Of a DNA stretch of 64,000 bases, positions 1-64,000 are shown one piece after another. The position numbers were made by a program, and so were the translations under genes. Positions within the stretch are counted from its first letter, which is position 1, and the number at the start of each line of letters is the position of its first letter. The notes beneath the pieces were generated by a model. The model was given only the letters and a program-made list of their open reading frames with translations. It had not been told where the DNA came from and did no database searches. The DNA is from an uncultured Candidatus Saccharibacteria bacterium. GTDB taxonomy: Bacteria > Patescibacteriota > Minisyncoccia > Phycocordibacterales > UBA12445. Location: contig CAZYTH010000005.1 in NCBI GenBank assembly GCA_964649715.1, forward strand, positions 1,765 to 65,764. Reading direction: 5' to 3'.

Positions 1-80
1 CATTATACTTATTACCGTAAACAATCTTAAATAATATTCTTTTCTAATTCTTGTTCTCTCTTTTTGAGTTATCAAATTTA

Positions 81-1187
81 TCATTTCTTTGAAAATTTTT
101 TACAAAAAAAACGTTCGCACCTCTCTTCTTCCTTCAGAGCAAGACCGATGGCTGTTGAAAACTCAAGTGATTTATTTAATTGCATATCAGGAATTTCATC
201 TTTAAAAAGAAAAAGATTCACCCATGGATTTCCAATATCAACAGATATTCCCAAGCTTGAAGATAAATATTCTGAAATACCAGGAATTGATGCCTGAGAA
301 CCACAGAGCAATATCTTACTTATATCTTTTTCGTTACCAGGACTCTTGTGTGCATTCCAGTACCAATAATGTTTTATTATCTCATCACGAAGACTGGAAA
401 TAGAGGGCGCGAGACAAAAAAGGAGTTCTTGATTTTCTGGAGTTCTTAATAGTCCTTTCGAAAATTTTAACTTATTCGCATCGTCTTCACTCAAATTCAT
501 ATTATCCATTATTGCTCTGGTGAAAAAATCACCACCCATTTTCATTGTATATCCAAACCAAACAACTCCTCTGCTAACAATAGACAAAACTGATGTCGTC
601 CTTCCTACACGCACAATCATCATTGTCCCATCGTAGTCTTTTGGAACAAGCGATCTGGCCATTGATTCTGCTTCAACCTCAAAAGAAAGCGGGGTTATCC
701 CAGAGAGATCCATTATTCTCTCGTATGATTCAACTACGGTTTTTGGTAAGACAGCAACACTTATATCAATATACCCCCCAACCCCAGATACTTCGGATAT
801 TACAGAATAGTCAAAAACAAGCTCATCGGGAGAGTAAGGAATATGTTCCTCCAACTGAAGCTCGACGCTTTCTCTAATTTCACTTTTTCTCATATAAGGT
901 AGCCTGAATTTCAAAAAATAAGATTTTTCTTCTGGGAGCGAAATATGTGCCATTCTTATGTTATATTCTTTTTGAATATCTGTAAGGGTCTTTATCATCG
1001 CCTCGTCTTGTCCTTCATTCTCAAAAGGTTGAACACTTCTCTTAAAATGTCTACCCAAGCGAAGACCATCCCTTGTCGGAATAATTTCGACAAACCTAAC
1101 TGAATGGGAACAAATATCCAAGCCCATCGAGGGAAAATCTAAATACTTTGGTACAGGAAAAAATTCCAAAAAAGATTTCTTTACCAT
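81..1187 (-). CDS. pilM: Type IV pilus assembly protein PilM (actin-like ATPase fold)
   Basis: 368 aa ORF. N-terminal GLDIxSHSVRFVEI motif and overall length are typical of PilM/FtsA-like pilus assembly proteins. Confidence 0.75.
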   Translation of the reverse strand: MVKKSFLEFFPVPKYLDFPSMGLDICSHSVRFVEIIPTRDGLRLGRHFKRSVQPFENEGQDEAMIKTLTDIQKEYNIRMAHISLPEEKSYFLKFRLPYMRKSEIRESVELQLEEHIPYSPDELVFDYSVISEVSGVGGYIDISVAVLPKTVVESYERIMDLSGITPLSFEVEAESMARSLVPKDYDGTMMIVRVGRTTSVLSIVSRGVVWFGYTMKMGGDFFTRAIMDNMNLSEDDANKLKFSKGLLRTPENQELLFCLAPSISSLRDEIIKHYWYWNAHKSPGNEKDISKILLCGSQASIPGISEYLSSSLGISVDIGNPWVNLFLFKDEIPDMQLNKSLEFSTAIGLALKEEERCERFFCKKFSKK

Positions 1188-1314
1188 TTATTTAATTATA
1201 ACACGACAAAGAATAGGAACCAATCAAAAAATGATTTTAATTCGATTCATTTTTTATATAGCGACGGCAGACTTATCCGCCAAAACAACAAGACAATTTA
1301 AAATAAATCTATTT

Positions 1315-1704
1315 TCACAAACTAAACTTTTGTTTGTCTATAAAACTTTTCAATATAATGGCAGCGGCGGAAGCATCAAGCATCTCCCCTTTTCCTTGGA
1401 TCCTCTCTGCCTCAGCAGAACTCATAGACTCGTTTTCATAGACAACGTTTAAACCAGTTTCTTTTTCCAAAATATTTTTAAAAACAGCAACCATTCTCAT
1501 AATGCTATTATCTTTACCTTTGTAGTCCAACGATTCTCCTAAAATTATTTTAACCACTTTTTCTCTTTTGCAAATTTCTGTAATTTTTTTTATTAAATCT
1601 TTATTATTCTTTAAAACTGAATGAGGAAATGCAAAAACCCCCGTCTCATCAGACAAAGCAATACCTACTCTTTTTGTACCATAATCTATGCCAAGCAATC
1701 TCAT
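1315..1704 (-). CDS. ruvX: Putative Holliday junction resolvase / pre-16S rRNA nuclease RuvX (YqgF)
   Basis: MRLLGIDYGTKRVGIALSD N-terminal motif is diagnostic of YqgF/RuvX. About 130 aa. Confidence 0.85.
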   Translation of the reverse strand: MRLLGIDYGTKRVGIALSDETGVFAFPHSVLKNNKDLIKKITEICKREKVVKIILGESLDYKGKDNSIMRMVAVFKNILEKETGLNVVYENESMSSAEAERIQGKGEMLDASAAAIILKSFIDKQKFSL

Positions 1705-1766
1705 CCTTTTAATATATAACACAAAAAGAATAAAGGCGAGAAAAAATAATTTCTTTTAAAATCCTT

Positions 1767-2258
1767 TTGTGGTATACTGGATTAGTGTCCGAGTATAAAA
1801 GAAATCCAAATAGTATATGCTCCGTTTGCTCAAAACCAATCTACAAGAGACCCTCACAAATTAAAAAAAATAAAGGAAAAATTTACTGTAGCTCCGTGTG
1901 CTATGGCATGTCCCTGAGAAAAGAAAAACCTTGCATAATTTGTGGTAAATTAATTTTAGCTGGCCTAAACAAAAAAACTTGTAGTAGGAAATGTTCAAAT
2001 AAAAACAGGGCGGGTATAAGATACAAAATTGGAAGACCAAAGGATAAGGTAAGTTCACTGCGAATTATAAAAAGAAGATTAATGAACGACAGAGGAGAAA
2101 AGTGTGAAAAATGTGGTTATGATAAATATGAAATACTACAAATTCATCACAAAAACAGAAACAATAAAGATAATAATTACAAAAATTTAGAAATTATTTG
2201 TCCTAATTGTCATTATGAAGAACATTATTTAGAAAACAGTTGGTTGAGAAAATATTAG
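1767..2258 (+). CDS. HNH endonuclease with N-terminal Cys-rich zinc-ribbon repeats
   Basis: C-terminal ILQIHHKNRNNKDNNYKNLEIICPNCH is an HNH motif. Two CxxC...C motifs lie N-terminal. TTG start assumed from the ORF track. Confidence 0.65.
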   Translation: MWYTGLVSEYKRNPNSICSVCSKPIYKRPSQIKKNKGKIYCSSVCYGMSLRKEKPCIICGKLILAGLNKKTCSRKCSNKNRAGIRYKIGRPKDKVSSLRIIKRRLMNDRGEKCEKCGYDKYEILQIHHKNRNNKDNNYKNLEIICPNCHYEEHYLENSWLRKY

Positions 2259-2312
2259 TTAGATGTTGAAAAATATATAAAAATCAATACACTTATCTAA
2301 TATAATAAAAAA

Positions 2313-2397
2313 GGAGGGTTGCGCCGAATGGTAAGGCACTAGTCTTGAAAACTAGCGGGTGAAAGCCCTTAGAGGTTCGAGTCCTCTACCCTCCGTA
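2313..2397 (+). tRNA. tRNA-Ser (anticodon UGA), class II with long variable arm
   Basis: Folds by hand as a cloverleaf. Acceptor GGAGGGT/ACCCTCC. Anticodon stem CTAGT/ACTAG with loop CTTGAAA. T-arm AGAGG-TTCGAGT-CCTCT. Long variable arm CGGGTGAAAGCCC. Confidence 0.8.
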
Positions 2398-2522
2398 GCG
2401 AAGCGAAGGAGTTTAAAACAAATTTCTTTGCTTTAAAAGAGGACGAGAAGACCTTTTGAGGGTTTTTGTGTTCCGTCGTCTGACGGAGAAATAAAAAATC
2501 CAAAAGGTGTACTGAACATGTA

Positions 2523-2600
2523 ATGTTCGAGTCCCTACCTCTACCTATCGGTAAATAGGTAGAGGTAGACAGGCCTGCCTGTCTGGTAGGCAGGCTCTAC
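2523..2600. repeat. Composite palindromic (MITE-like) element: 14 bp perfect inverted repeat ctacctctacctat/ataggtagaggtag, then GC-rich palindrome gcctgcctg...caggcaggc
   Basis: Seen directly. A related shorter copy lies at 17651-17690. The GC-rich half recurs at 3530-3550, 12466-12502 and 50047-50061. Confidence 0.55.
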
Positions 2601-2701
2601 TTTTCGTAATCAAAAAACAAAACTCACCAAATAGTATATTTTTTGTTTATGTTTACAATGAATATGCTATAATTTGTTAATAGTAAATATCTAATTCAAA
2701 A

Positions 2702-3211
2702 ATGTACAACCAACCAGAAATCATTAATCCAATACCAAGAACGGCTGAAATATCATGGGAGGCCTATGAACACAAGCATCATCATGTGACCAATGACTGG
2801 TTTTGGACTGTTGCTCTTTTGGGTTTTGTAACTTCTCTAGTTTCTATATATTACAGCAATTATCTTCTTGCTATCTTTGCTATTGTCTCAAGTTTTACAA
2901 TAATAATGCTAAAAATTAAAGGGCCTCAGATACTTACAATAAGACTTACACCAAAGGGTATAATCGTTAAAGATTCCCTATACCCATACAACAGAATAGA
3001 ATCATTTTGCATCTATGAACAAGGATGCCATGGCATAAAAAGAACCAACGAACTCTCAATAAAATCAGACAGAACATTCATGCCACAGATAATACTACCA
3101 CTAGGTGAAATAGAGACAGATCTTGTCCGAAACTATCTATCAAGATATTTAATTGAAGAGCATCATGAAATACAGATTGCCGACGTTTTGTCGGAATTTC
3201 TAAAATTTTAA
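2702..3211 (+). CDS. Hypothetical membrane protein (two hydrophobic helices)
   Basis: 169 aa ORF with hydrophobic segments WFWTVALLGFVTSLVSIYY and LLAIFAIVSSFTIIML. No recognisable motif. Confidence 0.45.
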   Translation: MYNQPEIINPIPRTAEISWEAYEHKHHHVTNDWFWTVALLGFVTSLVSIYYSNYLLAIFAIVSSFTIIMLKIKGPQILTIRLTPKGIIVKDSLYPYNRIESFCIYEQGCHGIKRTNELSIKSDRTFMPQIILPLGEIETDLVRNYLSRYLIEEHHEIQIADVLSEFLKF

Positions 3212-3259
3212 TTATTACAAAAAAACGATTGACGGAATCCTCACTTTATTCGAATAATC

Positions 3260-3292
3260 GCCCCGATTATCATCGGGACTTTTTTGTTTTTA
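3260..3292 (+). terminator. Rho-independent terminator (cccgat-tatc-atcggg stem plus T-run)
   Basis: Hairpin followed by acttttttgttttt, immediately downstream of ORF 2702-3211. Confidence 0.5.
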
Positions 3293-3457
3293 TACCCCTC
3301 AGTAGGATATCTTCCTCTACGAGGACTGTATAGCTTTCCCATTCCGATTTCGTTAAAACTCATCGGAATAAGGGAGAAGCTTTTCGATTCCTAACACAAT
3401 GCAAGCAGTTGCATTGTTCTGAGGGCATAATTAACATATGTTAATTTTATTAATTTA

Positions 3458-3529
3458 TGCCCTCAGTAGGAATCGAACCTACGTCAGAAGCTCCGCAAGC
3501 TCCTATTCTATCCATTAAACTATGAGGGC
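3458..3529 (-). tRNA. tRNA-Arg (apparent anticodon GCG)
   Basis: The reverse complement folds as a 72 nt cloverleaf. Acceptor GCCCTCA/TGAGGGC. T-arm GTAGG-TTCGATT-CCTAC. Anticodon loop TTGCGGA. The acceptor 3' side also pairs with an upstream inverted repeat (3420-3430). Confidence 0.6.
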
Positions 3530-3550
3530 GTCAGGCAAGTCAGGCAGGTC
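3530..3550. repeat. GC-rich repeat gtcaggcaagtcaggcaggtc (member of the ggcaggcagg family) abutting the 5' end of tRNA-Arg
   Basis: Seen directly. Shares caggcaggtct with the copy inside fpg. Confidence 0.45.
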
Positions 3551-3658
3551 TAAGAAAAGACTAACTAAATTTACCTCATTAAATATAGGATAATATGCAA
3601 AATAAGTAAAACTGCATTAAGCGCTTTATAGAAGATTAAAAAGTTATCTTTTCTAAAC

Positions 3659-6600
3659 TTATTTATATTCTCTTAGCCAGAAATGTTCATCTTTTATTTT
3701 AATCAAAACTTTTGATGCCCCCTCTGGTCTTAAAAAAGAAAGTGATGAATTTGAACCACTCTGTTGTTTAACCAAAAAGAAACCAATTGCATCTCCTTTA
3801 GAAAAAAGCAAATCATTTATCTTTCCATCATTACGCATACTAAAAGATATTAAGGTATCTGATTTCTCCATGCCAGGGGTATATCTATGTATTTTTGGCA
3901 ATGATTCAAATGTGCCATCACCTTTATTTAAATAAATAATAAGATAACCACGATTACATAATAAGACAATGTCCTTTTTGCCATCATTATTATAATCAAT
4001 TGTAGCGGAACCCAAAATATCTAGAACTAAATCGTCTATATACCTCGTTCCATAATCTTTTCTTTCCTCAAATTCACCGTTGTTTTTTCCTAAGAAAATA
4101 CTAAAAACAGGAGATTGGTAGTCATAATAGACCCCGTTACTTAAACCAGCAGAATATGACGCTACAGCTAAATCAGAAATTCCATCATTGTTAAAATCGG
4201 CAATGATTGGTTTTCCTGGATAAGGTAGCGTGTAATATGTATTTTTCTTTTCTAATTCACCATCTTCATTTCCGAGCATTATTGCAATCGTACTTGTATT
4301 AAAATCAGAAGCAACAACATCACCAAATGTATCATTATTTATTTTGCCCGCTGTTAAGTATGCTTGTGCGACAGAATTGGTTGAGAATTGTTCGTCAAAA
4401 TTTGGATTTCCGTCATTTTTCAAACCGCCATTTTTCAAAACAGTAATTCCTGGAGTCCCCGCCACGATATCAATCTTTCCATCTCCATTTATATCAATAA
4501 TATCCAAATATTGGAAATAAGGAGAGTCTGTTCCAAAATAGATAGGCTGTTTAAATGTATTATCACCCTTGTTCATAACAACCGAAACATTTCTGTCATC
4601 ACCGACAGCAACTATATCAGCCTTTCCGTCACCGTCCAAATCCCCTATTTTTACTTTGCGTAGTCTCCATCCAACTGAAAATTCAGATACATTGTATTTA
4701 AAACCATCGATATTTTCAGTCCCATTTTGATTACTCAAAAAAACAGAAATTGAGGAAGCCTTCTTATTTGCTGTCACAAAATCAGGTATGCTGTCATTGT
4801 TGAAATCATAAATATCAATACCCCATGTTTCAACATCAGTACCATTGCTTCTAATTAATTGTTTAAGTTCTTTATAGTCTAAAGAGCTAGTCGTTTCGCT
4901 ATTTGCCTTAATCAAAGAGACACCATACATAACAACATTATTACCTTCTTTTTTTGTCATTCGAAGCGGAGATGTAAGGACACCCTTTGGATCAAAAGCT
5001 ATCTTTATTTCTTTATCATCATGCTTAACACGAAATCCGATATCAACAAAATCGACAAAAGGCAAACTACAATCTTTTGTTCCTGTCATTAGTTTTGTTT
5101 TTTCACAATTGCTCGTTTGGGTAAAAGTTTCTGTGGTGCATTTTGTTGCAGGATCAGGAGTCCATGTTGTATCAACACAATCCCCAACATTCACGGTCAC
5201 GCTCTTTGAATCACTTCCCCCGGGACCTTCACAAGACAGTGTGAAGGTTTTGCTTTCTCTTAAGCTTCCTGTGGACTGAGAAGAGTCAAGGGTTCCTAAT
5301 GTTCCAGGAGCTAAAGTACCCGACCAACCAGTACCACTTCTTGTACAAGATGTGGCGTTTTTGGCGGTGTATCTGATTGTTGTGGCTGTGTTGTAATCAA
5401 CAAAACCGTGACCAACCGTCAGAGTGACTTCTGGTGGTTTTATGCTTACAGTTTTTGAATCTTCTACTTTTGCACCATTTATTCCAATACATTCAACCTT
5501 GTATGTTTTTGAGGTGGTGAGGTTGCCAGTAGAGAAACTTGATAAACTTGTGTAGCTACTTGACCAATCCCCTGACCAATCCCCAAGTCTCCTACAAGAA
5601 ATAACGTTTGTTGTCGTGTATGTTAGTGTTGCTGGCGTATTATAATCAACGAGTTCTTTGTCGACTGTGAAGTTTAAAGTTGGTGAATCTAAAGGCAAAC
5701 TACAATCTTTTGTTCCACTAATACCTGTTCTAGTCGAACCACACTCTGTACCCGTTTGGGTGAAAGTTTCTGTAGTGCATCTTGTTGCAGGGTCAGGAGT
5801 CCATGTTGTATCAACACAAGCCCCGACATTCACGGTCACGCTCTTTGAATCACTTCCCCCGGGACCTTCACAAGACAGTGTGAAGGTTTTGCTTTCTCTT
5901 AAGCTTCCTGTGGACTGAGAAGAGTCAAGGGTTCCTAATGTTCCAGGAGCTAAAGTACCCGACCAACCAGTACCACTTCTTGTACAAGATGTGGCGTTTT
6001 TGGCGGTGTATCTGATTGTTGTGGCTGTGTTGTAATCAACAAAACCGTGACCAACCGTCAGAGTGACTTCTGGTGGTTTTATGCTTACAGTTTTTGAATC
6101 TTCTACTTTTGCACCATTTATTCCAATACATTCAACCTTGTATGTTTTTGAGGTAAAAAGATTACCAGTAGGGAAACCTGATGCACTTGTGTAACTACCT
6201 GACCAATCCCCAAGTCTCCTACAAGAAGTAACGTTTGTTGTCGTGTATGTTAATTTTGTTGATGTATTGTAATCGACTGAATCGTTCTCGACTATGAAAT
6301 TTAGAGTTGGGGCTCCTGGTTCTGCAACAGAAACAACTACCTCTTTTTCAACATCACTACCTCCTGGGCCAGAACAATTCAGTCTGTAGGTTTTGCTTTC
6401 TGTTAAGCTTCCTGTGTCCCAAGAAGAGCTAAGTGCCCCTGATGATGCATTAGGAGGTAACGAGCCACTCCAATCTCCGCTTTTTGTACAGGATGTTGCG
6501 TTTTTAGCTGTATATTTAAGATTGGTTTTTTCTCCATAATTAAGATTTTGTTTAGTAGCCTCTAATGTAACAACTGGAGGGTTTATACCTATTATTACGT

Positions 6601-8455
6601 CCTTCTGCTCTTTATTATCCTTAGAATCTAAACAGACTAATACAAATTTATATTCGGCCTTTAAATCGCCCGTATATTTAGAATTAGGTGAGGTATGAGA
6701 ACCATTCGATAACGTTAGATAACCATCATTACTACCGTTCTTTGTAAAGTAACAGCTTTTGGCATTTTTAACAGTATACCTAAGGTATGTGGCTTTATTA
6801 AAATCAACCTTTTCTGCGTCAGTTGTTAACGTAACCTCTGGGGCGTTTGAATACAGAGTTACTTCCTGCTTCACATCTCTCCCCCCGGGACCATCACAAG
6901 TTAGTGTAAATGTTGTTTGTTCTTTTATTGAACCAACATTTGTACTTAGGTTTACAAAAGAACCAGTTGTTGCTGAAGGATTTAAAGAGCCTTTCCAAGA
7001 ATCGTTTCCAGTTCTTGTACAAGAGGTGGCATTTTTAACACTGTATGTAAGGGTTACGGTATCTTTATAATCATAATTTATTTTATTGTCTTTAGCGCTT
7101 AACGAAACCTCTGGAGCGTTTATGCTTATGGTCACTTCCTTTTCTCCAGCGTCTCCTCCTGGTCCTGAACAGTTTAATTTAAATGTTGTACCAACCTTTA
7201 AGTTTCCTGTGGTTATGCTTCCAATTGCAATAGAGCTAAGAATAAGATTATTGTATGTACCACCGCTTAGTTTACAGGATGTGGCGTTTTTGGATGTATA
7301 TTTAAGAGTGGTGGCTTTACCATATTCAACGCTACTATCAACAACCGTCAGTGTGGATTCTGGAGCGTTTATACTTACGGTTTTTGTATCTTCTACTTTA
7401 TTACCATTAATTCCAGTACATTCAACCTTGTATGTTTTTGAGGTGGTGAGGTTGCCAGTAGTTACATTCGTGGCGCTTATCCCAGAGCCAGTCCATCCGT
7501 CGCTTCTCTTACAAGAAGCAGCATTTGTTGTCTTGTATGATAACGTTGTTGATGTATTGTAATCGACTGAATCTTCCTCGACTGTGAAGTTTAGAGTTGG
7601 ATCATTTATCGTTACCGTGGTTTCTGCACTAATATCCTGATTTAAACTATTTTTACAATTTATTTTGAAGGTTTTTTGTTCTTTTATCTCTGGAGAAGGC
7701 CTCGATAATACGGTTTGGTTTGTCCCTATGACTTCACTCCAATTGCTTGTACAACTCTTCGCATTTTTTGTTTCCCAACTAAGATTCACTTTTTCCCCTG
7801 AATTGACTTTATCCCTGTCAGATTTAATTGTAACAGTCACTGGGTTTTGTACAGGACCTTCAAAAGGAGGATTTTCCTCTACGGGAGTATTTGTCGTCGC
7901 ACCATAAACATTGATAAGGAAATCTGGAATAGTTCCACAATTTCTCCACGCACAATCAATATAAGCGGAAGTATTAGGATAACAATAAGCTACTCTGTAA
8001 GAATTTGCAGATATTTTTCGAGAACCATTAATATTCTCTACTGTCCAAGTTTTCGTGTAAGTATTGGACTGATTAGCACTTCTCCCAACCCCCTCTCTGT
8101 TTGATCCGTTTGAGCACAAACTGGTTCCAAATACATCATAAAAACCATAGAGGTCGCTTCTAATGCCCTGAACAGGCGTAGACATAGGTATTACTCCTGT
8201 GGCTGATTCTGTAATGGTGCAAGTAATCTTACTAAGAGCCTTAACACTAGCACCCGATCGAATCACATTTTCATTTGCATCTTTGCAGGTAATTGACGCT
8301 ACAAAACCGTCACCACATTTATTTGTTTCGCCCGCAGAAGGATGTTTCTGCCCAACCTCTCTGCATTCCGCTGCTTCCCCTGTTGCTGGAAAAAAAATAA
8401 ACAAAAAACAAATAAAAGAAAAAAATAAGATAAGTTTTTTTAGATTAATTTTCAT
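3659..8455 (-). CDS. Giant secreted surface protein (1598 aa): signal peptide, several Ig-like ~100 aa repeats with conserved Cys pairs, C-terminal FG-GAP/VCBS-like repeats
   Basis: N-terminal MKINLKKLILFFSFICFLFIFFPATGEA signal peptide. Repeated LNFTV..VDYN..T.L.Y..NA.SC...W.G...K.Y.L.C.GPGG modules. C-terminal DGDGKADIV, INGDGKIDIV and NNDGKKDIV motifs typical of FG-GAP beta-propeller repeats. Confidence 0.7.
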   Translation of the reverse strand: MKINLKKLILFFSFICFLFIFFPATGEAAECREVGQKHPSAGETNKCGDGFVASITCKDANENVIRSGASVKALSKITCTITESATGVIPMSTPVQGIRSDLYGFYDVFGTSLCSNGSNREGVGRSANQSNTYTKTWTVENINGSRKISANSYRVAYCYPNTSAYIDCAWRNCGTIPDFLINVYGATTNTPVEENPPFEGPVQNPVTVTIKSDRDKVNSGEKVNLSWETKNAKSCTSNWSEVIGTNQTVLSRPSPEIKEQKTFKINCKNSLNQDISAETTVTINDPTLNFTVEEDSVDYNTSTTLSYKTTNAASCKRSDGWTGSGISATNVTTGNLTTSKTYKVECTGINGNKVEDTKTVSINAPESTLTVVDSSVEYGKATTLKYTSKNATSCKLSGGTYNNLILSSIAIGSITTGNLKVGTTFKLNCSGPGGDAGEKEVTISINAPEVSLSAKDNKINYDYKDTVTLTYSVKNATSCTRTGNDSWKGSLNPSATTGSFVNLSTNVGSIKEQTTFTLTCDGPGGRDVKQEVTLYSNAPEVTLTTDAEKVDFNKATYLRYTVKNAKSCYFTKNGSNDGYLTLSNGSHTSPNSKYTGDLKAEYKFVLVCLDSKDNKEQKDVIIGINPPVVTLEATKQNLNYGEKTNLKYTAKNATSCTKSGDWSGSLPPNASSGALSSSWDTGSLTESKTYRLNCSGPGGSDVEKEVVVSVAEPGAPTLNFIVENDSVDYNTSTKLTYTTTNVTSCRRLGDWSGSYTSASGFPTGNLFTSKTYKVECIGINGAKVEDSKTVSIKPPEVTLTVGHGFVDYNTATTIRYTAKNATSCTRSGTGWSGTLAPGTLGTLDSSQSTGSLRESKTFTLSCEGPGGSDSKSVTVNVGACVDTTWTPDPATRCTTETFTQTGTECGSTRTGISGTKDCSLPLDSPTLNFTVDKELVDYNTPATLTYTTTNVISCRRLGDWSGDWSSSYTSLSSFSTGNLTTSKTYKVECIGINGAKVEDSKTVSIKPPEVTLTVGHGFVDYNTATTIRYTAKNATSCTRSGTGWSGTLAPGTLGTLDSSQSTGSLRESKTFTLSCEGPGGSDSKSVTVNVGDCVDTTWTPDPATKCTTETFTQTSNCEKTKLMTGTKDCSLPFVDFVDIGFRVKHDDKEIKIAFDPKGVLTSPLRMTKKEGNNVVMYGVSLIKANSETTSSLDYKELKQLIRSNGTDVETWGIDIYDFNNDSIPDFVTANKKASSISVFLSNQNGTENIDGFKYNVSEFSVGWRLRKVKIGDLDGDGKADIVAVGDDRNVSVVMNKGDNTFKQPIYFGTDSPYFQYLDIIDINGDGKIDIVAGTPGITVLKNGGLKNDGNPNFDEQFSTNSVAQAYLTAGKINNDTFGDVVASDFNTSTIAIMLGNEDGELEKKNTYYTLPYPGKPIIADFNNDGISDLAVASYSAGLSNGVYYDYQSPVFSIFLGKNNGEFEERKDYGTRYIDDLVLDILGSATIDYNNDGKKDIVLLCNRGYLIIYLNKGDGTFESLPKIHRYTPGMEKSDTLISFSMRNDGKINDLLFSKGDAIGFFLVKQQSGSNSSLSFLRPEGASKVLIKIKDEHFWLREYK
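5061..6369. repeat. Intragenic tandem duplication (two units of about 640-655 bp) inside the giant surface protein gene. The core 5152-5515 and 5791-6154 is near-identical (364 bp, 2-3 mismatches).
   Basis: Direct comparison of the two stretches. A more divergent third copy of the repeat end lies near 7391-7462. Confidence 0.8.
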
Positions 8456-8505
8456 TTTTTATATGTTTTATTAAGGTTTGCAGAGAACGCATTGAGAACA
8501 CAAAA

Positions 8506-9327
8506 TTATAAATCAGTTACTAACCACAACCTTCCCTCCTCCATTGTCGGAAGATCAGCTTGTGTTTGTGCTTTTGTTTTTTTCTCTATTATTAATCCAC
8601 CTCGAGTATTGGTAACACCCAAAACATTAGCTGTCTTATTGACCAAAAGAGAACCTGCTTCTAAAATTTCTTTTATCAAAACGTTGCCTCCTGGATTTTT
8701 ATTTTCTATGTACTCGTAAACAACGCCGTTTGATAAAGTCTTTTCTTCCGATTCCCAAAAACCAGTTTCAGAACTACTGCATACCCAGCTTCCCGCTGTA
8801 CTGCCTGCAGGTTTCTGATACTTCAAGACTTGACCGTCTGAACAAGCAGCTTGAGGGAAACTCAATATTTTTTTTATTTCAACAGCCCAATTATTAACAG
8901 TGTCTCCTACTCCTGGTGTTATACTTATACAACTGTCCCCCAAACAAAAACCTTCTGCCTTAACCTTGCCACCGACTGTAAGTTTTTCAAACAAATTCTT
9001 CCAGTTATTTTTTGCTTTTGCTTCGTTTATAAACACATTACCTGTATTTTCATTTTTTATATTTGGTGTTGTGCTTATTTTTGACCAAAAACTAGATCCA
9101 CCTGGCGTAAAACTCTGAGTACAACTTACTTCAGCTCCAGCACTATCGTATATACAAAACTTAGTGGCACCTATCATAGCTTTCTTGATTTGGTCGCTTG
9201 TCCCCACATTTATTGGGGGCTCTGTGTTGCCTCCAGGAGGGACTTCTGTCGGTTGAGACCATGCAGCAAAGGATGTCCCTGAGAAGAACATCAGGGCTAA
9301 AATGATTAGAGTTTTTATTTTATTCAT
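8506..9327 (-). CDS. Hypothetical secreted protein (signal peptide)
   Basis: 273 aa. N-terminal MNKIKTLIILALMFFSGTSFA signal-peptide-like sequence. No recognisable domain. Confidence 0.45.
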   Translation of the reverse strand: MNKIKTLIILALMFFSGTSFAAWSQPTEVPPGGNTEPPINVGTSDQIKKAMIGATKFCIYDSAGAEVSCTQSFTPGGSSFWSKISTTPNIKNENTGNVFINEAKAKNNWKNLFEKLTVGGKVKAEGFCLGDSCISITPGVGDTVNNWAVEIKKILSFPQAACSDGQVLKYQKPAGSTAGSWVCSSSETGFWESEEKTLSNGVVYEYIENKNPGGNVLIKEILEAGSLLVNKTANVLGVTNTRGGLIIEKKTKAQTQADLPTMEEGRLWLVTDL

Positions 9328-9361
9328 TTTGATTATTCTACTAATTTAATAAATTTTTTAA

Positions 9362-9679
9362 TTATTGTAAGAGTGACTCTAGTATCTTTGCCCTTTCTTC
9401 CTCCTGGGCCTTCTTGTCTATATTGCTCACTGGGGTGTCTTCTTTGAGAAGCTCTTGGACAATATCGTTTCTTTCCTCTTCGGTTAATATTTGTGATGGA
9501 ACTCCTTCGTCTTTCAAGAGTTCTTCTATCAGAGCATCTCTTTCTTTCTCCTTTTGGAGTAGAGCGTCTTCTTCAGAAATCTTTGTGCTTTGTATGAAGT
9601 AAAAGAAAATGAATAATAGGGAGAGAGTTAACAGTAAAGCTAAAAATACCCACAATATTTTTTTGTTGTTTTCTTGCAT
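9362..9679 (-). CDS. Small membrane-anchored acidic coiled-coil protein
   Basis: 105 aa. One N-terminal TM segment (ILWVFLALLLTLSLLFIFFYF), then a Glu/Lys-rich tail. Confidence 0.4.
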   Translation of the reverse strand: MQENNKKILWVFLALLLTLSLLFIFFYFIQSTKISEEDALLQKEKERDALIEELLKDEGVPSQILTEEERNDIVQELLKEDTPVSNIDKKAQEEERAKILESLLQ

Positions 9680-9837
9680 ATGCGTTTATTGTACCACCCC
9701 CCCCCTCTATTGGCAAAGCAAGTTATCCACAGATTGGGGTTGATTATTTTTAGTTTAAAACATAGGAAAATATATCTGACGTAATGCAAAATCCCCCACA
9801 CCAATCTTTAGTGCGGGGGATTTTAAAGTTTCTTTAA

Positions 9838-10107
9838 TTACTTTGTAGAAACCCTTTTTATCATTTTTACAAGTTTGGATTTCTTTCGATTCGCGTTATT
9901 TTTCTTGATGACTCCCCTCTTGGCAGCTTTATCAATGGCCTTATAAGCTCCAGACAAAAGATTTCTAGCACCCTCGGCATCTTTCTTTGCTACAAGTTTC
10001 TTTATCTCTTTTATGGAATCTTTCATCACCCCAGTTCTCCTTAAATTAAAAACTCTCTTCTTAGAAGATGACTTAATCGCTTTCTTTGCTGACTTTGTTA
10101 TTGCCAT
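9838..10107 (-). CDS. rpsT: 30S ribosomal protein S20
   Basis: 89 aa Lys/Ala-rich protein. MAITKSAKKAIKSS...KAIDKAAKRGVIKKNNANRKKSKL matches the S20 pattern. Confidence 0.8.
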   Translation of the reverse strand: MAITKSAKKAIKSSSKKRVFNLRRTGVMKDSIKEIKKLVAKKDAEGARNLLSGAYKAIDKAAKRGVIKKNNANRKKSKLVKMIKRVSTK

Positions 10108-10268
10108 TTTTTTATGTTTTATGATTTAGGATTTATAATTTATGAACAAAAAACGCAAATCCAAACGTTTTTTAAGATATTATAATACATTTACGCAAAA
10201 AGCAAGGGTTTGTCTATCGGTGAAATAAATAAGTGCAAAAAAAGAAAAAATATGCGAAACTTAAAATT

Positions 10269-10841
10269 ATGATAAAACAGATTAGCGGTAAAATTTCCCA
10301 TATTGGCGATAAATTCATTGTAATAGATGTTTTGGGTATCGGATTTAAGGTTTTTGTCAGTTCAGACACTCTTTTTGAGATGGAAAACAAAACAGAACAA
10401 GAAATAAAACTTTGGACTTATTTATCTGTAAAAGAAGACTCTCTTGACCTATACGGATTCCTAAAGCAAGATGACCTCGATTTTTTTGAAAAAATAATAT
10501 CTGTGTCAGGGATTGGACCCAAAAAAGGAATTGCCATAATGGGAGTAGCTCCTGCAAAAACTCTCAAAAAGGCAATAGCGGAAAAAGATTTATCTTATTT
10601 AACTCAGGTTTCTGGCATAGGAAGGAAAAATGCCGAAAAAATAGTACTCGAACTAAGAGACAAAATTGGCGATATTTCTGAAGAGGGTACTTCCCTAAAA
10701 GACAGTAGCGATGTGATGCTTGCAATAAAATCTCTCGGATATGGATCTTCTGAAACAAGGGAGGCGATGAAAAATATTCCGACAAATATAAAAGGGGTTT
10801 CGGAAAAAATAAAATGGGTATTAAAGGAATTAGGAAAGTGA
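10269..10841 (+). CDS. ruvA: Holliday junction DNA helicase RuvA
   Basis: MIKQISGKISHIGDKFIVIDVLGIGFKVFVS N-terminal OB domain. Two HhH motifs (VSGIGPKKGIAIMG, VSGIGRKNAEKIVLELRDK). Start taken at the internal ATG at 10269. Confidence 0.8.
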   Translation: MIKQISGKISHIGDKFIVIDVLGIGFKVFVSSDTLFEMENKTEQEIKLWTYLSVKEDSLDLYGFLKQDDLDFFEKIISVSGIGPKKGIAIMGVAPAKTLKKAIAEKDLSYLTQVSGIGRKNAEKIVLELRDKIGDISEEGTSLKDSSDVMLAIKSLGYGSSETREAMKNIPTNIKGVSEKIKWVLKELGK

Positions 10842-10920
10842 GTTTAAAAGTTATAATTTTTAAACTTTCAAATTTAAAAACTTTATAACATTATAACTTT
10901 CAACTTTATAACCAAATATC

Positions 10921-12250
10921 ATGGATAAAATACTTTCTAAAATAAAAAATAAAATTCCGAAGAGCTTTCTTGAAAAAATTAGACCAGCTTATCATTACTC
11001 TCTAGCTCTACTGGGCAACACAATATACAACTCCCCCTCAAAAGAAATATTTGTGATCGGGATAACGGGAACAAAAGGAAAATCCACCACAGTTGAGATC
11101 TTGAGTGCGATATTAGAGGAAGCAGGTTACAAAACAGCGGTTGCTTCCACCGTCAGGTTCAAGATAGACAAAGACAGCAAGTCCAACCTCCTAAAAATGA
11201 CAATGCCTGGAAGATTTTTTATTCAAAAATTTTTAAGAGAAGCCGTTGTCGCTGGTTGTGAATACGCAATAATAGAAATGACCTCTGAGGGTGCGAAGAA
11301 CTTCAGACATAAATTTGTTGAACTTAATTCTCTGATATTTACAAATATATCACCCGAACACATTGAGTCTCACGGATCATATGAAAAATATCTTGGGGCA
11401 AAACTATCCATCGCCAAACAGCTAGAATCTTCTGGAAAACCAAGTCGCTCTATTATCGCAAACGGCGACGACGAGGAATCTGATAAATTCTTTAAAATAA
11501 ATGTTCCCAACAAAATAGCGTTTTCTCTTGCGGAAGCAAAACCATTTACCCTAGAAAAAGAATATTCTGATATAAACATCTTCGGAGAAAGAGTTATCAC
11601 AAAATTACCAGGAGAATTCAATGTGATGAACATACTTGCGGCATCCACCTTCGCAAGAAGCCAGGGAATATCGCCGACTATAATAAAAAATGCGATAGAA
11701 AAAATAAAAAATATTCCGGGAAGAGTTGAAAAAATTGAAATAAATTCTAAAGATAAAAGATGAAAGTGGCAAAGAAATTGGAATTGGAACATTTCCTGAT
11801 TTTAGCGTAATCGTTGATTATGCACACACGGCTGATTCATTAGAAAAACTTTATAAAGTTTTTAAGCGAGAAAAAAGAATCTGTGTCCTTGGGAGTTGTG
11901 GAGGAGGACGAGACAAATGGAAAAGACCTAAAATGGGATCCGTTGCAGAAAATTATTGTGATGAAATAATCTTAACCGACGAAGATCCTTACGACGAAGA
12001 TCCGGAGGAAATAATTAGAGAAGTTGCGAAAGGAATCAAAAACAAAAAACCAAAAATTATTTTAGATAGAAGAGAGGCAATCAGAGAAGCACTCTCATGT
12101 GCGAAAAAAGGTGATGTTGTTCTTATAACAGGTAAGGGAACCGATCCATGTATAATGAAAAAAAATGGAGAAAAAATTTCATGGAGCGACAAGGAAGTGA
12201 CAGAGGAAGAATTAGTTAAGCTGGCAATTGAGAGAACGGTGAACAAATAA
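10921..12250 (+). CDS. Mur ligase family protein (MurE-like UDP-N-acetylmuramoyl-tripeptide ligase), apparent frameshift near 11745-11765
   Basis: GITGTKGKSTT P-loop. Mur-ligase core ...FTNISPEHIESHGSYEKYLGAKLSIAKQ...IPGRVEKIEI. The conserved VIVDYAHTADSLEKL motif is only in the +1 frame (11765 onward), which continues into ORF 11933-12250 (C-terminal Mur ligase domain). The frame switch is at an A-rich tract aaagataaaagatgaaag. Confidence 0.65.
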
Positions 12251-12263
12251 ATTAAAAATTATC

Positions 12264-12280
12264 AATTACGAATTACGAAT
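12264..12280. repeat. Copy of dispersed AT-rich repeat caattacgaattacgaat
   Basis: Seen directly. Same motif at 43142-43160, 43510-43528 (inverted), 49474-49505, 49544-49555 (inverted), 49990-50023 and 58538-58556 (inverted, inside uvrD). Confidence 0.6.
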
Positions 12281-12379
12281 TTTTCAAAAAGAGAATAATG
12301 ATTGTGAGGAAATTATAAAAATAATAGGAAAAATTCGAACAACTGTCAGAGATAATTCTTAATTTTTAATTAAACTAAA

Positions 12380-13333
12380 TTGCCTGAACTTCCCGAAGTT
12401 ACAACAATAGTCTCCGGACTAAATAAAAGAGTAAAAGGTCTTATCATAAAAGACGTCTGGACTGACCTGCCTAAACGGCAGGCAGGTCTGCCTGCCGGCA
12501 GGAAAGTTGGGCTACGCAAGCAAGATCTTCTGACAATAAAAAATCCTGAATATTACAAAAATTTCAAAAAAGAAGTCGCAGGAAAAAAAATAATCGTTTG
12601 TGAAAGGATAGGAAAAAATATTTTAATGCACTTGTCCGGTAACACGACTATTCTCTTCCACATGAAAATGACAGGGCACTTGCTTTGCGGAAAATGGATT
12701 TCCGTCAAAGGTGAAAAAAATGCGTGGAAGCCAGAGAACAAAAACTCCCCTCTTTGTGATCCGTACAATAGATTTATTCATATAATTTTCTATCTAGATA
12801 ACGGCAAAATGCTCGCGCTTTCTGATATGAGAAAATTTGCTAAAGTGACATTGCTTAAAAAAGAAAATGAAAAAGAGTTTTCAGAAATAAAAAAAATTGG
12901 TCCTGACCCTTTAAAAATAAATTTAAAAAAATTTAGGGAACTTATAAGGAAAAAACCAACGGGAAAAATAAAACAGGTTTTAATGGATCAAGAATTAATT
13001 TCAGGCATAGGAAATATTTATTCAGACGAAATACTTTGGGCAACTGGAATACATCCGTTGGAGAAAATAAAAAAAATTACAGATGAAAAAATAAAAATGA
13101 TGTATGAAACAACTAAAAAAATTTTAACAGAATCAATAAATTATGGAGGAGATTCTATGTCTGATTTTAGAAACATTGACGGAGAAAAAGGAAATTACCA
13201 GAAACACCACAAGGCATACAGACAGACAGGAAAACCTTGTCCCAAAAGAGACGGGGGGAAAATTGTGAAAACAAAAGTTGGGGGAAGAAGCGCGCACTAT
13301 TGTAATGTGCACCAATCACTTCAGCATAAATAA
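12380..13333 (+). CDS. mutM: Formamidopyrimidine-DNA glycosylase (Fpg/MutM), TTG start, carrying an in-frame palindromic-repeat insertion
   Basis: N-terminal (M)PELPEVTTIV. C-terminal zinc finger CPKRDGGKIVKTKVGGRSAHYCNVHQ. H2TH region present. Residues ...DLPKRQAGLPAGRKVGLRK... are encoded by the GC-rich palindromic repeat at 12466-12502. Confidence 0.85.
   Translation: MPELPEVTTIVSGLNKRVKGLIIKDVWTDLPKRQAGLPAGRKVGLRKQDLLTIKNPEYYKNFKKEVAGKKIIVCERIGKNILMHLSGNTTILFHMKMTGHLLCGKWISVKGEKNAWKPENKNSPLCDPYNRFIHIIFYLDNGKMLALSDMRKFAKVTLLKKENEKEFSEIKKIGPDPLKINLKKFRELIRKKPTGKIKQVLMDQELISGIGNIYSDEILWATGIHPLEKIKKITDEKIKMMYETTKKILTESINYGGDSMSDFRNIDGEKGNYQKHHKAYRQTGKPCPKRDGGKIVKTKVGGRSAHYCNVHQSLQHK
12466..12502. 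repeat. GC-rich palindromic repeat (cctgcc-taaac-ggcagg, then cctgccggcagg) inserted in frame within fpg
   Basis: Seen directly. Member of the cctgcctgcc/ggcaggcagg family. Confidence 0.6.
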
Positions 13334-13421
13334 AATAACTGTGTAACATAAAAATTTGTGCTAATAATTTAAAAAAAGTTTTACATTTTTATCTATATTT
13401 TTTATCTTTGATATTTAATTT

Positions 13422-13946
13422 TTAAATTTTTAAAATTCTGAATAACGCCACTGCTGTAGCGACAGCCACATTAAGAGATTCTTTTTTGCCACTCATTGGT
13501 ATCTCTATTTTTTCATCAGAGATTTTTAATATTTTTTTTGAAACACCGTCCACCTCATTCCCTACAATAAGGGCAAGGGGGTATTTTGGTTTAAATTTTT
13601 TATAATCAATAGAATCCTCCGACTGTTCTAGTGAAACTATTTTTATTCCTTGTTTCTTCATTTTGGTAAGAAGGCGAGAAACTGAAAAAACTTTTTCCCA
13701 CAGGAGAAACTCATCTCCCCCCAAAGATACCTTTTTCAGTTCTTTATTCTCTCTCCCAAATTTATCAAGTGGAGCAGGTGTGTAACCGCACAGAAAAACT
13801 TTTGAAACACCGGCGCAGTCGGCTATGCGAAACAAAGAACCAACATTAAAATTGCTTCTTATGTTATCTAATATCAAATAGACCTCTCTTTTCCTTTTTT
13901 CCTTTTGCAATGAAGGCAAAAAACTTCTTTTGTTTTTGTTTGTCAT
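13422..13946 (-). CDS. SpoU/TrmH-family RNA 2'-O-methyltransferase
   Basis: C-terminal motifs LIVGNEVDGVS and ESLNVAVATAVALFRI are typical of SPOUT methyltransferases. Confidence 0.7.
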   Translation of the reverse strand: MTNKNKRSFLPSLQKEKRKREVYLILDNIRSNFNVGSLFRIADCAGVSKVFLCGYTPAPLDKFGRENKELKKVSLGGDEFLLWEKVFSVSRLLTKMKKQGIKIVSLEQSEDSIDYKKFKPKYPLALIVGNEVDGVSKKILKISDEKIEIPMSGKKESLNVAVATAVALFRILKI

Positions 13947-13996
13947 AATGGTAAAATGAAATTATAAATATATAAATATTAGATAATAAATAAAAC

Positions 13997-14395
13997 ATGC
14001 CAGAGATATTTTCACAAGTGTTAGGATATAAAAAAATTTTTAGTATCTTTCCCGAATTATATAACTATAAAGAATTCTCCCCTCTCCTTCTTAGGGTCAC
14101 CCTCGCTACCACACTAATTGTTGTCGGCTGGAAATTTTTTTCAAAAAAAACTGGTTGGCGTGGAGTTAACGTTGTTATAGGAATAGTTGAGATAGGAACA
14201 GGGGTCTTGCTCGTACTAGCAGCGTACACTCAACTCGCCGCTTTACTCTCTGTAATAATATCCATTATGAGCATAATCGCTGGCATAAGAAAGGGGGAAG
14301 GATATTTTTTTTGGCAACATCTACTAACGCTGGCAATTTCTATATCTCTGCTTCTTACCGGACCCGGGATTATGTCTCTGGACTTACCCCTTTAA
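13997..14395 (+). CDS. Small multi-pass membrane protein (DoxX-like)
   Basis: 132 aa, four hydrophobic helices. Assignment to DoxX is by topology only. Confidence 0.4.
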   Translation: MPEIFSQVLGYKKIFSIFPELYNYKEFSPLLLRVTLATTLIVVGWKFFSKKTGWRGVNVVIGIVEIGTGVLLVLAAYTQLAALLSVIISIMSIIAGIRKGEGYFFWQHLLTLAISISLLLTGPGIMSLDLPL

Positions 14396-14441
14396 CAATC
14401 TCCAAAATTCCACCAACATATGGTGGAATTTTTTTACCTGT

Positions 14442-15848
14442 TTGACACTCGCCACCAGCAAAGATAGGATAAAAAGAAATAGTTATTTGAAAATACTGAC
14501 AAACATCGAAAAGGAGGTTTTTGTGGATAACTGGTTAGAATTGGATTACAAAAGTCCAAGCGCTGAGGAAATCTTTTGCATAAAATTTTTTGACAGATTT
14601 ATTATTGGTCAACAAAGAGCGAAAGAAAAAATCGCTTCAAATTTAGCCACATGGAAACATGGACTTTCAGACAAAGACAAACCTGCTTCAATTCTCCTTC
14701 TTCCAGGACCTTCTGGCGTCGGAAAAACATATCTTGTCCGTGTCTTTGCAAAACTTCTTATCGGAGATATGAACGCCTTCACCAGAATAGACTGCTCAAA
14801 TCTTCAAGAAAGTCACACCATCTCTCGTCTCCTTGGTTCCCCTCCCGGATATGTTGGATACAGTGAGGAATCCGAGATTTCTCAAGAGAAACTTGACCGC
14901 CACTATGAAGACAGGCATCCACAAAAACCAACAGCGGAAGAAAAAAGAAAACTAGAAGAATTAAACGACAAACTTTTTGAGCTTGCTCAAGAAGTTGACG
15001 ATCTTCAGTTTAAACTCTCCGAAGAAAAAGATGTAATAAAAAAAAATGAGCTTTCCAAGCGGATAAAGGCTAAACAGAGAGAATTCTTAGATATTCACAA
15101 AAAGCAAGAAGAATTTATCAAAAGATCCGAAAAAAACAAAGCAAGATGTCCTTCTATCCTTCTATTCGACGAGATTGAAAAGATTCATCCAGCGATCACA
15201 AGAGCCCTGCTTCCTATCTTTGATACAGGTGAAACAAAACTTGCGAATGGGAAAATAGTTAACTTTAGGAATTGTTTCATCTTTATGACCTCCAATATCG
15301 GAGCAAGAAAACTTGCCGACATGCAAAGGGGCAAAGGAAAGATAGGAATCTTCACAGAAACAACTCAAAAAGAAAAAGAAGAAGATAAAAACATCTACCA
15401 AACGGTAATCGAAGAAATTACTCACTCCGAACACTTCCCGACAGAGCTTATTGGACGAATTGGCAAAGAGAATATTGTGATATTCCATTCTCTAAAAGAA
15501 TCTGGAATCAGAAATATCATTGAGCTTCAGATAAAAGAGATGGAGAGAAAAATTCAAATTGCCTCTCCCGGAACAAAGCTAATTTTTTCTCAACCATTAA
15601 AAGATTTTCTTTTTACAGAAACACAAGATCCCGTGAACAAAGCCCTCGGAGCCAGACCTATTGAAAATGTGATTAAGTCAAAGATACTAAATCCTCTAAT
15701 GAATCTGATTATTAAAGGTGAAGAAGGCGGAATCATTCCCGGAGACATAATAAAAATTGATATAAAAGAATTCACGAAAAACGGAGCAAAAAAGAGTAAG
15801 GTCGTTATTGAAAAAGTAAAAGATCAAAATAGAATTGACATCATTTGA
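14442..15848 (+). CDS. Stand-alone AAA+ ATPase related to the ClpA/ClpB second nucleotide-binding domain (D2), with an inserted coiled coil of about 85 aa
   Basis: IIGQQRAKEKIASNLATWKHGLSDKDKPASILLLPGPSGVGKTYL and LLGSPPGYVGYSEE match Clp D2. Walker B ILLFDEIEK lies about 100 residues later, versus about 17 in ClpB. Sensor region FMTSNIGA and C-terminal IGRIGKENIVIFHSL are conserved. TTG start per ORF track. Confidence 0.7.
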   Translation: MTLATSKDRIKRNSYLKILTNIEKEVFVDNWLELDYKSPSAEEIFCIKFFDRFIIGQQRAKEKIASNLATWKHGLSDKDKPASILLLPGPSGVGKTYLVRVFAKLLIGDMNAFTRIDCSNLQESHTISRLLGSPPGYVGYSEESEISQEKLDRHYEDRHPQKPTAEEKRKLEELNDKLFELAQEVDDLQFKLSEEKDVIKKNELSKRIKAKQREFLDIHKKQEEFIKRSEKNKARCPSILLFDEIEKIHPAITRALLPIFDTGETKLANGKIVNFRNCFIFMTSNIGARKLADMQRGKGKIGIFTETTQKEKEEDKNIYQTVIEEITHSEHFPTELIGRIGKENIVIFHSLKESGIRNIIELQIKEMERKIQIASPGTKLIFSQPLKDFLFTETQDPVNKALGARPIENVIKSKILNPLMNLIIKGEEGGIIPGDIIKIDIKEFTKNGAKKSKVVIEKVKDQNRIDII

Positions 15849-15851
15849 TGG

Positions 15852-15882
15852 CAAAAAGGAGACCAAAAGGTCTCCTTTTTTT
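15852..15882 (+). terminator. Rho-independent terminator (ggagacc-aaaa-ggtctcc plus T7)
   Basis: Perfect 7 bp stem and T-run directly after the AAA+ gene stop. Confidence 0.7.
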
Positions 15883-15966
15883 AATGCGTCCACCATCAAA
15901 GTCATTAGGTAAACTCAATCCAATTAAATAATCAAATCTTAAACCAAGAAGTAAATTTGGATATTT

Positions 15967-17490
15967 TTATTCTGTATATCTTATTCTTTTTTTGAGCTTC
16001 TCAAATAGCACATTTATTTTGACCTGAAAATATCTTTTTTCTTTTTCATAATCTGGATTGGTCTTCCTGTTTTCGTCTAGAATAAGATTATCCCCTAAAA
16101 TTTTTTCTATTTCAGACAATCTCCACAATAGTCTATAAATATTATCAATCTTTTTATTTAATTCCCTTTTTTTATTAATAGAAATTTCAGATAAATCGCT
16201 GTCCTTCAATTCCGCTTTCTGTGCTTTTAATTCTTCTAATGAATTACTTAGTCGTTCCCTTGGGTTTAGTGAATTAACCTCTTGCGCAATCTGTTCTATT
16301 GATAAATAATTCTGTTCTATCGATCCATTTTCCAAGGACTCTTGAATCCTTCTTTCTGTTTCCATGGTAATTTTATCCTTTTTGGTGGCGACGTCCTCTT
16401 GTTTGGGTGTTTCTTTCTTGTTTAGTTTTTTGCAATATTCTTCAATTTTTTCCGATGAGATGAGTTCTCTTAATACCCCTCTTATTATTCTTTTTTTCAT
16501 GTCAAAATTATCTGCTTCCGGACCTCCTGGAGGCATTCCCGCATTGACCCAATCTTTATATCTAGCCATCAAGTGACGCAGAGGTATTATGACCAAAACA
16601 AGATCGTCCACTTTTTTCTCTAAAGTAAGCGACATTTTCTGTTTGGACATTTCTGTTTGTTTGCCCTTTTTCTCCCCTACATCTTTGTTGGTATTTATCG
16701 TAAATTGTATACCTGTGCTTTTGGAATCAGATTCGACGTCAACTCCTCTTAGCCTATTTTTTGTTTCTACAATAAAATCTATTTTATATTCAACATCCTC
16801 AAAAAAATCTACATCTTTTACATCAAATTCCGCTTCATGATCGATTTCCAACTTCTTTAAAATTGTTTTAACAAGTTTTTCGGCTACAAATCCGCCTCTC
16901 TCTAGACTTTCTTTTTTATTTTCAGGTAGCCTTGTTCCGTATGCTTGCTTTTTTCCTTCATCAGTAAATCCGCTGCTGTGTTCGTTTATCGCTATTTGTT
17001 CGTCCAATAATTCTCCGATTAGAGACGAAGTTCTTTCTACGATATATCTCTTTCTTACATCGCGTGGAACAGTAAGAGGATCGAGATTATAATCATTGCC
17101 CCAATCATAATCTGTAAAAATTGTACCCAGAGTTACTCTTATGTCACCCACAAAATAAAAGTCTCCTTCTTTTTTAACATTTCGAACGTTTCTGCCCTCA
17201 ACCTCTTCTATTTCTACCAACTCATTGTTGTCTATTTTTCTAAGATTTTCCCTGAGACCTTTCATTATCTCTAATTTTTTTTCTTGAATCTCATATATTT
17301 CTGTCTGTTTTTCCGGGGTATTCAAAAAATACTCAGATCTGCTTTCGATGAGTTTAATTTTGTCTCTCAGTATCTCCGGGTCTTTCTCTCTAAATTCACC
17401 TTTTATATTTTTGCCATAATCTCTTAGAGCTATTTTTTCAAAAAATTCTCTCATATTTTTTATTAAATTTTTATTGTTATACTTTAGCAA
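15967..17490 (-). CDS. Hypothetical coiled-coil protein (507 aa)
   Basis: Long ORF with coherent, charged, Lys/Glu-rich composition and heptad-like segments. No recognisable catalytic motif. Confidence 0.45.
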   Translation of the reverse strand: MLKYNNKNLIKNMREFFEKIALRDYGKNIKGEFREKDPEILRDKIKLIESRSEYFLNTPEKQTEIYEIQEKKLEIMKGLRENLRKIDNNELVEIEEVEGRNVRNVKKEGDFYFVGDIRVTLGTIFTDYDWGNDYNLDPLTVPRDVRKRYIVERTSSLIGELLDEQIAINEHSSGFTDEGKKQAYGTRLPENKKESLERGGFVAEKLVKTILKKLEIDHEAEFDVKDVDFFEDVEYKIDFIVETKNRLRGVDVESDSKSTGIQFTINTNKDVGEKKGKQTEMSKQKMSLTLEKKVDDLVLVIIPLRHLMARYKDWVNAGMPPGGPEADNFDMKKRIIRGVLRELISSEKIEEYCKKLNKKETPKQEDVATKKDKITMETERRIQESLENGSIEQNYLSIEQIAQEVNSLNPRERLSNSLEELKAQKAELKDSDLSEISINKKRELNKKIDNIYRLLWRLSEIEKILGDNLILDENRKTNPDYEKEKRYFQVKINVLFEKLKKRIRYTE

Positions 17491-17650
17491 AAATAACTAA
17501 ATTTATAAATAAATTTAAAAAACACCCACAATTAAAATTTCAATATTATCTCCTGCGAGAAAGAATTTTTAAGCCCAGCAGAATTATTCCAATATATGGA
17601 CAGTCCAATCGTCGGATCCACCTTGGGTGGATACTCAGTCTGGTTTCGAA

Positions 17651-17690
17651 CTGCCTCTACCTATTGGTAGACAGGTTCCGGCAGGCAGGC
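17651..17690. repeat. Shorter copy of the composite palindromic element (ctgcctctacctattggtagacagg ... ggcaggcaggc)
   Basis: Aligns with 2535-2595. Preceded by a tRNA T-arm-like ggtttcgaact segment. Confidence 0.5.
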
Positions 17691-17727
17691 TAACGAAAGC
17701 TATGGGTAATGGCTTTCTCTGGGCAGA

Positions 17728-17752
17728 CAAAAATCCGCTCATCGCGGATTGT
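17728..17752 (-). terminator. Hairpin aatccgc-tcatc-gcggatt directly downstream of the tRNA-Lys 3' end
   Basis: 7 bp stem followed by a short T-run on the minus strand. Probable tRNA transcript terminator or processing hairpin. Confidence 0.35.
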
Positions 17753-17755
17753 TTG

Positions 17756-17828
17756 TGCGCCCAGCAGGATTCGAACCTGCGACCATTTGCTTAAAAGGCA
17801 ACTGCTCTACCAACTGAGCTATGGGCGC
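17756..17828 (-). tRNA. tRNA-Lys (anticodon UUU)
   Basis: Reverse complement GCGCCCATAGCTCAGTTGGTAGAGCAGTTGCCTTTTAAGCAAATGGTCGCAGGTTCGAATCCTGCTGGGCGCA is near-identical in architecture to E. coli tRNA-Lys. Anticodon loop CTTTTAA. Confidence 0.85.
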
Positions 17829-17891
17829 ATTTAATAACTAATGTGTAAAAAACAATAACAAAATTATCGCTACCTGTCCAATGACAACACG

Positions 17892-17916
17892 ATGAGCGAG
17901 GTTGAACCTCACTCAT
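17892..17916. repeat. REP-like 25 bp imperfect palindrome atgagcgaggttgaacctcactcat overlapping the RAYT stop codon
   Basis: Seen directly. Related copies at 18395-18419 (reverse complement) and 18627-18651 (direct). Confidence 0.7.
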
Positions 17917-18622
17917 CATTTTGTTCCATAATTAAATCTATGTCTCCATCATTCTTATTGTCCCTAATCCAATCTTCCATTTCTTTTTTATACTTCGCTT
18001 CCCCGCCAAGATAACCACTCATCCATTCTCGCGATGTAACAGATGGAAAATTTTTTATTCCTATATAATCTAAATAGCTACTCCATCTATAGTGATTCAA
18101 TTGTTCTATTTTTTCGGATGGCAATCCCTTGGATTTCTTTATGGGGTTATTGTGTATATAAAAAGGCAACCAACCAAAATGAGCTTCTTTTTTTATGTGG
18201 ACCGCCTTAAATCTTCCCTGAAACAAACCCCCCACTCTCTCATATTTTTGATTAAAATACATAGTATATCCAGTCCCCAGTTTCTGCATAAATTTTACGA
18301 TTCCATTCTCTTGTCTTTGTTTCAAAACCAAATGAAAATGATTGGGCATCAATGTAAAAATAATAACATCAACCAACCTTTTTCTATTCTTCACAAATGA
18401 GTGAGGTTCAACCTCGCTCATTGATCTATTATGTTCAATGTCACGACCTAAATTCTGAACTGGGGAATTATTATTAAATTCATAAAGACAGTGAATAAAT
18501 CTAAGATGGTCCTGCTTATCTAAAAAGATGTTTCTTTTTTCTACACCCCTATTATAAATGTGATAGAATTCATCTTCTATAAATTCCGGTTTTTTCTTTG
18601 CCATAAACAAGAATACTATCAT
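17909..18622 (-). mobile_element. REP-associated tyrosine transposase (RAYT; IS200-like Y1 HUH transposase)
   Basis: EFYHIYNRGVEKRNIFLD N-terminal motif. HUH motif MPNHFHLVL. Catalytic Tyr region GYTMYFNQKYERVGGLFQGRFK. Bracketed by REP palindromes in the RAYT arrangement. Confidence 0.75.
18395..18419. repeat. REP-like palindrome copy inside the RAYT coding sequence (encodes MSEVEPHS in frame)
   Basis: Exact reverse complement of the 17892-17916 copy. Confidence 0.7.
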
Positions 18623-18626
18623 CCTT

Positions 18627-18651
18627 ATGAGCGAGGTTCAACCTCACTCAT
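18627..18651. repeat. REP-like palindrome copy 5 bp upstream of the RAYT start codon
   Basis: Differs from the 17892-17916 copy only at the central base. Confidence 0.7.
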
Positions 18652-18730
18652 AAAATAGGAAAAGAAAAAAGGCGTTCGGTTTAAAACCGAAACGCCCTGT
18701 GTAGGCTTTCGCCCGATGTGTGTGTGAAGA

Positions 18731-19198
18731 CTACTTCTTCTTCTTGCCGCCCTTACCCTTGTTCTTCTTGTTCTTGCCCCCATCGGAGGAGCCGCCCTTC
18801 CCTTTCTTCTGCTTCGGGGGCTTCACCTTGGGATGCCAAGTGCCGTTGGCCTTCCCCGCTTCGATGCCGGCCCAACGAGCCGGCTTGGCCTTGGACTTTT
18901 TCTTCGACCCAACGCGGGAACGATTCAGGATTGACGGTCGATACTCCTCCTGAATCAAACCCTTGATGTAGGCCGAGTGGATTCGACGAACCTGAAAAGC
19001 CTCCCTTTCCTCGGCGTCGAAAATCGCGCCGTTCTGGACTTCGATGATGTTGCCGAGCGTGAAGTCCTTGTTGACGGTCTGAACCTTCCAGTCTCCTTCA
19101 TTGTCGGGAAGATTGGAGAGATTCTCGAGAATAATCCCGAGACCCTCAAACACCGAGAGGAAAAACTTGATTACCTCACCGACACGGAAGTTCACCAT
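18731..19198 (-). CDS. Hypothetical protein (155 aa) with GC3-rich codon usage and a Lys/Gly-rich C-terminal tail (KKKSKAKPA...KGKGGKKKK)
   Basis: Coherent ORF in a GC-rich segment. Consensus sigma70 promoter and AAAAGGAGGG ribosome-binding site upstream. Basic tail suggests nucleic-acid binding. No family recognised. Confidence 0.55.
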   Translation of the reverse strand: MVNFRVGEVIKFFLSVFEGLGIILENLSNLPDNEGDWKVQTVNKDFTLGNIIEVQNGAIFDAEEREAFQVRRIHSAYIKGLIQEEYRPSILNRSRVGSKKKSKAKPARWAGIEAGKANGTWHPKVKPPKQKKGKGGSSDGGKNKKNKGKGGKKKK

Positions 19199-19245
19199 AA
19201 AAATAGCCCTCCTTTTAAAATTTTGATGTTCTTAATTCTCTTTTA

Positions 19246-19274
19246 ATTATATACCTTTATTATGAATCTGTCAA
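19246..19274 (-). promoter_or_regulatory. Consensus sigma70 promoter TTGACA-17-TATAAT for the 155 aa gene
   Basis: Minus strand reads ggtggtgTTGACAgattcataataaaggtaTATAATtaaaag, about 45 nt upstream of ribosome-binding site AAAAGGAGGG and the ATG at 19198. Confidence 0.6.
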
Positions 19275-19435
19275 CACCACCAAATAAAATTGTCTAAAAT
19301 ACAGATAATCAACGACTATCATCCCTTTTGTCATTCCCGACTTGATCGGGAATCCAGAAATTGTCTTTGAAACTGGATCCCCGTTTTCACGGGGATGACA
19401 ACTAAAACCGAGTCGCACTAAGAAAAAACATGCAA

Positions 19436-19492
19436 CCCTGATTGGATAAAAATATATTCATCTAAAATGAATATATTTTTATCCAATCAGGG
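19436..19492 (-). terminator. 26 bp perfect inverted repeat with 5 nt loop, followed on the minus strand by ttgcatgtttttt
   Basis: ccctgattggataaaaatatattcat-ctaaa-atgaatatatttttatccaatcaggg. Unusually long stem. Could also be a protein-binding palindrome. Confidence 0.5.
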
Positions 19493-19502
19493 TAAAGAAA
19501 AA

Positions 19503-19529
19503 GGCGCTGAAGCTTGAGAGCTTAGCGCC
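19503..19529 (-). terminator. Rho-independent terminator (ggcgctaagctc-tcaa-gcttcagcgcc plus TTTTTCTTT) after the 292 aa gene
   Basis: Hairpin plus T-run on the minus strand, 50 nt after the stop at 19581. A smaller hairpin ggagatg-gac-atctcc (19540-19560) precedes it. Confidence 0.55.
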
Positions 19530-19580
19530 TGAAATGGACATTTTGTTGATGGAGATGTCCATCTCCGATTCTGCACTAGG

Positions 19581-20459
19581 TTACTTCTTGTTGGTCGGGC
19601 GGAGTTTGGATAGAAGGTTGGCAACCACCGGAACCTTCTCGATCTGTGCCCTGAATCCCTCATCCATCCACTTGAAGTGAGCGAACAGGAATCCGCCGTT
19701 ACCGTTCTGATTCTTGCGCCGTTCCAAGATCGGAACATCGCGCTCGAGACCGAGCTCCACCTTGCCTTCAACGAGCTGAAGAGTCCGGACCTTGGCCCAG
19801 ATCTCCCCATCGAAGCCTGACTTGGTGGAGATTACCGCACAGGGGCCCGCCGACCCGTGGATGTGGAGTTCTCCCCGAATGACACGAGGCCAGTCGAAGA
19901 TTTCCTTTCCGTCGGCGAGTTTCTTCTTCTTGGTGAAGCCACGGGAACCCCATTGCCAGCGAGCCTCGGAGATGGGCAGGGTGATCAGGATCTCGGAGAT
20001 CCGCTTGGCCAACTTCAGCTTAAGCTGGTCAGCGACGGCCTTGGGCAGGATCCGGAATTCGCTACGGGAAAGACTGACCGGAACGCCCTCGGAGGTCTCG
20101 GCCTCCATCTGACCATCGGCCTTGACCGAGATCAAGACCAGGTGACCGCACTTGACCGCAGCACCGACATAGCCGGACCGCGGATCGATGGGGGGCAGCT
20201 CCTTCAGAGTGCCGTCTTCCATCTTCTTCTGGCGGCGGATGTTGGCCATGCCGTAGAGACCGTTGAGCTCGAACTGCTCGATCGGGCGAAGGGAGGTCTT
20301 CTGGACCGCCTCCATGACCTGGTCGGTGCCGGCGATCTGAAGATCGACGAGATCTTCGGTTTCCTTGAGGATGAACATGGGCTTGGCGGATGGATCGTCC
20401 TTGAAGGCGACCCATTCCAACACGAACCGTGGTCTGCTGTTCTGATTCTTGTTCTCCAT
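19581..20459 (-). CDS. Hypothetical protein (292 aa) with GC3-rich codon usage
   Basis: Long ORF with protein-like composition. Opposite-strand ORFs are Asp/Gly/Leu-rich antisense artefacts. Ribosome-binding site AAAGGAGGG lies 8 nt before the ATG. No family recognised. Confidence 0.55.
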   Translation of the reverse strand: MENKNQNSRPRFVLEWVAFKDDPSAKPMFILKETEDLVDLQIAGTDQVMEAVQKTSLRPIEQFELNGLYGMANIRRQKKMEDGTLKELPPIDPRSGYVGAAVKCGHLVLISVKADGQMEAETSEGVPVSLSRSEFRILPKAVADQLKLKLAKRISEILITLPISEARWQWGSRGFTKKKKLADGKEIFDWPRVIRGELHIHGSAGPCAVISTKSGFDGEIWAKVRTLQLVEGKVELGLERDVPILERRKNQNGNGGFLFAHFKWMDEGFRAQIEKVPVVANLLSKLRPTNKK

Positions 20460-20763
20460 AACAATTGCCCTCCTTTGGGCTTCGAAATTCAGAATGTACC
20501 CTTTCGCTAAACTACCTCTTCCTCCAAAGAAGATTTGATTAAGCGAAGGACACGCGCACGGCCGGGTGAAATTCCACGGCCAATTTTTAGAACAGTTTCC
20601 CTTCCTCCTTTTTCATTTAACATAGAATTGACATCGCTTTCCTTGTGACGGAATTTCTCCCGCCCAAGATGGCAGTGCCGAGTCCGGATGTTGTTGTTGA
20701 CTTAATCCACCTCCTTCTTTTTGAAATAACCTTTATTGCAATGAACAAACTTGATTTTGGTTT

Positions 20764-20792
20764 ATAATACACAAAACTATATTTTTGTCAAG
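20764..20792 (-). promoter_or_regulatory. Near-consensus sigma70 promoter TTGACA-17-TATTAT that would give a ~300 nt GC-rich 5' leader for the 292 aa gene
   Basis: Minus strand reads gtcTTGACAaaaatatagttttgtgTATTATaaacc. Confidence 0.45.
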
Positions 20793-20840
20793 ACAAATTT
20801 GCGATAATCTAAAATAACGGCTTAAAATAAAAATTTTTAG

Positions 20841-20918
20841 GAAACCGGGTTAATTAAGGTTATAAATATAGAATTCTTTAGCCAAAAAAATTAGCAGTGG
20901 TAATTCATTAACCCGGTT
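20841..20918. repeat. 14 bp perfect inverted repeat gaaaccgggttaat ... attaacccggtttc separated by about 50 bp, abutting the holA stop
   Basis: Seen directly at 20841-20854 and 20905-20918. Confidence 0.5.
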
Positions 20919-20928
20919 TCTTCTTGTT

Positions 20929-21666
20929 TTACAGATTTAGGATAAAACCCTCAAGGGCGTTATCAAATTCAGCCACCCCTCTTCTTGAGTCGTGATACAA
21001 AGATACAAGGTCACCATATAATTTTTTTAATTCTTCTTCACTAAAATTTTTGGAGTATTTTTTGGCCTTCATCAAAACAAAAGGGGCTATCTTTAGTTTT
21101 TCCACCGCCCTATCGCCTTTGTCTTCAGCAATCTTTGCCAAAAGCATATTTTTCACCTGCCAAACAAACTTCCAAAAAACTTCCTCGGGAGCGATGTCTT
21201 CTCTAATGGCTTTCTGATACAAAACCCATATTTTCTTTTTATCTTTTTCTCCGAAAGCGTCTGATATAGAAAAAATATTAAAACCCCTATCTTCCTTTTC
21301 TAGCCCGATTGGCAAATCAAAAGTAAAAATTTTCTCCGCACCCTTGGCTAGTTTAATGAAATCACCCTTTTTTATATTATCTTCAACAAAAATAAAAATG
21401 TTCGGAGAAGATCTAATCTCGTCTAATCTATCCAAAACAACTTCCTTCGCTTCATCATTTTTAAAAATATCCTCACAAATAATGAGAAATTTATCGGAAA
21501 AAAGACTTTGGCTACCTAAATGACCCAAAAAAGAACCTTTATCAAAAACATCCTCTGTGAATCTAAAAATATTTGAGTGAGGATTTTTCTTAAAAAAAGA
21601 TTCAACCGTCGTCTTTAATTTGGCGTGACTTTTTATTGTATCTTTGCCGTGAAATAAATACAGCAT
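20929..21666 (-). CDS. holA: DNA polymerase III delta subunit (HolA)
   Basis: MLYLFHGKDTIKSHAKL N-terminus and 245 aa size. Sits upstream of polA in a replication gene context. Moderate similarity pattern to HolA. Confidence 0.6.
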   Translation of the reverse strand: MLYLFHGKDTIKSHAKLKTTVESFFKKNPHSNIFRFTEDVFDKGSFLGHLGSQSLFSDKFLIICEDIFKNDEAKEVVLDRLDEIRSSPNIFIFVEDNIKKGDFIKLAKGAEKIFTFDLPIGLEKEDRGFNIFSISDAFGEKDKKKIWVLYQKAIREDIAPEEVFWKFVWQVKNMLLAKIAEDKGDRAVEKLKIAPFVLMKAKKYSKNFSEEELKKLYGDLVSLYHDSRRGVAEFDNALEGFILNL

Positions 21667-21745
21667 GTTTATAATGTTATCAAGTTATCAAGTTCATAAA
21701 GTTGTCGAGTTCACCGAAGGCGAAACTTTATAACATTATAACTTT

Positions 21746-24181
21746 TTAGCTTTCAACTTCTTTTAAATCTCCCCAGTTGTCCCCTACCGAAGCATCCACA
21801 AGTAACGGTAAATTAATTGAAACAGCATTTTCCATTGCGTGCTTTATCAAAGCAACGTTGTTGTTCAAGTGCTCGTCATCCTTAACCTCAAAAAGGAGCT
21901 CATCATGGACCTGAAGCAATAAGTGAACGCTGTCTTTTAACTTTTTCTCCTCAAGTTTTTTGTCCACATGAGAGATGGCGAGCTTGATTATATCACCCGT
22001 CGCACTCCCCTGAATAGGTGCATTCATAGCCATTCTCTCCGCCTCGCTTCTGATATATGGCAAGTGCGAATTAATCTCGGGAAAATATCTTCGCCTCCCA
22101 AAGTAGGTGGTTGTATAACCCCGACTTCTTGCCTCCGATTTAATTCTTTCAAAATATTCACGAACTCTTGGAAATTTATTGAAATATTCGTTGTAAAATT
22201 TCTCAGCCTCCTCTGTGGTGGTTCCAAGATTTTTCTTTAATGCCCTAACACCCATCCCGTATATAATACCAAAATTTATAACTTTGGCCTGCCTCCTCAT
22301 TTCTTTTGTGACGTCGCCCTCCGCAACACCAAATACTTTCGAAGCCACGCTTGCATGAATGTCTTTTCCATCCCTGAACGTCTGAATAAGCACCTCGTCC
22401 TCAGTGAGCCAGGCAAGAACCCTCATCTCTATTTGAGAATAGTCAAAAGCGCATATTTTATAACCTTTGGACGAGATAAATGCACGTCTCACCTCAGAAC
22501 CAAACTCTCCTCTCGCCGGAATGTTTTGCAAATTCGGATCGGTTGAAGACATTCTTCCTGTGGTTGTTCCCGTCTGATTTAAATGTGTATGAAGACGGCC
22601 ATTCTCGTCGACTTTTTCGGGGAGATTGTCTACATAAGTTGAAAGCAATTTTTGAAGGCCCCTATATTCAAGGATATCGGCAATTATCGGATGAACATCT
22701 TTTAGTTTTTCAAGCTCTGACTCTCTCGTCGATATCGAACCGCCTGCCGTTTTTTTTATTCCCTTTTTTGACAAAGCCATCTTTACAAAAAGTATTTCCC
22801 CTAACTGTTTTGGTGAATTTATGTTAAATTCCACACCTGCGTGCTTCCATATCTTAGCTTCGTAATCTGAAAGTCTCTTGTGATAGTCAACCGAAATATC
22901 TTTCAAATATTTTGTATCAAGAAGTATCCCTCTGTTTTCCGCATCTTCAATTATTTTTATTAAAGGTAACTCTATTTCATCATAAACCCTCCCAAGTCCA
23001 TCCTCTTTCATCCTTTCCAACAGTTTCTTTTCAACAACGTCAAAATCCTTACTGTCGGCAAATACATAGAGGTCTTCTGTCTTCGGATCGGTCTTGCTTG
23101 AGTCTATGAGCCAAAGAGCAATAAAGGCTTTTTTGAGACGAATGGGGTTTATTTCTATTTCATTTATATCTGAATTCACAGTTTCTGTGTTAGAACTCTC
23201 ACTTGGACTCCCGGAGTCCAAGTGATCAAACTTGCCAAGAAGCTCGTCCAAACGGCCAGGCAAAGTGCGGAACTCAAGATCAGTAAATATCTGTTTTGCA
23301 CTAGATACAACGAGAGACTCTTTCCATGTTTTTTGGGGTATTTCAAAATCTAAAGGCACGTCTCTTTTTATGGTCGCAAGTTTTTTTGAAAAAAATGCTT
23401 CTTCTTCACCATTTTTTAAGAGTTCTATCATTCGGGTCTTTATTCCAGCCTGCTCAAATTTTTTCTCACCATCTTTTTTGTTCAGAATCTCATAAATATT
23501 TTCAATAGTTCCAAAACTTTTTATAAGATTCTCAGCAGTTTTTTCTCCTATTCCCTTTATGCCGATAATATTATCCGACGGATCACCACGAAGACCCTTG
23601 AAATCACTCATGTATTTCGGAGAAAAACCGTACCTCTCCTCTATTCCCTTTTCGTCGTAAATAATTGTATCTTTTATTCCTTTATGAAGTGTATAGACAA
23701 CAACTTCATCATCTTCAATAAGTTGAGTGGTATCCAAGTCTCCGGAAGCGATAACAATCTGCACCTTACCACCATCAACCTTCATGTCTTTTACGTTCTC
23801 AGCAATCGTACCAATAAGATCGTCTGCCTCAAAACCCTCTTTCTCGTAATAAGGAATATTAAAAGCTTTAAATACTTCTCTTGATCTAATTATTTGCTCT
23901 ATAAGTGCGTCATCGGTCTTTTTTCTTCCAGCTTTATATCCATCGTACATTTCTTTTCTAAATGTAGGCTTGGGAAGATCGTAACAAGCTATAATATAAT
24001 CCGGTTTAAGATCACCGATAATCTTTATAATCATTAAAGACAACCCATAAAGCGCACCAGTGGGTTCACCTTTTGAAGTCGTAAAATCAGGAAGAGCGTG
24101 GTATGCACGATGAAGTATGGCATGAACATCCAACAACACCAGACGTTTCTTGTATTGTTTTTTAATTACCTTATGTTCCAT
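21746..24181 (-). CDS. polA: DNA polymerase I
   Basis: N-terminal 5'-3' exonuclease motifs (LLDVHAILHRAYHAL, GIKGIGEKTA). Polymerase motifs RRQAKVINFGIIYGMG and LLQVHDELLFEV. Confidence 0.9.
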   Translation of the reverse strand: MEHKVIKKQYKKRLVLLDVHAILHRAYHALPDFTTSKGEPTGALYGLSLMIIKIIGDLKPDYIIACYDLPKPTFRKEMYDGYKAGRKKTDDALIEQIIRSREVFKAFNIPYYEKEGFEADDLIGTIAENVKDMKVDGGKVQIVIASGDLDTTQLIEDDEVVVYTLHKGIKDTIIYDEKGIEERYGFSPKYMSDFKGLRGDPSDNIIGIKGIGEKTAENLIKSFGTIENIYEILNKKDGEKKFEQAGIKTRMIELLKNGEEEAFFSKKLATIKRDVPLDFEIPQKTWKESLVVSSAKQIFTDLEFRTLPGRLDELLGKFDHLDSGSPSESSNTETVNSDINEIEINPIRLKKAFIALWLIDSSKTDPKTEDLYVFADSKDFDVVEKKLLERMKEDGLGRVYDEIELPLIKIIEDAENRGILLDTKYLKDISVDYHKRLSDYEAKIWKHAGVEFNINSPKQLGEILFVKMALSKKGIKKTAGGSISTRESELEKLKDVHPIIADILEYRGLQKLLSTYVDNLPEKVDENGRLHTHLNQTGTTTGRMSSTDPNLQNIPARGEFGSEVRRAFISSKGYKICAFDYSQIEMRVLAWLTEDEVLIQTFRDGKDIHASVASKVFGVAEGDVTKEMRRQAKVINFGIIYGMGVRALKKNLGTTTEEAEKFYNEYFNKFPRVREYFERIKSEARSRGYTTTYFGRRRYFPEINSHLPYIRSEAERMAMNAPIQGSATGDIIKLAISHVDKKLEEKKLKDSVHLLLQVHDELLFEVKDDEHLNNNVALIKHAMENAVSINLPLLVDASVGDNWGDLKEVES

Positions 24182-24243
24182 AGAAATAAATCAAAATTTA
24201 AAATTATTTTTCCCTTTAATATTTTTATTTGTCATTTTGATTT

Positions 24244-24699
24244 TTAGATGACTTCCAGTCTTCTTGTCTCCGAGTCCACAAATTCAAACAGTATCTTTCT
24301 ATGTCCCTTTGGCATATGACCGCCAATCTTCTCCGGCCACTCAATAAAAATTATATTTTTTCTATCTGAAATAATATTTTTCCAGTCCAAAGGAATTATC
24401 TCATCGGGAGTTTCAAGACGATAAGCGTCGATGTGTATCATATTTTTAAAGTGAAAGTGGTCTTTCAGGGGATATCTTTTTTGTAAGACAAAAGTTGGAC
24501 TTATTATATTATCCTTAACCCCAAAAGTCTTTGCTATCCCTTGAACAAAAGATGTTTTTCCTGATCCCAAATCCCCATGAAGACCAATTACCGTAGCTCC
24601 TGAAGGCATTTGTCCATTTTTCAAAAGCGCATTCAAAGAAAAAACGAATTCCTCCGCAACCTTTTGTGTTTCTCCAAGATTTTTTGTGGTTATCTTCAT
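24244..24699 (-). CDS. tsaE: tRNA threonylcarbamoyladenosine biosynthesis protein TsaE
   Basis: LHGDLGSGKTSFVQGIAKTFGV ... ISPTFVL ... HIDAYRL matches the TsaE/YjeE signature. Confidence 0.8.
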   Translation of the reverse strand: MKITTKNLGETQKVAEEFVFSLNALLKNGQMPSGATVIGLHGDLGSGKTSFVQGIAKTFGVKDNIISPTFVLQKRYPLKDHFHFKNMIHIDAYRLETPDEIIPLDWKNIISDRKNIIFIEWPEKIGGHMPKGHRKILFEFVDSETRRLEVI

Positions 24700-24887
24700 T
24701 AAAATTAATACTATCATTTTTTAAACAAATTCAAAGCAGAAAATAATTGTGAAATTTTTAAACAAAAGTGATAAAATAGTAACTGTCAAGACTTTACATT
24801 ATTTTTTGTTTTTGTCCTGTTAGTAAAAAATTTGTTAATTAAGATAAAATGAGTAGGATGTAATTAAGAGTAAGAAAAAAAATAAAA

Positions 24888-26585
24888 ATGAGTGATTTTG
24901 ACGACATACAAGGACAAAAGAAATTAGAGGATATAAAAATTCGGGAAGCCGAAGAGTTGGCTCAAATTCTATCAGGAAGATATAGCATCCCTTATGTTGA
25001 CCTAAGCTCTATCTCAATAAACACTGATGCTCTCAGAATAATAGAAGAACCCATTGCCAGAGACTCAAAAATAGCTGGATTTCAAATGACCGGCAAAAAG
25101 ATAAGTCTAGCTGTACTATCCCCCGCAAATCCAAAAGTTGATACTGTTTTAAACAATGTTCGAGAAAGAGGTTTTGAACCCGTGCTTTTTATAAGCTCAG
25201 AAAAAAGCCTTGAAAGAGCGTGGGAAAGATATAGCGAGATATCAAAAGCGGCTGAAACAAAAGCTGGACTTATTGATGTCTCAAAAGAATTGCTTACCGA
25301 AATACTTGAAAAAACAAAAGGGGTTGAGGACATAAAGAAACAAATAGAAGAACTAACTAAAGACAATAAAACCCAAGGAGTATCTAGAATACTTGAAATC
25401 ATCATTGCTGGTGCTCTCGCAACAAAAGCCTCAGATATTCACATGGAACCCCAAGAAGAATCAGTGAGATTAAGATATCGACTGGACGGTATTCTTCATG
25501 ATATAGATTTTTTCAGTCATCATGTATATAAACTTATCGTTTCAAGAATAAAATTAATTTCTGCACTCAAGCTTAATGTTAAAAAAAGCTCTCAAGATGG
25601 AAGGTTTACGATAGGAACACAAAACAAAGACATTGAAGTAAGAACATCCGTTCTTCCCGGGGTCTATGGCGAGACCATTGTTATGAGACTTCTTGATCCA
25701 GACTCTATATCAATAGATCTTGAAATGATGGGAATTGAAGAAAAACTTCTTCGAATATTCAACGACGAAATAAAAAAACCAAACGGTCTTATTCTAACAA
25801 CAGGACCAACCGGTTCCGGAAAAACCACGACTCTTTATGCTTTTTTAAGAAAGGTCAATGATCCAGGTAATAAAATAATCACAATCGAAGATCCTGTGGA
25901 ATATCACATGAAAGGAGTTTCTCAGACTCAAGTCAGTGAAGATGGCGGATACACTTTCCTTGAAGGTCTTCGAGCGGCTCTTCGTCAAGATCCCGATATC
26001 ATTATGGTAGGAGAAATAAGGGACTCAGAAACGGCAAAAATCGCCATAAACTCAGCTTTAACAGGACATCTGGTATTCTCTACCCTTCACACAAATGACG
26101 CAGCTGGAGCGATTCCAAGACTAGTGGACCTTGGAATAAATTCAAAAATCATTGGCTCGGCCCTTACTCTTGCAATAGCACAAAGACTTGTAAGAAAACT
26201 TTGCGCTAACTGTAAAAAAGCAGTTCCACCAAATCCCGAAGAAAGTAAAATAATCAACATTGTATCCAAATTGATAAAAGAAAAAAGACCAGAGATTGAA
26301 GTTCCAGAAGGGAAAGAAATATGGGTCGCAGGAGATGGATGTGAAATATGCAATGGGGTCGGATATAAGGGCAGGACTGGTGTCTTTGAGGCAATAATGG
26401 TTGATCCTGATGTCACAAGAGTTATTACAGATAAAGTTAACGACAGAGAAATTAAAGATGCTTCAAAAAAACAGGGAATCTTGGATATGAGGGAACACGG
26501 AATACTAAAAGTATTGCAAGGAATAACATCAATAGAAGAATTAGAAAGAGTCGTCCAGTTAAAGTTAGCAGAAGAAAGTTATTAG
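24888..26585 (+). CDS. pilB: Type IV pilus / type II secretion ATPase (PilB/GspE family)
   Basis: Walker A LILTTGPTGSGKTTTLYAF. Motif GEIRDSETAKIAINSALTGHLVFSTLHTNDAAGAIPRL. C-terminal CxxC...CxxC zinc motif. Confidence 0.85.
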   Translation: MSDFDDIQGQKKLEDIKIREAEELAQILSGRYSIPYVDLSSISINTDALRIIEEPIARDSKIAGFQMTGKKISLAVLSPANPKVDTVLNNVRERGFEPVLFISSEKSLERAWERYSEISKAAETKAGLIDVSKELLTEILEKTKGVEDIKKQIEELTKDNKTQGVSRILEIIIAGALATKASDIHMEPQEESVRLRYRLDGILHDIDFFSHHVYKLIVSRIKLISALKLNVKKSSQDGRFTIGTQNKDIEVRTSVLPGVYGETIVMRLLDPDSISIDLEMMGIEEKLLRIFNDEIKKPNGLILTTGPTGSGKTTTLYAFLRKVNDPGNKIITIEDPVEYHMKGVSQTQVSEDGGYTFLEGLRAALRQDPDIIMVGEIRDSETAKIAINSALTGHLVFSTLHTNDAAGAIPRLVDLGINSKIIGSALTLAIAQRLVRKLCANCKKAVPPNPEESKIINIVSKLIKEKRPEIEVPEGKEIWVAGDGCEICNGVGYKGRTGVFEAIMVDPDVTRVITDKVNDREIKDASKKQGILDMREHGILKVLQGITSIEELERVVQLKLAEESY

Positions 26586-26932
26586 TTTTTTTACAAAATT
26601 AATAAAACCCGCCGAGTGGCAGGTTTTATTACACAGAATTTATAGAGAATTTGATTCTCTAAGCAATTCTTTTAATATAGAATTAAAAGTTAGATAATTT
26701 TTGAAGGATGGTCTCAGTAATTTCACTCAAAAGGTGAGTACCAAGGCGTCCTCCTCAAAAAATCATTTAAACCTGGAGGTTTTATTGCTTAGAGAATCAA
26801 GGTCTCTATTTGTAAAATATCAAAATTTTGCAAATTACAGGAATTACAGGCAAGATATGTTAATAACAGATAAAAGTATTTTTGTAAACCTTTATCCAAC
26901 CTGTTCGGGAATCCTATCATAATAAAATAAAA

Positions 26933-27994
26933 ATGTCAAGTAAATCATCAAAATCTGGCCCAAATAAAGATTATTTTGATGGAGAAGAAAAAGATAAAGT
27001 TGTGTCCTCTGATTTTAAAAATGAGGTCTTTTTAGACAGCACCCTAAGACCTGAAAAATGGGATGAATACATAGGACAAAACCCTATAAAAGAAAATCTA
27101 AAAATACTTCTCGATGCTGCAAAAGCCAGAAAACACCCTCCCGAGCACCTACTCTTCTATGGTCCTCCTGGTCTTGGAAAAACAACCTTGGCTCACCTAA
27201 TCTCAAAAGAAAACAATTCTCAACTAAAAATAACGTCAGGACCTGCAATAGAAAAAGTAGGAGACCTGGCCTCCTTGCTTACAAATCTTTCTGCAGGAGA
27301 CATACTATTTGTCGACGAGATACACAGATTAAATAAAATGATAGAAGAAGTTCTTTATCCTGCAATGGAATCTGGGGTTTTGAATATAATAATTGGTAAG
27401 GGTCCTTCTGCCAGAACAATACAACTTGAGCTACCTCCTTTCACACTGGTGGCTGCCACAACAAAAATAGCGCTACTGTCCTCCCCTCTACGATCACGAT
27501 TCTCTGGAGGAACTTTTAGACTTGAATTCTACACCAACGAAGAAGTAGAGAAGATAATCACAAGATCTGCTAATATCCTTGAGGTAGAAATAGAAAAAGA
27601 AGCTACCGAGGAGATAGCAAAAAGAAGCAGGTTTACGCCACGCATAGCGAATCATTTGCTTAAGAGGTGTCGTGATTTTGCACAAGTCAAAGGAACTATT
27701 TTGAATAAAAATACCGTAAAAGAAGCACTTTCTCTTTTGGGAATCGATCATGCGGGATTGAATACAACCGATAAAAAAATACTTGAAACGATTATAAATA
27801 AATTTGCAGGTGGCCCCGTTGGGCTTAGTACTATTGGAGCAGCCATATCCGAAGAAACTGATACAATAGAAGAAGTTAATGAACCATATCTTATACAATT
27901 GGGATTTATCGAAAGAACACCAAGAGGTCGTTCCGCGACAAGAAAAGCATACGAACACATAGGAGCTGATTTCCCCAAAAATAAACTGTTTTAA
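26933..27994 (+). CDS. ruvB: Holliday junction branch-migration helicase RuvB
   Basis: LLFYGPPGLGKTTLAHLIS Walker A. DEIHRL Walker B. RuvB C-terminal winged-helix region. Confidence 0.9.
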   Translation: MSSKSSKSGPNKDYFDGEEKDKVVSSDFKNEVFLDSTLRPEKWDEYIGQNPIKENLKILLDAAKARKHPPEHLLFYGPPGLGKTTLAHLISKENNSQLKITSGPAIEKVGDLASLLTNLSAGDILFVDEIHRLNKMIEEVLYPAMESGVLNIIIGKGPSARTIQLELPPFTLVAATTKIALLSSPLRSRFSGGTFRLEFYTNEEVEKIITRSANILEVEIEKEATEEIAKRSRFTPRIANHLLKRCRDFAQVKGTILNKNTVKEALSLLGIDHAGLNTTDKKILETIINKFAGGPVGLSTIGAAISEETDTIEEVNEPYLIQLGFIERTPRGRSATRKAYEHIGADFPKNKLF

Positions 27995-28229
27995 ACAATT
28001 TATTCGATTTATGATTTATGAAAAATCCCTCACGATTATTCGCAAGGGATAATTTTCCGCTCGTGGCGGAAAAGAATTAAAGAAAAAAGGTAAAAGGATT
28101 AGTAGGAAACTGCTTGCCCTCTCACCAACCTCTCCACTGAGAGTTTTTAGTGAATGCGGGAAGCCGTAGGCGAGTTCGGATACCTAACTCGGCCAATCAT
28201 GAACTCTAATCGAGATTGGTGACTGGGGA

Positions 28230-29021
28230 TTAGGAAACTACTGCACGAGCCCGCAAGCGCGAGAACGAATCGCTGGTGCGGCACCAATCCACGTAGAACT
28301 TGCCAGCGCTCCAGCCCGCGCCCGGGACGCTGCCATCGGAATAGCGGGAGCCGCTACAGAGGGTAGTGCTGTTGATGTCCAAGTGGTGTTTGGTAAGCCG
28401 GAAGTAGAAGAGCTCGAGAAGACGGCGCTCGAGGAGGGTCATGGTCTGGATCTTTTGTTTCTCGATATCGAGAGCCGAAAGATTCTTGAGATCTTTGGGC
28501 ACTTCGATGGAGTCTTTGATCCAGATGGCATAGGACTTCGTGATGTTTCTCTCTTCCTTGCCCTGGTCCATGTCCTTGTCGAGATCGTCGCCGTACTTCC
28601 AGGTGGACATACCGAGCTTCTTCTCGCCGTCAGAGATCATTTTGTGTGTCAGTGACTTGGTGATGAACATCAGGAAGTCGAAACCTTGTTTGTAGTCCGG
28701 GATATCCTCCCTTTCTTTCAGGTCCAAGCCGAGAACTTCCTTATAGAATTTCTTCCAGATCCACTGGAATTCGTCAGGAACATTGACCATCTGTCCACCA
28801 AGGATGGCAGACATCTTGGGTGTGAAAGTGGCCAGCACTTTCTTGCCGAGAATCGCCTCTCGAAGTCGGGCAATCCTTTCGGGTTGTTTCATACCAATGA
28901 AGGCTTGCAGTTCTTCGGGTGTGACCTCATTGTAGACAACCGAGAGAGCTTTTAGAACTGCGCAGTCAACTTCTCGCGCGAGTCCTCCTTGCTTTTGGAC
29001 ATTCCCGTTTTGCTTGGGCAT
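28230..29021 (-). CDS. Unknown-family protein P1 (263 aa), paralog of the two downstream genes, with foreign GC3-rich codon usage
   Basis: Shares W.KFY.K.LG.D, acidic cluster ... K.YAIW(I/V)(K/R)D, TLLE and TLC.GS.Y motifs with ORFs 29315-30142 and 30139-31035. The coding sequence is about 55% GC while its flanks are AT-rich. Confidence 0.6.
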   Translation of the reverse strand: MPKQNGNVQKQGGLAREVDCAVLKALSVVYNEVTPEELQAFIGMKQPERIARLREAILGKKVLATFTPKMSAILGGQMVNVPDEFQWIWKKFYKEVLGLDLKEREDIPDYKQGFDFLMFITKSLTHKMISDGEKKLGMSTWKYGDDLDKDMDQGKEERNITKSYAIWIKDSIEVPKDLKNLSALDIEKQKIQTMTLLERRLLELFYFRLTKHHLDINSTTLCSGSRYSDGSVPGAGWSAGKFYVDWCRTSDSFSRLRARAVVS

Positions 29022-29096
29022 TTCCTTTCTCCTTTTTAAAAGAACTTACTTGGGTCTCGCCAAGTCAATCGCGAAAAACACTTTCGCTTTATCGGA

Positions 29097-29125
29097 AGAT
29101 TACAGTAGATTGGTCGGTCTGTCAA
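29097..29125 (-). promoter_or_regulatory. Sigma70-like promoter TTGACA-17-TAATCT for P1
   Basis: Minus strand reads aaggTTGACAgaccgaccaatctactgTAATCTtccg, about 75 nt upstream of the ATG at 29021. Confidence 0.5.
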
Positions 29126-29146
29126 CCTTTGTCCTCCACTCATACT

Positions 29147-29162
29147 TAATGTAGTATAGAAA
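29147..29162. promoter_or_regulatory. Candidate operator: palindrome tacta-atg-tagta within shared 16-mer taatgtagtatagaaa upstream of P1
   Basis: Identical 16-mer at 31124-31139 upstream of the P3-P2 operon. 5 bp inverted repeat with 3 nt spacer. Confidence 0.45.
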
Positions 29163-29276
29163 AGTAGTCGTTAGTTTTTAGTTGATAGTTTTTAGAAAAA
29201 CAGACAATTTTTTACTGTCGCAATACCACTGAGGTTTTTTAAAATACGCACATTCATAAATATAGGTTTAATATAG

Positions 29277-29302
29277 AAAACCCCGCAATTAATGCGGGGT
29301 TT
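29277..29302 (-). terminator. Terminator hairpin aaaccccgc-aattaat-gcggggttt after the P3-P2 operon
   Basis: Perfect 9 bp stem. T-rich tract follows on the minus strand. Confidence 0.6.
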
Positions 29303-29314
29303 CAGACCTAAAAA

Positions 29315-30142
29315 TCACTTAGAAACAACTTCTCGTATCCTAAGACGGTGATCTTTTGTGTCTAGTTTAAAAGGATGAATAACAAGTAGATTAGTTCTTG
29401 TGAGCATCATTGGACAAAATTCTTGATAACTCACAGTAGGAACAAATTCTCTCTTTGTCTCTTTGTCGTAGTAAACACTACCAACACAAAAAGTTTGTGA
29501 ATCAACATCTAAATGTTCCCCTGTTTCTTCAAAATACTTAAGATGGAAAATAAGTCTTTCCAAAAGATTGATGCTGTTTATTCCAAGACTCAGCGACATT
29601 TCAGGGCTTAGTTGACGATGTGCACTATCAGACCATTCACAATCCCTAACCCAAATTGCATAAGCTGATGTTGGTTTTCTTACACTAACGCAATCAATAT
29701 CAACTTCAGCAGGAATTCTATTTTCATAACTAAACAGGCTGATATTTTTAAACAACCCAACATTGTTTCCTCTAAAAACTCGAAAAACATGTTCAAGAAT
29801 TAAATCCTTTGGAATGATAATAAGCCTATCAAATCCCTTTCTTAGTTCAGGTATGTTCTCTTTTAAAAAAACAAGATCAATTCCAAAATATTTCCTATAA
29901 AACCTTTTCCAATCTTCAATCAAAATTTCTATTTCATCGAGTATTTTTGTTCCGACGCAACAAGTAATGAGAAATTCTCTAAAACTTTTACGAAAAGACT
30001 CCGGGTTATTTCTTGCTCTTGTTAAAACTTTTTCAATAATATCCTCTTCTTTTGGTAGAGATTTCAATATTGTGATATCAAAATCTCTAAAATTTTTGAT
30101 ACACTTAGACACAAAGGCACCAATATTTTCACTTACCTTCAT
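29315..30142 (-). CDS. Unknown-family protein P2 (275 aa), tandem paralog
   Basis: Motifs EDWKRFYRKYFGIDL, VDIDCVSVRKPTSAYAIWVRD, NLLERLIF, TFCVGSVYYD. Its start overlaps the P3 stop by 4 bp (operon). Confidence 0.6.
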   Translation of the reverse strand: MKVSENIGAFVSKCIKNFRDFDITILKSLPKEEDIIEKVLTRARNNPESFRKSFREFLITCCVGTKILDEIEILIEDWKRFYRKYFGIDLVFLKENIPELRKGFDRLIIIPKDLILEHVFRVFRGNNVGLFKNISLFSYENRIPAEVDIDCVSVRKPTSAYAIWVRDCEWSDSAHRQLSPEMSLSLGINSINLLERLIFHLKYFEETGEHLDVDSQTFCVGSVYYDKETKREFVPTVSYQEFCPMMLTRTNLLVIHPFKLDTKDHRLRIREVVSK

Positions 30143-31035
30143 TTGTCAATCTCCTTAAATTCAATTACAGAGCGTGCTCGTATCTTTATTTGATATGCCT
30201 CATCAAGAGAAATAATTATACTTTGATTAGACTCGTCAAACTGTTTGTATTGAACTCCTTTTATAGTGAGACGGGTTCCATTCATATATACGATAGGAAC
30301 AAAAACATTCCACAAAGGAATATTTGAAACATTTTCTATATCCTTCTTGTAAACGGTACCCAAACACAATGTGGCTCCATTGCAATCAAGAATATTTTTT
30401 TTATTCTCGTCTAAACATTTCGCAAACAAAACAAAGTATTCCAAAAGAGTTATTCCATTTATTCCTATCCGACTTAGCAAATCTGGATAACCCTGAAGAC
30501 TGTTTTCTGCATCTAACTCATCTTTAACCCAAACAGCATAACCTTTTTGCTTGGAATTTCTAACATTTTCTGTGATTTCATCAAAATCATCTGTCTTTGT
30601 ACTCATACTCCACCTAAAACAAGGGATAAACTCCACCAAAAAAGAATACATTCTTTCTGTTGTCATCCCCTTGGGAATCATCAGAAGCCTACTGTAGCCA
30701 GGATTTTTTTTTGGAATAAGAATATCGGAAAGAAATTCTGGTCTTATACCAAAATATTTTTGATAAAACATCTTCCAATCCAATACGATATACTCTATGT
30801 CACGTTCCGTAAAAGGAATAAAGGTTTTTTGGATAATAGAAATTATTTCTATTATCCTAGAAACTTCACCTGGAGAAATCTTTTGATTACAATTTATCTC
30901 TTTCTTCAAAACAATCAAGGATTCCTTTATTATTAGTAAGGTGGTGTCTGAAACCTGAATTTTCTCGTTCATTTGTACATCCTTATTTTCAAGGTTCTTT
31001 TTTATAACAAAAGCAAAAATAAGACTTTTAAGCAA
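30139..31035 (-). CDS. Unknown-family protein P3 (298 aa), tandem paralog
   Basis: Motifs LDWKMFYQKYFGIRP, DDFDEITENVRNSKQKGYAVWVKDE, TLLEYFVLF, TLCLGTVYKKD. Confidence 0.6.
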   Translation of the reverse strand: MLKSLIFAFVIKKNLENKDVQMNEKIQVSDTTLLIIKESLIVLKKEINCNQKISPGEVSRIIEIISIIQKTFIPFTERDIEYIVLDWKMFYQKYFGIRPEFLSDILIPKKNPGYSRLLMIPKGMTTERMYSFLVEFIPCFRWSMSTKTDDFDEITENVRNSKQKGYAVWVKDELDAENSLQGYPDLLSRIGINGITLLEYFVLFAKCLDENKKNILDCNGATLCLGTVYKKDIENVSNIPLWNVFVPIVYMNGTRLTIKGVQYKQFDESNQSIIISLDEAYQIKIRARSVIEFKEIDK

Positions 31036-31123
31036 GGGAAAAGAATAATATCTAAATTATCGGTAATTAAAAGTTAATGTATATAAAATTAAATAATTTA
31101 ATACTTGATTAGCCTTACCGTAC

Positions 31124-31139
31124 TAATGTAGTATAGAAA
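31124..31139. promoter_or_regulatory. Second copy of the operator-like 16-mer taatgtagtatagaaa, between divergent P3 and yebC
   Basis: Identical to 29147-29162. Lies about 90 nt upstream of the P3 start. Confidence 0.45.
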
Positions 31140-31169
31140 GACAGTCAAATTAAAAGCTTAAAAAATTTT

Positions 31170-31709
31170 ATGAGTGGTCATAACAAATTTTCAAAAATAA
31201 AACACAAAAAAGGTGCAGAAGATGCAAAAAAAAGCAAAGCTTTCGCAATGATGTCCAAGAAGATAACAGTTGAGTCTCGTATTGCTAAGGGCGATAAAAA
31301 CTCTCCAGGTCTTAGAAAGGTGATCGAGAATGCACGCAAAATTAACATGCCGAACGACAAAATTGATACTGCCATAGCCAAGGGAATTGGCGCAGGTGGA
31401 GCAGAAATGCAAAATGTAATGTATGAAGCCTATGGGCCAGGAGGATCTGCTATAATAATTACGGGCATAACCGACAACAAAAACAGAATGACTCCAGAAA
31501 TTAAGCACTTACTTTCTGCAAACGGGGGAACATTGGGAGGAGAAGGATCGGTTATCTGGGCATTTCAAAAGAAAGAAGATGAGTGGGAATCAACGATGCC
31601 ATTAGAATTACCCGAGAAAGACAGAGGGTCCTTAATTAATTTGTTAGAAATAATTGACGAACACGAAGACGTAGAAAGTATATATACAAACATCTCCAAT
31701 TTAGAATAA
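31170..31709 (+). CDS. yebC: YebC/PmpR-family probable transcriptional regulator (short form, 179 aa)
   Basis: MSGHNKFSKIKHKKGAEDAKKSKAF ... MYEAYGPGGSAIIITGITDNKNRMTPEIKHLLSANGGTLGGEGSV matches the YebC N-terminal and middle domains. Gene order yebC-ruvC as in many bacteria. Confidence 0.75.
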   Translation: MSGHNKFSKIKHKKGAEDAKKSKAFAMMSKKITVESRIAKGDKNSPGLRKVIENARKINMPNDKIDTAIAKGIGAGGAEMQNVMYEAYGPGGSAIIITGITDNKNRMTPEIKHLLSANGGTLGGEGSVIWAFQKKEDEWESTMPLELPEKDRGSLINLLEIIDEHEDVESIYTNISNLE

Positions 31710-31820
31710 ATTGGAGATGGATTTATGGTTCATGGTTAAAGATTTATGAAAAAAATCCCAAGTAAACAATGCGTAATTCTCGCGGAGGCGGAGATAACAG
31801 AAAAATTAGTTTAATGTTTT

Positions 31821-32309
31821 ATGAAAATTATTGGTGTTGATCCTGGCTATGATAAATTTGGAGTGGCTATTATAGAAAAAAAAACGGGAAAAGAATTTCT
31901 TATTTATTCTAATTGTATAAGAACATCACCCAAACTACCTTTAAACGACCGTATCTATGAAATAGGAAAACAATTTAACGAACTAATCAAAAAATATAGC
32001 CCGGATGTACTTGCAATAGAAAAGCTATTTTTCACTACCAATCAAAAAACAGCCATGGGAGTATCAGAAGCCAAGGGTGTTGCTACTTATATAGCGAAAA
32101 ACAACGGTTTAGAAGTCTTTGAGTTCACTCCCCTTCAAATAAAAATCGCAGTAGTCGGATATGGAAAAGCGGAAAAGAACCAAGTTTCAAAAATGATCCC
32201 ATTTCTAATAAAAAATTGGACTGATATAAACAAAAAGAAAATTGAGGATGATGAATATGATGCGATAGCAGTCGCACTTACGTGTTCGGCAACAAACAGA
32301 CAAACTTGA
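31821..32309 (+). CDS. ruvC: Crossover junction endodeoxyribonuclease RuvC
   Basis: MKIIGVDPGYDKFGVAIIE N-terminal catalytic Asp motif. 162 aa. Located after yebC. Confidence 0.8.
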   Translation: MKIIGVDPGYDKFGVAIIEKKTGKEFLIYSNCIRTSPKLPLNDRIYEIGKQFNELIKKYSPDVLAIEKLFFTTNQKTAMGVSEAKGVATYIAKNNGLEVFEFTPLQIKIAVVGYGKAEKNQVSKMIPFLIKNWTDINKKKIEDDEYDAIAVALTCSATNRQT

Positions 32310-32443
32310 CATAATCGTTTATTTTTAATTTTATCTTGTTTTTCTATGTTTTACTTTTTGACTTTTTTTAAAAAAAATTATTATTATGTAGTGAAGAAGA
32401 TAAATTTTAATTTAGAAAATTATTTTTGGTCATTAAAATAACC

Positions 32444-32662
32444 ATGCCAAAATCAAATAACAAAAAAAAAGACGATGGGGACGAGGAGAAAAAACAAACA
32501 ACAGAAGAAGAAGTTGACGAATATGAAGGAAGTAATGATCCAGAATTAGTAGAAGCAGTGTTAGACGAAGTGTTTCCCGAAGAAGACTTAGGATTAGGAT
32601 GTGATCTCGATAGGCTAGGATTAGGCCTCGATAACGGGATCAAAGAAAGTGATTATATTTAA
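32444..32662 (+). CDS. Small acidic hypothetical protein
   Basis: ORF with MPKSNNKKK start, Asp/Glu-rich, followed by a strong terminator. Coding status uncertain. Confidence 0.3.
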   Translation: MPKSNNKKKDDGDEEKKQTTEEEVDEYEGSNDPELVEAVLDEVFPEEDLGLGCDLDRLGLGLDNGIKESDYI

Positions 32663-32672
32663 AATCAAAAAA

Positions 32673-32702
32673 ATACCCGCAAAAAAGCGGGTATTTTTTA
32701 TT
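32673..32702. terminator. Bidirectional terminator atacccgc-aaaaaa-gcgggtat flanked by A-run and T-run
   Basis: Perfect 8 bp stem between convergent ORFs 32444-32662 (+) and 32710-33294 (-). Confidence 0.65.
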
Positions 32703-32709
32703 TCTAAAA

Positions 32710-33294
32710 TTATATATAAACTTTAACTTTTTTAAATCTATCGTCGCTATTTAAAACATCGCGTATCGCATCAGCAATATCTTTTAACTTCTTTTCATAA
32801 TCTTTTTCGGAAGGATCTGGGGCGCCCTCTTTCATAACAATTAAAACATTGGCTTTTTGAAATTCTTTGTCCTTCATTGAAACATCTATTGTTATCAAAA
32901 AACTATCCCCCTCTTTCCTTTTTATTTCAAAAAAAGCATCGACTCCATGTTTTAAATCAAGAGGAGTTTTAACAGAAGAATAAAAATAAACATCTTCACT
33001 GTCCTCTATATCTAATTCTTCCATCAAAGTTGCGTGGAGGTCATTTGCAAATCTTTCTTTGGGATTTGTCGGACCAACCTCCTCATCTTCCGGATATTCT
33101 TTTTGAACTTTCTTTGCAAAATTAACCGAATCATGATAATTCAAATATCCGCTCTCCTCATATTCGTAGATTTCCTCTTGGGTCAGCTTAAGGCCACTAA
33201 GAGCCTCTTTTATTCTACCCGCTTCTATCTCCCCAAAAACCTCAGACTCAAGAAGTCCTCCTGTATATCCACTAATTTTATTTGGATCAAACAT
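32710..33294 (-). CDS. Hypothetical acidic protein (194 aa)
   Basis: Coherent ORF. No recognisable motifs. Confidence 0.4.
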   Translation of the reverse strand: MFDPNKISGYTGGLLESEVFGEIEAGRIKEALSGLKLTQEEIYEYEESGYLNYHDSVNFAKKVQKEYPEDEEVGPTNPKERFANDLHATLMEELDIEDSEDVYFYSSVKTPLDLKHGVDAFFEIKRKEGDSFLITIDVSMKDKEFQKANVLIVMKEGAPDPSEKDYEKKLKDIADAIRDVLNSDDRFKKVKVYI

Positions 33295-33398
33295 TTTTTA
33301 TTACAATCTAGTATAATAATCCATTATAAACAAAGAACATAAATAATTCTAACAATATAAATTTAGACAACCCTCCACAAAACACGACAAAAAAGGAA

Positions 33399-33818
33399 GT
33401 GGTAAAAACAGCTGAAAAAATTAAGCCTCTTTATACGGCACTGTTTGTAAATGATATTTCATCCCTGCTCAATAAATATCCTCCAAAACACGGAAAAAAA
33501 TTCGGCCACCACTCCACGATTGCTTTCAAACCCGGCTCTCTCGATGGCATAAGCGTAGGCGAAAAATTAACAATGAAAATAATAGGACGTGTTTCCGATG
33601 AGAAAGGAGATGCTCTCTTGGTTGAAAATCCAAAATCAACGAATAATCATCCACACATAACACTATCATGCGCCGAAGGTGTCTCCCCTGTGTACTCAAA
33701 TGAATTAATTGAAAAAGCGATCACATCAAATACAGTAGAATATTTTGATAACCCTGAAGAAATTGACGTAACGGAAGGTTATTTTGACGGCAAAAAAGAT
33801 GTTTTGGAGACCAAATAA
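33399..33818 (+). CDS. Putative 2H phosphoesterase superfamily protein (LigT-like minimal fold)
   Basis: Two H-x-[ST]-x motifs (GHHSTIAF and HPHITLS) about 57 residues apart. Small size leaves the assignment tentative. Confidence 0.4.
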   Translation: MVKTAEKIKPLYTALFVNDISSLLNKYPPKHGKKFGHHSTIAFKPGSLDGISVGEKLTMKIIGRVSDEKGDALLVENPKSTNNHPHITLSCAEGVSPVYSNELIEKAITSNTVEYFDNPEEIDVTEGYFDGKKDVLETK

Positions 33819-33893
33819 AGGTGATTACTAACAGATTATCTTGTGCCATAAAGCACAACAATCCAGACCTCTCCTTTTCTACTCTGTTTTCAT

Positions 33894-34496
33894 TTATTTT
33901 ATTATCTCAATAATTTTATGACCAACATGATAAGGACCGAATCCTTTAATTAAAACAGCGTCAGCTTCTTCTTTAATAAGTAACTTGTCCGGCCATTCAT
34001 GGACAAAGTTCATCTCAAAAGGGGTGTTTCCAATAGTATATTCCGCTTTTTTTAAAACAACTTCTCCTTCTGTGGCTCCTTCAAGGAGGTGCTCTTTCGT
34101 GATTCTATAAACATCATCGTCTTTTATCATTATTACATTACCCATAACAGGCTGCGGTTTTATTTCAAAATAATCTGAACCAATCTTTTGCCTCTTAAAT
34201 CTTAAACACTCTCCCGTCTTAAGAATGAAATAAGTGGAACCGTTTTCCGTTTTAAAAATCCTCGACAGAGACTCTTTCGATTCCATTAGTTTTTCAATAA
34301 ACTCAGCCAAGACTTGTTCTTTTTTATTTTGTAACAGACTAAAGTCTATTTTTTTATTAAAATAGTCTTCCTCTACCTGTTCCATATCAGTCTCATACTG
34401 TTCATAAAGACTATTTACATCGTCTAAAGAGAGGGGTTTCTTTTCCTCTTCAGTCTTTCTTGTTTCTGTTTTTTGAAAATTCTCTTCTTTTCTCAT
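33894..34496 (-). CDS. Hypothetical protein (200 aa)
   Basis: Coherent ORF. No recognisable motifs. Confidence 0.4.
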   Translation of the reverse strand: MRKEENFQKTETRKTEEEKKPLSLDDVNSLYEQYETDMEQVEEDYFNKKIDFSLLQNKKEQVLAEFIEKLMESKESLSRIFKTENGSTYFILKTGECLRFKRQKIGSDYFEIKPQPVMGNVIMIKDDDVYRITKEHLLEGATEGEVVLKKAEYTIGNTPFEMNFVHEWPDKLLIKEEADAVLIKGFGPYHVGHKIIEIIK

Positions 34497-34498
34497 TT

Positions 34499-35671
34499 TT
34501 ACACAATTCGCACAAACTTCTTTTTGCCAACTTTAACGATTATCGGTAATTTTTCAATCTTCATATTAAAGTCTGTGATTTTTTGGCCGTCTATTGAGAT
34601 TGCCCCCTCCCCCACAAGCCTTCTAAAGTCTGATTTTGAAGAAACAAGGCTCTTCAGAAGCAACATTTCCGACAAAAGGTCCCCCATCTCACCTTTTATC
34701 TCATCCATCTCGTCGGGAGTCTCTTTCTTTTGAAAAGTTTTCACGAATTCTTTTTCCGCCCTTTTTGCTTTTTTGTCACCATAATAAACTTTTACTATTT
34801 CATATGCCAACCTCATTTTTATATCTCTCGGATTCTTTCCTTCATTTATTTCTTTTCTCATTATTCCTACTTCATCTAAAGAAATATCTGTGCAAAGCTC
34901 AAAACCATTCCACATCATACTGTCCTCCCAACTCATTATTTTTCCATACATCATACTCGGCTCATCCATAAGGGTTATCATATTCCCCTCTGTTTTTCCC
35001 ATTTTTTTACCTGAATTGTCCGTCAAAAGCTTCATTGTTAACACAAACTTTTCCTTGTTTTTAATTTCTTTAAGCAAATTTCTGCCAACAAGCATATTAA
35101 ATGTTTGATCGTTTCCGCCTATCTCTCCATCTACTTCCATAAAAACACTGTCATAACCCTGCATAAGAGGATAAAGAAATTCATGCAAAAATATCGGCTT
35201 TCCTTCTCTCATCCTCGTCTCAAACATATCTCTTTCAAGCATCTGACTAACCGTCATTTTTGAAGCTAAAGAAAGAACCTCCTCAAAATTCATTTTAGAA
35301 AGCCATTTTGAATTAAATTTTAATTCCGCGGGATTTTCTCCTTTAAAATTCAAGAAAACTGATGCTTGTTTTTTGTATCTTTTGCAATTTTGAAGAACCT
35401 CTCCTCTTGTGAGCTGATGTCTCACGGCAGATTTATCAGTAGGGTCTCCTATCATCGCTGTAAAATCACCAATGAGAAGAATTACCTTGTGTCCTAAATC
35501 CTGAAATTGTTTTAGTTTCTTAAGAGCAATCGCATGACCCATGTGTAAAGTAGGGCCTGTAGGGTCTATTCCCAGATAAACAGTCAATCTTTCTCTCCCA
35601 CTGAGCCTTGATTTCAAAAAATCTTCCGATGGAAAGATTGCCTCAACTCCTCTTTTTAATAAATTATCCAT
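34499..35671 (-). CDS. tyrS: Tyrosyl-tRNA synthetase
   Basis: HIGH motif (PTGPTLHMGHAIAL). KMSKS motif (KMGKTEGN). C-terminal S4-like domain. Confidence 0.9.
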   Translation of the reverse strand: MDNLLKRGVEAIFPSEDFLKSRLSGRERLTVYLGIDPTGPTLHMGHAIALKKLKQFQDLGHKVILLIGDFTAMIGDPTDKSAVRHQLTRGEVLQNCKRYKKQASVFLNFKGENPAELKFNSKWLSKMNFEEVLSLASKMTVSQMLERDMFETRMREGKPIFLHEFLYPLMQGYDSVFMEVDGEIGGNDQTFNMLVGRNLLKEIKNKEKFVLTMKLLTDNSGKKMGKTEGNMITLMDEPSMMYGKIMSWEDSMMWNGFELCTDISLDEVGIMRKEINEGKNPRDIKMRLAYEIVKVYYGDKKAKRAEKEFVKTFQKKETPDEMDEIKGEMGDLLSEMLLLKSLVSSKSDFRRLVGEGAISIDGQKITDFNMKIEKLPIIVKVGKKKFVRIV

Positions 35672-35866
35672 AATTTTATTATTTTTATATATATTTAACT
35701 ATCTAAATTTAACATAAATTAAAACCGTTCGCATTTTGTCATAATGAAATAAATGTGTTATTGTTACCCAAATCTTATTTAAGTTATCATTTAAAAACAA
35801 TCTCAAAAAGGCTGTGTATAACTTTTTAAAAATAATAAACAAAAAGTGCTAGAATATTAAGAAAAC

Positions 35867-38413
35867 ATGAACAAAAGAAAAAAATATTCAATCTATATTA
35901 AAAAACTTTTCAAAGAGCTTCTAAAAAAATCAATAATTGTTGGAGCTATTATGTTTTTTACCTTTTCAGGAGGGGTAATAATATGGATAGCTAATTTAAA
36001 AATACCTGATTTTAATGCTTTTGAGAGTAGAAAAATTTCGCAATCCACAAAAATATACGACAAAACGGGAAAAATACTCCTCTATGATATTCACCAAAAC
36101 ATAAAAAGAACCATTGTGTCGTACGAGAACATTTCAAAGGATATAAAAAATGCCACCGTGGCAATAGAAGACTCTGATTTTTATAACCATAAAGGAATAA
36201 AAATTAATGCGATTTTAAGGGCGGTTTATGTAAACCTAACATCAGGTTCCGCAAAGCAAGGCGGTTCTACAATTACTCAACAAGTTGTTAAAAATACTCT
36301 TTTAACAACCGAAAAAAGCATAACAAGAAAAATAAAAGAATGGTTCCTTGCGTTAAAACTAGAGAAAGTGATGAACAAAGAACAAATACTCTCTTTGTAT
36401 TTAAATGAATCACCTTACGGAGGAACAATATATGGAGTTGAAGAGGCAACAATGAGGTTTTTCAACAAAAAATCGAATGAAGTTACTTTGGCTGAATCTG
36501 CTTACATAGCGGCTTTGCCTCAAGCTCCTACCTATTACTCCCCCTATGGATCAAACAAAAAAGATCTAGACAAAAGAAAGGATCTTGTTTTAGACAGAAT
36601 GGCAGAACTTGGTTTTATAACAAAAAAAGAAGGAGAAGAAGCAAAAAAAGAAGAAGTAAAATTTATACCAAAAGAAGATCAAGGAACAATAAAAGCACCA
36701 CATTTCGTTGAATATGTAAGAGCTTATCTTGAAAAAAAATATGGAAAAGAAGAGCTAGAAACTGCTGGATTAAATATAGTCACAACTCTTGATTGGGAAC
36801 TTCAAAAACAAGCTGAGGAAATTTTGGTTAAATATGGAAAAGAAAATGAAGAAAAATTCAACGCAAAAAATGCAGGAATGGTGGCAATGGATCCAAAAAC
36901 AGGGCAAATTTTAGTTATGATTGGTTCAAGAGATTACTTTGATACCGAAAACGACGGAAATTTTAATGTTGCGCTCGGACACAGACAACCTGGTTCTTCT
37001 TTTAAACCTTTTGTTTATGCAACCGCCTTCAAAAAAGGCTATACACCAGAAACAGTTTTATTTGACCTTGAAACTGAATTCCAAACAACCTGTTCCCCTG
37101 AAGGAGAACCGCTTTATCCCAGTGTTAAACAAGAAGATTGCTATATGCCAAAAAACTATGACGATACTTTCAGAGGACCAATTTCTTTAAAAAACGCACT
37201 CGCACAATCAATAAATATTCCCGCAATAAAACTTTTGTACCTCGCGGGAATAAATGATTCAATAAAAACAGCAAGAGATATGGGTATAACAGGATTAACA
37301 GATGCAAGACAGTATGGACTAACACTGGTTTTGGGGGGAGGAGAAGTAACTTTACTTGATATGACTGGAGCATATTCTGTTTTTGCAAATGACGGCATTA
37401 AAAATCCAACAACACCAATATTAAAAATAACTAATTCAGCAGGAAAAGTAATAGAAGAATACACAGATAATGGAAGAAGGGTTATAGATGCAAACGTTGC
37501 AAGAAATATATCAGATATTCTTTCTGATGTAGAGGCAAAAATACCAGCATACAGTGAAAGCTCCCCTGTTATATTTAAAGACCGCCAGGTGGCCGTAAAG
37601 ACGGGTACAACGAACGATACCAGGGATGCTTGGGTCATGGGCTATACCCCAAACTTTGTTTTAGGTGTATGGGTTGGAAACAACGACAACTCACCAATGG
37701 TTAAAAAAGTAGCAGGTATGATAACAGCTCCAATGTGGAGAGCTTTTTTTGATAAAGCAACAGAAAAATTACCAGAAGAAAAATTCCAAAAAGCTGAATC
37801 TGTTGATGAAACAAAATTAAAACCTGTTTTAAAGGGTATTTGGAAAGGGGGAATAGAATACACCATAGACAAAGCATCTCAAAAAATAGCCACGGAATTC
37901 ACTCCGGAAGAATTAAAAGAAAAAAAAGTAATGACTGATGTTCATTCTATACTTTACTGGGTTAACAAAAACGATCCCTTAGGAGAAAAACCATCTGATC
38001 CAAAACAAGATCCTCAATTTACTCTCTGGGAAACACCAATAACAAGATGGGCTTCTATGCAAGGTATTTTAAATGAAACATCTTTCATTATTCCCCAAGA
38101 GGTTGACGACATGCATGGACCTGATTTTGCACCAAAAAGTTTCATTATTTCGCCCAACACAAACATTGAATACAGTATTGACCAACCCTTAAACATCTAT
38201 TTTCAAACCACTCAAGGAAAATTTCCTGTGGCACAAGCAGATTTTTTTATAAATAATACTTACATTGGATCTTCAAATAGCCAACCATTCAACCTACTGA
38301 TTCTTCCTTCAGAAATACCTAACATTAAAGAGAATAATGAACTAAAAATAACCATTTATGATAGCGTAAGGAACTCCAACGAAATCTCTCTTATCTTTAA
38401 AGTAGCTATTTAA
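35867..38413 (+). CDS. Class A penicillin-binding protein (transglycosylase + transpeptidase, PBP1A-type)
   Basis: N-terminal TM. Glycosyltransferase motifs EDSDFYNHKGI and QGGSTITQQVVKN. Transpeptidase SxxK region (GSSFKPFVY), SxN and KTG(T) motifs. Confidence 0.85.
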   Translation: MNKRKKYSIYIKKLFKELLKKSIIVGAIMFFTFSGGVIIWIANLKIPDFNAFESRKISQSTKIYDKTGKILLYDIHQNIKRTIVSYENISKDIKNATVAIEDSDFYNHKGIKINAILRAVYVNLTSGSAKQGGSTITQQVVKNTLLTTEKSITRKIKEWFLALKLEKVMNKEQILSLYLNESPYGGTIYGVEEATMRFFNKKSNEVTLAESAYIAALPQAPTYYSPYGSNKKDLDKRKDLVLDRMAELGFITKKEGEEAKKEEVKFIPKEDQGTIKAPHFVEYVRAYLEKKYGKEELETAGLNIVTTLDWELQKQAEEILVKYGKENEEKFNAKNAGMVAMDPKTGQILVMIGSRDYFDTENDGNFNVALGHRQPGSSFKPFVYATAFKKGYTPETVLFDLETEFQTTCSPEGEPLYPSVKQEDCYMPKNYDDTFRGPISLKNALAQSINIPAIKLLYLAGINDSIKTARDMGITGLTDARQYGLTLVLGGGEVTLLDMTGAYSVFANDGIKNPTTPILKITNSAGKVIEEYTDNGRRVIDANVARNISDILSDVEAKIPAYSESSPVIFKDRQVAVKTGTTNDTRDAWVMGYTPNFVLGVWVGNNDNSPMVKKVAGMITAPMWRAFFDKATEKLPEEKFQKAESVDETKLKPVLKGIWKGGIEYTIDKASQKIATEFTPEELKEKKVMTDVHSILYWVNKNDPLGEKPSDPKQDPQFTLWETPITRWASMQGILNETSFIIPQEVDDMHGPDFAPKSFIISPNTNIEYSIDQPLNIYFQTTQGKFPVAQADFFINNTYIGSSNSQPFNLLILPSEIPNIKENNELKITIYDSVRNSNEISLIFKVAI

Positions 38414-38672
38414 AACGAATATCTTTTATCGTTTTGTCTTTTGAAATATTTATTATTTTATCTATTATTCTGTCTCTTTTTATAAATATTTCACTCTTAA
38501 CGACTGGGGGTGGATTTTTAAGATAAACAATCCCGTTTTTTATTGAAATATCTTTTGGTGTTATTTCAAAACCTATATATTCTTTTATAACAGAGGAGGA
38601 TGCTTCTCTTGTTGCGATATCCGGTCTACCAAATCTTTGAAATTTTTTAAGAAAAGATGATATTTGCAACAT
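38406..38672 (-). CDS. Small DUF721-like protein downstream of dnaN
   Basis: 88 aa basic protein at the usual position of DUF721/DciA-like genes in dnaA-dnaN loci. Motif-level match is weak. Confidence 0.4.
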   Translation of the reverse strand: MLQISSFLKKFQRFGRPDIATREASSSVIKEYIGFEITPKDISIKNGIVYLKNPPPVVKSEIFIKRDRIIDKIINISKDKTIKDIRFK

Positions 38673-38702
38673 TTTTTATAAATTAATTACCGTTTTATAT
38701 CT

Positions 38703-39803
38703 TTACTTTATCATTGGCATCAAAAGGTACATAAAAGAATCATTGCCTACTGGTTTTATTATTACAGGCCTCTGGTGTCCATTGAAAGTAATAACAACAC
38801 TATCTTCCTTAATACTACTGAGACATTCCAATATAAATTTGGCGTTGAAACTCATATCTATCTCTTCACCCTCTAAAGTAGCATCAACCCTTGTAACGCT
38901 TTCTCCTTTGTCTTGATTCTTTGAACTAACTTCAAACAGAGAATCAGATGGTATTATTTTAAAATTAACTTGGTTGAATTTATCGGAAAAAATGTTTGAT
39001 ATTTTTATAGAATCTATCAGTTCTTCTTTCAAAATAACTACTTCTGTTTTCTTTCCTTTTGGGATTATTTGTCTATAATCAGGAAAAATACCCCCGACAA
39101 CCCTTGATGTAAAATAAAGGCCTGAGGAGACAACCGACATTTGATTTTTGTTAAAAATAAGTTCTATATCCTCATTGTGGTTTTCTAAAATTCTAACCAA
39201 CTCATTTGCATTTTTTATAGGTATTATTGAAGATGAAAAACCTGTAGTATTACCTATATCTATTCTTTTTTCAGCTAACCTTGAAGAATCTGTTGATACA
39301 AAATAAAGGTAACCACCGTCAAAATAAATATAAACACTTGATATTTCAGGTTTTATGTCTGAAACCAGTGCTGAATAAGAAACCGATTTTATTCCCTCTA
39401 TTAGCTTGAAAGGACTTAATTTTAAAGATTCTTCTTTTTCTATCCTAGGAATAAGAGGAAATTCATCTGAAGGAAAACTCTTTATTAAGGTTGAATTTCT
39501 TTTTGTTGATACAGATAAATTATTGTTTAGAGATTCCATCTTAACAGTATCGTCACCATCCAACATCTGCAAAAATCCGCTCAATAAGTAAGCTGGAACA
39601 GCAACACTTCCTGGTTTTTCCACTCTTGAAGAAATATTAACCTCAAGACCAATATCAAGATTGGTTGCTTTAAGTGTAAGTGTTTTTTCTTTTGCTTCCA
39701 GAAGTATTGATTCTAGTATAGGTAAAGAGAGATTTTTACCAGAAATCTTTCCTACTTGAAAAACAGCTTCTTTTAATTTTTCTTTTGAACAATCAATTTT
39801 CAT
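38703..39803 (-). CDS. dnaN: DNA polymerase III beta subunit (sliding clamp)
   Basis: MKIDCSKEKLKEAVFQVGKISGKNLSLPILESILLEA matches the DnaN N-terminus. 366 aa. Immediately downstream of dnaA. Confidence 0.85.
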   Translation of the reverse strand: MKIDCSKEKLKEAVFQVGKISGKNLSLPILESILLEAKEKTLTLKATNLDIGLEVNISSRVEKPGSVAVPAYLLSGFLQMLDGDDTVKMESLNNNLSVSTKRNSTLIKSFPSDEFPLIPRIEKEESLKLSPFKLIEGIKSVSYSALVSDIKPEISSVYIYFDGGYLYFVSTDSSRLAEKRIDIGNTTGFSSSIIPIKNANELVRILENHNEDIELIFNKNQMSVVSSGLYFTSRVVGGIFPDYRQIIPKGKKTEVVILKEELIDSIKISNIFSDKFNQVNFKIIPSDSLFEVSSKNQDKGESVTRVDATLEGEEIDMSFNAKFILECLSSIKEDSVVITFNGHQRPVIIKPVGNDSFMYLLMPMIK

Positions 39804-40178
39804 TTTTTATAGATAGTAATGTGTTTATAATTCATCAAGCACTTTCTACTAATTTATATTAAATTATTTATTATATATAAAACTACTATTATTATTAGAA
39901 CTGTTGATATGTTGATAAATCGATTAAGTTATTACTGCTAAACGTTTTTTTTGAAGAACAACTGTGGAATAACAGGGCAAAAGGTTACATATAAAAAGTG
40001 GAGAAGAAAAAGATAAAATATTTGTTAAAAGTTTTAAACAACTTTTCCACTCTTTTGTCGTCAGGTAATACATACAAAATTCACATCTTTTTCCACAAAG
40101 TTATCAACAGAAAGAATACAGTTTGATAAAGAACAACGAACCCAAACGTTTACATATCCACTATTTGTTTTTGGTATT
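39804..40178. promoter_or_regulatory. Candidate oriC: AT-rich dnaA-dnaN intergenic region with degenerate DnaA boxes and an AT-rich unwinding tract
   Basis: Box-like 9-mers ttatcaaca (40101), tgttgataa (39910), atatccact (40154), tgtggaata (39963). Very AT-rich tract 39860-39900. Position between dnaA and dnaN. Confidence 0.5.
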
Positions 40179-41615
40179 TTAAATAGAGGCGGATAAAGAC
40201 ATCTTATTATCTGAACCAAAAAGAAGAGTCTTTATTTGTTCTATTTCTCCCAAAAGCGTATCGTTGTTTTTTATCTCTTCTTTTATTTTTTCACATGCGT
40301 GGATAACAGTTGTATGATCTCTACCCCCCATTTTTTGTCCTATATGAGGGTAAGAATAATTCATATCCTCCCTTAAAATATACATTCCAATTTGTCTTGG
40401 TTTAACAACCTCCCTTCTTCTTGTTTTTTCGTATAAGAATTTTTCTTCGATATTGTAAAACTCAGAGATTGCTTTCATAATTTCGCTAATAGAAACGGTT
40501 TTTTGTCTTTTGACGTTGTTTTTTATGAGACCCCTTACGTCGCTTATTGTTAATTCTTTATTTTTTAATTGAGACTGACAAATAACAGTATTTAAAACAC
40601 CCTCAAGCTCTCTTATACTTTCTTGTATATTGACGGCAATAAAATCTATCAGATCGTTTGATAGCGATTTGTTCATTTGTTTTAGTTTTGTTTTTAGGAT
40701 AGCAACCCTTGATTCATATTCGGGTTTAGAGATATCAACAGTCATTCCACCCTCAAATCTTGATTTCAGTCTTTCCTCTAGATTTTGTATTAATTTTGGC
40801 GGTTTATCGGAAGAGTATATTATTTGTTTGTTGCTGTTATAGAAATCATTAAAAAGATGAAAAACTTCTTCTTGTGTTTTATCTTTTCCACCAAAAAATT
40901 GAACATCGTCTATTATTAATGCGTCGTATTTTCTGTATTTTTCCTTGAATTGGTTTATGGTGTTGTTTTGCATTGCGCTAACAAGTTCTACGGTGTACCT
41001 TTCTGATGTCATATAAAAAACGGTTTTCCCATCTTTTTTTAAGGAATTACCGACAGCTTGTATGAGATGAGTCTTACCTAGTCCTGTTCCACCATAAATA
41101 TAGAGAGGGTTGTAGTCCATTCCCGGTCTTTTTATTACTGTTTGGGCGGCAGCAAAAGCTAGTTCGTTGAAAGGTCCTATTATAAAGTTATCAAAGATGT
41201 ATTTTGGGTTCAGATTGTCTTCTCTGTTTACATAAGGTTCATTTAGCTTTAATTGAGGGACATCTTTTTTTTGAGATTCCTCGGGGGTTTCTCTTTGGTT
41301 GGTTTTTATTGTTTCGTCTTTGCTTATTATGTACTCCACCCCTCTTGTATGTGGAGAAACATCCCTCAATGCTTTTACTATAAATTTATGATATTTGTTT
41401 GATAACCAATCTTTTACAAAAGCATTTGGGACGGCGAGGAAAATGGTTCCATCTTCCTGTTTTATTATATAGGTGTTTTTAAACCAAGTACTAAAATTGG
41501 CTTTAGATACTATTGTCTCTATCTCAACAAGAGCATCATTCCAGATTTTCTTGTTCTCGTCCTCACAGACAATATTATTGGTTTCATTCATAAGGTAAAT
41601 TATATTCTTGCCCAC
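40179..41615 (-). CDS. dnaA: Chromosomal replication initiator protein DnaA
   Basis: Walker A NPLYIYGGTGLGKTHLIQAVGN. AAA+ and C-terminal DNA-binding domain (...DHTTVIHACEKI...). Confidence 0.9.
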   Translation of the reverse strand: MGKNIIYLMNETNNIVCEDENKKIWNDALVEIETIVSKANFSTWFKNTYIIKQEDGTIFLAVPNAFVKDWLSNKYHKFIVKALRDVSPHTRGVEYIISKDETIKTNQRETPEESQKKDVPQLKLNEPYVNREDNLNPKYIFDNFIIGPFNELAFAAAQTVIKRPGMDYNPLYIYGGTGLGKTHLIQAVGNSLKKDGKTVFYMTSERYTVELVSAMQNNTINQFKEKYRKYDALIIDDVQFFGGKDKTQEEVFHLFNDFYNSNKQIIYSSDKPPKLIQNLEERLKSRFEGGMTVDISKPEYESRVAILKTKLKQMNKSLSNDLIDFIAVNIQESIRELEGVLNTVICQSQLKNKELTISDVRGLIKNNVKRQKTVSISEIMKAISEFYNIEEKFLYEKTRRREVVKPRQIGMYILREDMNYSYPHIGQKMGGRDHTTVIHACEKIKEEIKNNDTLLGEIEQIKTLLFGSDNKMSLSASI

Positions 41616-41648
41616 AAAAAAAGAAACTAGACTTTTCTGTTAATAGCA

Positions 41649-41668
41649 TGTGGATTATGTGTGGATAA
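41649..41668. promoter_or_regulatory. Two adjacent DnaA boxes upstream of dnaA (tgtggatta and consensus tgtggataa)
   Basis: Seen directly. atgtggattatgtgtggataac lies about 35 bp upstream of the dnaA start. Confidence 0.6.
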
Positions 41669-41793
41669 CCCTCAAGAACTGTTGATATCTATCCCATTGC
41701 TTTTTTTCTGTTTTTCTGCTAACTCAGAAAAAACAGAAAAATATCATTATTTAGAGGGTCCTTAAAAAATATTTTTTTTGTTATTTTTTAACA

Positions 41794-41822
41794 TTGATTA
41801 TTTTAAATTTTTGTTTTATACT
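41794..41822 (+). promoter_or_regulatory. Sigma70-like promoter TTGATT-17-TATACT upstream of rpmH
   Basis: acaTTGATTattttaaatttttgtttTATACTacaaccc ATG. Confidence 0.45.
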
Positions 41823-41829
41823 ACAACCC

Positions 41830-41964
41830 ATGTCAAAAACATACAATCCAAAGAAACTTAAGAGGAGTAAAACCCACGGTTTTTTAAAGAGAAAAAGTTC
41901 TGTTGGGGGGAAGAAGACTCTTTTGAGGAGAAGAAGAAAAGGCAGAAGTAAGATTGCGCTTTAA
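41830..41964 (+). CDS. rpmH: 50S ribosomal protein L34
   Basis: 44 aa MSKTYNPKKLKRSKTHGFLKRKSSVGGKKTLLRRRRKGRSKIAL matches L34. Below the ORF-track length cutoff, so found by hand. Confidence 0.85.
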   Translation: MSKTYNPKKLKRSKTHGFLKRKSSVGGKKTLLRRRRKGRSKIAL

Positions 41965-42048
41965 TTTGTCTTACCTAAGAATCAAGTGAAAATTACGAGC
42001 CAAATGGTTCGTAGTTTTGTTTTTTGATATAATTAAGCAACCAATAAT

Positions 42049-42372
42049 ATGGATTTTAAAACAAACAAAGAACTTTTTGATTATGTTTTCAAAAAAGGCG
42101 GTGGTGTCTACTCCCCTTTTTTATCCTTAAAGTTTTTTAACTCAACTGTTTCTAAGAAAAATAAATTTTTTTTTGTGGTATCTTCAAAAATTTCTAAGAA
42201 AGCGACTGTAAGAAATCTGTTTAAGAGAAGGGGTCGGAATATCATTGCTAAAAACATAAAAGGAGGTGTTTCTGGTATATTTTTTGCAAAGAAAGGTATT
42301 TCAGAGCTTACTTTTTCTCAACTTGAGAGCGAAATGATCTCTTTATTAAAAAGAGCGAAAGTGTTAGGATAA
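42049..42372 (+). CDS. rnpA: Ribonuclease P protein component
   Basis: Basic 107 aa protein with ...FFVVSSKISKKATVRNLFKRRGRNI... (RNR motif region) between rpmH and yidC. Confidence 0.75.
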   Translation: MDFKTNKELFDYVFKKGGGVYSPFLSLKFFNSTVSKKNKFFFVVSSKISKKATVRNLFKRRGRNIIAKNIKGGVSGIFFAKKGISELTFSQLESEMISLLKRAKVLG

Positions 42373-42410
42373 GCAAATCGTTATTTTTTTTATTAAAATA
42401 ATACTTTTAA

Positions 42411-43130
42411 ATGCTTGATTTTATATTTAATATCTTTTATTACCCTCTTTATAATGGACTCATATTTCTTACCGCTATTGTTCCTGGAAATGACATTGGT
42501 ATTGCTATTATATTTTTAACGATATTCACGAAGGTTGCTATACTCCCTCTTTCTCATAGTTCCATAAAAACGCAGAAAAAAATGAAAGAAATAGAGCCTC
42601 ATATAAAAAAGATAAAAGAAGAACACAAAGATGACCAAGAAAAGCAAGCTTTAAAAATAATGAATCTATACAAAGAACATGGAGTGAATCCTTTCTCAAG
42701 TATTTTGATGCTTTTTATACAGCTCCCGATGTTCATTGCTCTTTATTATACCTTTAGCCATGACATAGACATCGCATCTCCCGTAATTTTTTCTTTTAAT
42801 CTTGTTCCACCAGCGATAAACACACTTTTTCTTGGTTTTTTAGAATTATCTAAAAGCAATCTCCTTCTAGCTTTGTTTGTTGGTATTACTCAGTTTATTC
42901 AAACACAACTTTCTGTTCCTAAAATACCAAAAAGCCAAGAAAAAAACCCATCTTTTGCTGATGATTTTGCAAAAAGTATGAATTGGCAGGTTAAATACTT
43001 TCTTCCCTTTTTTATAACTTATATTGCTAGTAAACTAAACGCAGGTGTTTCCTTGTTTTGGATAACGAGTAATCTTTTTGGAATAGCGCACGAGCTGTTT
43101 GTGAAGAAAAAAGCGGAAGATCTAAAATAA
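42411..43130 (+). CDS. yidC: Membrane protein insertase YidC (short form)
   Basis: Multi-TM 239 aa protein with the conserved YidC core (...VNPFSSILMLFIQLPMFIALYYTF...). Canonical rpmH-rnpA-yidC order. Confidence 0.8.
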   Translation: MLDFIFNIFYYPLYNGLIFLTAIVPGNDIGIAIIFLTIFTKVAILPLSHSSIKTQKKMKEIEPHIKKIKEEHKDDQEKQALKIMNLYKEHGVNPFSSILMLFIQLPMFIALYYTFSHDIDIASPVIFSFNLVPPAINTLFLGFLELSKSNLLLALFVGITQFIQTQLSVPKIPKSQEKNPSFADDFAKSMNWQVKYFLPFFITYIASKLNAGVSLFWITSNLFGIAHELFVKKKAEDLK

Positions 43131-43141
43131 ATTAGAAATTG

Positions 43142-43160
43142 CCAATTACGAATTACGAAT
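43142..43160. repeat. Left arm of perfect 19 bp inverted repeat ccaattacgaattacgaat flanking the four-helix-bundle gene
   Basis: Reverse complement is found at 43510-43528. Confidence 0.75.
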
Positions 43161-43518
43161 GAAGGAAAATATTATTCAAAAGAAGAGTTACGATTTTGCA
43201 TTAAAAATAGTCGGTATATATCAAAATTTAGTAAAAAACAACAAAGAATTTGTTCTTTCGAAGCAATTACTGAGAAGCGGAACCTCAATCGGTGCTAATA
43301 TTGAAGAGGCAATCGGAGCTCAATCTAGAAAAGATTTTTATTCAAAGCTCAGTATAGCCTATAAAGAAGCAAGGGAAACCAAATATTGGGTAAGAATACT
43401 TTGTGATAGCGACATGTTGTCTACCAATGAGGCTGGTTTGTTGTTGAATGATCTCGAAGAGATACTAAAAATCATAGGAAAAATTCAAAAAACCGTTAAA
43501 GATGGTTTTAATTCGTAA
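43159..43518 (+). CDS. Four-helix-bundle protein (23S rRNA intervening-sequence protein / DGR Avd-like family)
   Basis: 119 aa. KKSYDFALKIVGIY ... SGTSIGANIEEA ... KDFYSKLSIAYKEARETKYWV matches the TIGR02436-type four-helix-bundle family. Confidence 0.7.
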   Translation: MKENIIQKKSYDFALKIVGIYQNLVKNNKEFVLSKQLLRSGTSIGANIEEAIGAQSRKDFYSKLSIAYKEARETKYWVRILCDSDMLSTNEAGLLLNDLEEILKIIGKIQKTVKDGFNS

Positions 43519-43528
43519 TTCGTAATTG
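43510..43528. repeat. Right arm (attcgtaattcgtaattgg) of the 19 bp inverted repeat
   Basis: Perfect reverse complement of 43142-43160. Confidence 0.75.
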
Positions 43529-43540
43529 GTAATTTCTAAT

Positions 43541-44830
43541 TTATTTCAGCTTCACGACCCAAGCAGTGCCGTCTTTTTTGTTTATGAATGCAAAAAAGTC
43601 TTCGTTTTCGCTTAAAATTGGTTCTATAATATCTATCTCTACTCCCCCTAGCTTCTCTTTGTCTATAATTATCCTAGCGGTAGCACTGCTGGTGTCTATT
43701 TGCCAAATTGTATCTGAGAAAGATGAGATTCCCTGATACCATGATTCGGGATATTTTGAACCTAATACTACATTAGGAACTCCACAATAAATTATATTTT
43801 CATCACCTTTACTAAAGACGCATTTTTCAGGAAGAGTTTTTAAAGGGAAAGAATTGGTTGCACCATCCACTTGATTAAAAAAGTATGTCATAAAACCTGT
43901 CCCTACGGTTTCGGAATAGATAACGTTATTATTTTTTGGGCTTATTTTTGTAGTAAGGCCAGAAATATCCCCGATAACCTTTTGGAAATTATTTGTTCCG
44001 TTCACAGATAAAGAATAAAGTTGCCCTAAGGCAGAAGAAGAAGGTTTTGTCGCCAAGGAAATTATTTTGTCTGATTCCCAAGACACACTCCACTCTTTAA
44101 GAGGAGAACTCCATATTTGAGTTTTCGGACTAGAAAGTGGGTCTGAATTAAATTCTCCTATAGTACCAACCACAGAGCCTCCATTGTTTATTAAGTAAAA
44201 TACTTTGTCTTTGTCTGGAGAAACAGCGAAACCAAGTGTATTTGAAGGAAGAATGGTTCCGTTTAGTTTGCCTACACCTGACTCAACAGTTACCTCTGTT
44301 TCAGAAGATGGTTCTATTGTGCCATATATCGTTTGAAGGATGTTGTTTATTCCCTCAAGTCTTCTTAATATTAAATTCTGGCCGTTTTTCCCCCACGAAG
44401 TATCTACTATCCCCGTGATAGTTGTGTTTGTTATTTTTGTTGGAATATTTTCACTAAAAGACATATCTTTTATGTGTCCTGTTCCTTTCTCTATAAAACG
44501 AAGCGAAGGCTCTCCTTCGTTTTTGTTCACAAAAGTTATTCCTGCCACAGAGACACTTGTCATTTTTTTAATACTGCCAGGAATTCTTGTTTCATAGTCG
44601 TCTATTGTTTGATCGTTCTGATTTATAAAATCTGAACTTTCATTTTTTGTTGTATTTCCGTTTATTTTTCCGCTACTTGGAAAATAGTTCGTGTCTTCAT
44701 TTGTCGGCGGTTGAGGTTCTCCTGAAGAAGGAAATTGTTCCCCTCTTTGAAGATACCAAACAGTCCCTCCTACAGAGGCAACTATTAAAAGAGAAATTAT
44801 TACCACAAAGATAGTTGTCCTTTTGTTCAT
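43541..44830 (-). CDS. Membrane-anchored extracytoplasmic hypothetical protein
   Basis: Likely start MNKRTTIFVVIISLLIVASVGG (one TM), then a Ser/Thr/Gly/Asn-rich beta-rich domain. The upstream His/Gln-rich extension in the ORF track is probably non-coding. Confidence 0.45.
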   Translation of the reverse strand: MNKRTTIFVVIISLLIVASVGGTVWYLQRGEQFPSSGEPQPPTNEDTNYFPSSGKINGNTTKNESSDFINQNDQTIDDYETRIPGSIKKMTSVSVAGITFVNKNEGEPSLRFIEKGTGHIKDMSFSENIPTKITNTTITGIVDTSWGKNGQNLILRRLEGINNILQTIYGTIEPSSETEVTVESGVGKLNGTILPSNTLGFAVSPDKDKVFYLINNGGSVVGTIGEFNSDPLSSPKTQIWSSPLKEWSVSWESDKIISLATKPSSSALGQLYSLSVNGTNNFQKVIGDISGLTTKISPKNNNVIYSETVGTGFMTYFFNQVDGATNSFPLKTLPEKCVFSKGDENIIYCGVPNVVLGSKYPESWYQGISSFSDTIWQIDTSSATARIIIDKEKLGGVEIDIIEPILSENEDFFAFINKKDGTAWVVKLK

Positions 44831-44849
44831 CTTTTTAAATTTTAATTTA

Positions 44850-45305
44850 TTAAAAAGCACCAGTACTCCCTCCACCTGCAGGTGCTCCTGGTGTTGGTTG
44901 TGGATTTGATGTTCCTGGTGTTGTGGCTGTTTCACAATTAGCATCTGACGCACTTAAATCCATCTTAACCAAATTAGGATTTACTGTATTTAAGATAAGA
45001 TAGCCTGTAAGAGCTATAACAAGCCCTATTATTGCGTTGGTGATTCTTTCTTTTGCCTTGCCTTTATTACTATCACTTGCCCACGATGTAGTGTACTCAA
45101 CTCCTCCTATGACTATCATTAGTATTGCAGACAAAACAGCAAAGCCAAGAGCATACCAATAGATAGCTTGTATGTATTTACCTGGGTTTGTGACTGTCTC
45201 CCCTGTAAACCCTTTTATCGGTTCCAGAAGCTTATATGATGATTGAGCAAGAGAAAAAGATGTCGGTATTGTCATTAGGATTGAAAATAAAAAAAGTTTT
45301 GTCAT
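44850..45305 (-). CDS. Putative type IV secretion pilin-like protein (VirB2/TrbC-like topology)
   Basis: 151 aa. Signal peptide plus two hydrophobic helices (YWYALGFAVLSAILMIVIGG and AIIGLVIALTGYLILN). Gly/Pro-rich tail. Located in the type IV secretion-like cluster. Confidence 0.4.
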   Translation of the reverse strand: MTKLFLFSILMTIPTSFSLAQSSYKLLEPIKGFTGETVTNPGKYIQAIYWYALGFAVLSAILMIVIGGVEYTTSWASDSNKGKAKERITNAIIGLVIALTGYLILNTVNPNLVKMDLSASDANCETATTPGTSNPQPTPGAPAGGGSTGAF

Positions 45306-45315
45306 TTTTTTGACA

Positions 45316-46320
45316 TTAAAATTTAAATAAATTCGGTGACGATTTTACCATAAGGGAATTGTTCGTCGACTGGAACAACCTTTTTATGTTTTTTATTGAA
45401 ACGTTTATTAAGGATGTTGTTTCCTCTGAAGACTCGCTTCTTAGTGTTATTATTTTTGGTGTTCCTTCGTTTGGGGTTATGCCTTTTTCATTCATTGTCC
45501 AAGTGAACTCAAGATTTTTGTCGGTCGGTGTGTCGGGGTAAGAGAAGAAATAAGGTTCAGCTCTTATGTTAATCTCTCTTTCAGATAAATTTGTTTGTAG
45601 GTTTAAGGCATTTAGATAGTTTGTCCCATCGGCTGGCTTGTCTTCGTAAAAAATTATTAAAGGTTCTTCTGGCTTTATTTTTATTTCTTTTTCCGCCACA
45701 ATATCTCCTTTGGAATTTGTTGCAATAACAGAGACTTTGGTATCACCAAAAGGACTTCCCATTGTAATCTTTTCGCTAGTTTTTCCATATCCCTTGCTTA
45801 TTCTTGATGAGTTTGCAAACCATTCATAGGTAAGATCATCAGGTGAAATCCTTGTGCCTTTTTCCGATAGGAAAAAAGGGACAGCAACAACTTTTACAGT
45901 GCTTTTTGGGGATGCGCCAGCCTTTCCCTTGTAAAGTGGTGGAACATAGGTATCTGCTTCCCACACAATATCAACATCAGCAGGATTTACAGACATTGTT
46001 TTTTCGATTTCTTTTCCATCTCCTTTAAAAACCCCACGGACGACAGTGTTTGAGCCGTTTTTTCCCGTTTGAAAAGAAAATTCTTTTCTGCCAACCCCCT
46101 CTTTCTCAAGTGAGCCGTTAATGTACCAATAAATATGAGCGTTATTGAGGTCCATTTCGTAACTTATGGCACTTACTTTTACATTCGTGAAACTTCCCGG
46201 ATTTTTTGGAGTAATGTTAAAGCCCACTTCACCTCCAATACTCCTGTTTACAACTAAGGCGTTTGAAAAGAATGGAACGAGGGCAAATATTATTGATGCT
46301 ATTTTTATATATTTTTTCAT
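45316..46320 (-). CDS. Secreted hypothetical protein (signal peptide, 334 aa)
   Basis: MKKYIKIASIIFALVPFFSNA signal peptide. Beta-rich composition. Confidence 0.45.
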   Translation of the reverse strand: MKKYIKIASIIFALVPFFSNALVVNRSIGGEVGFNITPKNPGSFTNVKVSAISYEMDLNNAHIYWYINGSLEKEGVGRKEFSFQTGKNGSNTVVRGVFKGDGKEIEKTMSVNPADVDIVWEADTYVPPLYKGKAGASPKSTVKVVAVPFFLSEKGTRISPDDLTYEWFANSSRISKGYGKTSEKITMGSPFGDTKVSVIATNSKGDIVAEKEIKIKPEEPLIIFYEDKPADGTNYLNALNLQTNLSEREINIRAEPYFFSYPDTPTDKNLEFTWTMNEKGITPNEGTPKIITLRSESSEETTSLINVSIKNIKRLFQSTNNSLMVKSSPNLFKF

Positions 46321-46371
46321 ATACCCTCTTAAATTTTAATAATAAAACTTTTAAATTATCTGTTTCAAAGA

Positions 46372-46965
46372 TTAAGCTGTTTCTGTTTGAAGGTTTGTTT
46401 CTGGGATTTCGTTTGTTTGCGTTTGTGGAACTCGTGAAAGTGAATTTTCGTATTGAGGATAACCACTTACGGCCCCAAGTGCCCTGTTTGCCCACATTTT
46501 TTGATTTACGCTTAGATTTGAACCTGCTATTTTTCCGCCTAGTTTACCTGAGATCGCCCCTGTTAAACTACTACCTCTTTCATAATTTAATTTTGCCCGA
46601 TATATCATAAATGTCCATGTGGGGAGAATACTTCCAACTATTGGTATCGTCTCTACAAACCAGCTTATCATCAGTGTGACAAAAAACTTAGCTCCAAGTC
46701 CTTTGTTTGACCAAATAATTGCCCACATAACGAAAGTTAACCCTGCAAATATATTTAAGGTAATTGTAGCCCCCCCAAGAAGAAAGAAATCAACGATCAA
46801 ACAAAGAAAACCGCAAAAATCAAAAAAATAGGATGCCAGGAAAAGAAGAACCCAATCTCCTTTATTCATTTTGCCTTTTGATTCGTTCATTATCCCTAAT
46901 TTATTAACTTTTTGGTTCTCATTCCCACCCCCGATTAAGATGACATCCACAAATTTATAAACCAA
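46372..46965 (-). CDS. Multi-pass membrane protein, type IV secretion-associated by context
   Basis: Four or more hydrophobic helices. Gly-rich C-terminal region. Function unknown. Confidence 0.4.
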   Translation of the reverse strand: MVYKFVDVILIGGGNENQKVNKLGIMNESKGKMNKGDWVLLFLASYFFDFCGFLCLIVDFFLLGGATITLNIFAGLTFVMWAIIWSNKGLGAKFFVTLMISWFVETIPIVGSILPTWTFMIYRAKLNYERGSSLTGAISGKLGGKIAGSNLSVNQKMWANRALGAVSGYPQYENSLSRVPQTQTNEIPETNLQTETA

Positions 46966-46980
46966 ACTTGATAACTCGTC

Positions 46981-48780
46981 TTACTCACTTGCCTTCAACT
47001 CCGCTTTTGCCTTCTTTATCGCCAGAAGTTGTGATGGATCGGATGTAATGATTTGATCCTCTGTATAAGAAGAAATGACTTTAATCGCCACGTGTTTAAG
47101 ACCAGCAAAGAATATCCCCTCCCCGACATTTGATTCAAGCAAGAGATATTTTTCTTCATCTGTTAGGTTGAAAGTTTTTTTGACTATATCTATTGAAGCT
47201 GGTGATTGTTTGAAAAGTATTTGCATTGAAGAGTTGGTAATAATAGGGACTCCGTATGGAGATTCAAGAAAATCTTTCACGTCCTGGGTTATTGTGGTAA
47301 GACCAAGGAAATATTTTCTTCCTCTTTTTGCAAGACTGAAAAGGAAAGATGCTGTGTCGGGGGATTTCATCATCCACCACGCCTCATCTATAATAAGCAT
47401 TCTTTTTCTAAGTTCTCTTCTTACTGATCCCCAGATATTATTCATGACAATATGCATTGCTACCGGTTTTAGTTCATCTTCCATATCCCTAACTGAAAAA
47501 ACGACAAATTTTTTGTTTATATCAACGTTTGTTGGTCTGTTTAAAAATCCTGCCCATGTTCCTTGTGTGAATTTTAGAAGTCTTTGTGCAAGAGAAGCTC
47601 CTCCTTCCATTCCAGCCAATACCAGCTCTAAGTCGGAAAGAAGCGGAGGTGTGGTGCCTGAAAAATCACTGTCGGCTGTTATGTCTTTGAGCGCGTATGT
47701 TTCCCTTATCGCATTATCCATTATCGCATCTTCTTCGGGCGTCATACCAGAAAGCATTATTCGAAAGAGACCGACAAGGTTTATGATATGGGAACGTAGT
47801 ACATCGGAAGATGATTCGTCTTCTCTCACAAATGGCAGGTCAAAAGGATTTATGTGGTGTTCTGATGTTAAAGAAATATTGAAATATCTTCCACCCACCG
47901 CTTCTGCCAGGAATTCATACTCCCTCTCAGGGTCAATAACAATAACATCAACATCAAACATAAGCGATCTAAGTATTTCAAGTTTTGTGAAATAAGATTT
48001 TCCTGATCCTGACTTTGCAAAAATTACGGAATTGTAGTTTTCCAGAGAGAATCTATCAAAAAGTATTAAACCTGAATTGTGTCTGTTTATTCCATAAAGG
48101 ATTCCTTTGTTTGATGTGAGGTCAAAAGAAATAAATGGAAAAACGCTAGATAATGGAGAGGAGTTTAGTTTCGTGTTTACTTGAAGCCTGTCTGACGCTA
48201 TCGGAATTACACTATTGAATCCTTCTTCTTGCTGAAAAAGAGCGGGTTTTATATAAACAAGACGAGATTCCATCATTGTTTTCACTTCTGCTTCTACTTT
48301 ATTCAATTCCTCTTCGTTACTTGCGTATAGCGTTATATAAAGCCCGACATCAAATATTTTTTCTCTTGCTTGTTGGAGTAGGTCTCGGAGAGTTTCAATA
48401 TCTTGAAAAGCTGTATCTAAGATAGGGTCTCTTACCATACCCTTTGCCTCGTTTGCGTGTATTTGGCTCTGTACTTCAGCCAGTTTTTTCTGGAGTTGTC
48501 TCAAAACAAGAGAGGTATCTATCGGATGAATGATTACAGAAACATCAAATATTTTGTCTAAATTTATTATCGGAGAGAACCAATTTTCGGAAAGAAAACG
48601 AGGATAAGAAATAACATAAAATGTTCTAGCCACTTTCTCCCCTATTTTTATGTTGTTTGATCCAACCTCAAGAGCAGATGGAGAGATGACATCCCTTAAC
48701 TCTAAAACTCCGCTTGAATAAATATCTTGTGGTAAGATGGCTTCTATTTTATTATCTTTATTTTTTCCAAAAAAATCCAT
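46981..48780 (-). CDS. Type IV secretion ATPase VirB4/TrbE/TraE family, ATPase part (599 aa)
   Basis: Walker A IFAKSGSGKSYFTK. Walker B MLIIDEAWWMM. Conserved VirB4 middle region (...ILPQDIYSSGVLELRD...FYVISYPRF...). Confidence 0.8.
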   Translation of the reverse strand: MDFFGKNKDNKIEAILPQDIYSSGVLELRDVISPSALEVGSNNIKIGEKVARTFYVISYPRFLSENWFSPIINLDKIFDVSVIIHPIDTSLVLRQLQKKLAEVQSQIHANEAKGMVRDPILDTAFQDIETLRDLLQQAREKIFDVGLYITLYASNEEELNKVEAEVKTMMESRLVYIKPALFQQEEGFNSVIPIASDRLQVNTKLNSSPLSSVFPFISFDLTSNKGILYGINRHNSGLILFDRFSLENYNSVIFAKSGSGKSYFTKLEILRSLMFDVDVIVIDPEREYEFLAEAVGGRYFNISLTSEHHINPFDLPFVREDESSSDVLRSHIINLVGLFRIMLSGMTPEEDAIMDNAIRETYALKDITADSDFSGTTPPLLSDLELVLAGMEGGASLAQRLLKFTQGTWAGFLNRPTNVDINKKFVVFSVRDMEDELKPVAMHIVMNNIWGSVRRELRKRMLIIDEAWWMMKSPDTASFLFSLAKRGRKYFLGLTTITQDVKDFLESPYGVPIITNSSMQILFKQSPASIDIVKKTFNLTDEEKYLLLESNVGEGIFFAGLKHVAIKVISSYTEDQIITSDPSQLLAIKKAKAELKASE

Positions 48781-48819
48781 GTTTCAAAATTAAAATTTAA
48801 AAATCAAAAGGTTATAAAA

Positions 48820-49467
48820 TTATACCTTGGGAACACCGCCTTGTTCATCGGGATTGAATATTTTGTAAAATAGTTCTATCAACTCCTCTGTTCCTAAAGG
48901 GACCGATCTTACACCGCTTCTACTTAATCCTTGTGTAACAACGCTAACTCTTTGCTCTATCTGTGTCCTGTTTTCTTCGAAAGTAAGTAATTCTTGCCTT
49001 TTTTCTTCTCTTGAATCTTTTCCTCCACCAAAGATGCTGAAGATTTTAGAAGAAGCTCCGCTTGCAGATTGCATCACAGGTGGTGAATATGGAACGACAA
49101 CATAGAAAGATTTTTCCATTATGTTTACTCCTTCTGTAAAACCCCTGATGAAATTTATATATTCTCTTAATTGTATTTTGAGAAGCTCGCTTGGTTGAGA
49201 GCTCATTTTTTCTGACATTGAAGATAGATATGGTCTTATGTCCAATCTTCTTGATTGGATTAGTATTTGAACGGTAAAATCAAGTGAGTTAAGGAAGTTT
49301 TGGTATTGCATTATTATCGCTTGTTGTTCGTCGGATGATTTGAGAGCGAAGTTCAGTGAAGAGCACATAAATATCATAAGCATAGTTCCATCTTTCAGGA
49401 CGACTATCCCATCTCTTATTTCTTTTATTGGAACGAAATCTTGTGTGCTTTTATTATTATCGGCCAT
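48820..49467 (-). CDS. Separate ORF encoding a VirB4-type N-terminal domain (215 aa)
   Basis: IPIKEIRDGIVVLKDGTMLMIFMCSSLNFALKSSDEQQAIIMQYQNFLNSLDF matches the N-terminal domain of Gram-positive-type VirB4/TraE proteins. Lies 39 nt upstream of the ATPase ORF on the same strand. Confidence 0.6.
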   Translation of the reverse strand: MADNNKSTQDFVPIKEIRDGIVVLKDGTMLMIFMCSSLNFALKSSDEQQAIIMQYQNFLNSLDFTVQILIQSRRLDIRPYLSSMSEKMSSQPSELLKIQLREYINFIRGFTEGVNIMEKSFYVVVPYSPPVMQSASGASSKIFSIFGGGKDSREEKRQELLTFEENRTQIEQRVSVVTQGLSRSGVRSVPLGTEELIELFYKIFNPDEQGGVPKV

Positions 49468-49473
49468 ATATTC

Positions 49474-49555
49474 AATTACGAATTTTTAATTACTAATTAC
49501 GAATTAAACTTTTTCTTTTCTTTATTTTATCATCAATCATTATTAATTCGTAATT
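49474..49555. repeat. Cluster of aattacgaat-family repeats (two direct, one inverted) in the spacer between the VirB4 N-domain ORF and the PrgI-like gene
   Basis: caattacgaat 49474-49484, ctaattacgaatt 49493-49505, aattcgtaatta 49544-49555. Confidence 0.6.
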
Positions 49556-49982
49556 ATTTTATTTTCTCCTGTATATCTAAACTCCATGCGATGTCTTTAA
49601 GTTTGCCTGATGTAAGTTTTGGCGTTGCGGTCTTTGGTGATGACGCTTTCCCTATAAGTTGATCAAGGTCGTCAGCTTCTTTTTTTATAACCGTTGCTTC
49701 TTTTTTCCAGAGGTATCTCTTTCCCGAAAGGGTGAAGCTAAACCACGCTTGGACTATGTCTATAAACGGTCTATCGTTCACTTTATAGTAAGCCAGAGCA
49801 ACAGCAAATGCGATAAAAGGAAGAACGATTATATATGATATAGATCCAATATACGGTTCAAGTATTCTGTACAGCCCATAACCACCACCAAAACCACCCA
49901 AAAGATAAAGGAATTGTTTGAAGGTGAAAGGTCCTACGACCTTATCCTCTACTTCTATGAATTGTGGGACTTGGAACTGCAT
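49554..49982 (-). CDS. PrgI-family protein (VirB3-like type IV secretion component)
   Basis: MQFQVPQFIEVEDKVVGPFTFKQFLYLLGG N-terminus typical of the PrgI family, followed by two TM helices. Confidence 0.6.
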   Translation of the reverse strand: MQFQVPQFIEVEDKVVGPFTFKQFLYLLGGFGGGYGLYRILEPYIGSISYIIVLPFIAFAVALAYYKVNDRPFIDIVQAWFSFTLSGKRYLWKKEATVIKKEADDLDQLIGKASSPKTATPKLTSGKLKDIAWSLDIQEKIK

Positions 49983-49989
49983 ATATAAT

Positions 49990-50061
49990 CAATTATGAAT
50001 TAATAATTACGAATTACGAATTTTCTTGTACCATTGCTTTATATTTCCTGCCTGCCGGCAG
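49990..50061. repeat. Spacer containing both repeat families: aattatgaattaataattacgaattacgaat (49990-50023) and cctgcctgccggcag (50047-50061)
   Basis: Seen directly. Confidence 0.6.
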
Positions 50062-50084
50062 TTCGTTTTTTTTGTTCTACGCTT

Positions 50085-50762
50085 TTACATCATTTCCCTA
50101 TAGGGATCTGGTGCAATTCCTCCTCCTCCCACCCTTACATCTGTCTCTGTTTTTGGTATTTCTGTCGGTTCGTTTATCTTCTTCTCTAAAATATCCATTC
50201 CGCTAGTTGCTTGAAATCCGAGAATGCTCGTGTCTTGTTTTTTTGTTTCGGTTATTTTGCCTTCTAAGATATCCATCGTTTTTCTGGGCACATTTAAACT
50301 CTCTCTTTCTACTTTTTTCATAATGTTTGATTGTGTCTCTGTCTTCTCTCCTACTGTAAAAACTTTTTGTCCTGCGTGTATGGCTCGCAAAGATTCCTTA
50401 ACTTTGGCGAATATTTTTTCGTTTATTTCCATAACGATATTGCTTGCTTTATTTTTGTCTATACCGAGTCTGGCTACTATACTGCCAACAAATTCCATTG
50501 GGTCGGATACTCCGAGAAGGACAAGTCCTGTCTCCTGCCCTAAAATTGCTGTTTGGTCGACGTGGAGATTGTATTTCTTGCTTGTTTCAAATATCGCTTC
50601 GGCTGAATCAACAGAAGCTATGGCGTCTTTCAGATCTTCGGGCAAGTTATCAAAAATATCGTTCAGCTTATTCCTGTCGTGATTTAAAACAGGCCCACCT
50701 TTATTTAAGGCGATAGTCGGTCCTGATTTGTAAATATTTAATTCATCGTTTTTGAGAATCAT
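50085..50762 (-). CDS. Hypothetical protein (225 aa), type IV secretion locus
   Basis: Coherent ORF. No motifs recognised. Confidence 0.4.
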   Translation of the reverse strand: MILKNDELNIYKSGPTIALNKGGPVLNHDRNKLNDIFDNLPEDLKDAIASVDSAEAIFETSKKYNLHVDQTAILGQETGLVLLGVSDPMEFVGSIVARLGIDKNKASNIVMEINEKIFAKVKESLRAIHAGQKVFTVGEKTETQSNIMKKVERESLNVPRKTMDILEGKITETKKQDTSILGFQATSGMDILEKKINEPTEIPKTETDVRVGGGGIAPDPYREMM

Positions 50763-53291
50763 TTATGGATTGTTTATTATTGATTCTAATTCTGCCACCT
50801 TTGTTCTTAATTCATCCCTTTTTGAAATAAGAGATGGATCTGATCCGCCAGCGACAATAAGATCAGATTCGGCTTTGGTAAGCTGTCTTTTTGTGTCTGG
50901 AAGATTTTTTCTCGCCTCTATTTTATCTGCCATCTTTTTCCTACCTACTTCTTTAAGTTTTTTCAAATCATCCTTGTCAAATGCTTCTGCAGCCTCATCT
51001 GTATCTAGTATCGAGTCCTCTAATTCGGCAGCATTCTTAGCACTCATGGATTTTAGGGCTTTAATTTTCTTATCTTTCGTGTCATAAGAATTCCAATTTC
51101 CTTGAACAACATCCAACTCTACGTGTTTTCTCCCTCTGTAGTTTCTTTCGTTTGAATGAACTGTATTCTTAAGTGCAATTAACTGATCTGGTTTAAGATT
51201 GCCTTTTTCTTCTAAAGCCTTGATTTGGGCCTCGTCAAGCCACTGTGCTATTTTCCCGTTGTTTTCCATCAGTTTCTTTATACCAAGATCAAGTATTTTG
51301 TCACCCCTGAACAGTGAAAGACCTTCTCTGATTTCTTTTTCTATTCCCTTTTTTGCATTATCCAAATTTCCGTTATGCTTTTCGTCAGCATATTCTTTAA
51401 ATTCTTTTCTTGCTTTTTCCTCGGCTTTGACTAATCCCAGATTATTATCTCTTGCATAATTATCTTTTTGTTCTTGCGTCATATTATCCCAGTCGACCAA
51501 ACTAGAAACTCTTTGCATTTCTTTTTTCTTTTGTTCTATTTCCTGTTTCGCTTTATACGCTTTTTCGGCTTTTTCTCCTGCTTCTCTTTCACCTTTTGTT
51601 TCCATAATTTCAAAACCTGTTCCGGTTTTTACTAGTTCGGAAATTGTTGAACCAGGAGAAGTGACTTTTTCTTTGATTGATTCTCCAAGCATTCCAGCTT
51701 TCGTGCTTATTTTTTCAGCAACGGGTTTGCCTATATTTTTACTCCAATCATTTTGGATATTTGCCCAAGCACCTGATGTGACTCTGCCTTCTTTATCTTT
51801 TACCTCTTCATCTCTATCTCTTATGCCCCTATAAACACTTCTTGCCGAACCTGCACCCACCATAGCCGCACCAGTTGCAAGACCAATAGTCGCGCCTGTG
51901 GCCCATTTGCCGAATTTTTCAGCACCTGACGCGCCAGTGGCTCCCATCTTTTTTGCCATTATGATTGAGGAGAATAGGAAGCCCAAGATTATTATGTGGG
52001 AAAAAATAGTATCAACAGAACCACCCAAGATAGGTATTTTCCAACCTTTATTTATTGATGATATTAAATCACCACAGACAATAAGTTTCATTGTTATGTA
52101 TATTCCAAGCATAAAGGCTGGAGCGAAAAACGCCTGATTGATGAGATTTTCCCAATAACCGCTACTTATTTTTCCTGAAATAGACTTGGGGGCGACCATT
52201 GCTATCCACGGAAGCGGAGACAGTATAAGTGCAATAATTAGACTTATAATTCTCACAATAAAAAGTGCAGAGGCAAAAAACAACACAAAAAGGAAAACAA
52301 TCATAAAGACGGTGGTCATTAGTGCATTTATAGAGATGGCTCCAACAGAGGGAACATCTTTTAACTCAGAGTCTCCTTTTTCCGCAGCAGCCTGACCTGA
52401 TGCAAGTTGTTGTTTTAAGCTTAGTCTCTCTATAAATACGCTAGTAAGATTGCCATTTGGTCCACCTCGTGCTTTGTCGTAGAAATACACAGCAAAAACG
52501 TTTGAAACATCTATTATGATGCCTGTTATTGCCATGCTAAAATTTATCATAACAACAGCGAATATTAGTGTGCTGATCATTTTTTTCCAATTTACACTGT
52601 CAAGACTTAAAATTGTTCCAATCGCAATATACATCATAATCATGAGGGCAAACATATTTACGAGGTCCCTCAACACTTTCCATGCAGATATAACCACATC
52701 CTTTTGTGCAAAACTAGCCATTTCGTTTATTGAGACCTCGACCACAAAGGTGAAAATTTCTGATACAACCCACGTTACCCCAGAAAGTATGTAGAGGAAA
52801 AAGCCCAAGATTCTGGCAAAAGCTTCTCGAAGACAAGCCATTGAAAACGACCCTTCTCCAAACCAGCCTGGTTCGCAGGTGTCTGGCAATTTACCCCCAG
52901 AAGAGACTATTGCCTTTTTTGCTTTCAGTAATTCATCTATTTCAGCTATTCTTTCGTCAATACCTCCACGAGCTCTAACTTTTAAATCCAAGTCAACTCT
53001 TTCTTCTTTTAATTTATCAATCTCTTTTTGAATAGTAGCCTTCTGTAATTTCTCTGTAATTTCTTGTTGCTTCTTTTTTATTTCATCCTTTTCTTTTATT
53101 AATTCATCTCTCTTTTTTTCATTGGATGTTATCTGACTCTTTGCTGTTACAACCTCTTCTCCAGCACTTGTATCTATATAAACATCTGCGCTTACAAAAT
53201 TTGAGCTTAAAGAGAGCAAAAGCAATAAAAACAAAACAGCAAAAGACGTTGATGCTATTTTCTTTATTTTATTGTTTCCGAAAAAGTTCAT
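50763..53291 (-). CDS. VirB6-like polytopic membrane protein with N- and C-terminal coiled-coil extensions (842 aa)
   Basis: Signal/TM at the N-terminus. At least six hydrophobic helices centrally (for example VFMIVFLFVLFFASALFIVRIISLIIALILSPLPWIAMVAP). Long charged coiled-coil regions. Position next to PrgI and VirB4. Confidence 0.55.
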   Translation of the reverse strand: MNFFGNNKIKKIASTSFAVLFLLLLLSLSSNFVSADVYIDTSAGEEVVTAKSQITSNEKKRDELIKEKDEIKKKQQEITEKLQKATIQKEIDKLKEERVDLDLKVRARGGIDERIAEIDELLKAKKAIVSSGGKLPDTCEPGWFGEGSFSMACLREAFARILGFFLYILSGVTWVVSEIFTFVVEVSINEMASFAQKDVVISAWKVLRDLVNMFALMIMMYIAIGTILSLDSVNWKKMISTLIFAVVMINFSMAITGIIIDVSNVFAVYFYDKARGGPNGNLTSVFIERLSLKQQLASGQAAAEKGDSELKDVPSVGAISINALMTTVFMIVFLFVLFFASALFIVRIISLIIALILSPLPWIAMVAPKSISGKISSGYWENLINQAFFAPAFMLGIYITMKLIVCGDLISSINKGWKIPILGGSVDTIFSHIIILGFLFSSIIMAKKMGATGASGAEKFGKWATGATIGLATGAAMVGAGSARSVYRGIRDRDEEVKDKEGRVTSGAWANIQNDWSKNIGKPVAEKISTKAGMLGESIKEKVTSPGSTISELVKTGTGFEIMETKGEREAGEKAEKAYKAKQEIEQKKKEMQRVSSLVDWDNMTQEQKDNYARDNNLGLVKAEEKARKEFKEYADEKHNGNLDNAKKGIEKEIREGLSLFRGDKILDLGIKKLMENNGKIAQWLDEAQIKALEEKGNLKPDQLIALKNTVHSNERNYRGRKHVELDVVQGNWNSYDTKDKKIKALKSMSAKNAAELEDSILDTDEAAEAFDKDDLKKLKEVGRKKMADKIEARKNLPDTKRQLTKAESDLIVAGGSDPSLISKRDELRTKVAELESIINNP

Positions 53292-53294
53292 TTT

Positions 53295-55964
53295 TTATGG
53301 CAAAAGATTTATTGTTGTAAACTTTGAGATTTGTTCTCCCGCTTCGTTTATGCAACTCATTCTATATGTATAGTTTCTGTCAAAGGTGCCCGTTGTTCTT
53401 TTTATGGTTAAGGTGTCGCCAGATGAACTCACTGTATATTTTTTAAATTCTTCTTTTTTGATGTGGTCGGTCTCACTGGTGATAGCCACCCAGAGTCTGT
53501 TTACAATATCTGATCCATCGGGTGTTTCGTCGGTTAAGTTCGCTTGGATATTTAAACTATAACCATTAAGAGTTAGAAATATTGAGTCGTTTGCACTAAG
53601 TCCAGTGATATTTGGTTTGTAGGTGAGGGTCTGTGTTAAGGTGTTCTGACCTATTGTAAATGTATTAGTAGGGATTTGCACTATTGTTCCACCTTCACCA
53701 CTTGCACTTATTTCATATGTAAATATTGAAGGGTGATAGATATCAAAGGTGCCAATTATATTGCTTTCAAAATCCTCATCTTTTTGTATGAGTATTGTTT
53801 TTGTGGTGGAGGCGATATGTTTTCCATTTTCTAAGGTGCTCCATGTCGGCCAGTCCGTCTTGGTCATGCAAGAAATACTGTTTTCGGCCTCATAAAATAT
53901 TTCCGTCTTTTTTATTCCGTTTTTTAGGTCTTCGGTATTGCTTTCAATTTTTAACGTTGGTGCTTCTGGTTCATAATATATTTCTTCGTCACCATAAGAT
54001 TGATCTGGCTCGTCATTGTCAGCACCCGAAAGTCCTGAAAAAAGTTGACTTAAGTAGGAGAGCCAATCTGTGCCACCACTTGTGCCACCAGCACTTCCAC
54101 CACCTCCAGAGGTAGCACCCCCTCCTCCGCCAGATGTTTGTCCGCCACTTGTTTCCATTGTTACTCCCGAGACAGATGAACCACCGCTTCCACTAGATAA
54201 TGGAGAGACACCATCCTTTCTTTTGTCTTCTTCGCTCTCATCAGTGTTTAGAGTTACGTGTATTGGTGCGTCATTCAGAAGAGACGCTCTGTCGGCGACT
54301 AGTTTTGCGGCAATCAATATGGATTCATCGGTGCAGTGTTTTTTGCCATCATATTCAAAAGAATTTATGCATTCAGTCACCGCTGTTATCCCCCCAAATG
54401 GAGCCCAAGTTTGTTCCGCTCGACTCTTATATTCTTCTTCAAATTTATTCTTTATGTCTAAATTAATAAAGAATTGTCCTGGTCCATTGTTTCTGGAATC
54501 AGCTATTTCAAATAAATTACTAAAATTTTGAGATGGGTCTTGGGGAGGATTTTGGATAGAAGCTTTTGTGTCGATGGTAGGTTTTGTTGAGGCCAGATAG
54601 AAAGCTTCTTCATCTTTTTTTATTTCCACCTGTTCCCCAATGGCTTGGGCAATGAGTGTTTTATTTCCTTCGGGTATTTGGGATTTATTTGAATCTAGGA
54701 GATATAATAAAAGGTTGTTGGCAACTTCTTTTGACTCTTGAACCCATTCTTTTAGGGTCACAACCATATTTTTTGTTGGCCCTTGACCTATATCGTTTGA
54801 AGGAGTTCTTCCCTCTTTCATGAATTTTTGATAGTCATCTCTTTCTTTTTTTATGGCCTCCCTTGCCTCTTTAGCTGCTTCTGGATCGTCCTCCCTCTCC
54901 TTCTTTAGAAGGTCTTTTTGTATCGCTAAGATTTTTTCTGTATCCTCGCATATTTTTTGGGTAATGTGTCTGGTTTGTGTGGTCATATTTGCGAGTTGTT
55001 TGGTATAACCAAGAAGAGCTCCTGCTTGCTCTATTACGGGAACACCGTTACTCCCGCTGTCTCCTTGCGAATTTTGTGAGTTATTGCAGACGTTTTGTCC
55101 TGTTTCTTGTCCGTCTTTGATAATATTGTTGTTTTCACTCATTTGTTCAGAAGCACTGTTTACTGTTTCAACGGACTTAACCCCTTGTCCGCCTGCTCCT
55201 ACAACTTCTGCCATCATTCCGCTAGCTCCAGCGCTTGCTCCTGTAATTTGGGATGGAACTCTGTTGCTGTTTGCAAAACCTCCAAGTACGCCCTGAAGAG
55301 AGGAGGCTGAATTCATTATTCCGTTTCCCATCCCAGAAATCATCCCAATTCCCTGTTTGAATTCTGAGGGAATTGTAAAGCCAACCAAACTACCCACTCT
55401 TTCTAGCGTTTGTATTATTTGGGCAGGATTTGCATCTCCCTTACCAAGATTTTTGATGTCGTCAATTAACCCCAAAACAGCTGGAATTTTTCCCACTGTA
55501 TTCATTAAACCGTACACACTTTCAGCTTTATTTATTTGGCCTAAAGTATTATCGATTTTTTCAAATGTTTGTTTTTCTGCTGTGCTAAGCTGGTCGAGTG
55601 CTTCTCGCGCTTTTCTTTTTTTGTCTGCTATTCCTGGTATGTCATAATCAAATAATTTATCAGGACCGTTTATTATTGTTTCGAGCCCTGTCTTTGTAAC
55701 TTCAAATCCTTGTTTTGCAGTAACTCTAACGTTTTTATCTAAATACTCTTTTATTTTTGTTGTGGAGCTTAAATCAATACCAGCATTTTTCCCAGCATTT
55801 AAATAACCTTCTATCGTGCTTGTGTCATAGCCGAAGCTTTTTGCTGCGGATAATATTGAATTGGTATTGTAAGCAAATGTAAAAAGTGGGAAAAGAAAAG
55901 ATATGAACAATATCAGAACAACTGTGAGTCTTATTTTTCTAATTTTTAAAATTCCCCTTTTCAT
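53295..55964 (-). CDS. Large secreted protein (889 aa) with Gly-rich linker, type IV secretion-associated
   Basis: N-terminal TM/signal. Helical N-terminal half. SGGGGGATSGGGGSAGGTSGG linker. Beta-rich C-terminal domain. Candidate surface or adhesin component. Confidence 0.45.
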   Translation of the reverse strand: MKRGILKIRKIRLTVVLILFISFLFPLFTFAYNTNSILSAAKSFGYDTSTIEGYLNAGKNAGIDLSSTTKIKEYLDKNVRVTAKQGFEVTKTGLETIINGPDKLFDYDIPGIADKKRKAREALDQLSTAEKQTFEKIDNTLGQINKAESVYGLMNTVGKIPAVLGLIDDIKNLGKGDANPAQIIQTLERVGSLVGFTIPSEFKQGIGMISGMGNGIMNSASSLQGVLGGFANSNRVPSQITGASAGASGMMAEVVGAGGQGVKSVETVNSASEQMSENNNIIKDGQETGQNVCNNSQNSQGDSGSNGVPVIEQAGALLGYTKQLANMTTQTRHITQKICEDTEKILAIQKDLLKKEREDDPEAAKEAREAIKKERDDYQKFMKEGRTPSNDIGQGPTKNMVVTLKEWVQESKEVANNLLLYLLDSNKSQIPEGNKTLIAQAIGEQVEIKKDEEAFYLASTKPTIDTKASIQNPPQDPSQNFSNLFEIADSRNNGPGQFFINLDIKNKFEEEYKSRAEQTWAPFGGITAVTECINSFEYDGKKHCTDESILIAAKLVADRASLLNDAPIHVTLNTDESEEDKRKDGVSPLSSGSGGSSVSGVTMETSGGQTSGGGGGATSGGGGSAGGTSGGTDWLSYLSQLFSGLSGADNDEPDQSYGDEEIYYEPEAPTLKIESNTEDLKNGIKKTEIFYEAENSISCMTKTDWPTWSTLENGKHIASTTKTILIQKDEDFESNIIGTFDIYHPSIFTYEISASGEGGTIVQIPTNTFTIGQNTLTQTLTYKPNITGLSANDSIFLTLNGYSLNIQANLTDETPDGSDIVNRLWVAITSETDHIKKEEFKKYTVSSSGDTLTIKRTTGTFDRNYTYRMSCINEAGEQISKFTTINLLP

Positions 55965-56792
55965 TTATTTTATCAAATTTATATACAAATTGATTTGTTC
56001 TTCCGGGCCGAATTCTATCTTTTTTTCAGAAAAGAATTTGTTGATCTGGTTTATATTTAAAACAAGTTCATCCGTTTCCCTCTTGAAGTCGTTTACGGTT
56101 GCGATTACGGTATCTGGACTTTCGAGTGCAAGGGATAACAATAGGTCTATATATGATATTTTTGCGCAATTATTCACCAGTTTTAAATGTTGTGATGATA
56201 TTTCGTTTGGAACTTGCATTCCCAAGAGGGTTTCTGCAACGACTTTATGAAGCTCGCTCATAATTCTTATTTTTTCAAAGTCTTGAGAGTTGCCTGTTTG
56301 TATAGCCTGCATCACGAGATAACCTTCGTTTGGGAGGTTTGTTAGGGAGTAGGGTTTTAATGCTGTAACAAGGTCTTTTGCATACTTTTTGTAAACAGCA
56401 TCGTTTTTATCGTAAACGATGTTAAGATTAGAGAATTTATAGGAAATAAAACCCTTTTTGGTGACTGAGTTTGATATTGAAGCAGTATTATCTGACGTTT
56501 GCCTTGTGTAGGTTGGCTCGCTTTTTTTTGTTGTTTCTTCTTCTTCCTCTTCTATCCAATGCCATTTATTTGTCGTTTCTTGATCGTTTTCTTTAGATAA
56601 TGATGTATTTTCCCTTGAGAAAACAAGTACATTTCCCCTTTTTTCAATTTTTTCTATCGCGTCCACCTCTTTATCTATTGCTATGTTTTTGTCTGCAGTT
56701 CCATTTTCAGAAAAGACAAACCACGCTCCAAACAAAAGGAGAATTATTCCTGCTCTCTTCGCAAATTTGTTACTTGGTAGATATTCCATCAA
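55965..56792 (-). CDS. Membrane-anchored hypothetical protein (275 aa)
   Basis: One N-terminal TM (AGIILLLFGAWFVF), then an acidic stretch EEEEEE. Confidence 0.4.
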   Translation of the reverse strand: MMEYLPSNKFAKRAGIILLLFGAWFVFSENGTADKNIAIDKEVDAIEKIEKRGNVLVFSRENTSLSKENDQETTNKWHWIEEEEEETTKKSEPTYTRQTSDNTASISNSVTKKGFISYKFSNLNIVYDKNDAVYKKYAKDLVTALKPYSLTNLPNEGYLVMQAIQTGNSQDFEKIRIMSELHKVVAETLLGMQVPNEISSQHLKLVNNCAKISYIDLLLSLALESPDTVIATVNDFKRETDELVLNINQINKFFSEKKIEFGPEEQINLYINLIK

Positions 56793-56969
56793 AATTGGGA
56801 ACAGTTAGAAACATCCCCAATTTATTATACCACCTTCTCTGAATGAATAGTATAGTCTTTTTTTAAAAAACTGTGGATAAGTCTGTAATTGAAGATAGAC
56901 GGTTTAAATTTAAACTTGGACTCCGGGTTTCCAAGTATTTTGCTTGGAAACCCGGAGTCCAAGTACCCG

Positions 56970-57776
56970 CTACTGAGAAGACAAACAGAGCCAGTCTTCT
57001 AGTTTCATATCCTCGGCTCTTTTTTTTGGATCTATGTTGCAATTTTTGAGTGCATTTTCGGCTTCCCCCCTACTTTCAAAAACATTTTCTAGGTTTCCTA
57101 ATATCATTTTTCTTTTTTGGCCGAATCCTGCATGTAATATTTTAAAAAATCTAGCCTCTGTTTCTCCTTCAATCTTAGGATCTAAATTTTTTTGCGAAAG
57201 GTCAATTAAGAGTATGGCGGAATCTACATTTGGAGATGGAAAAAAAGAACCTCTTTTAACGGTTTCTATTAATTTTGGATTACCATAGGCTTTTACACTT
57301 ATAGAAAGGATGCTTTCTTTATTATTTCTGGCCACAATCCTCTCAGCTACTTCTTTTTGGACAAGAAGTATCATTTTTTGAGGTTTATTTTTGGTTGTAA
57401 GAAATTTTTTGATGAAATGTCCTGTAATATAGTATGGAATGTTGGCAACTATTTTATACCCATTTTTAAGTTCAACATGGTTTTCTGGAGAAAAATAAAG
57501 AATGTCGCCATTTATTATTTCTAGTTGTCTCGTTTCTAGATTTTTTGAGAAATTTTCATTCAAAAAATCCACAAGGGTGGAATCTTTTTCTATCGCTATT
57601 ATTTTCTTAGGGTTTTTCTTTAAAAGGAATCTTGTTAAGGCGCCTTTTCCTGGTCCAACCTCAAGAACAATGTCCTCTGTATTTATTTCTGCTGTTTCGG
57701 TAATCTTCTGTAGGGCGCTCTCTGAAGTGAGAAAATTCTGCCCTAGCGACTTTTTTGGTCTTATTTTTTCTTCCAT
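56970..57776 (-). CDS. rsmA: 16S rRNA (adenine1518-N6/adenine1519-N6)-dimethyltransferase RsmA/KsgA
   Basis: SLGQNFL motif. SAM-binding VLEVGPGKGALT. Confidence 0.85.
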   Translation of the reverse strand: MEEKIRPKKSLGQNFLTSESALQKITETAEINTEDIVLEVGPGKGALTRFLLKKNPKKIIAIEKDSTLVDFLNENFSKNLETRQLEIINGDILYFSPENHVELKNGYKIVANIPYYITGHFIKKFLTTKNKPQKMILLVQKEVAERIVARNNKESILSISVKAYGNPKLIETVKRGSFFPSPNVDSAILLIDLSQKNLDPKIEGETEARFFKILHAGFGQKRKMILGNLENVFESRGEAENALKNCNIDPKKRAEDMKLEDWLCLSSQ

Positions 57777-57840
57777 ATTTGGTATTTTAGCATTTATTTA
57801 CAGTGATATAAAATTAGAATAAAAATTCCCACTTTGGTTT

Positions 57841-59862
57841 TTATTTTAAGCAGTCCCAAATTATGTCATCTTCTGAAGTATTTTTATAGATATTTCCTCC
57901 ATAATTTCTAGAGTCAAAACATTTTTCATTTTTTTCTACAGAAACAATAGAGTCGTCTAGATCAGGCAAAAATTCAGAGGGCAGGTTCATTTGTCTGGTT
58001 CCAAATATCATTCGTGACGAGGAATAAGACAAGAAAAGTTTTTCCTTTGCCCTTGTAACAGCAACGTAAAAAAGTCGTCTTTCTTCTTCTGGGTCGCTTG
58101 AATCATCATCTCCAAAGCTTCTGTGCGGAAAAAGGTTGTCTTCGAGACCAACGATAAAAACATTTTTGAATTCAAGCCCCTTTGATGCATGAACAGTCAT
58201 TAATCGTACTCCCTCTTTCTTTTTTTTGTCCATAATGGCATCTTGGTCAGACATAAGAGATGTATCGGTTAAGAATTTATCAAGTGCTTCTTCAATTGGA
58301 AGATTGTCATATTTTGTGGCAATGTTTGCCAACTCCAAGATGTTTCCTAAACGGTCTATTCCCTCTTCTTTGCCATCTTCTTTAAGCATCACATCCATTC
58401 CTGTTTCTTTTACAATAAATTTTATCGCTTGAGGCAGTTTTTCTTTTAATATTGTTTCGCGAATTTTTTCCATTTTTCTAGCAAAATCAATCACTTTCTC
58501 TCTCATTTTTTCCGGAAGAGAGGCCTCATTCTTTAATAATTCGTAATTCGTAATTGATAATTGATAATTCAACCCGAGAATTTTTTCGAGGGATGTTTTC
58601 CCTATACCTCGTGGAGGAACATTTATGATTCTCCCAAACGATTCTTTGTCTTTTGGATTTAGAGAAAACTTTATAAAAGCAATTATATCTTTTACTTCTT
58701 TTCTTTCATAAAATCGCGTGCCAAGAATTTGATAAGGAGTCCCTGTTTTTAAAAAATTTTCTTCAAGAATGCGAGACTGGAAGTTCGCTCTATAAAGGAC
58801 GGCTATTTCTTCCGGTTTCACGTTGCCTTTTGAGATTATCTCTTTGCATTTTTTTACAACGAAACCTGCTTCATCGTATTCGTCTATGGCTTCAAATAAA
58901 GTTATTTTCTCACCATCTTCGTTTCTCGTGAATAAATTCTTTTCTTTGCGTAACTTGTTTCTTTGAATAACACGATTTGCTAGATCGAGTATTGTCTTGG
59001 TTGAGCGGTAATTCTCTTCCAAAAGGACGGTTTTAGCTCCCGGGAAATTATTTTCAAAATCAAGAATATTTTTGAAGTCGGCATATCTCCAGCTGTATAT
59101 CGCTTGATCACTATCACCCACAACACAAATATTCCCGTGTTTCTCGGCAAGCAGTCGCGAGAGTTCATATTGTGAGGTGTTGGTATCTTGATATTCATCT
59201 ATATGGATATATTTCCAGAGGTCTTGATAACGATCTAATATTTCTTTTTTATTTTTTAGAAGAAGGACACTTTTTTGTATTAGGTCATCAAAATCGTAAG
59301 ATTCATTTTCGGTAAGCATATCCTCGTATTTTCTCCATATTTTTGCGACCATGTCTTTGAAATAACCACTTTTTGATTCGTTTTGGTAGTTTTCAATGCT
59401 TTGCATTTTGTTTTTGCCTCTGGAAATTGCATTGCGAATTGATTTTATATTGATTTCTTTTGGATCAAAACCAAGATCTTTTGCGGATCTCTTGAGAAAA
59501 GAGATTGTTCCATCGTCGTCTAAAATTGAAAAATACCTACTCCTCCCGATTGTGGATGCGTTCTCTTTTAATATTCGGACACCTAAAGAGTGGAAAGTAC
59601 TTATAAAAGGAATATTGCTAAAACCTGTGTTCATTGGAAGGAGTATTCTTACGCGGTCGGACATTTCTTTTGCTGCTTTGTTTGTGAAAGTTACTGCAAG
59701 AATATTTTTCGGTTCCACTCCCGAATTTATTAGATTTGCTATTCTGTGAACTATTGTTTTTGTTTTCCCTGCTCCTGCCCCTGCGACAATAAGAAGAGGA
59801 CCGTTTTTGTGTAAAACGGCTTCTTTTTGTCTCTCGTTTAGATTATTTGAGTGTTCCTGCAT
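57841..59862 (-). CDS. uvrD: ATP-dependent DNA helicase UvrD/PcrA, containing an in-frame aattacgaat-repeat insertion
   Basis: LNERQKEAVLHKNGPLLIVAGAGAGKTKTIVHRIANL (motifs Q and I). Helicase motifs through to VTRAKEKLFLSY. Residues ...LGLNYQLSITNYELLKNE... are encoded by the repeat at 58538-58556. Confidence 0.85.
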   Translation of the reverse strand: MQEHSNNLNERQKEAVLHKNGPLLIVAGAGAGKTKTIVHRIANLINSGVEPKNILAVTFTNKAAKEMSDRVRILLPMNTGFSNIPFISTFHSLGVRILKENASTIGRSRYFSILDDDGTISFLKRSAKDLGFDPKEINIKSIRNAISRGKNKMQSIENYQNESKSGYFKDMVAKIWRKYEDMLTENESYDFDDLIQKSVLLLKNKKEILDRYQDLWKYIHIDEYQDTNTSQYELSRLLAEKHGNICVVGDSDQAIYSWRYADFKNILDFENNFPGAKTVLLEENYRSTKTILDLANRVIQRNKLRKEKNLFTRNEDGEKITLFEAIDEYDEAGFVVKKCKEIISKGNVKPEEIAVLYRANFQSRILEENFLKTGTPYQILGTRFYERKEVKDIIAFIKFSLNPKDKESFGRIINVPPRGIGKTSLEKILGLNYQLSITNYELLKNEASLPEKMREKVIDFARKMEKIRETILKEKLPQAIKFIVKETGMDVMLKEDGKEEGIDRLGNILELANIATKYDNLPIEEALDKFLTDTSLMSDQDAIMDKKKKEGVRLMTVHASKGLEFKNVFIVGLEDNLFPHRSFGDDDSSDPEEERRLFYVAVTRAKEKLFLSYSSSRMIFGTRQMNLPSEFLPDLDDSIVSVEKNEKCFDSRNYGGNIYKNTSEDDIIWDCLK
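58538..58556. repeat. aattcgtaattcgtaattg repeat copy inside the uvrD coding sequence
   Basis: Translates in frame as SITNYEL on the minus strand. Confidence 0.6.
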
Positions 59863-59864
59863 TT

Positions 59865-60089
59865 TTAATTGGCCTCAGAATTTTTTTTTGATTCTATCTC
59901 TTGTTCAACACTCTCTAATTCGCTCTTTTTATTCTCTATCTCTTTATTTATTTCCTCAAGTTTTGTTTTTGAGTTTTCGCTTGCCTCACTTATTGTTTCG
60001 AAGTCTCTTATTAGTTCTTCTATTTTTGGCAACAATTCTTTTGTCTGTCTTATTGTTTCTTTCATTTTATATATTATGTCTGCGTTCAT
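59865..60089 (-). CDS. Small coiled-coil hypothetical protein (74 aa)
   Basis: Glu/Lys-rich heptad pattern. Its stop abuts the uvrD start. Coding status uncertain. Confidence 0.3.
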   Translation of the reverse strand: MNADIIYKMKETIRQTKELLPKIEELIRDFETISEASENSKTKLEEINKEIENKKSELESVEQEIESKKNSEAN

Positions 60090-60221
60090 ATTTTATATAT
60101 TTTATCCTATTAATTTGTTTTGATGTTATCACACAAATCATTTCCAGAGAAATTTTTACAATGTTGTGGTATTTTTCTAAAAAAGATATTATTTAGGTAT
60201 AAAAATATTAATGAATTTTAA

Positions 60222-61907
60222 ATGAAAAATCCCGAAGAATTTATTCGAAAAACAAGAGAGGAGAAAAGTTTCAAAGGCTCTACTAAAGATGATTTTTTGA
60301 ATGGACTACTGGTTCGGGCGAAGGGCGCGGAAGGTGCAGACAGAAAAGAAGTTGAAAAAAAGCAAAAAAACGTACATTTTTCAAATGATCCAAAGGATAT
60401 GGAAGCGGTGTTTGAAGGAGTAGAGCCTGCATTAGATGATTCTGGTGGTGGAGATGGCGTCTCTAAAGTGGCAGAAACTGAAAAAGATGATAATTTGACG
60501 AAAAACAAGGAATTAGAAGATTTTGATGCCGATAAAGTAGCGGATAGACTCTTTGAGATACAAAAGATATTGAAAGATCAGGAAGGTTTGGTCGCCTGGG
60601 CTCCAGAAGATAGAAAAAAAATGATCGGTTTTTTTGAAAAGAATAAATTGATAAAAGAAGAAAAAGAATTAAAAGATAAGATTGATATGCTTGCTGGATT
60701 GATTCCAAATGTTCCAGTTGATCGTTCTGAGCCTCCTGCTCCCTTGAGAAAAAGAGGTCGGCCAAAAAAACCAAATCTCACTGATAAGGAAAAAGAGGAA
60801 ATAGCACAGAAATGGGATTCACAGGACAAAAAGGAGGCAGAGATACTTGAGTATAGAAAAAAAATTGATGAAAAGATTAAAAAGAAATTAAATCTAACAG
60901 AAGAACAAATAAAAATACTTGAAGATGGAGGGAGCGTCACTGTTGAAAATGAAGATAATTTTTCTGAGAATGAGGAAGAAACGAATGATATAAATAACGA
61001 AAGAATTGAATCAGGAATAAGGAGTAAAAAAGGGAAAAAACAAGAAAATAATAAAAGAGTTAAAGAAACTGCTACTCAAAAGATTGAAACAGGCAAGGAA
61101 AATGTTTCTCAAAAAATAGAAGAAATAAAAGGTGTTATTAATAAAGAGTTTGGAGGGGAACCAAAAGAGCCAAAAACGCGAAAAGAACAAATAGAAGTAA
61201 AGGAGAAAGAGTTGATTGAATTGAACAGCACAGAACAGGAGTTGGGTGGCGAGATAAGTTCTAGAAAAGATAAATATAAAGAATTGTTTGAGAGCGACAA
61301 TGTTTGGCGAAATCTTATTAATGGTTGGTGGTTTGAGACTGATACCAAAGAGCAATTAGAAAATGAGATATCTGTTTTAGAAAACGAAAAGAAGGTAATT
61401 AAAGAGGTTATTTCTAGTTTGAAGTCTGAAATAAAGGATTTAAAAAAAGATTATATTGATTCAAGATTGAAAGATATTAAAAATAACGAAAAAGACAGAG
61501 GAGATTCTGGGTACGTTGAACAGGTTTCTGGTGGATATGAGGCAAAAACAGAAGAACTTAGTGGTGTAAATCGTGAGATAGCTTCTTCTGCGGAAGGAAT
61601 TTTTTCTTCAGTTAATGAAAAAAAAGATTTTTTAAATAAGCTAAAAGATAAAAAGAGCAAAATTGAGGAAGAAATTATTATATATGAGATAGAAAATTCT
61701 GATAGTAAAGAAATTTTAGAAAAGATAGAAAAAAAAGAGGATGAGACGTTGAATGAAATTGATGGTTTGAAAATGAATAAAGGCAAAATAAAGAGTGGAG
61801 ATATAGAGCATTCCGAATATGAAAAAAGCATCAAGAGACTTGAGGATAGAATGAAGAAATTGGGTGAGTTAAAGGGTAAAATTTATAAGGAAGCAGGAAT
61901 TATTTAA
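60222..61907 (+). CDS. Coiled-coil protein with AT-hook-like RKRGRPKKP motif (561 aa)
   Basis: Highly charged Glu/Lys-rich sequence with long heptad stretches. GRP-containing basic motif. Possibly DNA-binding. Confidence 0.45.
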   Translation: MKNPEEFIRKTREEKSFKGSTKDDFLNGLLVRAKGAEGADRKEVEKKQKNVHFSNDPKDMEAVFEGVEPALDDSGGGDGVSKVAETEKDDNLTKNKELEDFDADKVADRLFEIQKILKDQEGLVAWAPEDRKKMIGFFEKNKLIKEEKELKDKIDMLAGLIPNVPVDRSEPPAPLRKRGRPKKPNLTDKEKEEIAQKWDSQDKKEAEILEYRKKIDEKIKKKLNLTEEQIKILEDGGSVTVENEDNFSENEEETNDINNERIESGIRSKKGKKQENNKRVKETATQKIETGKENVSQKIEEIKGVINKEFGGEPKEPKTRKEQIEVKEKELIELNSTEQELGGEISSRKDKYKELFESDNVWRNLINGWWFETDTKEQLENEISVLENEKKVIKEVISSLKSEIKDLKKDYIDSRLKDIKNNEKDRGDSGYVEQVSGGYEAKTEELSGVNREIASSAEGIFSSVNEKKDFLNKLKDKKSKIEEEIIIYEIENSDSKEILEKIEKKEDETLNEIDGLKMNKGKIKSGDIEHSEYEKSIKRLEDRMKKLGELKGKIYKEAGII

Positions 61908-61917
61908 TAATAAAAAG

Positions 61918-62133
61918 ATGGGAAGTAATGAAAATGCACTAAGGGGCAAAGTTTTTAATCAAGAACATCGATTGAAACAAATAGATGTAGCTCTTAGGGA
62001 AATCAATAATGAAATAAAGAAGAATGAGGAATCTGCGAGGGAAAATTTGACAGATGCTCTCATCGCCAAAAATGCTCATTTAAATTCTTTAAAAAGAAAA
62101 TTGATTTCAGAAAGGAGCGAAATTCCAAAATAA
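61918..62133 (+). CDS. Small coiled-coil hypothetical protein
   Basis: 71 aa ORF immediately after the previous gene. Coding status uncertain. Confidence 0.3.
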   Translation: MGSNENALRGKVFNQEHRLKQIDVALREINNEIKKNEESARENLTDALIAKNAHLNSLKRKLISERSEIPK

Positions 62134-62242
62134 TTTTTAAAAACCATTCTTTTAATTTAAAGAGTGGTTTTTTTATTGACTATCTTTTTAGTTCAAAGAT
62201 ATGTTATTATTTATGCATTAGTATATTTAAGGAAATTATAAA

Positions 62243-62641
62243 ATGGAGGGAGACCCACAAAATAAAATAGAATCGGAGATTGCGGAACTAACAAAACAGA
62301 TTGAAGAAAAAAGAAGGATTTTGGAATCTAATAAAGGGATAATCGAAGAGAAAGAGATCGTGAGACAAGCCATAGGAGAGAAGATAGCAGAATCTACATC
62401 GGCACCACGTTCTTCTTCTGTAAAACCGATAACTCTTAGCGGTACATCTAGTTATCTTGATAGTGTTGATAAGGAAACTGAGGAGAAAGTTAACTCTCTT
62501 TTGCAGATTTTTACCAAAAAAGGTCTAAAAGCAGCCATAAAAGAACTTGAAGGAGCTGATTTTTTTGTTGTTGATGCTTTCCACGATGCTCTTACCGACA
62601 AAATGTATGAACAACTAAAAGAAAAAGGCTTAGTCGCATAA
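62243..62641 (+). CDS. Hypothetical protein (132 aa)
   Basis: Coherent ORF upstream of the coupling-protein gene. Confidence 0.35.
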   Translation: MEGDPQNKIESEIAELTKQIEEKRRILESNKGIIEEKEIVRQAIGEKIAESTSAPRSSSVKPITLSGTSSYLDSVDKETEEKVNSLLQIFTKKGLKAAIKELEGADFFVVDAFHDALTDKMYEQLKEKGLVA

Positions 62642-62651
62642 TTTTATAATA

Positions 62652-64000
62652 ATGTTTAATTTTTACTATATTTTAATTGCATTGGTCGCGGTTATTGTTG
62701 TTTATCTTCTTTTGAAAAAGAGAACAACTTTTAATTCTTTAAATTTAGTTCTTCTTTCTGTTCGGTTGCCGAGGAATAAAGATGCGGAAGGAAAAGAAGA
62801 TAAGAATTTTTTGAGTCAGATAAACCTTTCTGAACAGCTTTTTTCTGCTCTTGCATCAATATCGGAACCTTTTGTTTTTGAAGCTTCCGTAAAAAATGCC
62901 GAACAACAGATATATTTTTATGTTGCAGTTCCTAAGAGGTCTGTTGATTTTGCCTCAAGACAGATACAAGGGCTTTTCCCTGAGGCGAAAGTAGAAAAGG
63001 TGCCCGATTATTCCATATTTGGTCCTAATTGTTCTGTTGTTGGTGGTGAATTACAACTTCGTGATAGCTATATCTTGCCACTAAGAACATATAAAGAGGC
63101 CGAAGTAGATACTTTCTCCCCTATCATAAGCACGTTGTCTAAACTTGATGAGGTTGGGCAAGGGGCGTCCATACAACTTGTTTTCAGACCGGCAGAAAGG
63201 GGAATAAAAGAAAATATTGTGAGTGCTCTAAAAGAAATAAAGAACGGAAAGACAATTGATAAAATATTGAGAGAGAGGTCCGCAACTTTTGTAGATGACA
63301 TAAAAGTAGGTTTTAAGGAACTGATATTTGGGAAACCGTCAAAGAGTGAAGATGAACAATCCAAACCAAAGACGATAGATGAAGAAGCTTTAAAGGCTGT
63401 TCAATCAAAAACGAACAAGCAACTTTATCGCTTAAACATAAGATTATTGGCTTCTGCGAACTCCAATGACTCTGCTGAGGATATTTTGCTTTCTATGGCC
63501 GGATCTTTTTCGCAATTTTCTGCACCAAACAGGAACGAATTAAGGCTTTTAAAAGCCTCTACCAAGGGTCTTAGGAAGTTGGTTTATAAATACACTTTTC
63601 GTGAATTTGATATTGGTAGTTCAGTCATATTGAATACAGAGGAGATCGCAAGTATTTTACACTTACCGACATCATCTACAGATGTCCCGAGGATCTGGTG
63701 GCTTAGATCAAAGGAGGCTCCTCCGCCGGAAAACTTACCGACAGAAGGTGTCGTGCTTGGGGAAAGTGTTTTTAGGGGTGATATCCGTCAGGTGAGGATG
63801 ACGGACGATGACAGAAGAAGGCACCTATATGTAATAGGACAAACAGGAACAGGTAAGTCTGTATTTCAACAAAATCTTATTGTCCAGGACATGAAGGCAG
63901 GAAAAGGTCTCTGTGCTATAGATCCACACGGGACACTAATCGCCGATATACTAGAAAGAGTTCCAAAGGAGAGGATAAACGATGTGATTGTCTTTGACCC
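62652..64000 (+). CDS. Type IV secretion coupling protein (VirD4/TraG/TraD family), 3' end outside the window
   Basis: ORF found by hand, open to the window end. N-terminal TM (YYILIALVAVIVVYLLL). Walker A HLYVIGQTGTGKSVF. Motif CAIDPHGTL, typical of TraG/VirD4 coupling ATPases. Confidence 0.65.
   Translation, partial: MFNFYYILIALVAVIVVYLLLKKRTTFNSLNLVLLSVRLPRNKDAEGKEDKNFLSQINLSEQLFSALASISEPFVFEASVKNAEQQIYFYVAVPKRSVDFASRQIQGLFPEAKVEKVPDYSIFGPNCSVVGGELQLRDSYILPLRTYKEAEVDTFSPIISTLSKLDEVGQGASIQLVFRPAERGIKENIVSALKEIKNGKTIDKILRERSATFVDDIKVGFKELIFGKPSKSEDEQSKPKTIDEEALKAVQSKTNKQLYRLNIRLLASANSNDSAEDILLSMAGSFSQFSAPNRNELRLLKASTKGLRKLVYKYTFREFDIGSSVILNTEEIASILHLPTSSTDVPRIWWLRSKEAPPPENLPTEGVVLGESVFRGDIRQVRMTDDDRRRHLYVIGQTGTGKSVFQQNLIVQDMKAGKGLCAIDPHGTLIADILERVPKERINDVIVFD

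Follow-up and report, generated by a model that had tools for sequence, protein, structure and literature searches.

A tandem of variable-protein genes of the diversity-generating retroelement type, probably orphaned, in a Patescibacteria contig

The three genes and their flanking signals

The locus lies in contig CAZYTH010000005.1 (assembly GCA_964649715.1) of an uncultured Candidatus Saccharibacteria bacterium, inside a 64,000-nucleotide stretch that we call the window. Its genes and flanking signals are as follows.

28230-29021, minus strand: P1, a 263-residue variable protein of the diversity-generating retroelement (DGR) type, with an N-terminal helical region (about 80 residues) and a C-type-lectin-fold domain, both predicted; GC-rich coding sequence (CDS)
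29315-30142, minus strand: P2, a 275-residue paralog with P1's predicted fold; its composition is native and AT-rich, and its former variable region is degenerate and fixed and carries insertions
30139-30972, minus strand: P3, a 277-residue paralog, the reading frame being open to TTG 31035; native composition, fixed former variable region with long insertions
29277-29303, minus strand: intrinsic terminator that closes the P3-P2 operon; its stem of 11 bp precedes UUUUCUAU (-18.7 kcal/mol, z -4.2)
29097-29125, minus strand: promoter-like TTGACA-17-TAATCT 5' of P1, followed by a leader of roughly 75 nt and an AAGGAG ribosome-binding site
31124-31139, minus strand: copy 1 of the 16-mer TTTCTATACTACATTA, about 150 nt 5' of the start of P3
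29147-29162, minus strand: copy 2 of the 16-mer, 22 nt upstream of the P1 -35 hexamer; it is the core of a stretch of similarity roughly 30 nt long

The original prediction of three paralogous reading frames was borne out: all are on the minus strand and are linked by BLASTP (P1-P2, 6e-20; P2-P3, 2e-21; P1-P3, 8e-11), and the motifs it had listed, W.KFY, YA[IV]W[VI][KR]D, LLE, TLC.GS.Y and R.R..V, are invariant or near-invariant columns of the alignment. The P3 frame is real, but its start is most likely ATG 30972 and not TTG 31035, because M22 is where the alignment with its ortholog P0004 (50% identity) begins. The 4-bp overlap of P3 and P2 (30139-30142) and the hairpin and T-run behind P2 are both present as described. 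As for the promoter assigned to P1, both hexamers are in place, but just 3 of the 6 bases of the -10 agree with the consensus, and the promoter-scan threshold is not reached. The P1 leader is partly conserved with the leader of its ortholog P0003. The 16-mer occurs twice in the whole window, where 0.15 chance matches are expected; none of the 83 related loci contains it.

The family in related genomes

P1, P2 and P3 are members of a large family in Patescibacteria, with 2465 cluster representatives, whose proteins are DGR variable proteins of the C-type-lectin fold. Of 80 related loci, about 40 have a second version of the gene's final ~120 nt, the variable region (VR), some 285 nt farther downstream. 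This template repeat (TR) differs from the VR almost exclusively at TR adenines (28/28 mismatches in L026, 25/25 in L016, 23/23 in L062 and 17/17 in L029). The TR is followed by bAvd (56.5 bits, cutoff 40), on the opposite strand, and then by a reverse transcriptase (RT; RVT_1 84.9 bits, GA 29.6). One TR serves two targets in L070, and the remote target L014 is matched by a TR on another contig of the same MAG (L013), 23 of their 25 mismatches being at A. Four clusters with an identity of at least 90% have 22/26, 10/10, 17/17 and 13/16 of their variable columns within the last 45 residues.

In these relatives the VR has an invariant, GC-rich IMH-like end, which is followed by a GC hairpin with a loop of roughly 4 nt. 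A triple-CTT motif was found no more than 45 nt from the stop codon in 21/39 and 17/37 family genes, as against 0/507 control ORFs; about half of the family genes (17/37) keep the 3' CTT element while lacking a local TR. The CTT-repeat follows VRs and not TRs, and is kept by remote targets. The family is almost missing from IMG/VR (4 loci) and is therefore not phage-borne; no P2-type genes were found in the JGI metagenome contigs searched.

Structure prediction gave P1 a C-type lectin (CLec), FGE-like fold, and the predicted structure of P2 drew the same set of structural matches. The variable residues are carried by this C-terminal C-type-lectin/FGE-like fold. The C-type-lectin fold is the standard scaffold of DGR variable proteins (TvpA, Mtd, TaqVP). 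P1-P3 are modelled as small, apparently cytoplasmic proteins in which helices at the N terminus precede a domain of the C-type-lectin (FGE-like) fold; no signal peptide or lipobox is visible in their sequences, and they presumably bind ligands. The earlier description of the family as unrecognised holds for Pfam and NCBIfam but not for the literature, as DGR surveys describe CPR DGR targets without recognisable domains (PMC8144416, PMC5758913). The idea of a diversifying, host-interaction locus likewise fared well for the relatives, which are DGR hypermutation targets of the ligand-binding, host- or partner-interaction type, but not for P2 and P3, which form no diversifying array.

In the family at large, the TR downstream of the gene would be transcribed, an RT/bAvd pair would copy its RNA into cDNA with errors opposite adenines, and the mutagenised cDNA would take the place of the VR, the binding surface formed by the last ~40 residues of the lectin-fold domain. 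The invariant IMH-like end, the CTT-repeat and the hairpin would mark the acceptor.

The acceptor site of P1 and the P3-P2 operon

The 3' region of P1 contains the following features.

28233-28355, minus strand: P1 VR equivalent, including an IMH-like invariant 3' end at 28233-28256, TTGCGGGCTCGTGCAGTAGTTTCC
28103-28230, minus strand: insertion of 128 nt at precisely the 3' boundary of the VR/IMH; it supplies P1's present stop codon; GC 0.50
28025-28096, minus strand: displaced family-typical 3' element, with the CTT-repeat at 28079-28096, CTTTTACCTTTTTTCTTT, and then two hairpins at 28025-28073

The VR equivalent is the sole window match to a profile of 19 TRs from related loci (nhmmer E 3.5e-10). 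Compared with the consensus of these heterologous TRs, it differs at 24 of 34 consensus-A columns vs 12 of 65 non-A columns, and it is A-depleted, with a GC of 0.66. What had been taken for a GC-rich 3' UTR is in fact the discrete 128-nt insertion, which separates the present gene end from the ancestral one. On either side of the insertion stands a copy of GCAG(TAG)TTTCCTA (28231-28244 and 28103-28113). The gene end of P0003 corresponds over 32 nt, at 90.6% identity, to the ancestral end of P1, CAGTTTCCTACTAATCCTTTTACC (28085-28113). The acceptor site of P1 has thus kept its IMH-like end, while the CTT-repeat and hairpins have been shifted 128 nt away; the hairpins double as a convergent terminator in common with ruvB (-25 kcal/mol, z -4.7). 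In P0003, which has no local TR, the 3' element is nevertheless intact. The insert folds as three hairpins (z -2.54) and has no Rfam match and no further copy in the window or the related loci. It has no similarity to avd or to the region downstream of the TR, so an origin as part of either was ruled out. In Rfam searches of the window, only three tRNAs passed the gathering threshold and the surroundings of P1 had no significant match, a result that rules out a structured RNA as the explanation of the GC-rich region.

No RT, Avd or TR was found within the 64-kb window by tblastn and nhmmer, and self-BLAST of the window gave no A-biased repeat pair; with no TR in the window, none of P1, P2 and P3 has a VR paired with a TR that differs from it at TR adenines. 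The two known copies of P1, from the window and from a second sample (L084), are identical over the VR and differ by one residue outside it, a weak indication with n = 2 and with samples that may share one population. We consider it likely that the locus is a known kind of system that has been orphaned or has decayed, and neither a new family nor foreign DNA. Given the lack of TR, Avd and RT in 64 kb, the 128-nt insertion and the identity of the VR in two samples, P1 is most likely a decommissioned ('frozen') variable protein, now a fixed-specificity binder, that would no longer be diversified. Its VR would keep a historical footprint of adenine mutagenesis, the insertion would have split the VR/IMH from the 3' acceptor element, and the protein would serve as a binder of fixed specificity expressed from its own promoter. 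In BPP-1, homing requires that the hairpin lie no farther than about 35 bp from the VR and falls with spacer insertions >3 bp, though the natural VR-hairpin distance in this distant phage system is described as somewhat flexible (PMC3240598); by analogy, the 128-nt insertion would be expected to affect homing into P1.

The window takes in 64 kb of an 84-kb contig from a fragmentary genome, and a DGR outside it could still act on P1. Neither the VR nor the CDS of P1 has drifted toward the 36% GC of the genome, which speaks for a freeze that was recent or for some force that continues.

Alternatively, P1 might still be an active remote target, rewritten in trans by a DGR elsewhere in the genome, with P2 and P3 as unrelated bystanders. 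Remote targeting does occur in the family, as in L014 and L013, the 3' CTT element persists in many genes without a local TR, and P1 retains both its IMH-like end and an A-depleted, GC-rich VR. We nevertheless regard this as unlikely, because the insertion parts the VR/IMH from a CTT-repeat and hairpin that adjoin the stop codon in relatives, because the VR is the same in both samples and because the TR is absent from 64 kb.

P3 and P2 are an old, conserved operon and not a diversifying array. The P3-then-P2 order is kept in L083 as an orthologous adjacent pair (50% and 54% identity), the GC of their VR equivalents, 0.31-0.35, is the lowest in the family, and the IMH-like end and the CTT-repeat/hairpin element are absent from both genes. 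The two-gene operon would be older than the P1 arrangement and would have lost every DGR feature, its former VRs being AT-rich and carrying insertions and its 3' element being gone. Since the pair is conserved in another genome, we infer that P2 and P3 are domesticated paralogs of fixed specificity.

Codon usage, enzyme readings and known systems

P1 is GC-rich (0.519, i.e., 0.52 vs 0.36; GC3 0.67) below an AT-rich upstream region (0.31-0.39), as first observed, and P2 and P3 have a GC of 0.32 and a GC3 of 0.22-0.29, the window median GC3 being about 0.30. The codon usage (RSCU) of P1 correlates at -0.37 with that of bulk genes and at 0.72 and 0.59 with that of two other GC-rich window genes, both of which are syntenically conserved with holA and are GC-rich in the related genome L089. 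The GC of family genes is higher than that of the host at 94% of the TR-bearing loci and at 81% of those lacking a TR; the excess stops at the CDS borders, and the neighbouring avd and RT are GC-poorer than the host. At third codon positions of the target gene, A and T are depleted about equally, and adenine-specific depletion of the whole gene was thereby ruled out. GC-biased conversion spreading from the VR and cassette-wide horizontal transfer are both unlikely, given that the excess ends at the CDS borders and that avd and RT are GC-poor. The GC-rich codons of P1 are a CDS-limited, C-ending-codon regime typical of the family. Expression is possibly its cause; none of EF-Tu, L2, S2 and GroEL, sought as highly expressed comparison genes, was present in the related loci.

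The GC-richness of P1 is no evidence of the foreign origin originally proposed for it, because it is a family-wide trait and because two other, vertically kept window genes show it too, an outcome that the original prediction itself had named as grounds for rejection. A recent horizontal transfer of P1 out of a lineage of higher GC, to a site beside resident paralogs, would fit its GC excess of 0.16 over the surroundings, its anti-correlated codon usage, the different genomic contexts of P1 and P0003 and the known horizontal movement of DGRs (PMC5758913). It is nonetheless highly improbable: the excess is family-wide in hosts of 31-59% GC, CDS-limited and found beside GC-poor avd and RT; the P1 promoter and leader are AT-rich; the closest relative is from a genome of 39% GC and the nearest relatives are from hosts of 35-49% GC; the two genes syntenic with holA share P1's codon regime; and among 80 loci P1 falls in no clade whose genomes reach 50% GC and whose flanks match in composition.

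Searches of P1-P3 against Pfam, NCBIfam, PHROGs, PADLOC and PDB sequences returned sub-threshold noise only. A glyoxalase/VOC identity was ruled out (TIGR00068, 21.6 bits vs a cut-off of 120; PF00903, 14 vs 20.6; predicted fold CLec), an FGE-sulfatase identity gained no support (PF03781; no Pfam match at E <=1, the likeness being at fold level only, with 7-12% identity), and the nuclease hint of the original prediction, like an anti-phage defence role, had zero matches in Pfam, PADLOC, PHROGs and PDB sequences. Despite a weak glyoxalase-I match (TIGR00068, E 1.6e-4; Pfam Glyoxalase, E 0.069), we see scarcely any chance that P1-P3 are enzymes of the FGE, EgtB, glyoxalase or nuclease type and not binders, as every match is far under its curated cut-off, the predicted fold is the usual DGR scaffold and a hypervariable segment would wreck a fixed active site.

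With more doubt than confidence, we suggest that this locus, together with its relatives, reveals three features of Patescibacteria DGRs that have not been described before. The tripartite CTT-repeat between stop codon and hairpin may be an acceptor-specific recognition element. The CDS-wide C-ending codons in targets, but not in RT and Avd, may reflect strong selection on expression or on the target nucleic acid. P1 may record the decommissioning of a target, with a structured 128-nt insert at the cDNA-integration boundary and a duplicated IMH end; the insert is possibly a by-product of aberrant retrohoming. If this reading of P1 is true, P3-P2 would be the end state, and 3 kb would hold a recently orphaned and two anciently fixed members of one family whose relatives elsewhere are actively diversified. 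Such a series could help define the cis elements that make a gene a DGR acceptor and could show the fate of a hypervariable binder after a useful specificity has been found. When AT-rich Patescibacteria genomes are scanned, a gene that looks foreign by its high GC may be of a native class, here a DGR target, and not transferred DNA. DGR variable proteins are abundant in the CPR; for annotation, >2,400 clusters of 'hypothetical proteins' are assigned to a concrete system.

DGR targets of CPR/Patescibacteria were reportedly treated by Paul et al. in 2017. The relatives of P1 fit the description of the CPR DGR targets of DGR clade 2 (Roux et al. 2021, PMC8144416) and of the 'CPR set' and UVR classes (Wu et al. 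2018, PMC5758913): both are small, lack a recognisable transmembrane or Pfam domain and are restricted to Patescibacteria, with a C-terminal VR, an adjoining TR and a DGR-type RT with Avd. The window copies differ from these in having no TR, Avd or RT, in the split acceptor site of P1 and in the conservation of P2 and P3 as an operon that has lost all VR features. TvpA of Treponema denticola (PDB 2Y3C) resembles P1-P3 in its FGE-type C-type-lectin fold with C-terminal variable residues, and the DGR of Treponema likewise has several targets that are not adjacent to it (PMC5758913). However, sequence identity is only 5-13%, the N-terminal region of P1-P3 differs, and TvpA is a cell-surface lipoprotein. 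Mtd of Bordetella phage BPP-1 (PDB 1YU0) has a VR that, like that of the relatives, has a GC-rich IMH-like end followed by a hairpin (PMC3240598). Unlike P1-P3, Mtd is a trimeric phage tail-fibre tip; the BPP-1 avd lies between VR and TR on the same strand, whereas bAvd of P1's relatives lies between TR and RT on the opposite strand, and the relatives have the extra triple-CTT repeat separating stop codon from hairpin. TaqVP (PDB 5VF4) and the nanoarchaeal AvpA (PMC5006420) have low similarity to P1-P3 and carry other accessory domains.

Gene layout and family of the three paralogs

The region 28.2-31.0 kb of the window holds three minus-strand ORFs:

28230-29021, minus strand: P1, ORF of 263 aa
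29315-30142, minus strand: P2, ORF of 275 aa
30139-31035, minus strand: P3, ORF with a probable start at ATG 30972

The proposed homology among the three is real (pairwise BLASTP: P1-P2, 6e-20; P2-P3, 2e-21; P1-P3, 8e-11), and the motifs listed in the original prediction are alignment columns that are invariant or nearly so. The 4-bp overlap of P3 and P2 and the strong terminator following P2 were likewise confirmed. The P3 ORF does extend to 31035, but because the ortholog alignment begins at M22, translation probably starts at ATG 30972 rather than at 31035. Housekeeping genes surround the trio: ruvB and a gene for a PilB-like ATPase lie upstream, yebC and ruvC downstream. The YebC/TACO1 homolog (31170-31709) has just 179 aa, compared to the usual ~240 aa, and matches the second/third-domain profile only in part, making it a shortened form. 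Only two copies of the 16-mer TTTCTATACTACATTA exist in the 64 kb, at 29147-29162 and 31124-31139, one upstream (in gene orientation) of P1 and the other upstream of P3; around this core the similarity extends to roughly 30 nt. The copies could be an operator or promoter element common to both, or direct repeats on either side of P3-P2; they hint at shared regulation or at the scar of a duplication.

None of the curated libraries recognized P1-P3. A profile search of 5.8 billion proteins returned 88 'hypothetical proteins', all from Patescibacteria where named, and an exhaustive profile search gave 2465 cluster representatives, 1241 of these at E < 1e-30. When 79 loci taken from species-representative genomes were scanned for repeats, the last ~120 nt of the family gene were found to be repeated ~285 nt downstream (range 231-375) in about 40 loci. 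In codon-level alignments, mismatches between the variable region (VR) at the gene's end and the downstream copy, or template repeat (TR), fall almost exclusively at adenines of the latter (28/28 in L026, 25/25 in L016, 23/23 in L062, 23/23 in L007 and 17/17 in L029, all related loci). Translated, the downstream copy reads as the Asn-rich 'GSRNSDGNVPNVNWNDDKLNVNWYNPDNANDNLRSR.EVS', and its AAC codons coincide with variable positions in the family consensus. Adjoining it are the accessory protein bAvd, ~122 aa and on the opposite strand (PF22296, 56.5 bits vs GA 40), and a reverse transcriptase (RT) of ~350 aa (RVT_1, 84.9 bits vs GA 29.6). Given the terminal repeat with its adenine mismatches, the bAvd and the RT, the relatives' cassette has the layout that defines a diversity-generating retroelement (DGR), with the family as its variable protein. 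In agreement with this reading, the variable columns among near-identical database copies from four clusters are concentrated in the last 45 residues (22/26, 10/10, 17/17 and 13/16), and there is action in trans: L014 matches the TR of L013, on a separate contig of the same MAG, and 23/25 of its mismatches are at A. At L070 one TR has two targets. A Patescibacteria-restricted DGR clade whose targets are without recognisable domains is already in the literature (PMC8144416; PMC5758913).

In the L026 cassette, bAvd (11132-11500, minus strand) lies between the TR (10991-11113) and the RT (11459-12511). The bAvd strand in such cassettes is opposite to that of target, TR and RT, and the 5' end of bAvd overlaps the start of the RT ORF; a transcript of the TR would accordingly continue into avd in the antisense direction.

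The adenine footprint and the interrupted 3' end of P1

Neither RT, Avd nor TR was found in the 64-kb window (tblastn with 15 RTs and 10 Avds; nhmmer with the TR profile; self-BLAST for A-biased repeats). The sole window match to the TR profile was the 3' end of P1 itself (28229-28355, E 3.5e-10). Compared with a consensus of heterologous TRs, P1 differs at 24/34 consensus-A columns and at 12/65 other columns. The VR segments of P1 and its ortholog P0003 (61% identical) differ at Asn-codon positions and share the scaffold GSRYSDG.VP...W...F.V.WC...LRAR.VVS. It follows from the adenine-column bias and the differences at Asn codons that a DGR diversified P1 in the past.

Whether or not a TR lies nearby, family genes have a conserved element immediately 3' of the stop codon, made up of three CTT(G/T) units ~8-9 nt apart, then a GC hairpin and a T-run. 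It was found in 21/39 and 17/37 family genes (38/76 overall) vs 0/507 control ORFs, and in TR/VR alignments it was not present after TRs. In Patescibacteria DGRs, the triple CTT(G/T) with hairpin is a candidate element of the acceptor site. Examples lie at 10604-10680 in L016 and 10700-10775 in L026; the window copy, at 28079-28096, is that of P1 and lies 134 nt past the stop codon. Comparison with P0003 revealed the intervening feature:

28103-28230: 128-nt insertion, precisely where the IMH-like segment (the invariant VR 3' end) stops

The flanks of the insertion are a duplicated sequence, GCAG(TAG)TTTCCTA, and the displaced ancestral gene end, '...TCC TAC TAA', survives at 28099-28107. The GC-rich stretch that had been described as a 3' UTR thus exists, but it is this insertion. 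It folds into three hairpins (z -2.5), and neither a second copy nor an Rfam match was found. With its duplicated IMH end, the insertion sits exactly where DGR cDNA integration would start, and either a faulty retrohoming event or a small mobile element may account for it.

In Bordetella phage, homing needs a hairpin within ~35 bp of the VR and is reduced by spacer insertions >3 bp (PMC3240598); by analogy with these distance limits, P1 with its insertion should no longer work as an acceptor. The sequence of L084, an independent assembly from another run (1471 nt), is identical save for one SNP outside the VR and, though weak evidence (n = 2), points the same way. P1 might alternatively be an active remote target of a DGR elsewhere in the genome; because of the acceptor-splitting insertion and the L084 identity, that explanation is rated below a frozen former target. 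P1 is best supported as an orphaned DGR variable protein. The features of a DGR target seen here are the predicted fold and, for P1, the historical adenine footprint; TR, RT and present-day variability were not found in the window. The correct label for P1-P3 is that of DGR variable-protein family members with no DGR in the window.

Codon usage of P1 and of two other GC-rich genes

P1 is indeed deviant in composition, with GC 0.519 and GC3 0.67 vs a window GC of 0.357 and GC3 of ~0.30; P2 and P3 resemble native genes. At 94% of TR-linked loci (mean +0.109) and 81% of others (mean +0.067) the family gene exceeds its host in GC, and the P1 excess, +0.164, is inside the family range. In a meta-profile built from 32 DGR-linked cassettes, the GC excess begins at the start codon, peaks in the VR (+0.18 to +0.23), is gone in the spacer, returns in the TR, and is negative over avd/RT. 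On cassette averages, the target CDS is ~0.1 GC above the host and avd plus RT are 0.04-0.10 below, the excess being sharply limited to the CDS. At third positions outside the VR, A and T are lost equally and the gain is larger for C than for G; third positions of the RT resemble those of the host.

Family genes make up 32/44 of the GC3 outliers across all loci. Also among the outliers is a different small family (L027 3535-4185, L035 4365-5015 and L082 1042-1614) with lectin-VR-like C-termini (...CFDWGG..W......RFVRPR); its members, too, may be DGR targets that are acted on remotely. Two window genes share P1's C-ending codon usage:

18731-19198, minus strand: gene for a 155-aa protein, GC3 0.74
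19581-20459, minus strand: gene for a 292-aa protein, GC3 0.77

P1 codon usage correlates with that of 19581-20459 (r 0.72) and 18731-19198 (r 0.59), vs r -0.37 for bulk window genes. The nearest relatives of P1 are in hosts of 35-49% GC. The claim that P1 is foreign is not supported by these comparisons: given the family-wide, CDS-limited GC excess, the shared codon usage and the hosts of its relatives, P1 is unlikely to have come in recently from a donor of high GC. A better fit is a preference for C-ending codons that is specific to this class of genes and may be linked to expression.

The GC-rich pair has AT-rich, near-consensus promoters (~19230-19275 and 20760-20795). Neither protein has a Pfam match, and just 4 homologs of the 292-aa protein turned up among 5.8 billion proteins. 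In the related loci L089 and L090 the pair is found once more beside holA and is there, too, GC-richer than its flanks. The C-terminus of the 155-aa protein is a tail rich in Lys and Gly, the 292-aa gene is preceded by a ~250-nt leader, and a 59-nt near-perfect palindrome (19435-19493) lies between both genes. An IS200-like Y1 transposase gene (PF01797; 17755-18622), beside tRNA-Lys, immediately adjoins the pair. Elsewhere in the window, a 1598-aa protein (3659-8455, minus strand), probably a large surface protein, has a signal-peptide-like N-terminus, and its gene has internal tandem repeats of ~630 nt (62-89% identity) at 5058-7600.

P2 and P3 as probable fixed members, and comparison with known systems

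P2 and P3 are each closer to canonical family members than to one another, and are recent duplicates neither of P1 nor of each other. An orthologous P3-then-P2 pair is found in another assembly, L083 (50% and 54% identity), adjacent, of native GC and in unrelated context. The former VRs of P2 and P3 hold insertions, are well conserved between orthologs, and have a GC of 0.31-0.35, the family minimum, vs at least 0.57 in DGR-linked genes; the 3' element is absent after both genes. The most fitting reading of P2 and P3 is as domesticated proteins of the lectin fold with fixed specificity, co-transcribed in one operon, and long-fixed paralogs is the best-supported description. For all three proteins the best-supported reading is of intracellular putative binders with a predicted lectin fold, called intracellular since no signal peptide or membrane segment is visible in their sequences. 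The nuclease and defence-island readings offered originally found no support. A glyoxalase reading was also unsupported.

The P1-P3 locus represents a known type of system in an unusual state, and its novelty is modest. Specialists may find three points new: the candidate CTT-repeat acceptor element, the codon regime confined to targets, and an insertion placed right at the integration boundary.

Follow-up and report, generated by a model that had tools for sequence, protein, structure and literature searches.

A 16-nt direct repeat upstream of yebC-ruvC in a Candidatus Saccharibacteria genome: a probable promoter core duplicated around an inserted gene pair

Genes and repeats between ruvB and yebC

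The window, by which the whole 64-kb stretch of DNA analysed here is meant, contains a gap of 3175 nt (27995-31169) between ruvB and yebC, and within this gap three paralogous genes, P1, P2 and P3, are encoded on the minus strand (Table 1). The three paralogs are 26-31% identical to each other and have no Pfam match; exact look-ups found neither the P1 nor the YebC of the window on record. In composition P1 is GC-rich, locally up to 67%, whereas P2 and P3 are AT-rich. The compositional boundary between P1 and P3, to which the preliminary description of this DNA had drawn attention, is real and can be attributed to two causes, namely that P1 is foreign cargo and that the native -35 box upstream of yebC is itself GC-rich.

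The sequence TAATGTAGTATAGAAA is found twice in this region as an exact 16-mer, both times on the plus strand and with 1977 bp between the two positions, in agreement with what had first been reported. As direct repeats the two copies bracket the block of P2 and P3, and not P1. Copy 1 is located 125 nt from the ATG of P1 (29021) and copy 2 is located 148 nt from the ATG of P3 (30975), in place of the 90-125 bp upstream of the paralog starts originally given. The gene yebC is indeed transcribed divergently from the P3-P2 pair next to copy 2, with its ATG 30 nt downstream of that copy.

Table 1. Positions, strands and characteristics of the features discussed, numbered from the first nucleotide of the 64-kb window
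Feature	Position	Strand	Remarks
1598-aa ORF	3659-8455	-	internal repeats
23-mer AAACTTTATAACATTATAACTTT	10878-10900; 21723-21745		identical copies in intergenic spacers
Palindrome AAAAACTTTATAAAGTTTTT	11844-11861		related to the 23-mer
AATTACG heptad clusters	12257-12280; 43137-43160; 43511-43541 (-); 49474-49555; 49991-50021; 58532-58562 (-)		
tRNA-Lys	17755-17828		
IS200-like Y1 transposase	17892-18622		ORF 17909-18622 (-)
Inverted repeats of the Y1 transposase locus	17892-17915; 18397-18420		24 nt each
GC-rich patch	19000-20500		just left of holA
Near-perfect palindrome, ~55 nt	19435-19490		within the GC-rich patch
292-aa ORF	19581-20459	-	within the GC-rich patch; no Pfam match
168-nt element	26642-26809	+	between a pilB-like gene and ruvB
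ruvB	26933-27994	+	Pfam RuvB_N, AAA_lid_4, RuvB_C; left border of the variable gap
P1	28230-29021	-	C-type-lectin-fold DGR variable protein; 50% GC; variable region approximately the last 132 nt (28230-28361)
Conserved -35 box CTGTCAACCTTTGTCC	29119-29134	+	16/16 identical to L218; hexamer TTGTCC at 29129-29134
16-mer copy 1	29147-29162	+	TAGTAT at 29152-29157, TG before it; predicted start region AGAAA
Block between the repeats, 1961 bp	29163-31123	-	spacer, terminator, P2, P3 and P3 upstream region; presumed insertion
G+C-rich hairpin CCCCGC-aattaat-GCGGGG	29281-29299	both	A/T runs on both sides; from the sequence and the predicted fold of 29164-29312
P2	29315-30142	-	AT-rich paralog of P1; no sign of diversification found
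P3	30139-30975	-	AT-rich paralog, first gene of the P3-P2 pair; 4-nt overlap with P2
TTGATT, -35-like hexamer	31105-31110	+	18 nt 5' of the copy-2 TAGTAT; not homologous to the conserved -35 box
16-mer copy 2	31124-31139	+	TAGTAT at 31129-31134
yebC (TACO1/YebC family)	31170-31709	+	Pfam PF20772, PF01709
ruvC	31821-32309	+	Pfam PF02075; downstream of yebC
11-nt partial 16-mer TAATGTAGTAT	43765-43775	-	within the coding region of ORF 43541-44953

Without gaps the likeness of the two copies reaches 20 of 23 nt, and c(a/g)tac matches 5' of both copies once an indel of 1 nt is allowed; beyond these stretches the flanks are unalignable. If the extended likeness of 29 nt is taken as one duplicated patch, it contains 5 differences, all situated outside the central 16 nt, as is expected if promoter function keeps both cores. 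A search of the window that allowed up to 2 mismatches gave no third copy (0.07 matches are expected for the 16-mer pattern at this tolerance). The 16-mer is not of low complexity and its sub-k-mers are not repeated within the window. The 11-nt partial copy listed in Table 1 is probably due to chance.

The significance of the repeat depends on the question asked. With the two upstream spacers taken as given, a shared stretch of 16 nt was reached in none of 1000 shuffles (mean 8.8, maximum 14), whereas 17-25% of random 64-kb sequences with the same composition have some identical stretch of 16 nt or more repeated in direct orientation within 2.5 kb, and the window itself holds other, evidently chance, 15-19-mers, for example TATATCGTTTGAAGGA. 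Independent support was therefore required for the repeat and was obtained from comparative data. In a genome collection of 596 Gb the bare 16-mer gave at least 119 matches, in unrelated phyla and at about chance frequency; its 23-nt form TAATGTAGTATAGAAANNNAGTC gave no match in the metagenome and viral collections, and the 16-mer is absent from all the relatives' loci that were compared. The motif is private to the locus. The 16-mer was also seen on three contigs of the Melainabacteria MAG CAKVDZ01 (L020, L034 and L075, i.e. contigs 18, 19 and 10, respectively), which suggests a repeated element in that genome with no apparent link to the window.

Further features of the window were recorded outside the gap. 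The 168-nt element located upstream of ruvB is nearly identical in four genomes, the other three being represented by L122 (6200-6365), L130 (4297-4463) and L134 (3979-4144), and the adjoining spacers are unalignable; its fold has a closing stem of 24 bp and three inner hairpins, with four compensatory pairs. Searching the region 26560-31200 against Rfam (gathering threshold; E <= 1) yielded nothing relevant and no family at threshold for the element, which is a candidate structured non-coding RNA. The heptad repeat AATTACG(AATTACG)AAT has 17 matches in the window at <=3 mismatches against 0.5 expected. Most of its clusters lie between ORFs and one (58532-58562) is found within the ORF 57841-59862; the motif is also present after the ruvB stop codon in L134 (about 5283-5307). 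The IS200-like Y1 transposase gene is situated beside a tRNA-Lys, with the second of its two inverted repeats inside the ORF. The GC-rich patch to the left of holA, with 48% GC compared with about 34% in the window as a whole, may be a further acquired island. The two copies of the 23-mer, 10.8 kb apart, could be a real shared regulatory site. Finally, the 1598-aa ORF has internal repeats ~630-640 nt apart with further copies at about 1290 and 1929 nt, a stretch of 329 nt being identical between repeat copies, and it probably encodes a large repetitive surface protein.

The P paralogs as DGR variable proteins

The P paralogs are C-type-lectin-fold DGR variable proteins, and P1 carries an adenine-depleted variable region. 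The model of P1 matches FGE, TvpA, Mtd and TaqVP, and P1 has in common with DGR variable proteins the C-type-lectin/FGE-like fold with the variable region at the C-terminus. The scan for loci with homologs of P1 (L138-L217) was based on a sub-alignment of the family, the full alignment being too diverse. In metagenome loci with P1 homologs the last ~40 codons of the gene are present as a second copy 200-300 nt downstream, and this downstream copy has Asn codons where the gene varies. The likeness to known DGR systems extends to VR/TR pairs whose mismatches are adenine-specific and to an RT beside them. In L142 all 24 mismatches between VR and TR fall at TR adenines and a reverse transcriptase is found next to the TR, and over nine P1-homolog loci 239 of the 333 mismatches are at TR adenines, the rest being in the flanks. 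In P1 itself the last 132 nt are depleted of adenine (0.11-0.14 versus about 0.30), which partly accounts for the GC peak at the 3' end of the gene.

The surroundings of P1 differ from those of its homologs in that the 64-kb window contains no TR matching the P1 variable region, no RT and no Avd, and P1 is thus a remote or orphan DGR target. No diversification signature was found in P2 and P3. The occurrence of DGRs in Patescibacteria, in which they are common (PMC8144416), was already known; the P1 family adds new members to the DGR variable proteins that, having no Pfam match, had been left unannotated before. No link is evident between this finding and the 16-mer, whose position is 5' of the P genes.

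The yebC promoter and the ruvB-yebC gap in related genomes

The empty site is seen in the closest relative (L122-L129), in which eight contigs with a YebC 92% identical to that of the window have ruvB, a spacer of 253 bp and yebC, with no P genes. Homology between the window and this relative is interrupted from the stop codon of ruvB to the ATG of yebC; with L218 and L130, too, it stops at the ruvB stop codon. When the relatives' spacers were compared with the window by BLAST, the coding ends aligned and nothing else. The gap measures only 32 nt in L222 and 140 nt in L134; it is occupied by a gene for a 752-aa helicase in L130 and by two unrelated genes in L218, and in L220, a contig without ruvB, it contains a sigma-factor-like fragment. 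Its size thus varies from 32 nt to the 3175 nt of the window, with cargo that differs by lineage. Because different cargo is found at the same place in the relatives, this lineage has a cargo hot spot between ruvB and the yebC promoter, P1 being one cargo and the P3-P2 block another. Most cargo genes in the gap were observed to lie on the minus strand.

The P3-P2 pair is not confined to this position. In L137 a P3-like gene (50% identity) and, directly after it, a P2-like gene (54%) stand among unrelated neighbours; the pair is a portable module. A genome intermediate between the two states, with P1, the promoter and yebC but without P3-P2, was not found among the relatives.

A bacterial promoter of the sigma-70 type has the -35 hexamer TTGACA, a 17-nt spacer and the -10 hexamer TATAAT. 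Read on the plus strand, the 16-mer is predicted to be made up of the -10 hexamer TAGTAT, the TG preceding it and the first transcribed bases of a promoter of this type belonging to yebC-ruvC. Homology with L218 starts at 29119, ~28 nt to the left of the 16-mer, and the order CTGTCAACCTTTGTCC, 17 nt, TAGTAT that is found upstream of yebC in L218 is present with the same box and spacing at copy 1. A related box is found upstream of yebC in L220 and L122, where the sequence is TCGTCAAT(a/c)TTTATCC...GTGTA(c/a)TAT. A promoter profile was built solely from the yebC promoters of L218, L220 and L122, i.e. of three related Patescibacteria genomes, and the whole window was scanned with it on both strands. 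One significant match was obtained, at 29120-29162 (17.3 bits, E = 3.3e-4), which is copy 1 with its upstream box; a second, non-significant match corresponds to the partial copy at 43765-43775 (-). At copy 2 the profile recognized the -10 part only (31120-31138, E = 11). Copy 1 is orthologous to the yebC promoters of the related genomes and, together with the conserved -35 box, represents the putative ancestral yebC promoter, directed along the plus strand and away from P1. Copy 2 appears to be a duplicate of the -10 core only.

Both copies have a TTG-type -35 element 16-18 nt from a TAnnnT -10 element, in the form TTGTCC, 17-nt spacer, TAGTAT at copy 1 and TTGATT, 18-nt spacer, TAGTAT at copy 2, and in the -10 hexamers T at -12, A at -11 and T at -7 are all present. 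They differ from the textbook arrangement in that the TG abuts the hexamer at both copies instead of standing one base away, and in that each promoter, whose activity is a prediction, has 8 of the 12 consensus positions, which is below the 9/12 threshold of the promoter scan, so that neither was called. Conservation at the orthologous position in related genomes is seen for copy 1 only, the architecture being kept in three relatives. Copy 2 is the one that is rightly placed in front of yebC and oriented toward it, and copy 1 now faces only a terminator. Copy 2 is most likely the promoter that drives yebC-ruvC today. The G+C-rich hairpin at 29281-29299 is predicted from its fold to be a two-way terminator, serving P2 as well as any transcript begun at copy 1. 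The idea that the 16-mer might be a general promoter word was rejected, given that its sub-k-mers do not recur in the window and that the -35 box is not enriched there (6 matches versus 8 expected).

In reverse complement the conserved box upstream of yebC reads TTGAC(A/G), with TTGACA in the window, and it may serve as a divergent -35 element for the resident cargo, including P1.

Origin of the repeat and its meaning

The 16-mer is probably the core of the yebC-ruvC promoter, duplicated at the insertion of P3-P2 and for that reason bracketing the block, a reading that we hold with moderate confidence. According to it, the ancestral yebC promoter would have consisted of copy 1 and the -35 box at 29119-29134, and the P3-P2 block of 2 kb would have been inserted once, just downstream of the promoter core and between the promoter and yebC. 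About 16 nt would have been duplicated during the insertion, either when a staggered cut was repaired or when a circular intermediate integrated by a single crossover via a short shared sequence. A second core would thereby have come to lie where the block ends on the right, 30 nt in front of the yebC ATG. This second core would pair with a new TTG situated 18 nt upstream, a -35 element that would have to come by chance from the inserted DNA, and would drive yebC-ruvC, and the old promoter would fire into the block and be stopped at the two-way terminator. An insertion just downstream of the core would explain at once the direct repeats, the empty site in the relatives, the modular block and the presence of a -10 element still in front of yebC. 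We infer that copy 2 functions as an active promoter and that the insertion event itself gave rise to the duplication.

The arrangement resembles a target-site duplication or a Campbell-type integration, in that a discrete block, missing in the closest, syntenic relative and occurring as a module elsewhere, is enclosed by identical direct repeats, as at the junctions of mobile elements. Of the two possibilities raised for the shared site in the preliminary description, a duplication or recombination boundary and the binding site of a common regulator, the former is supported by this arrangement and the latter is not. The resemblance is incomplete. The 1961-bp block holds only P2 and P3; it encodes no transposase, recombinase or integrase and lacks terminal inverted repeats. 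Duplications made by transposases are usually shorter than 16 nt, and no reuse of the site was seen in the metagenome and viral collections. The exact left junction was not placed by comparison of untranslated regions, in which the DNA following copy 1 and copy 2 showed no significant likeness to the relatives' 5' UTRs. An apparent likeness of the DNA following copy 1 to the relatives' post-ruvB or 5' UTR sequence, noticed by eye, proved not to be significant (z = -0.7 to 0.6), relative-versus-relative controls also being weak, and was dropped.

A variant of the insertion reading, which we regard as improbable, takes the conserved box and the -10 core as a resident two-way promoter serving as a landing pad, beside which minus-strand cargo, DGR target genes among it, is captured, and through the 16-nt core of which P3-P2 integrated and could excise. 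If this were true, the presence of P3-P2 would be reversible within the population. Recombination through the 16-mer would then give the deletion junction ...CTCCACTCATACT-TAATGTAGTATAGAAA-GACAGTCAAATT... and the circle junction ...CCTTACCGTAC-TAATGTAGTATAGAAA-AGTAGTCGTTAG....

Equally doubtful is the possibility that the 16-mer is the attachment-site core of a recombinase encoded elsewhere, at which cassettes, including DGR-target genes, integrate serially with the core being regenerated each time. The direct repeats around a discrete block, the cargo hot spot formed by the gap in the relatives and the occurrence of the P3-P2 pair as a module elsewhere would all be accommodated. Serial integration is, on the other hand, hard to reconcile with the left end of the P1 island, at which there is no third copy; a degenerate one was sought near 28100 and discarded, with only a weak TAGTA..GAAA matching. 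Furthermore, no integrase is encoded in or beside the block, the metagenome and viral collections contain no further occurrence of the motif, the relatives' cargo is not flanked by the 16-mer, and the module in L137 lacks such repeats.

Coincidence, i.e. two AT-rich spacers sharing 16 nt by chance with one of the shared stretches lying inside a promoter, is also unlikely. The frequency of comparable repeats in random 64-kb sequences, the unrelated 15-19-mers of the window and the unalignable flanks are compatible with it. Chance does not, however, readily account for the outcome of the spacer shuffles, in which the longest shared stretch was 14 nt, or for copy 2 being exactly where yebC needs a promoter, 30 nt before its ATG and with a TTG at 18 nt, and the 16-mer is not a low-complexity sequence.

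The idea of a shared operator, through which one regulator would co-regulate P1 and P3-P2 from about -75 to -90 relative to their promoters, has little probability in our view. The 16-mer has the same orientation to both units and is 33 nt (P1) and 40 nt (P3) from a candidate minus-strand -35 element, its 16/16 identity is non-random for these two spacers, and a short dyad is present at copy 2. Yet copy 1 is accounted for by orthology with the yebC promoter of genomes that have no P genes, and a perfect identity of 16 nt exceeds what an operator usually needs. Nor does the motif accompany the gene family: there is no match within 4 mismatches near the closest homolog of P1 (L120) or the homologous P3-P2 pair (L137), the motif is absent from the P0002 and P0157 loci, and the best matches upstream of 73 further P-family genes equal those of shuffled sequence, with no enrichment. 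Comparison of the P1 and P0002 upstream regions gave z = 1.4 and revealed no shared upstream element, and both P1 and P3 have promoter-like sites of their own, located between each gene and the motif.

The palindrome TACTA-ATG-TAGTA, formerly ascribed to the repeat as such, is found at copy 2 (31121-31133) but not at copy 1, where the sequence is TACTT-AATG-TAGTA, and three bases of the palindrome are not part of the 16-mer. The dyad arms are therefore 1 nt further apart at copy 1 than at copy 2, and part of the left arm falls outside the repeat. LexA boxes upstream of ruv genes are palindromic operators of a dimeric repressor, and the 5+5 dyad at copy 2, which likewise stands beside recombination-repair genes, is similar to such operators. 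It differs from them in that the dyad spacing is not kept between the copies and no dyad is kept in the relatives' promoters, and the 16-mer has neither a CTG-N10-CAG nor a GAAC-N4-GTTC pattern. The sole nearby candidate for a DNA-binding regulator of the 16-mer is YebC, which had been put forward for this role; a regulator might also be encoded elsewhere. According to current work, proteins of the YebC family associate with the ribosome and act as translation factors, relieving stalls at proline-rich stretches (PMC12234827, PMC11990639), and YebC is thus a weak candidate.

The minus strand of the 16-mer does contain TATACT at both copies, as noted at the outset, which matches TATAAT in 5 of 6 positions and faces both units, but that this is the -10 element of promoters for P1 and P3-P2 with long leaders was rejected as very improbable, for at neither copy is there a -35-like hexamer at 16-18 nt or a TGn extension, the leaders would be ~120-145 nt long, better-placed sites are found nearer each gene (TTGACA-17-TAATCT for P1, TATACA-16-GATAAT for P3), and conservation in the relatives follows the architecture of the plus-strand promoter.

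On the insertion reading favoured here, the 16-mer is an ordinary insertion scar and not an operator shared by the paralogs. The value of the result is mainly corrective, in that an apparent shared operator becomes a promoter core duplicated at an insertion junction, and none of the results presented opens a long-standing question. For the organism it would mean that a bacterium with a small genome can keep the housekeeping operon yebC-ruvC expressed after foreign genes have split the operon from its promoter.

Follow-up and report, generated by a model that had tools for sequence, protein, structure and literature searches.

A stretch of 64,000 nt from an uncultured Candidatus Saccharibacteria bacterium (the window) carries, directly behind yidC, a gene for a small four-helix-bundle (4HB) protein whose start and stop codons lie within a pair of inverted arrays, each of five 7-nt repeats. 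The arrangement raises the question of whether protein and repeats belong together, and if so in what capacity. To our knowledge the protein family concerned (PF05635/TIGR02436) has been assigned no function for 30 years outside diversity-generating retroelements (DGRs), and the excess of heptamer tandem repeats in bacterial genomes, though recognised, is without an explanation. The design recurs around 4HB genes of many bacterial phyla, an indication that protein and dispersed heptamers are parts of a single system.

A 4HB gene between inverted heptamer arrays

The 119-residue protein (pI 9.1; 43159-43518, forward strand), identified by HMM and PDB matches, scores above the cut-offs of both family models (PF05635, E = 3e-28, 98.6 bits against 33.8; TIGR02436, 107.7 bits against 24), and this sequence similarity supports its membership of the 23S-IVS/Avd superfamily, as the preliminary description of the locus had proposed. 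The structure 2RLD matches residues 1-115 (E = 6e-31) and the family profile matches 2GSC (E = 0.036), both PDB entries comprising five chains. The family is pentameric, and by homology the window protein would be so too. The family motif R-x3-S-x3-N-x2-E described in PMC3936711 is present as LLRSGTSIGANIEEA (R39-x3-S43-x3-N47-x2-E50). The nearest homologues, 65-74% identical, are from Flavobacteriaceae, and the PF05635/TIGR02436 family is very large, with close to 8,000 scored candidates among the matches listed, nearly all of them significant. A term search of Anantharaman et al. 2013 on the HEPN superfamily turned up neither the IVS family nor the Avd family.

The cassette proper, i.e. left array, 4HB ORF and right array, occupies 410 nt (43131-43540, forward strand; termini ATTAGAAATT...AATTTCTAAT) and has a GC content of 31% against 36% for the window. 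It fills exactly the gap between the stop codons of yidC (42411-43130, forward; PF02096, E = 1e-44), which by synteny is the last gene of the rpmH-rnpA-yidC operon, and a convergent 470-residue gene (43541-44953, reverse), which is the first of a T4SS-like cluster and whose stop codon abuts the right arm of the repeat. At full length the inverted repeat has 42-nt arms, 344 nt apart, with 93% complementarity and three mismatches; its core (43125-43160 / 43511-43546) is 36 nt long with a single mismatch, and each arm comprises five tandem 7-nt units of the AATTACG type. The left arm (43122-43163, forward) reads, unit by unit, AAATTAG, AAATTGC, CAATTAC, GAATTAC and GAATGAA, the start codon (ATG, 43159) lying inside the last of these, and its outer 9 nt are shared with the last codons of yidC. 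The right arm (43508-43549, forward; (TTCGTAA)-type units) begins 11 nt upstream of 43518, where the stop codon ends, and covers the last ORF codons (Asn, Ser, stop); its outer 9 nt belong to the convergent gene, of which they are the native end (..KLK stop). The 10-mer AATTACGAAT occurs 13 times in the window against 0.3 expected.

In the transcript the arms are predicted to pair into a stem of ~37-42 bp around the ORF, a feature of the MFE and the centroid structure alike (z = -6.5). The preliminary description had the left arm over the start codon and the right arm beginning just before the stop, as is the case, and the perfect 19-mer pair that it took for the whole repeat is real: CCAATTACGAATTACGAAT lies at 43142-43160 (forward) as given there, and its exact reverse complement lies at 43511-43529, one base off the 43510-43528 reported. 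It underestimated the repeat, which spans 36 bp if a single mismatch is allowed and 42 bp if three are, and for the same reason the stem isolating the ORF, which it set at 19 bp.

A probable insertion at the yidC operon

In four syntenic Paceibacterota relatives (L092, L093, L094/95 and L096) the spacer between yidC and the convergent gene is only 29-60 nt long and contains a GC-rich hairpin terminator, without a 4HB gene. The 410-bp cassette is therefore most parsimoniously read as an insertion from this comparison with relatives whose YidC is only 68-74% identical to that of the window, loss in the relatives being the less likely alternative. These cassette-less relatives keep the KLK end of the convergent gene, and the LK-stop found on both sides of the cassette, by which the inverted repeat seems to run on into both flanking genes, was rejected as element sequence or as a target-site duplication because both copies are best explained as native gene ends. 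No direct target-site duplication is visible at the cassette, the flanks AAATAA / TTATTT being the two native gene ends.

A promoter scan revealed no promoter-like excess in 42900-43800, and a terminator scan detected no terminator-like site within the cassette; it is probably transcribed by read-through from the yidC operon. No transposase, integrase or reverse transcriptase accompanies the cassette or the arrays. An IS200-like ORF elsewhere in the window (17909-18622) is unrelated and has no array associated with it. Homologues of the 4HB gene are found in only 2 of 50,697 phage records and in 31 plasmid records, mostly large Nostoc plasmids, so that it is not primarily a phage or plasmid gene, and an origin of either kind was rejected. 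The window has three tRNA genes and, by Rfam, no rRNA; the cassette sits after yidC and not in rRNA, as first described, and its identity as an rRNA intervening sequence (IVS) was rejected because it lies between yidC and a protein-coding gene in a window without rRNA.

Arrays with and without the gene

The repeat had been described as scattered through the window with no gene attached. It is indeed dispersed (12245-12280, 49470-49556, 49990-50024 and 58536-58569), but the first of these copies is the left arm of a decayed second cassette (12245-12371, forward) that occupies the whole spacer separating fpg from a Mur-ligase gene. Its 36-nt left arm is 92% identical to that of the intact cassette. 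The interior has suffered a deletion that leaves the final ~24 codons of a diverged 4HB gene (..NNDCEEIIKIIGKIRTTVRDNS stop), and the right arm is degenerate. A gene-less inverted pair of the same array family (49470-49556, spacer ~35 nt) directly adjoins the start codon of a TraC-like gene, in the interval separating this gene from a PrgI-like one; the relative L097 also has an array at the orthologous site. A solitary five-unit array (49990-50024), missing from L097, abuts the start codon of the PrgI-like gene, and a further five-unit array (58536-58569) lies in frame inside a UvrD/PcrA helicase gene (57841-59862, reverse), where it encodes NYQLSITNYEL. A decay series is thus visible within the window, from intact cassette through internally deleted cassette to gene-less hairpin.

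Searching metagenomes for (AATTACG)2-ATGAA gave 127 matches, none of which (0/127) has a 4HB ORF at that position; they are solitary arrays, tight hairpins and unrelated genes. Solitary, non-hairpin arrays form the majority (74/127) and are often found directly at a start codon. The distribution of array lengths has a sharp peak at five units (60/127), a mode that applies to one unit type in an ascertained sample with a minimum of three units; for Xanthomonas arrays Rehm et al. give a mode of four (PMC4692102). 4HB genes are enriched near the arrays (9 in 684 kb). Clearly the arrays exist and function, or persist, without the gene in cis, and the lack of 4HB cassettes among the 127 matches shifts the reading from terminal inverted repeats of a cassette to a dispersed array family with one coding member. 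The cassette behaves as an insertion. The suggestion of a mobile repeat that can carry the gene, however, probably has the relationship the wrong way round, or at least incomplete: arrays are very common without the gene (127/127), yet the gene is rarely without arrays, and paralogues have their own units.

The same architecture in homologous loci

We compared 80 homologous loci (81 for the recurrence of neighbours), drawn from some ten phyla or more, counting as array-positive those whose inverted-repeat score exceeded the 95th percentile of 270 neighbouring control genes. Inverted heptamer arrays flank the 4HB gene in 80% of the 80 loci, ~20% being without arrays, so that the absence of flanking repeats from other copies, which the preliminary description had named as refuting it, does not apply; compared with neighbouring genes of the same loci the enrichment is ~16-fold, and the scores of 4HB loci and control genes differ accordingly (Mann-Whitney p = 7e-27). 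Real RAYT/REP examples came up as high-scoring controls in the same method. Lag-7 self-identity is 0.50 and 0.52 in the two flanks against 0.26 in control windows, heptamer tracts are present on both sides in 71% of loci, and in 28 loci the gene's own right arm was the best partner among all 80. The units vary by lineage, yet are mirrored between the two arms of each gene, and paralogues within one genome carry different units. In a few loci (Treponema pTS1, L027 and L059) the arrays are direct and not inverted.

The upstream gene is co-directional with the 4HB gene in 68/74 loci (92%; p = 2e-5), the median gaps around the gene are 57 and 36 nt, and no neighbouring gene recurs beside the 81 homologues. 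Several 4HB genes are wedged into operons, between trpD and trpC, between accB and accC (Xanthomonas) and, in a further case, between cmr3 and cmr2 (PMC3936711). Their nature as array cassettes accounts for the presence of such genes within operons to which they are unrelated (trp, accBC, cas) and with which they have been taken to be 'associated'. The preliminary description asked whether other copies lie in rRNA; Rfam found none in 14 homologous loci, only tRNAs, which adjoin four of the cassettes.

Xanthomonas Xcc0516 is flanked by five mirrored units of the GGGAATC type, a heptamer for which about 186 dispersed sites in X. campestris are published (PMC4692102). The seventh position of every one of these units is non-complementary, which fits protein sites better than it fits a perfect stem. 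In 20/57 loci solo arrays of the cassette's own unit lie outside the cassette, with a mean per locus of 1.67 for the own unit against 0.15 for foreign units (p = 0.001). The 4HB gene of locus L034 is flanked by ATGACAG, the same unit as the heptamer GACAGAT of the Coxiella IVS.

Alternative explanations

The alternative that best survives is a purely selfish insertion of the IVS type, in which the inverted repeat serves only to form a stem for excision by RNase III, the protein serves the propagation of the element or is dispensable, the arrays are dead MITE-like derivatives, and protein and arrays have no function together in trans. The architecture matches that of the Coxiella and Leptospira IVSs, whose Coxiella ORF is decaying and apparently untranslated (PMC4990558), and a stable predicted stem, the decay series in the window and the presence or absence of the cassette among relatives also speak for it. 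However, conservation of the protein across phyla is strong, with 44 residues invariant in 15 sequences, and neither 7-nt periodicity nor a five-unit mode is needed for a stem. Nor is there a sense-strand wobble bias: among the mismatched positions of 60 stems G-U and A-C number 37 and 48 (p = 0.28), without strand-specific excess. Also against it are the majority of solitary, non-hairpin arrays, often at start codons, and a solo array conserved at an orthologous site in a relative. We regard this explanation as unlikely, though one to be taken seriously.

The arrays might instead be generic intergenic simple-sequence repeats made by slippage, perhaps acting as spacers or translation leaders, where the 4HB gene merely lands or survives. 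Arrays do precede many unrelated genes and occur without the 4HB gene, and heptamer repeats of this kind are over-represented in bacteria (PMC4692102, PMC4679880). This would leave the ~16-fold enrichment of flanking inverted arrays at 4HB genes, the mirroring of units on both sides of the gene, the different units of paralogues in one genome and the clustering of 4HB genes near arrays without a cause, and unconstrained slippage predicts a steady fall-off in length where the distribution peaks at five units. We find it decidedly improbable.

Very little speaks for the 4HB protein as the Avd accessory protein of a DGR, the check for which the preliminary description had called. Its similarity is weak, 27.2 bits to bAvd (PF22296) and 26.7 bits to NF033474, below the respective cut-offs of 40 and 80; no reverse transcriptase is present among the 33 window ORFs scanned against Pfam (about half of the real genes) or in the syntenic relative L097; direct repeats of at least 35 nt within +/-7 kb are limited to the array family and one unrelated, low-identity 39-nt pair, none of them TR/VR-like; and no neighbour gene recurs in the 81 loci. 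With no reverse transcriptase in the scanned ORFs, no TR/VR and no rRNA, the cassette is taken to be neither DGR nor rRNA IVS, the former having a probability close to nil.

That the inverted repeat is an ordinary bidirectional terminator, shared with yidC, or a chance low-complexity match, as a site between convergent genes in an AT-rich genome (36% GC) might invite, has a vanishing probability and was rejected on shuffles (eight matches of the 19-mer in the window with up to three mismatches, against 0.01 expected), on the terminator scan, which found no such site in the cassette, and on the empty sites, where relatives carry a different, short and GC-rich hairpin, while here AT-rich arms 344 nt apart enclose a conserved ORF in an architecture repeated in many phyla.

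A proposed protein-array system

Arrays are common without the gene, the gene is almost always with arrays and paralogues have units of their own, a combination that suggests a protein and its cognate repeat, as in REP/RAYT. We consider it probable that the IVS-type cassette supplies the coding copy within a dispersed family of heptamer arrays whose organisation resembles that of REP/RAYT. In the mechanism that we propose, read-through from the upstream operon would transcribe the cassette, and the arms would pair in the RNA into the ~37-42 bp stem, sequestering the start codon and isolating the ORF. By analogy with the homologous 23S rRNA IVSs the stem would probably be cut by RNase III, which would render the insertion harmless to the host transcript; no RNase III gene was found among the window ORFs scanned, and the counts of G-U and A-C mismatches lend no support to selection for pairing in the sense RNA. 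The basic, pentameric protein may then bind five-unit heptamer arrays, one unit per subunit, in a TRAP-like reading of tandem repeats by a ring protein, and the cassette would be the coding 'master' member of the dispersed family, in parallel to REP/RAYT organisation. Both the processing by RNase III and the binding of arrays by the protein are drawn from these analogies. Avd itself is pentameric and binds a stem-loop in RNA (bioRxiv 10.1101/2023.10.23.563531).

More tentatively, it is possible that PF05635/TIGR02436 proteins at large are the cognate partners of bacterial dispersed heptanucleotide arrays (AATTACG-type, Xanthomonas GGGAATC, cyanobacterial STRR-like), a pentameric ring reading five 7-nt units, with a unit for each paralogue, the gene in the loop of one array hairpin and the 23S IVS as the special case borne by rRNA. 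Three results tie the two puzzles, the function of the 4HB family and the heptamer excess, to each other and to the classic rRNA IVS, namely that the gene lies almost always between mirrored arrays, that its unit is that of the genome's dispersed arrays, and that arrays favour five units and the protein is a pentamer. If true, the cognate partnership would explain why heptameric simple repeats are, as has long been noted, in excess between bacterial genes and would amount to a widespread, horizontally spreading protein-repeat system acting on operon transcripts. It predicts, testably, binding of protein to array, cleavage by RNase III and a genome-by-genome matching of units. In the full-text literature searched, a scope outside which most subscription journals fall, we found no paper linking 4HB/S23p proteins to heptamer repeats.

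Comparison with known systems

The cassette resembles 23S rRNA IVSs with an S23p ORF (Leptospira, Coxiella burnetii, Haemophilus; Ralph & McClelland 1993; Warrier et al. 2016, PMC4990558) in encoding the same protein family, in having tandem heptamers directly before the ORF start and, as we infer here, in being transcribed within host RNA without a promoter of its own. It is similar in size to the Coxiella IVS (~410 nt here, 428 nt there), in which 2-3 tandem heptamers (GACAGAT) precede the ORF and a 28-bp terminal stem is cut by RNase III (PMC4990558), and has a comparably long predicted stem from terminal inverted repeats (36-42 bp). Unlike the IVSs it lies outside rRNA, after a protein-coding operon, and its arrays are also dispersed without the gene; its heptamer is AATTACG where that of Coxiella is GACAGAT, and the excision by RNase III that has been shown in Coxiella is here a prediction.

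With the dispersed heptanucleotide repeats (Xanthomonas GGGAATC and Nostoc GGGGAYT, PMC4692102; cyanobacterial STRR; TAACTGA in Beggiatoaceae, Cyanobacteria and Bacteroidetes, MacGregor 2015, PMC4679880) the arrays share a 7-nt period and few units, an intergenic position mostly between co-directional genes and often a few nt from start codons, frequent inverted pairing, transcription and a patchy distribution across phyla. G-quadruplexes, or S1/cold-shock proteins, have been proposed for these repeats (PMC4692102, PMC4679880), and neither paper mentions 4HB proteins as far as a term search shows; in contrast to that earlier work, a Xanthomonas 4HB gene is here shown flanked by the GGGAATC unit. 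Like MITEs and other non-autonomous transposon derivatives the family has terminal inverted repeats, internally deleted copies and intergenic insertions, but it lacks a direct target-site duplication and a transposase either in cis or recurrently nearby.

The protein shares its four-helix-bundle superfamily with Avd (bAvd, PDB 4DWL), a basic pentameric barrel that binds structured RNA, but falls below the cut-offs of the Avd models, and no reverse transcriptase or TR/VR was found with it in the ORFs and flanks searched. A second analogue is mechanistic only. TRAP, the trp RNA-binding attenuation protein, binds tandem (G/U)AG repeats; its fold is unrelated and the binding of arrays by the 4HB protein is hypothetical, but in both a ring homo-oligomer would read one repeat per subunit, here with five subunits and a mode of five units.

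From the REP/RAYT systems (REPtrons/REPINs) the cassette departs in its protein, a non-catalytic-looking four-helix bundle with no Y1_Tnp match in place of a Y1 (HUH) transposase, and in its repeat, a tandem array of 7-nt units in place of a palindrome, and no chemistry of mobility can be proposed for it. The organisation is nonetheless alike: a single small gene lies between inverted copies of a short dispersed repeat, the repeat is dispersed intergenically in the same genome both singly and as hairpin pairs, and different paralogues have different cognate repeats.

Structure of the cassette and its probable insertion

The 119 aa open reading frame at 43159-43518 is a four-helix-bundle (4HB) gene of the Avd/rRNA intervening-sequence (IVS) type, as the preliminary description proposed, with matches to PF05635 (E=3e-28), TIGR02436 (107.7 bits, cut-off 24) and PDB 2RLD (E=6e-31), a five-chain entry for a Bacteroides thetaiotaomicron protein; the window protein has a pI of 9.1. 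The gene lies within an inverted repeat, in which the 19-mer CCAATTACGAATTACGAAT (43142-43160) recurs as its exact reverse complement at 43511-43529. Both of the perfect 19 bp arms first described are present, the right one shifted by one base, but they are part of a longer repeat of 42 nt (43122-43163 / 43508-43549, 93% complementarity) with a 36 nt core containing one mismatch (43125-43160 / 43511-43546). As had been noted, the arms reach into the gene, the left containing the start codon and the right the last two codons and the stop. Allowing up to three mismatches the 19-mer has eight copies in the window (0.01 expected), and the 10-mer AATTACGAAT occurs 13 times (0.3 expected). When the eight arm copies are aligned each proves to be an array of five 7-nt units, the inner units AATTACG-like and the outer ones more degenerate. 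The cassette has a GC content of 31% (window 36%), and folding of 43110-43560 yields -112 kcal/mol against -80 for shuffled sequences (z=-6.5), the terminal stem appearing in MFE and centroid structures alike, in line with the earlier prediction that a spanning transcript would form a stem isolating the ORF.

Homologues of YidC place the window in Candidatus Paceibacterota (Parcubacteria). It carries dnaN-dnaA, rpmH-rnpA-yidC and a T4SS-like cluster, and the gene order around yidC is exactly retained in four relatives (YidC 68-74% identical). In these the spacer between yidC and the convergent gene is only 29-60 nt and is made up of a GC-rich hairpin terminator, whereas the window spacer is 410 nt (43131-43540), corresponds to the cassette and lacks this hairpin. 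The cassette is thus a discrete unit absent from the same site in the four relatives, and its location after yidC rather than in rRNA is as originally reported. Because the relatives retain the ..KLK-stop end of the convergent gene, the outer 9 bp of each arm most likely belong to the native genes and not to the element. The nearest homologues of the 4HB protein are found in Flavobacteriaceae (65-74% identical), not in Paceibacterota, and from these comparisons and its lower GC content we read the cassette as a horizontally acquired insertion; loss from all four relatives, instead of gain in the window lineage, would be the less parsimonious history. The T4SS-like cluster is itself long and co-directional (43541-56792, minus strand; 10753-20723 in the relative L097), encoding pilin-like, VirB4/TraG-like ATPase, TraC-like and PrgI-like proteins and several large Pfam-less ORFs in an order conserved among Paceibacterota relatives.

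Other arrays in the window

The view that gene-less copies of the repeat are scattered through the window holds for three array sites, but a fourth, at 12245-12371, is a decayed cassette, with a 36 nt left arm (92% identical), a degenerate right arm and, after an internal deletion, the final ~24 codons (..NNDCEEIIKIIGKIRTTVRDNS stop) of what was a diverged 4HB gene. The three are an inverted pair at 49470-49556, a solitary five-unit array at 49990-50024 and a five-unit array at 58536-58569, in frame within a UvrD/PcrA helicase gene (57841-59862, minus strand), where it encodes NYQLSITNYEL. The first two of these, near 49.5 and 50.0 kb, directly adjoin the start codons of two neighbouring T4SS-like genes; at the orthologous sites of L097 an array is present for the former and absent for the latter. 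The leaders of these TraC-like and PrgI-like genes (49466-49528 and 49983-50045) are 63 nt direct repeats of 76% identity, both ending in TATAT-ATG on the coding strand.

The decayed cassette is immediately preceded by a Mur ligase whose middle and C-terminal domains are in separate ORFs ~170 nt apart (10921-11763 and 11933-12250, plus strand), which may reflect a frameshift, pseudogene or assembly error. A different tract of 7-nt period (TTTTATG TTTTATG ATTTAGG ATTTA, 10110-10135) lies ~100 nt upstream of ruvA (10233-10841). A 237 aa ORF (17909-18622, minus strand) with a partial IS200-like Y1 transposase domain (PF01797, E=3e-7) adjoins tRNA-Lys (17755-17828); no heptamer array was found near it, nor any tie to the cassette. 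The window also encodes a 1598 aa protein with FG-GAP repeats (3659-8455, minus strand), probably a giant surface protein.

A family-wide architecture

We retrieved 80 homologous loci (49-69% identity) in named genomes of Bacteroidota, Planctomycetota, Verrucomicrobiota, Desulfobacterota, Bacillota, Cyanobacteriota, Acidobacteriota, Chloroflexota, Bdellovibrionota, Paceibacterota and others, and aligned the 80 nt upstream flank of each gene to the reverse complement of its downstream flank, with 270 neighbouring genes in the same loci as controls. An inverted repeat at z>=4 is present in ~60 of the 80, the median score being 35 for 4HB genes and 15 for controls; 80% of the 4HB genes score above the 95th percentile of the controls (Mann-Whitney p=7e-27), so repeat-flanking does extend to other copies of the family. 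Nearly all arms are tandem 7-nt units, with lag-7 self-identity of 0.50 in the upstream and 0.52 in the downstream flanks, compared with 0.26 in control windows, and no elevation at any other lag; 71% of loci have a heptamer tract on both sides. The unit varies among loci (AATTACG, AATTAGG, AATTAAG, AATTACA, AATGAGT, AGTTTTG, AATGCAG, AGTGCGA and others), but within any one cassette the arms mirror each other, and in 28 loci none of the 80 right arms is a better partner than the locus's own (~1 by chance). Distant members behave likewise, as in Nostoc punctiforme pNPUN01, (AGGTCGG)n / (CCGACCT)n, and Euhalothece, (TTACCAG)n / (CTGGTCA)13. Treponema saccharophilum pTS1 (1395-1950 of its locus) is an exception, in which the (CTCTCCG)n arrays flanking the gene are in direct orientation. 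A gene between mirrored heptamer arrays is the architecture of the family as a whole.

Flanking arrays are direct in loci L027 and L059 too, and in L048 (7226-7600) a distant paralogue (25% identical) has arrays of 10 nt (GGAGTACTTA) and 9 nt (CTTTAGGCA) period. The pNPUN01 gene (62-3342 of its locus) lies in a mobile-element-rich neighbourhood, between a TnsA/Mu-type transposase pair and xisH-xisI with a tyrosine recombinase.

No gene recurs beside the 4HB gene (the largest other cluster comprises 6 of 81 loci), and hence the family has no cis-linked transposase, integrase or reverse transcriptase. Most 4HB genes are co-oriented with their neighbours: 68 of 74 share the strand of the gene upstream (binomial p=2e-5 against 0.72) and 55 of 69 that of the gene downstream, with median gaps of 57 and 36 nt, essentially the arrays themselves. 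In Tenacibaculum the gene separates trpD from trpC, in Xanthomonas accB from accC, and in another metagenome contig it lies beside recA; such genes have been reported between cmr3 and cmr2 (PMC3936711) and in other cas operons (PMC10910872). Given this co-orientation, tight wedging and operon placement, the family is apparently a cassette that inserts into transcribed operons and has no promoter of its own.

Arrays without the gene

Searching metagenomes with AATTACGAATTACGAATGAA gave matches on at least 120 contigs, and in none of the 127 matches does a 4HB ORF follow the array, indicating that the arrays are themselves a dispersed intergenic repeat. An inverted partner accompanies 33 (28 of them tight hairpins, the partner 11-48 nt from the ATG), 17 adjoin a long unrelated gene at its start codon, 74 stand alone and three are too near a contig end to classify; their ~5 kb neighbourhoods contain nine 4HB genes per 684 kb. 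Array length is non-geometric and peaks at five units, with 23, 19, 60, 19, 4, 1 and 1 arrays of 3, 4, 5, 6, 7, 8 and 10 units.

The dispersed arrays share their unit with the cassette of the same genome. Own-unit arrays lie outside the cassette in 20 of 57 census loci, at a mean of 1.67 sites compared with 0.15 for foreign units (p=0.001). The single Xanthomonas 4HB gene, Xcc0516 (PDB 2GSC, five chains), is preceded by GGGAATC GGGAGTG GAGAATC GGGAATC GGCA and followed, in reverse complement, by GGGAATA GGGAGTC GAGAATG GGGAATG GGTA, five units each side in identical order. GGGAATC is exactly the heptamer of Rehm et al. (PMC4692102), who report it in X. campestris at ~186 sites, including 70 inverted pairs; they describe the repeats as transcribed and as lying mainly between co-directional ORFs; a term search of that paper found no mention of the 4HB gene. 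The unit is also paralogue-specific, differing between the two paralogues in each of two genomes (AATTACG and TTAGAAT in L041; an AATTAAT-type unit and the 10 and 9 nt units in L048).

Possible mechanism and alternatives

The five-chain entries 2RLD and 2GSC point to a pentameric family (Lin et al. 2006, as cited in PMC4990558), and the related DGR (diversity-generating retroelement) protein Avd forms a basic pentamer and binds an RNA stem-loop (bioRxiv 10.1101/2023.10.23.563531). The cassette is probably transcribed by read-through from yidC, its predicted stem is probably cleaved by RNase III by analogy with rRNA IVSs, and the putative pentamer may bind the five-unit arrays. That pentamer and heptamer array form such a two-component system is a tentative reading. 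Against binding, some loci have no arrays or direct ones, and Rehm et al. (PMC4692102) count a mode of four units in Xanthomonas. The arms might instead be explained purely as the RNA stem that folding predicts, but a stem needs neither a 7-nt periodicity nor a five-unit mode, 196 non-Watson-Crick stem positions show no significant bias to G-U over A-C (37 vs 48, p=0.28), the seventh position of every Xanthomonas unit is non-complementary and most arrays are solitary.

The earlier suggestion of a DGR fails, as two DGR-Avd models score the window ORF under their cut-offs, no reverse transcriptase is present among the 33 window ORFs scanned (about half of the genes) and no template or variable repeats were found within 7 kb on either side. 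An ordinary terminator or chance is incompatible with the copy number of the 19-mer and with the absence here of the relatives' GC-rich hairpin, and a terminator scan detected no such site in the cassette. A strict rRNA IVS is incompatible with the lack of rRNA in the window and in 14 homologous loci. A phage or plasmid gene was also rejected, homologues being present in 2 of 50,697 phage records and in 31 plasmid records.

Relationship to known systems

Inverted-repeat-flanked S23p ORFs in 23S rRNA are already known, as are heptamer arrays in Xanthomonas, cyanobacteria and Beggiatoaceae. In the full texts searched, which cover few subscription journals, we found neither a link between the two nor a description of a gene between mirrored five-unit arrays outside rRNA, and the 4HB-heptamer association is provisionally new to the literature.

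The organisation resembles that of REP/RAYT systems (repeats with their transposase gene), although the 4HB protein, unlike RAYT, is not a transposase. The strongest control outliers in our scan (L022 6584-7201, L090 6628-7203 and L087 2198-2662) resemble IS200/RAYT-type transposases, judged from N-terminal sequences, and are flanked by inverted, GC-rich REP-like palindromes; recovery of such pairs as top controls validates the scan. Four loci have a tRNA gene near the 4HB gene (L036 3862-3946, L082 3540-3610, L052 2533-2612 and L069 2180-2261), at distances from ~45 nt (L036) to ~390 nt (L082) and in L052 inside an over-long 4HB ORF call, a setting reminiscent of the classic IVS in rRNA. The Coxiella burnetii IVS (428 nt) has a 28 bp terminal inverted-repeat stem cut by RNase III and an S23p ORF after two or three tandem heptamers (GACAGAT), whose copy number varies among strains (PMC4990558). 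In a Saprospiraceae genome this heptamer, in the register ATGACAG, is found on the flanks of a 4HB gene outside rRNA, and the design of the Coxiella IVS, a terminal stem, a 4HB-family ORF and tandem heptamers, is that of the window cassette.
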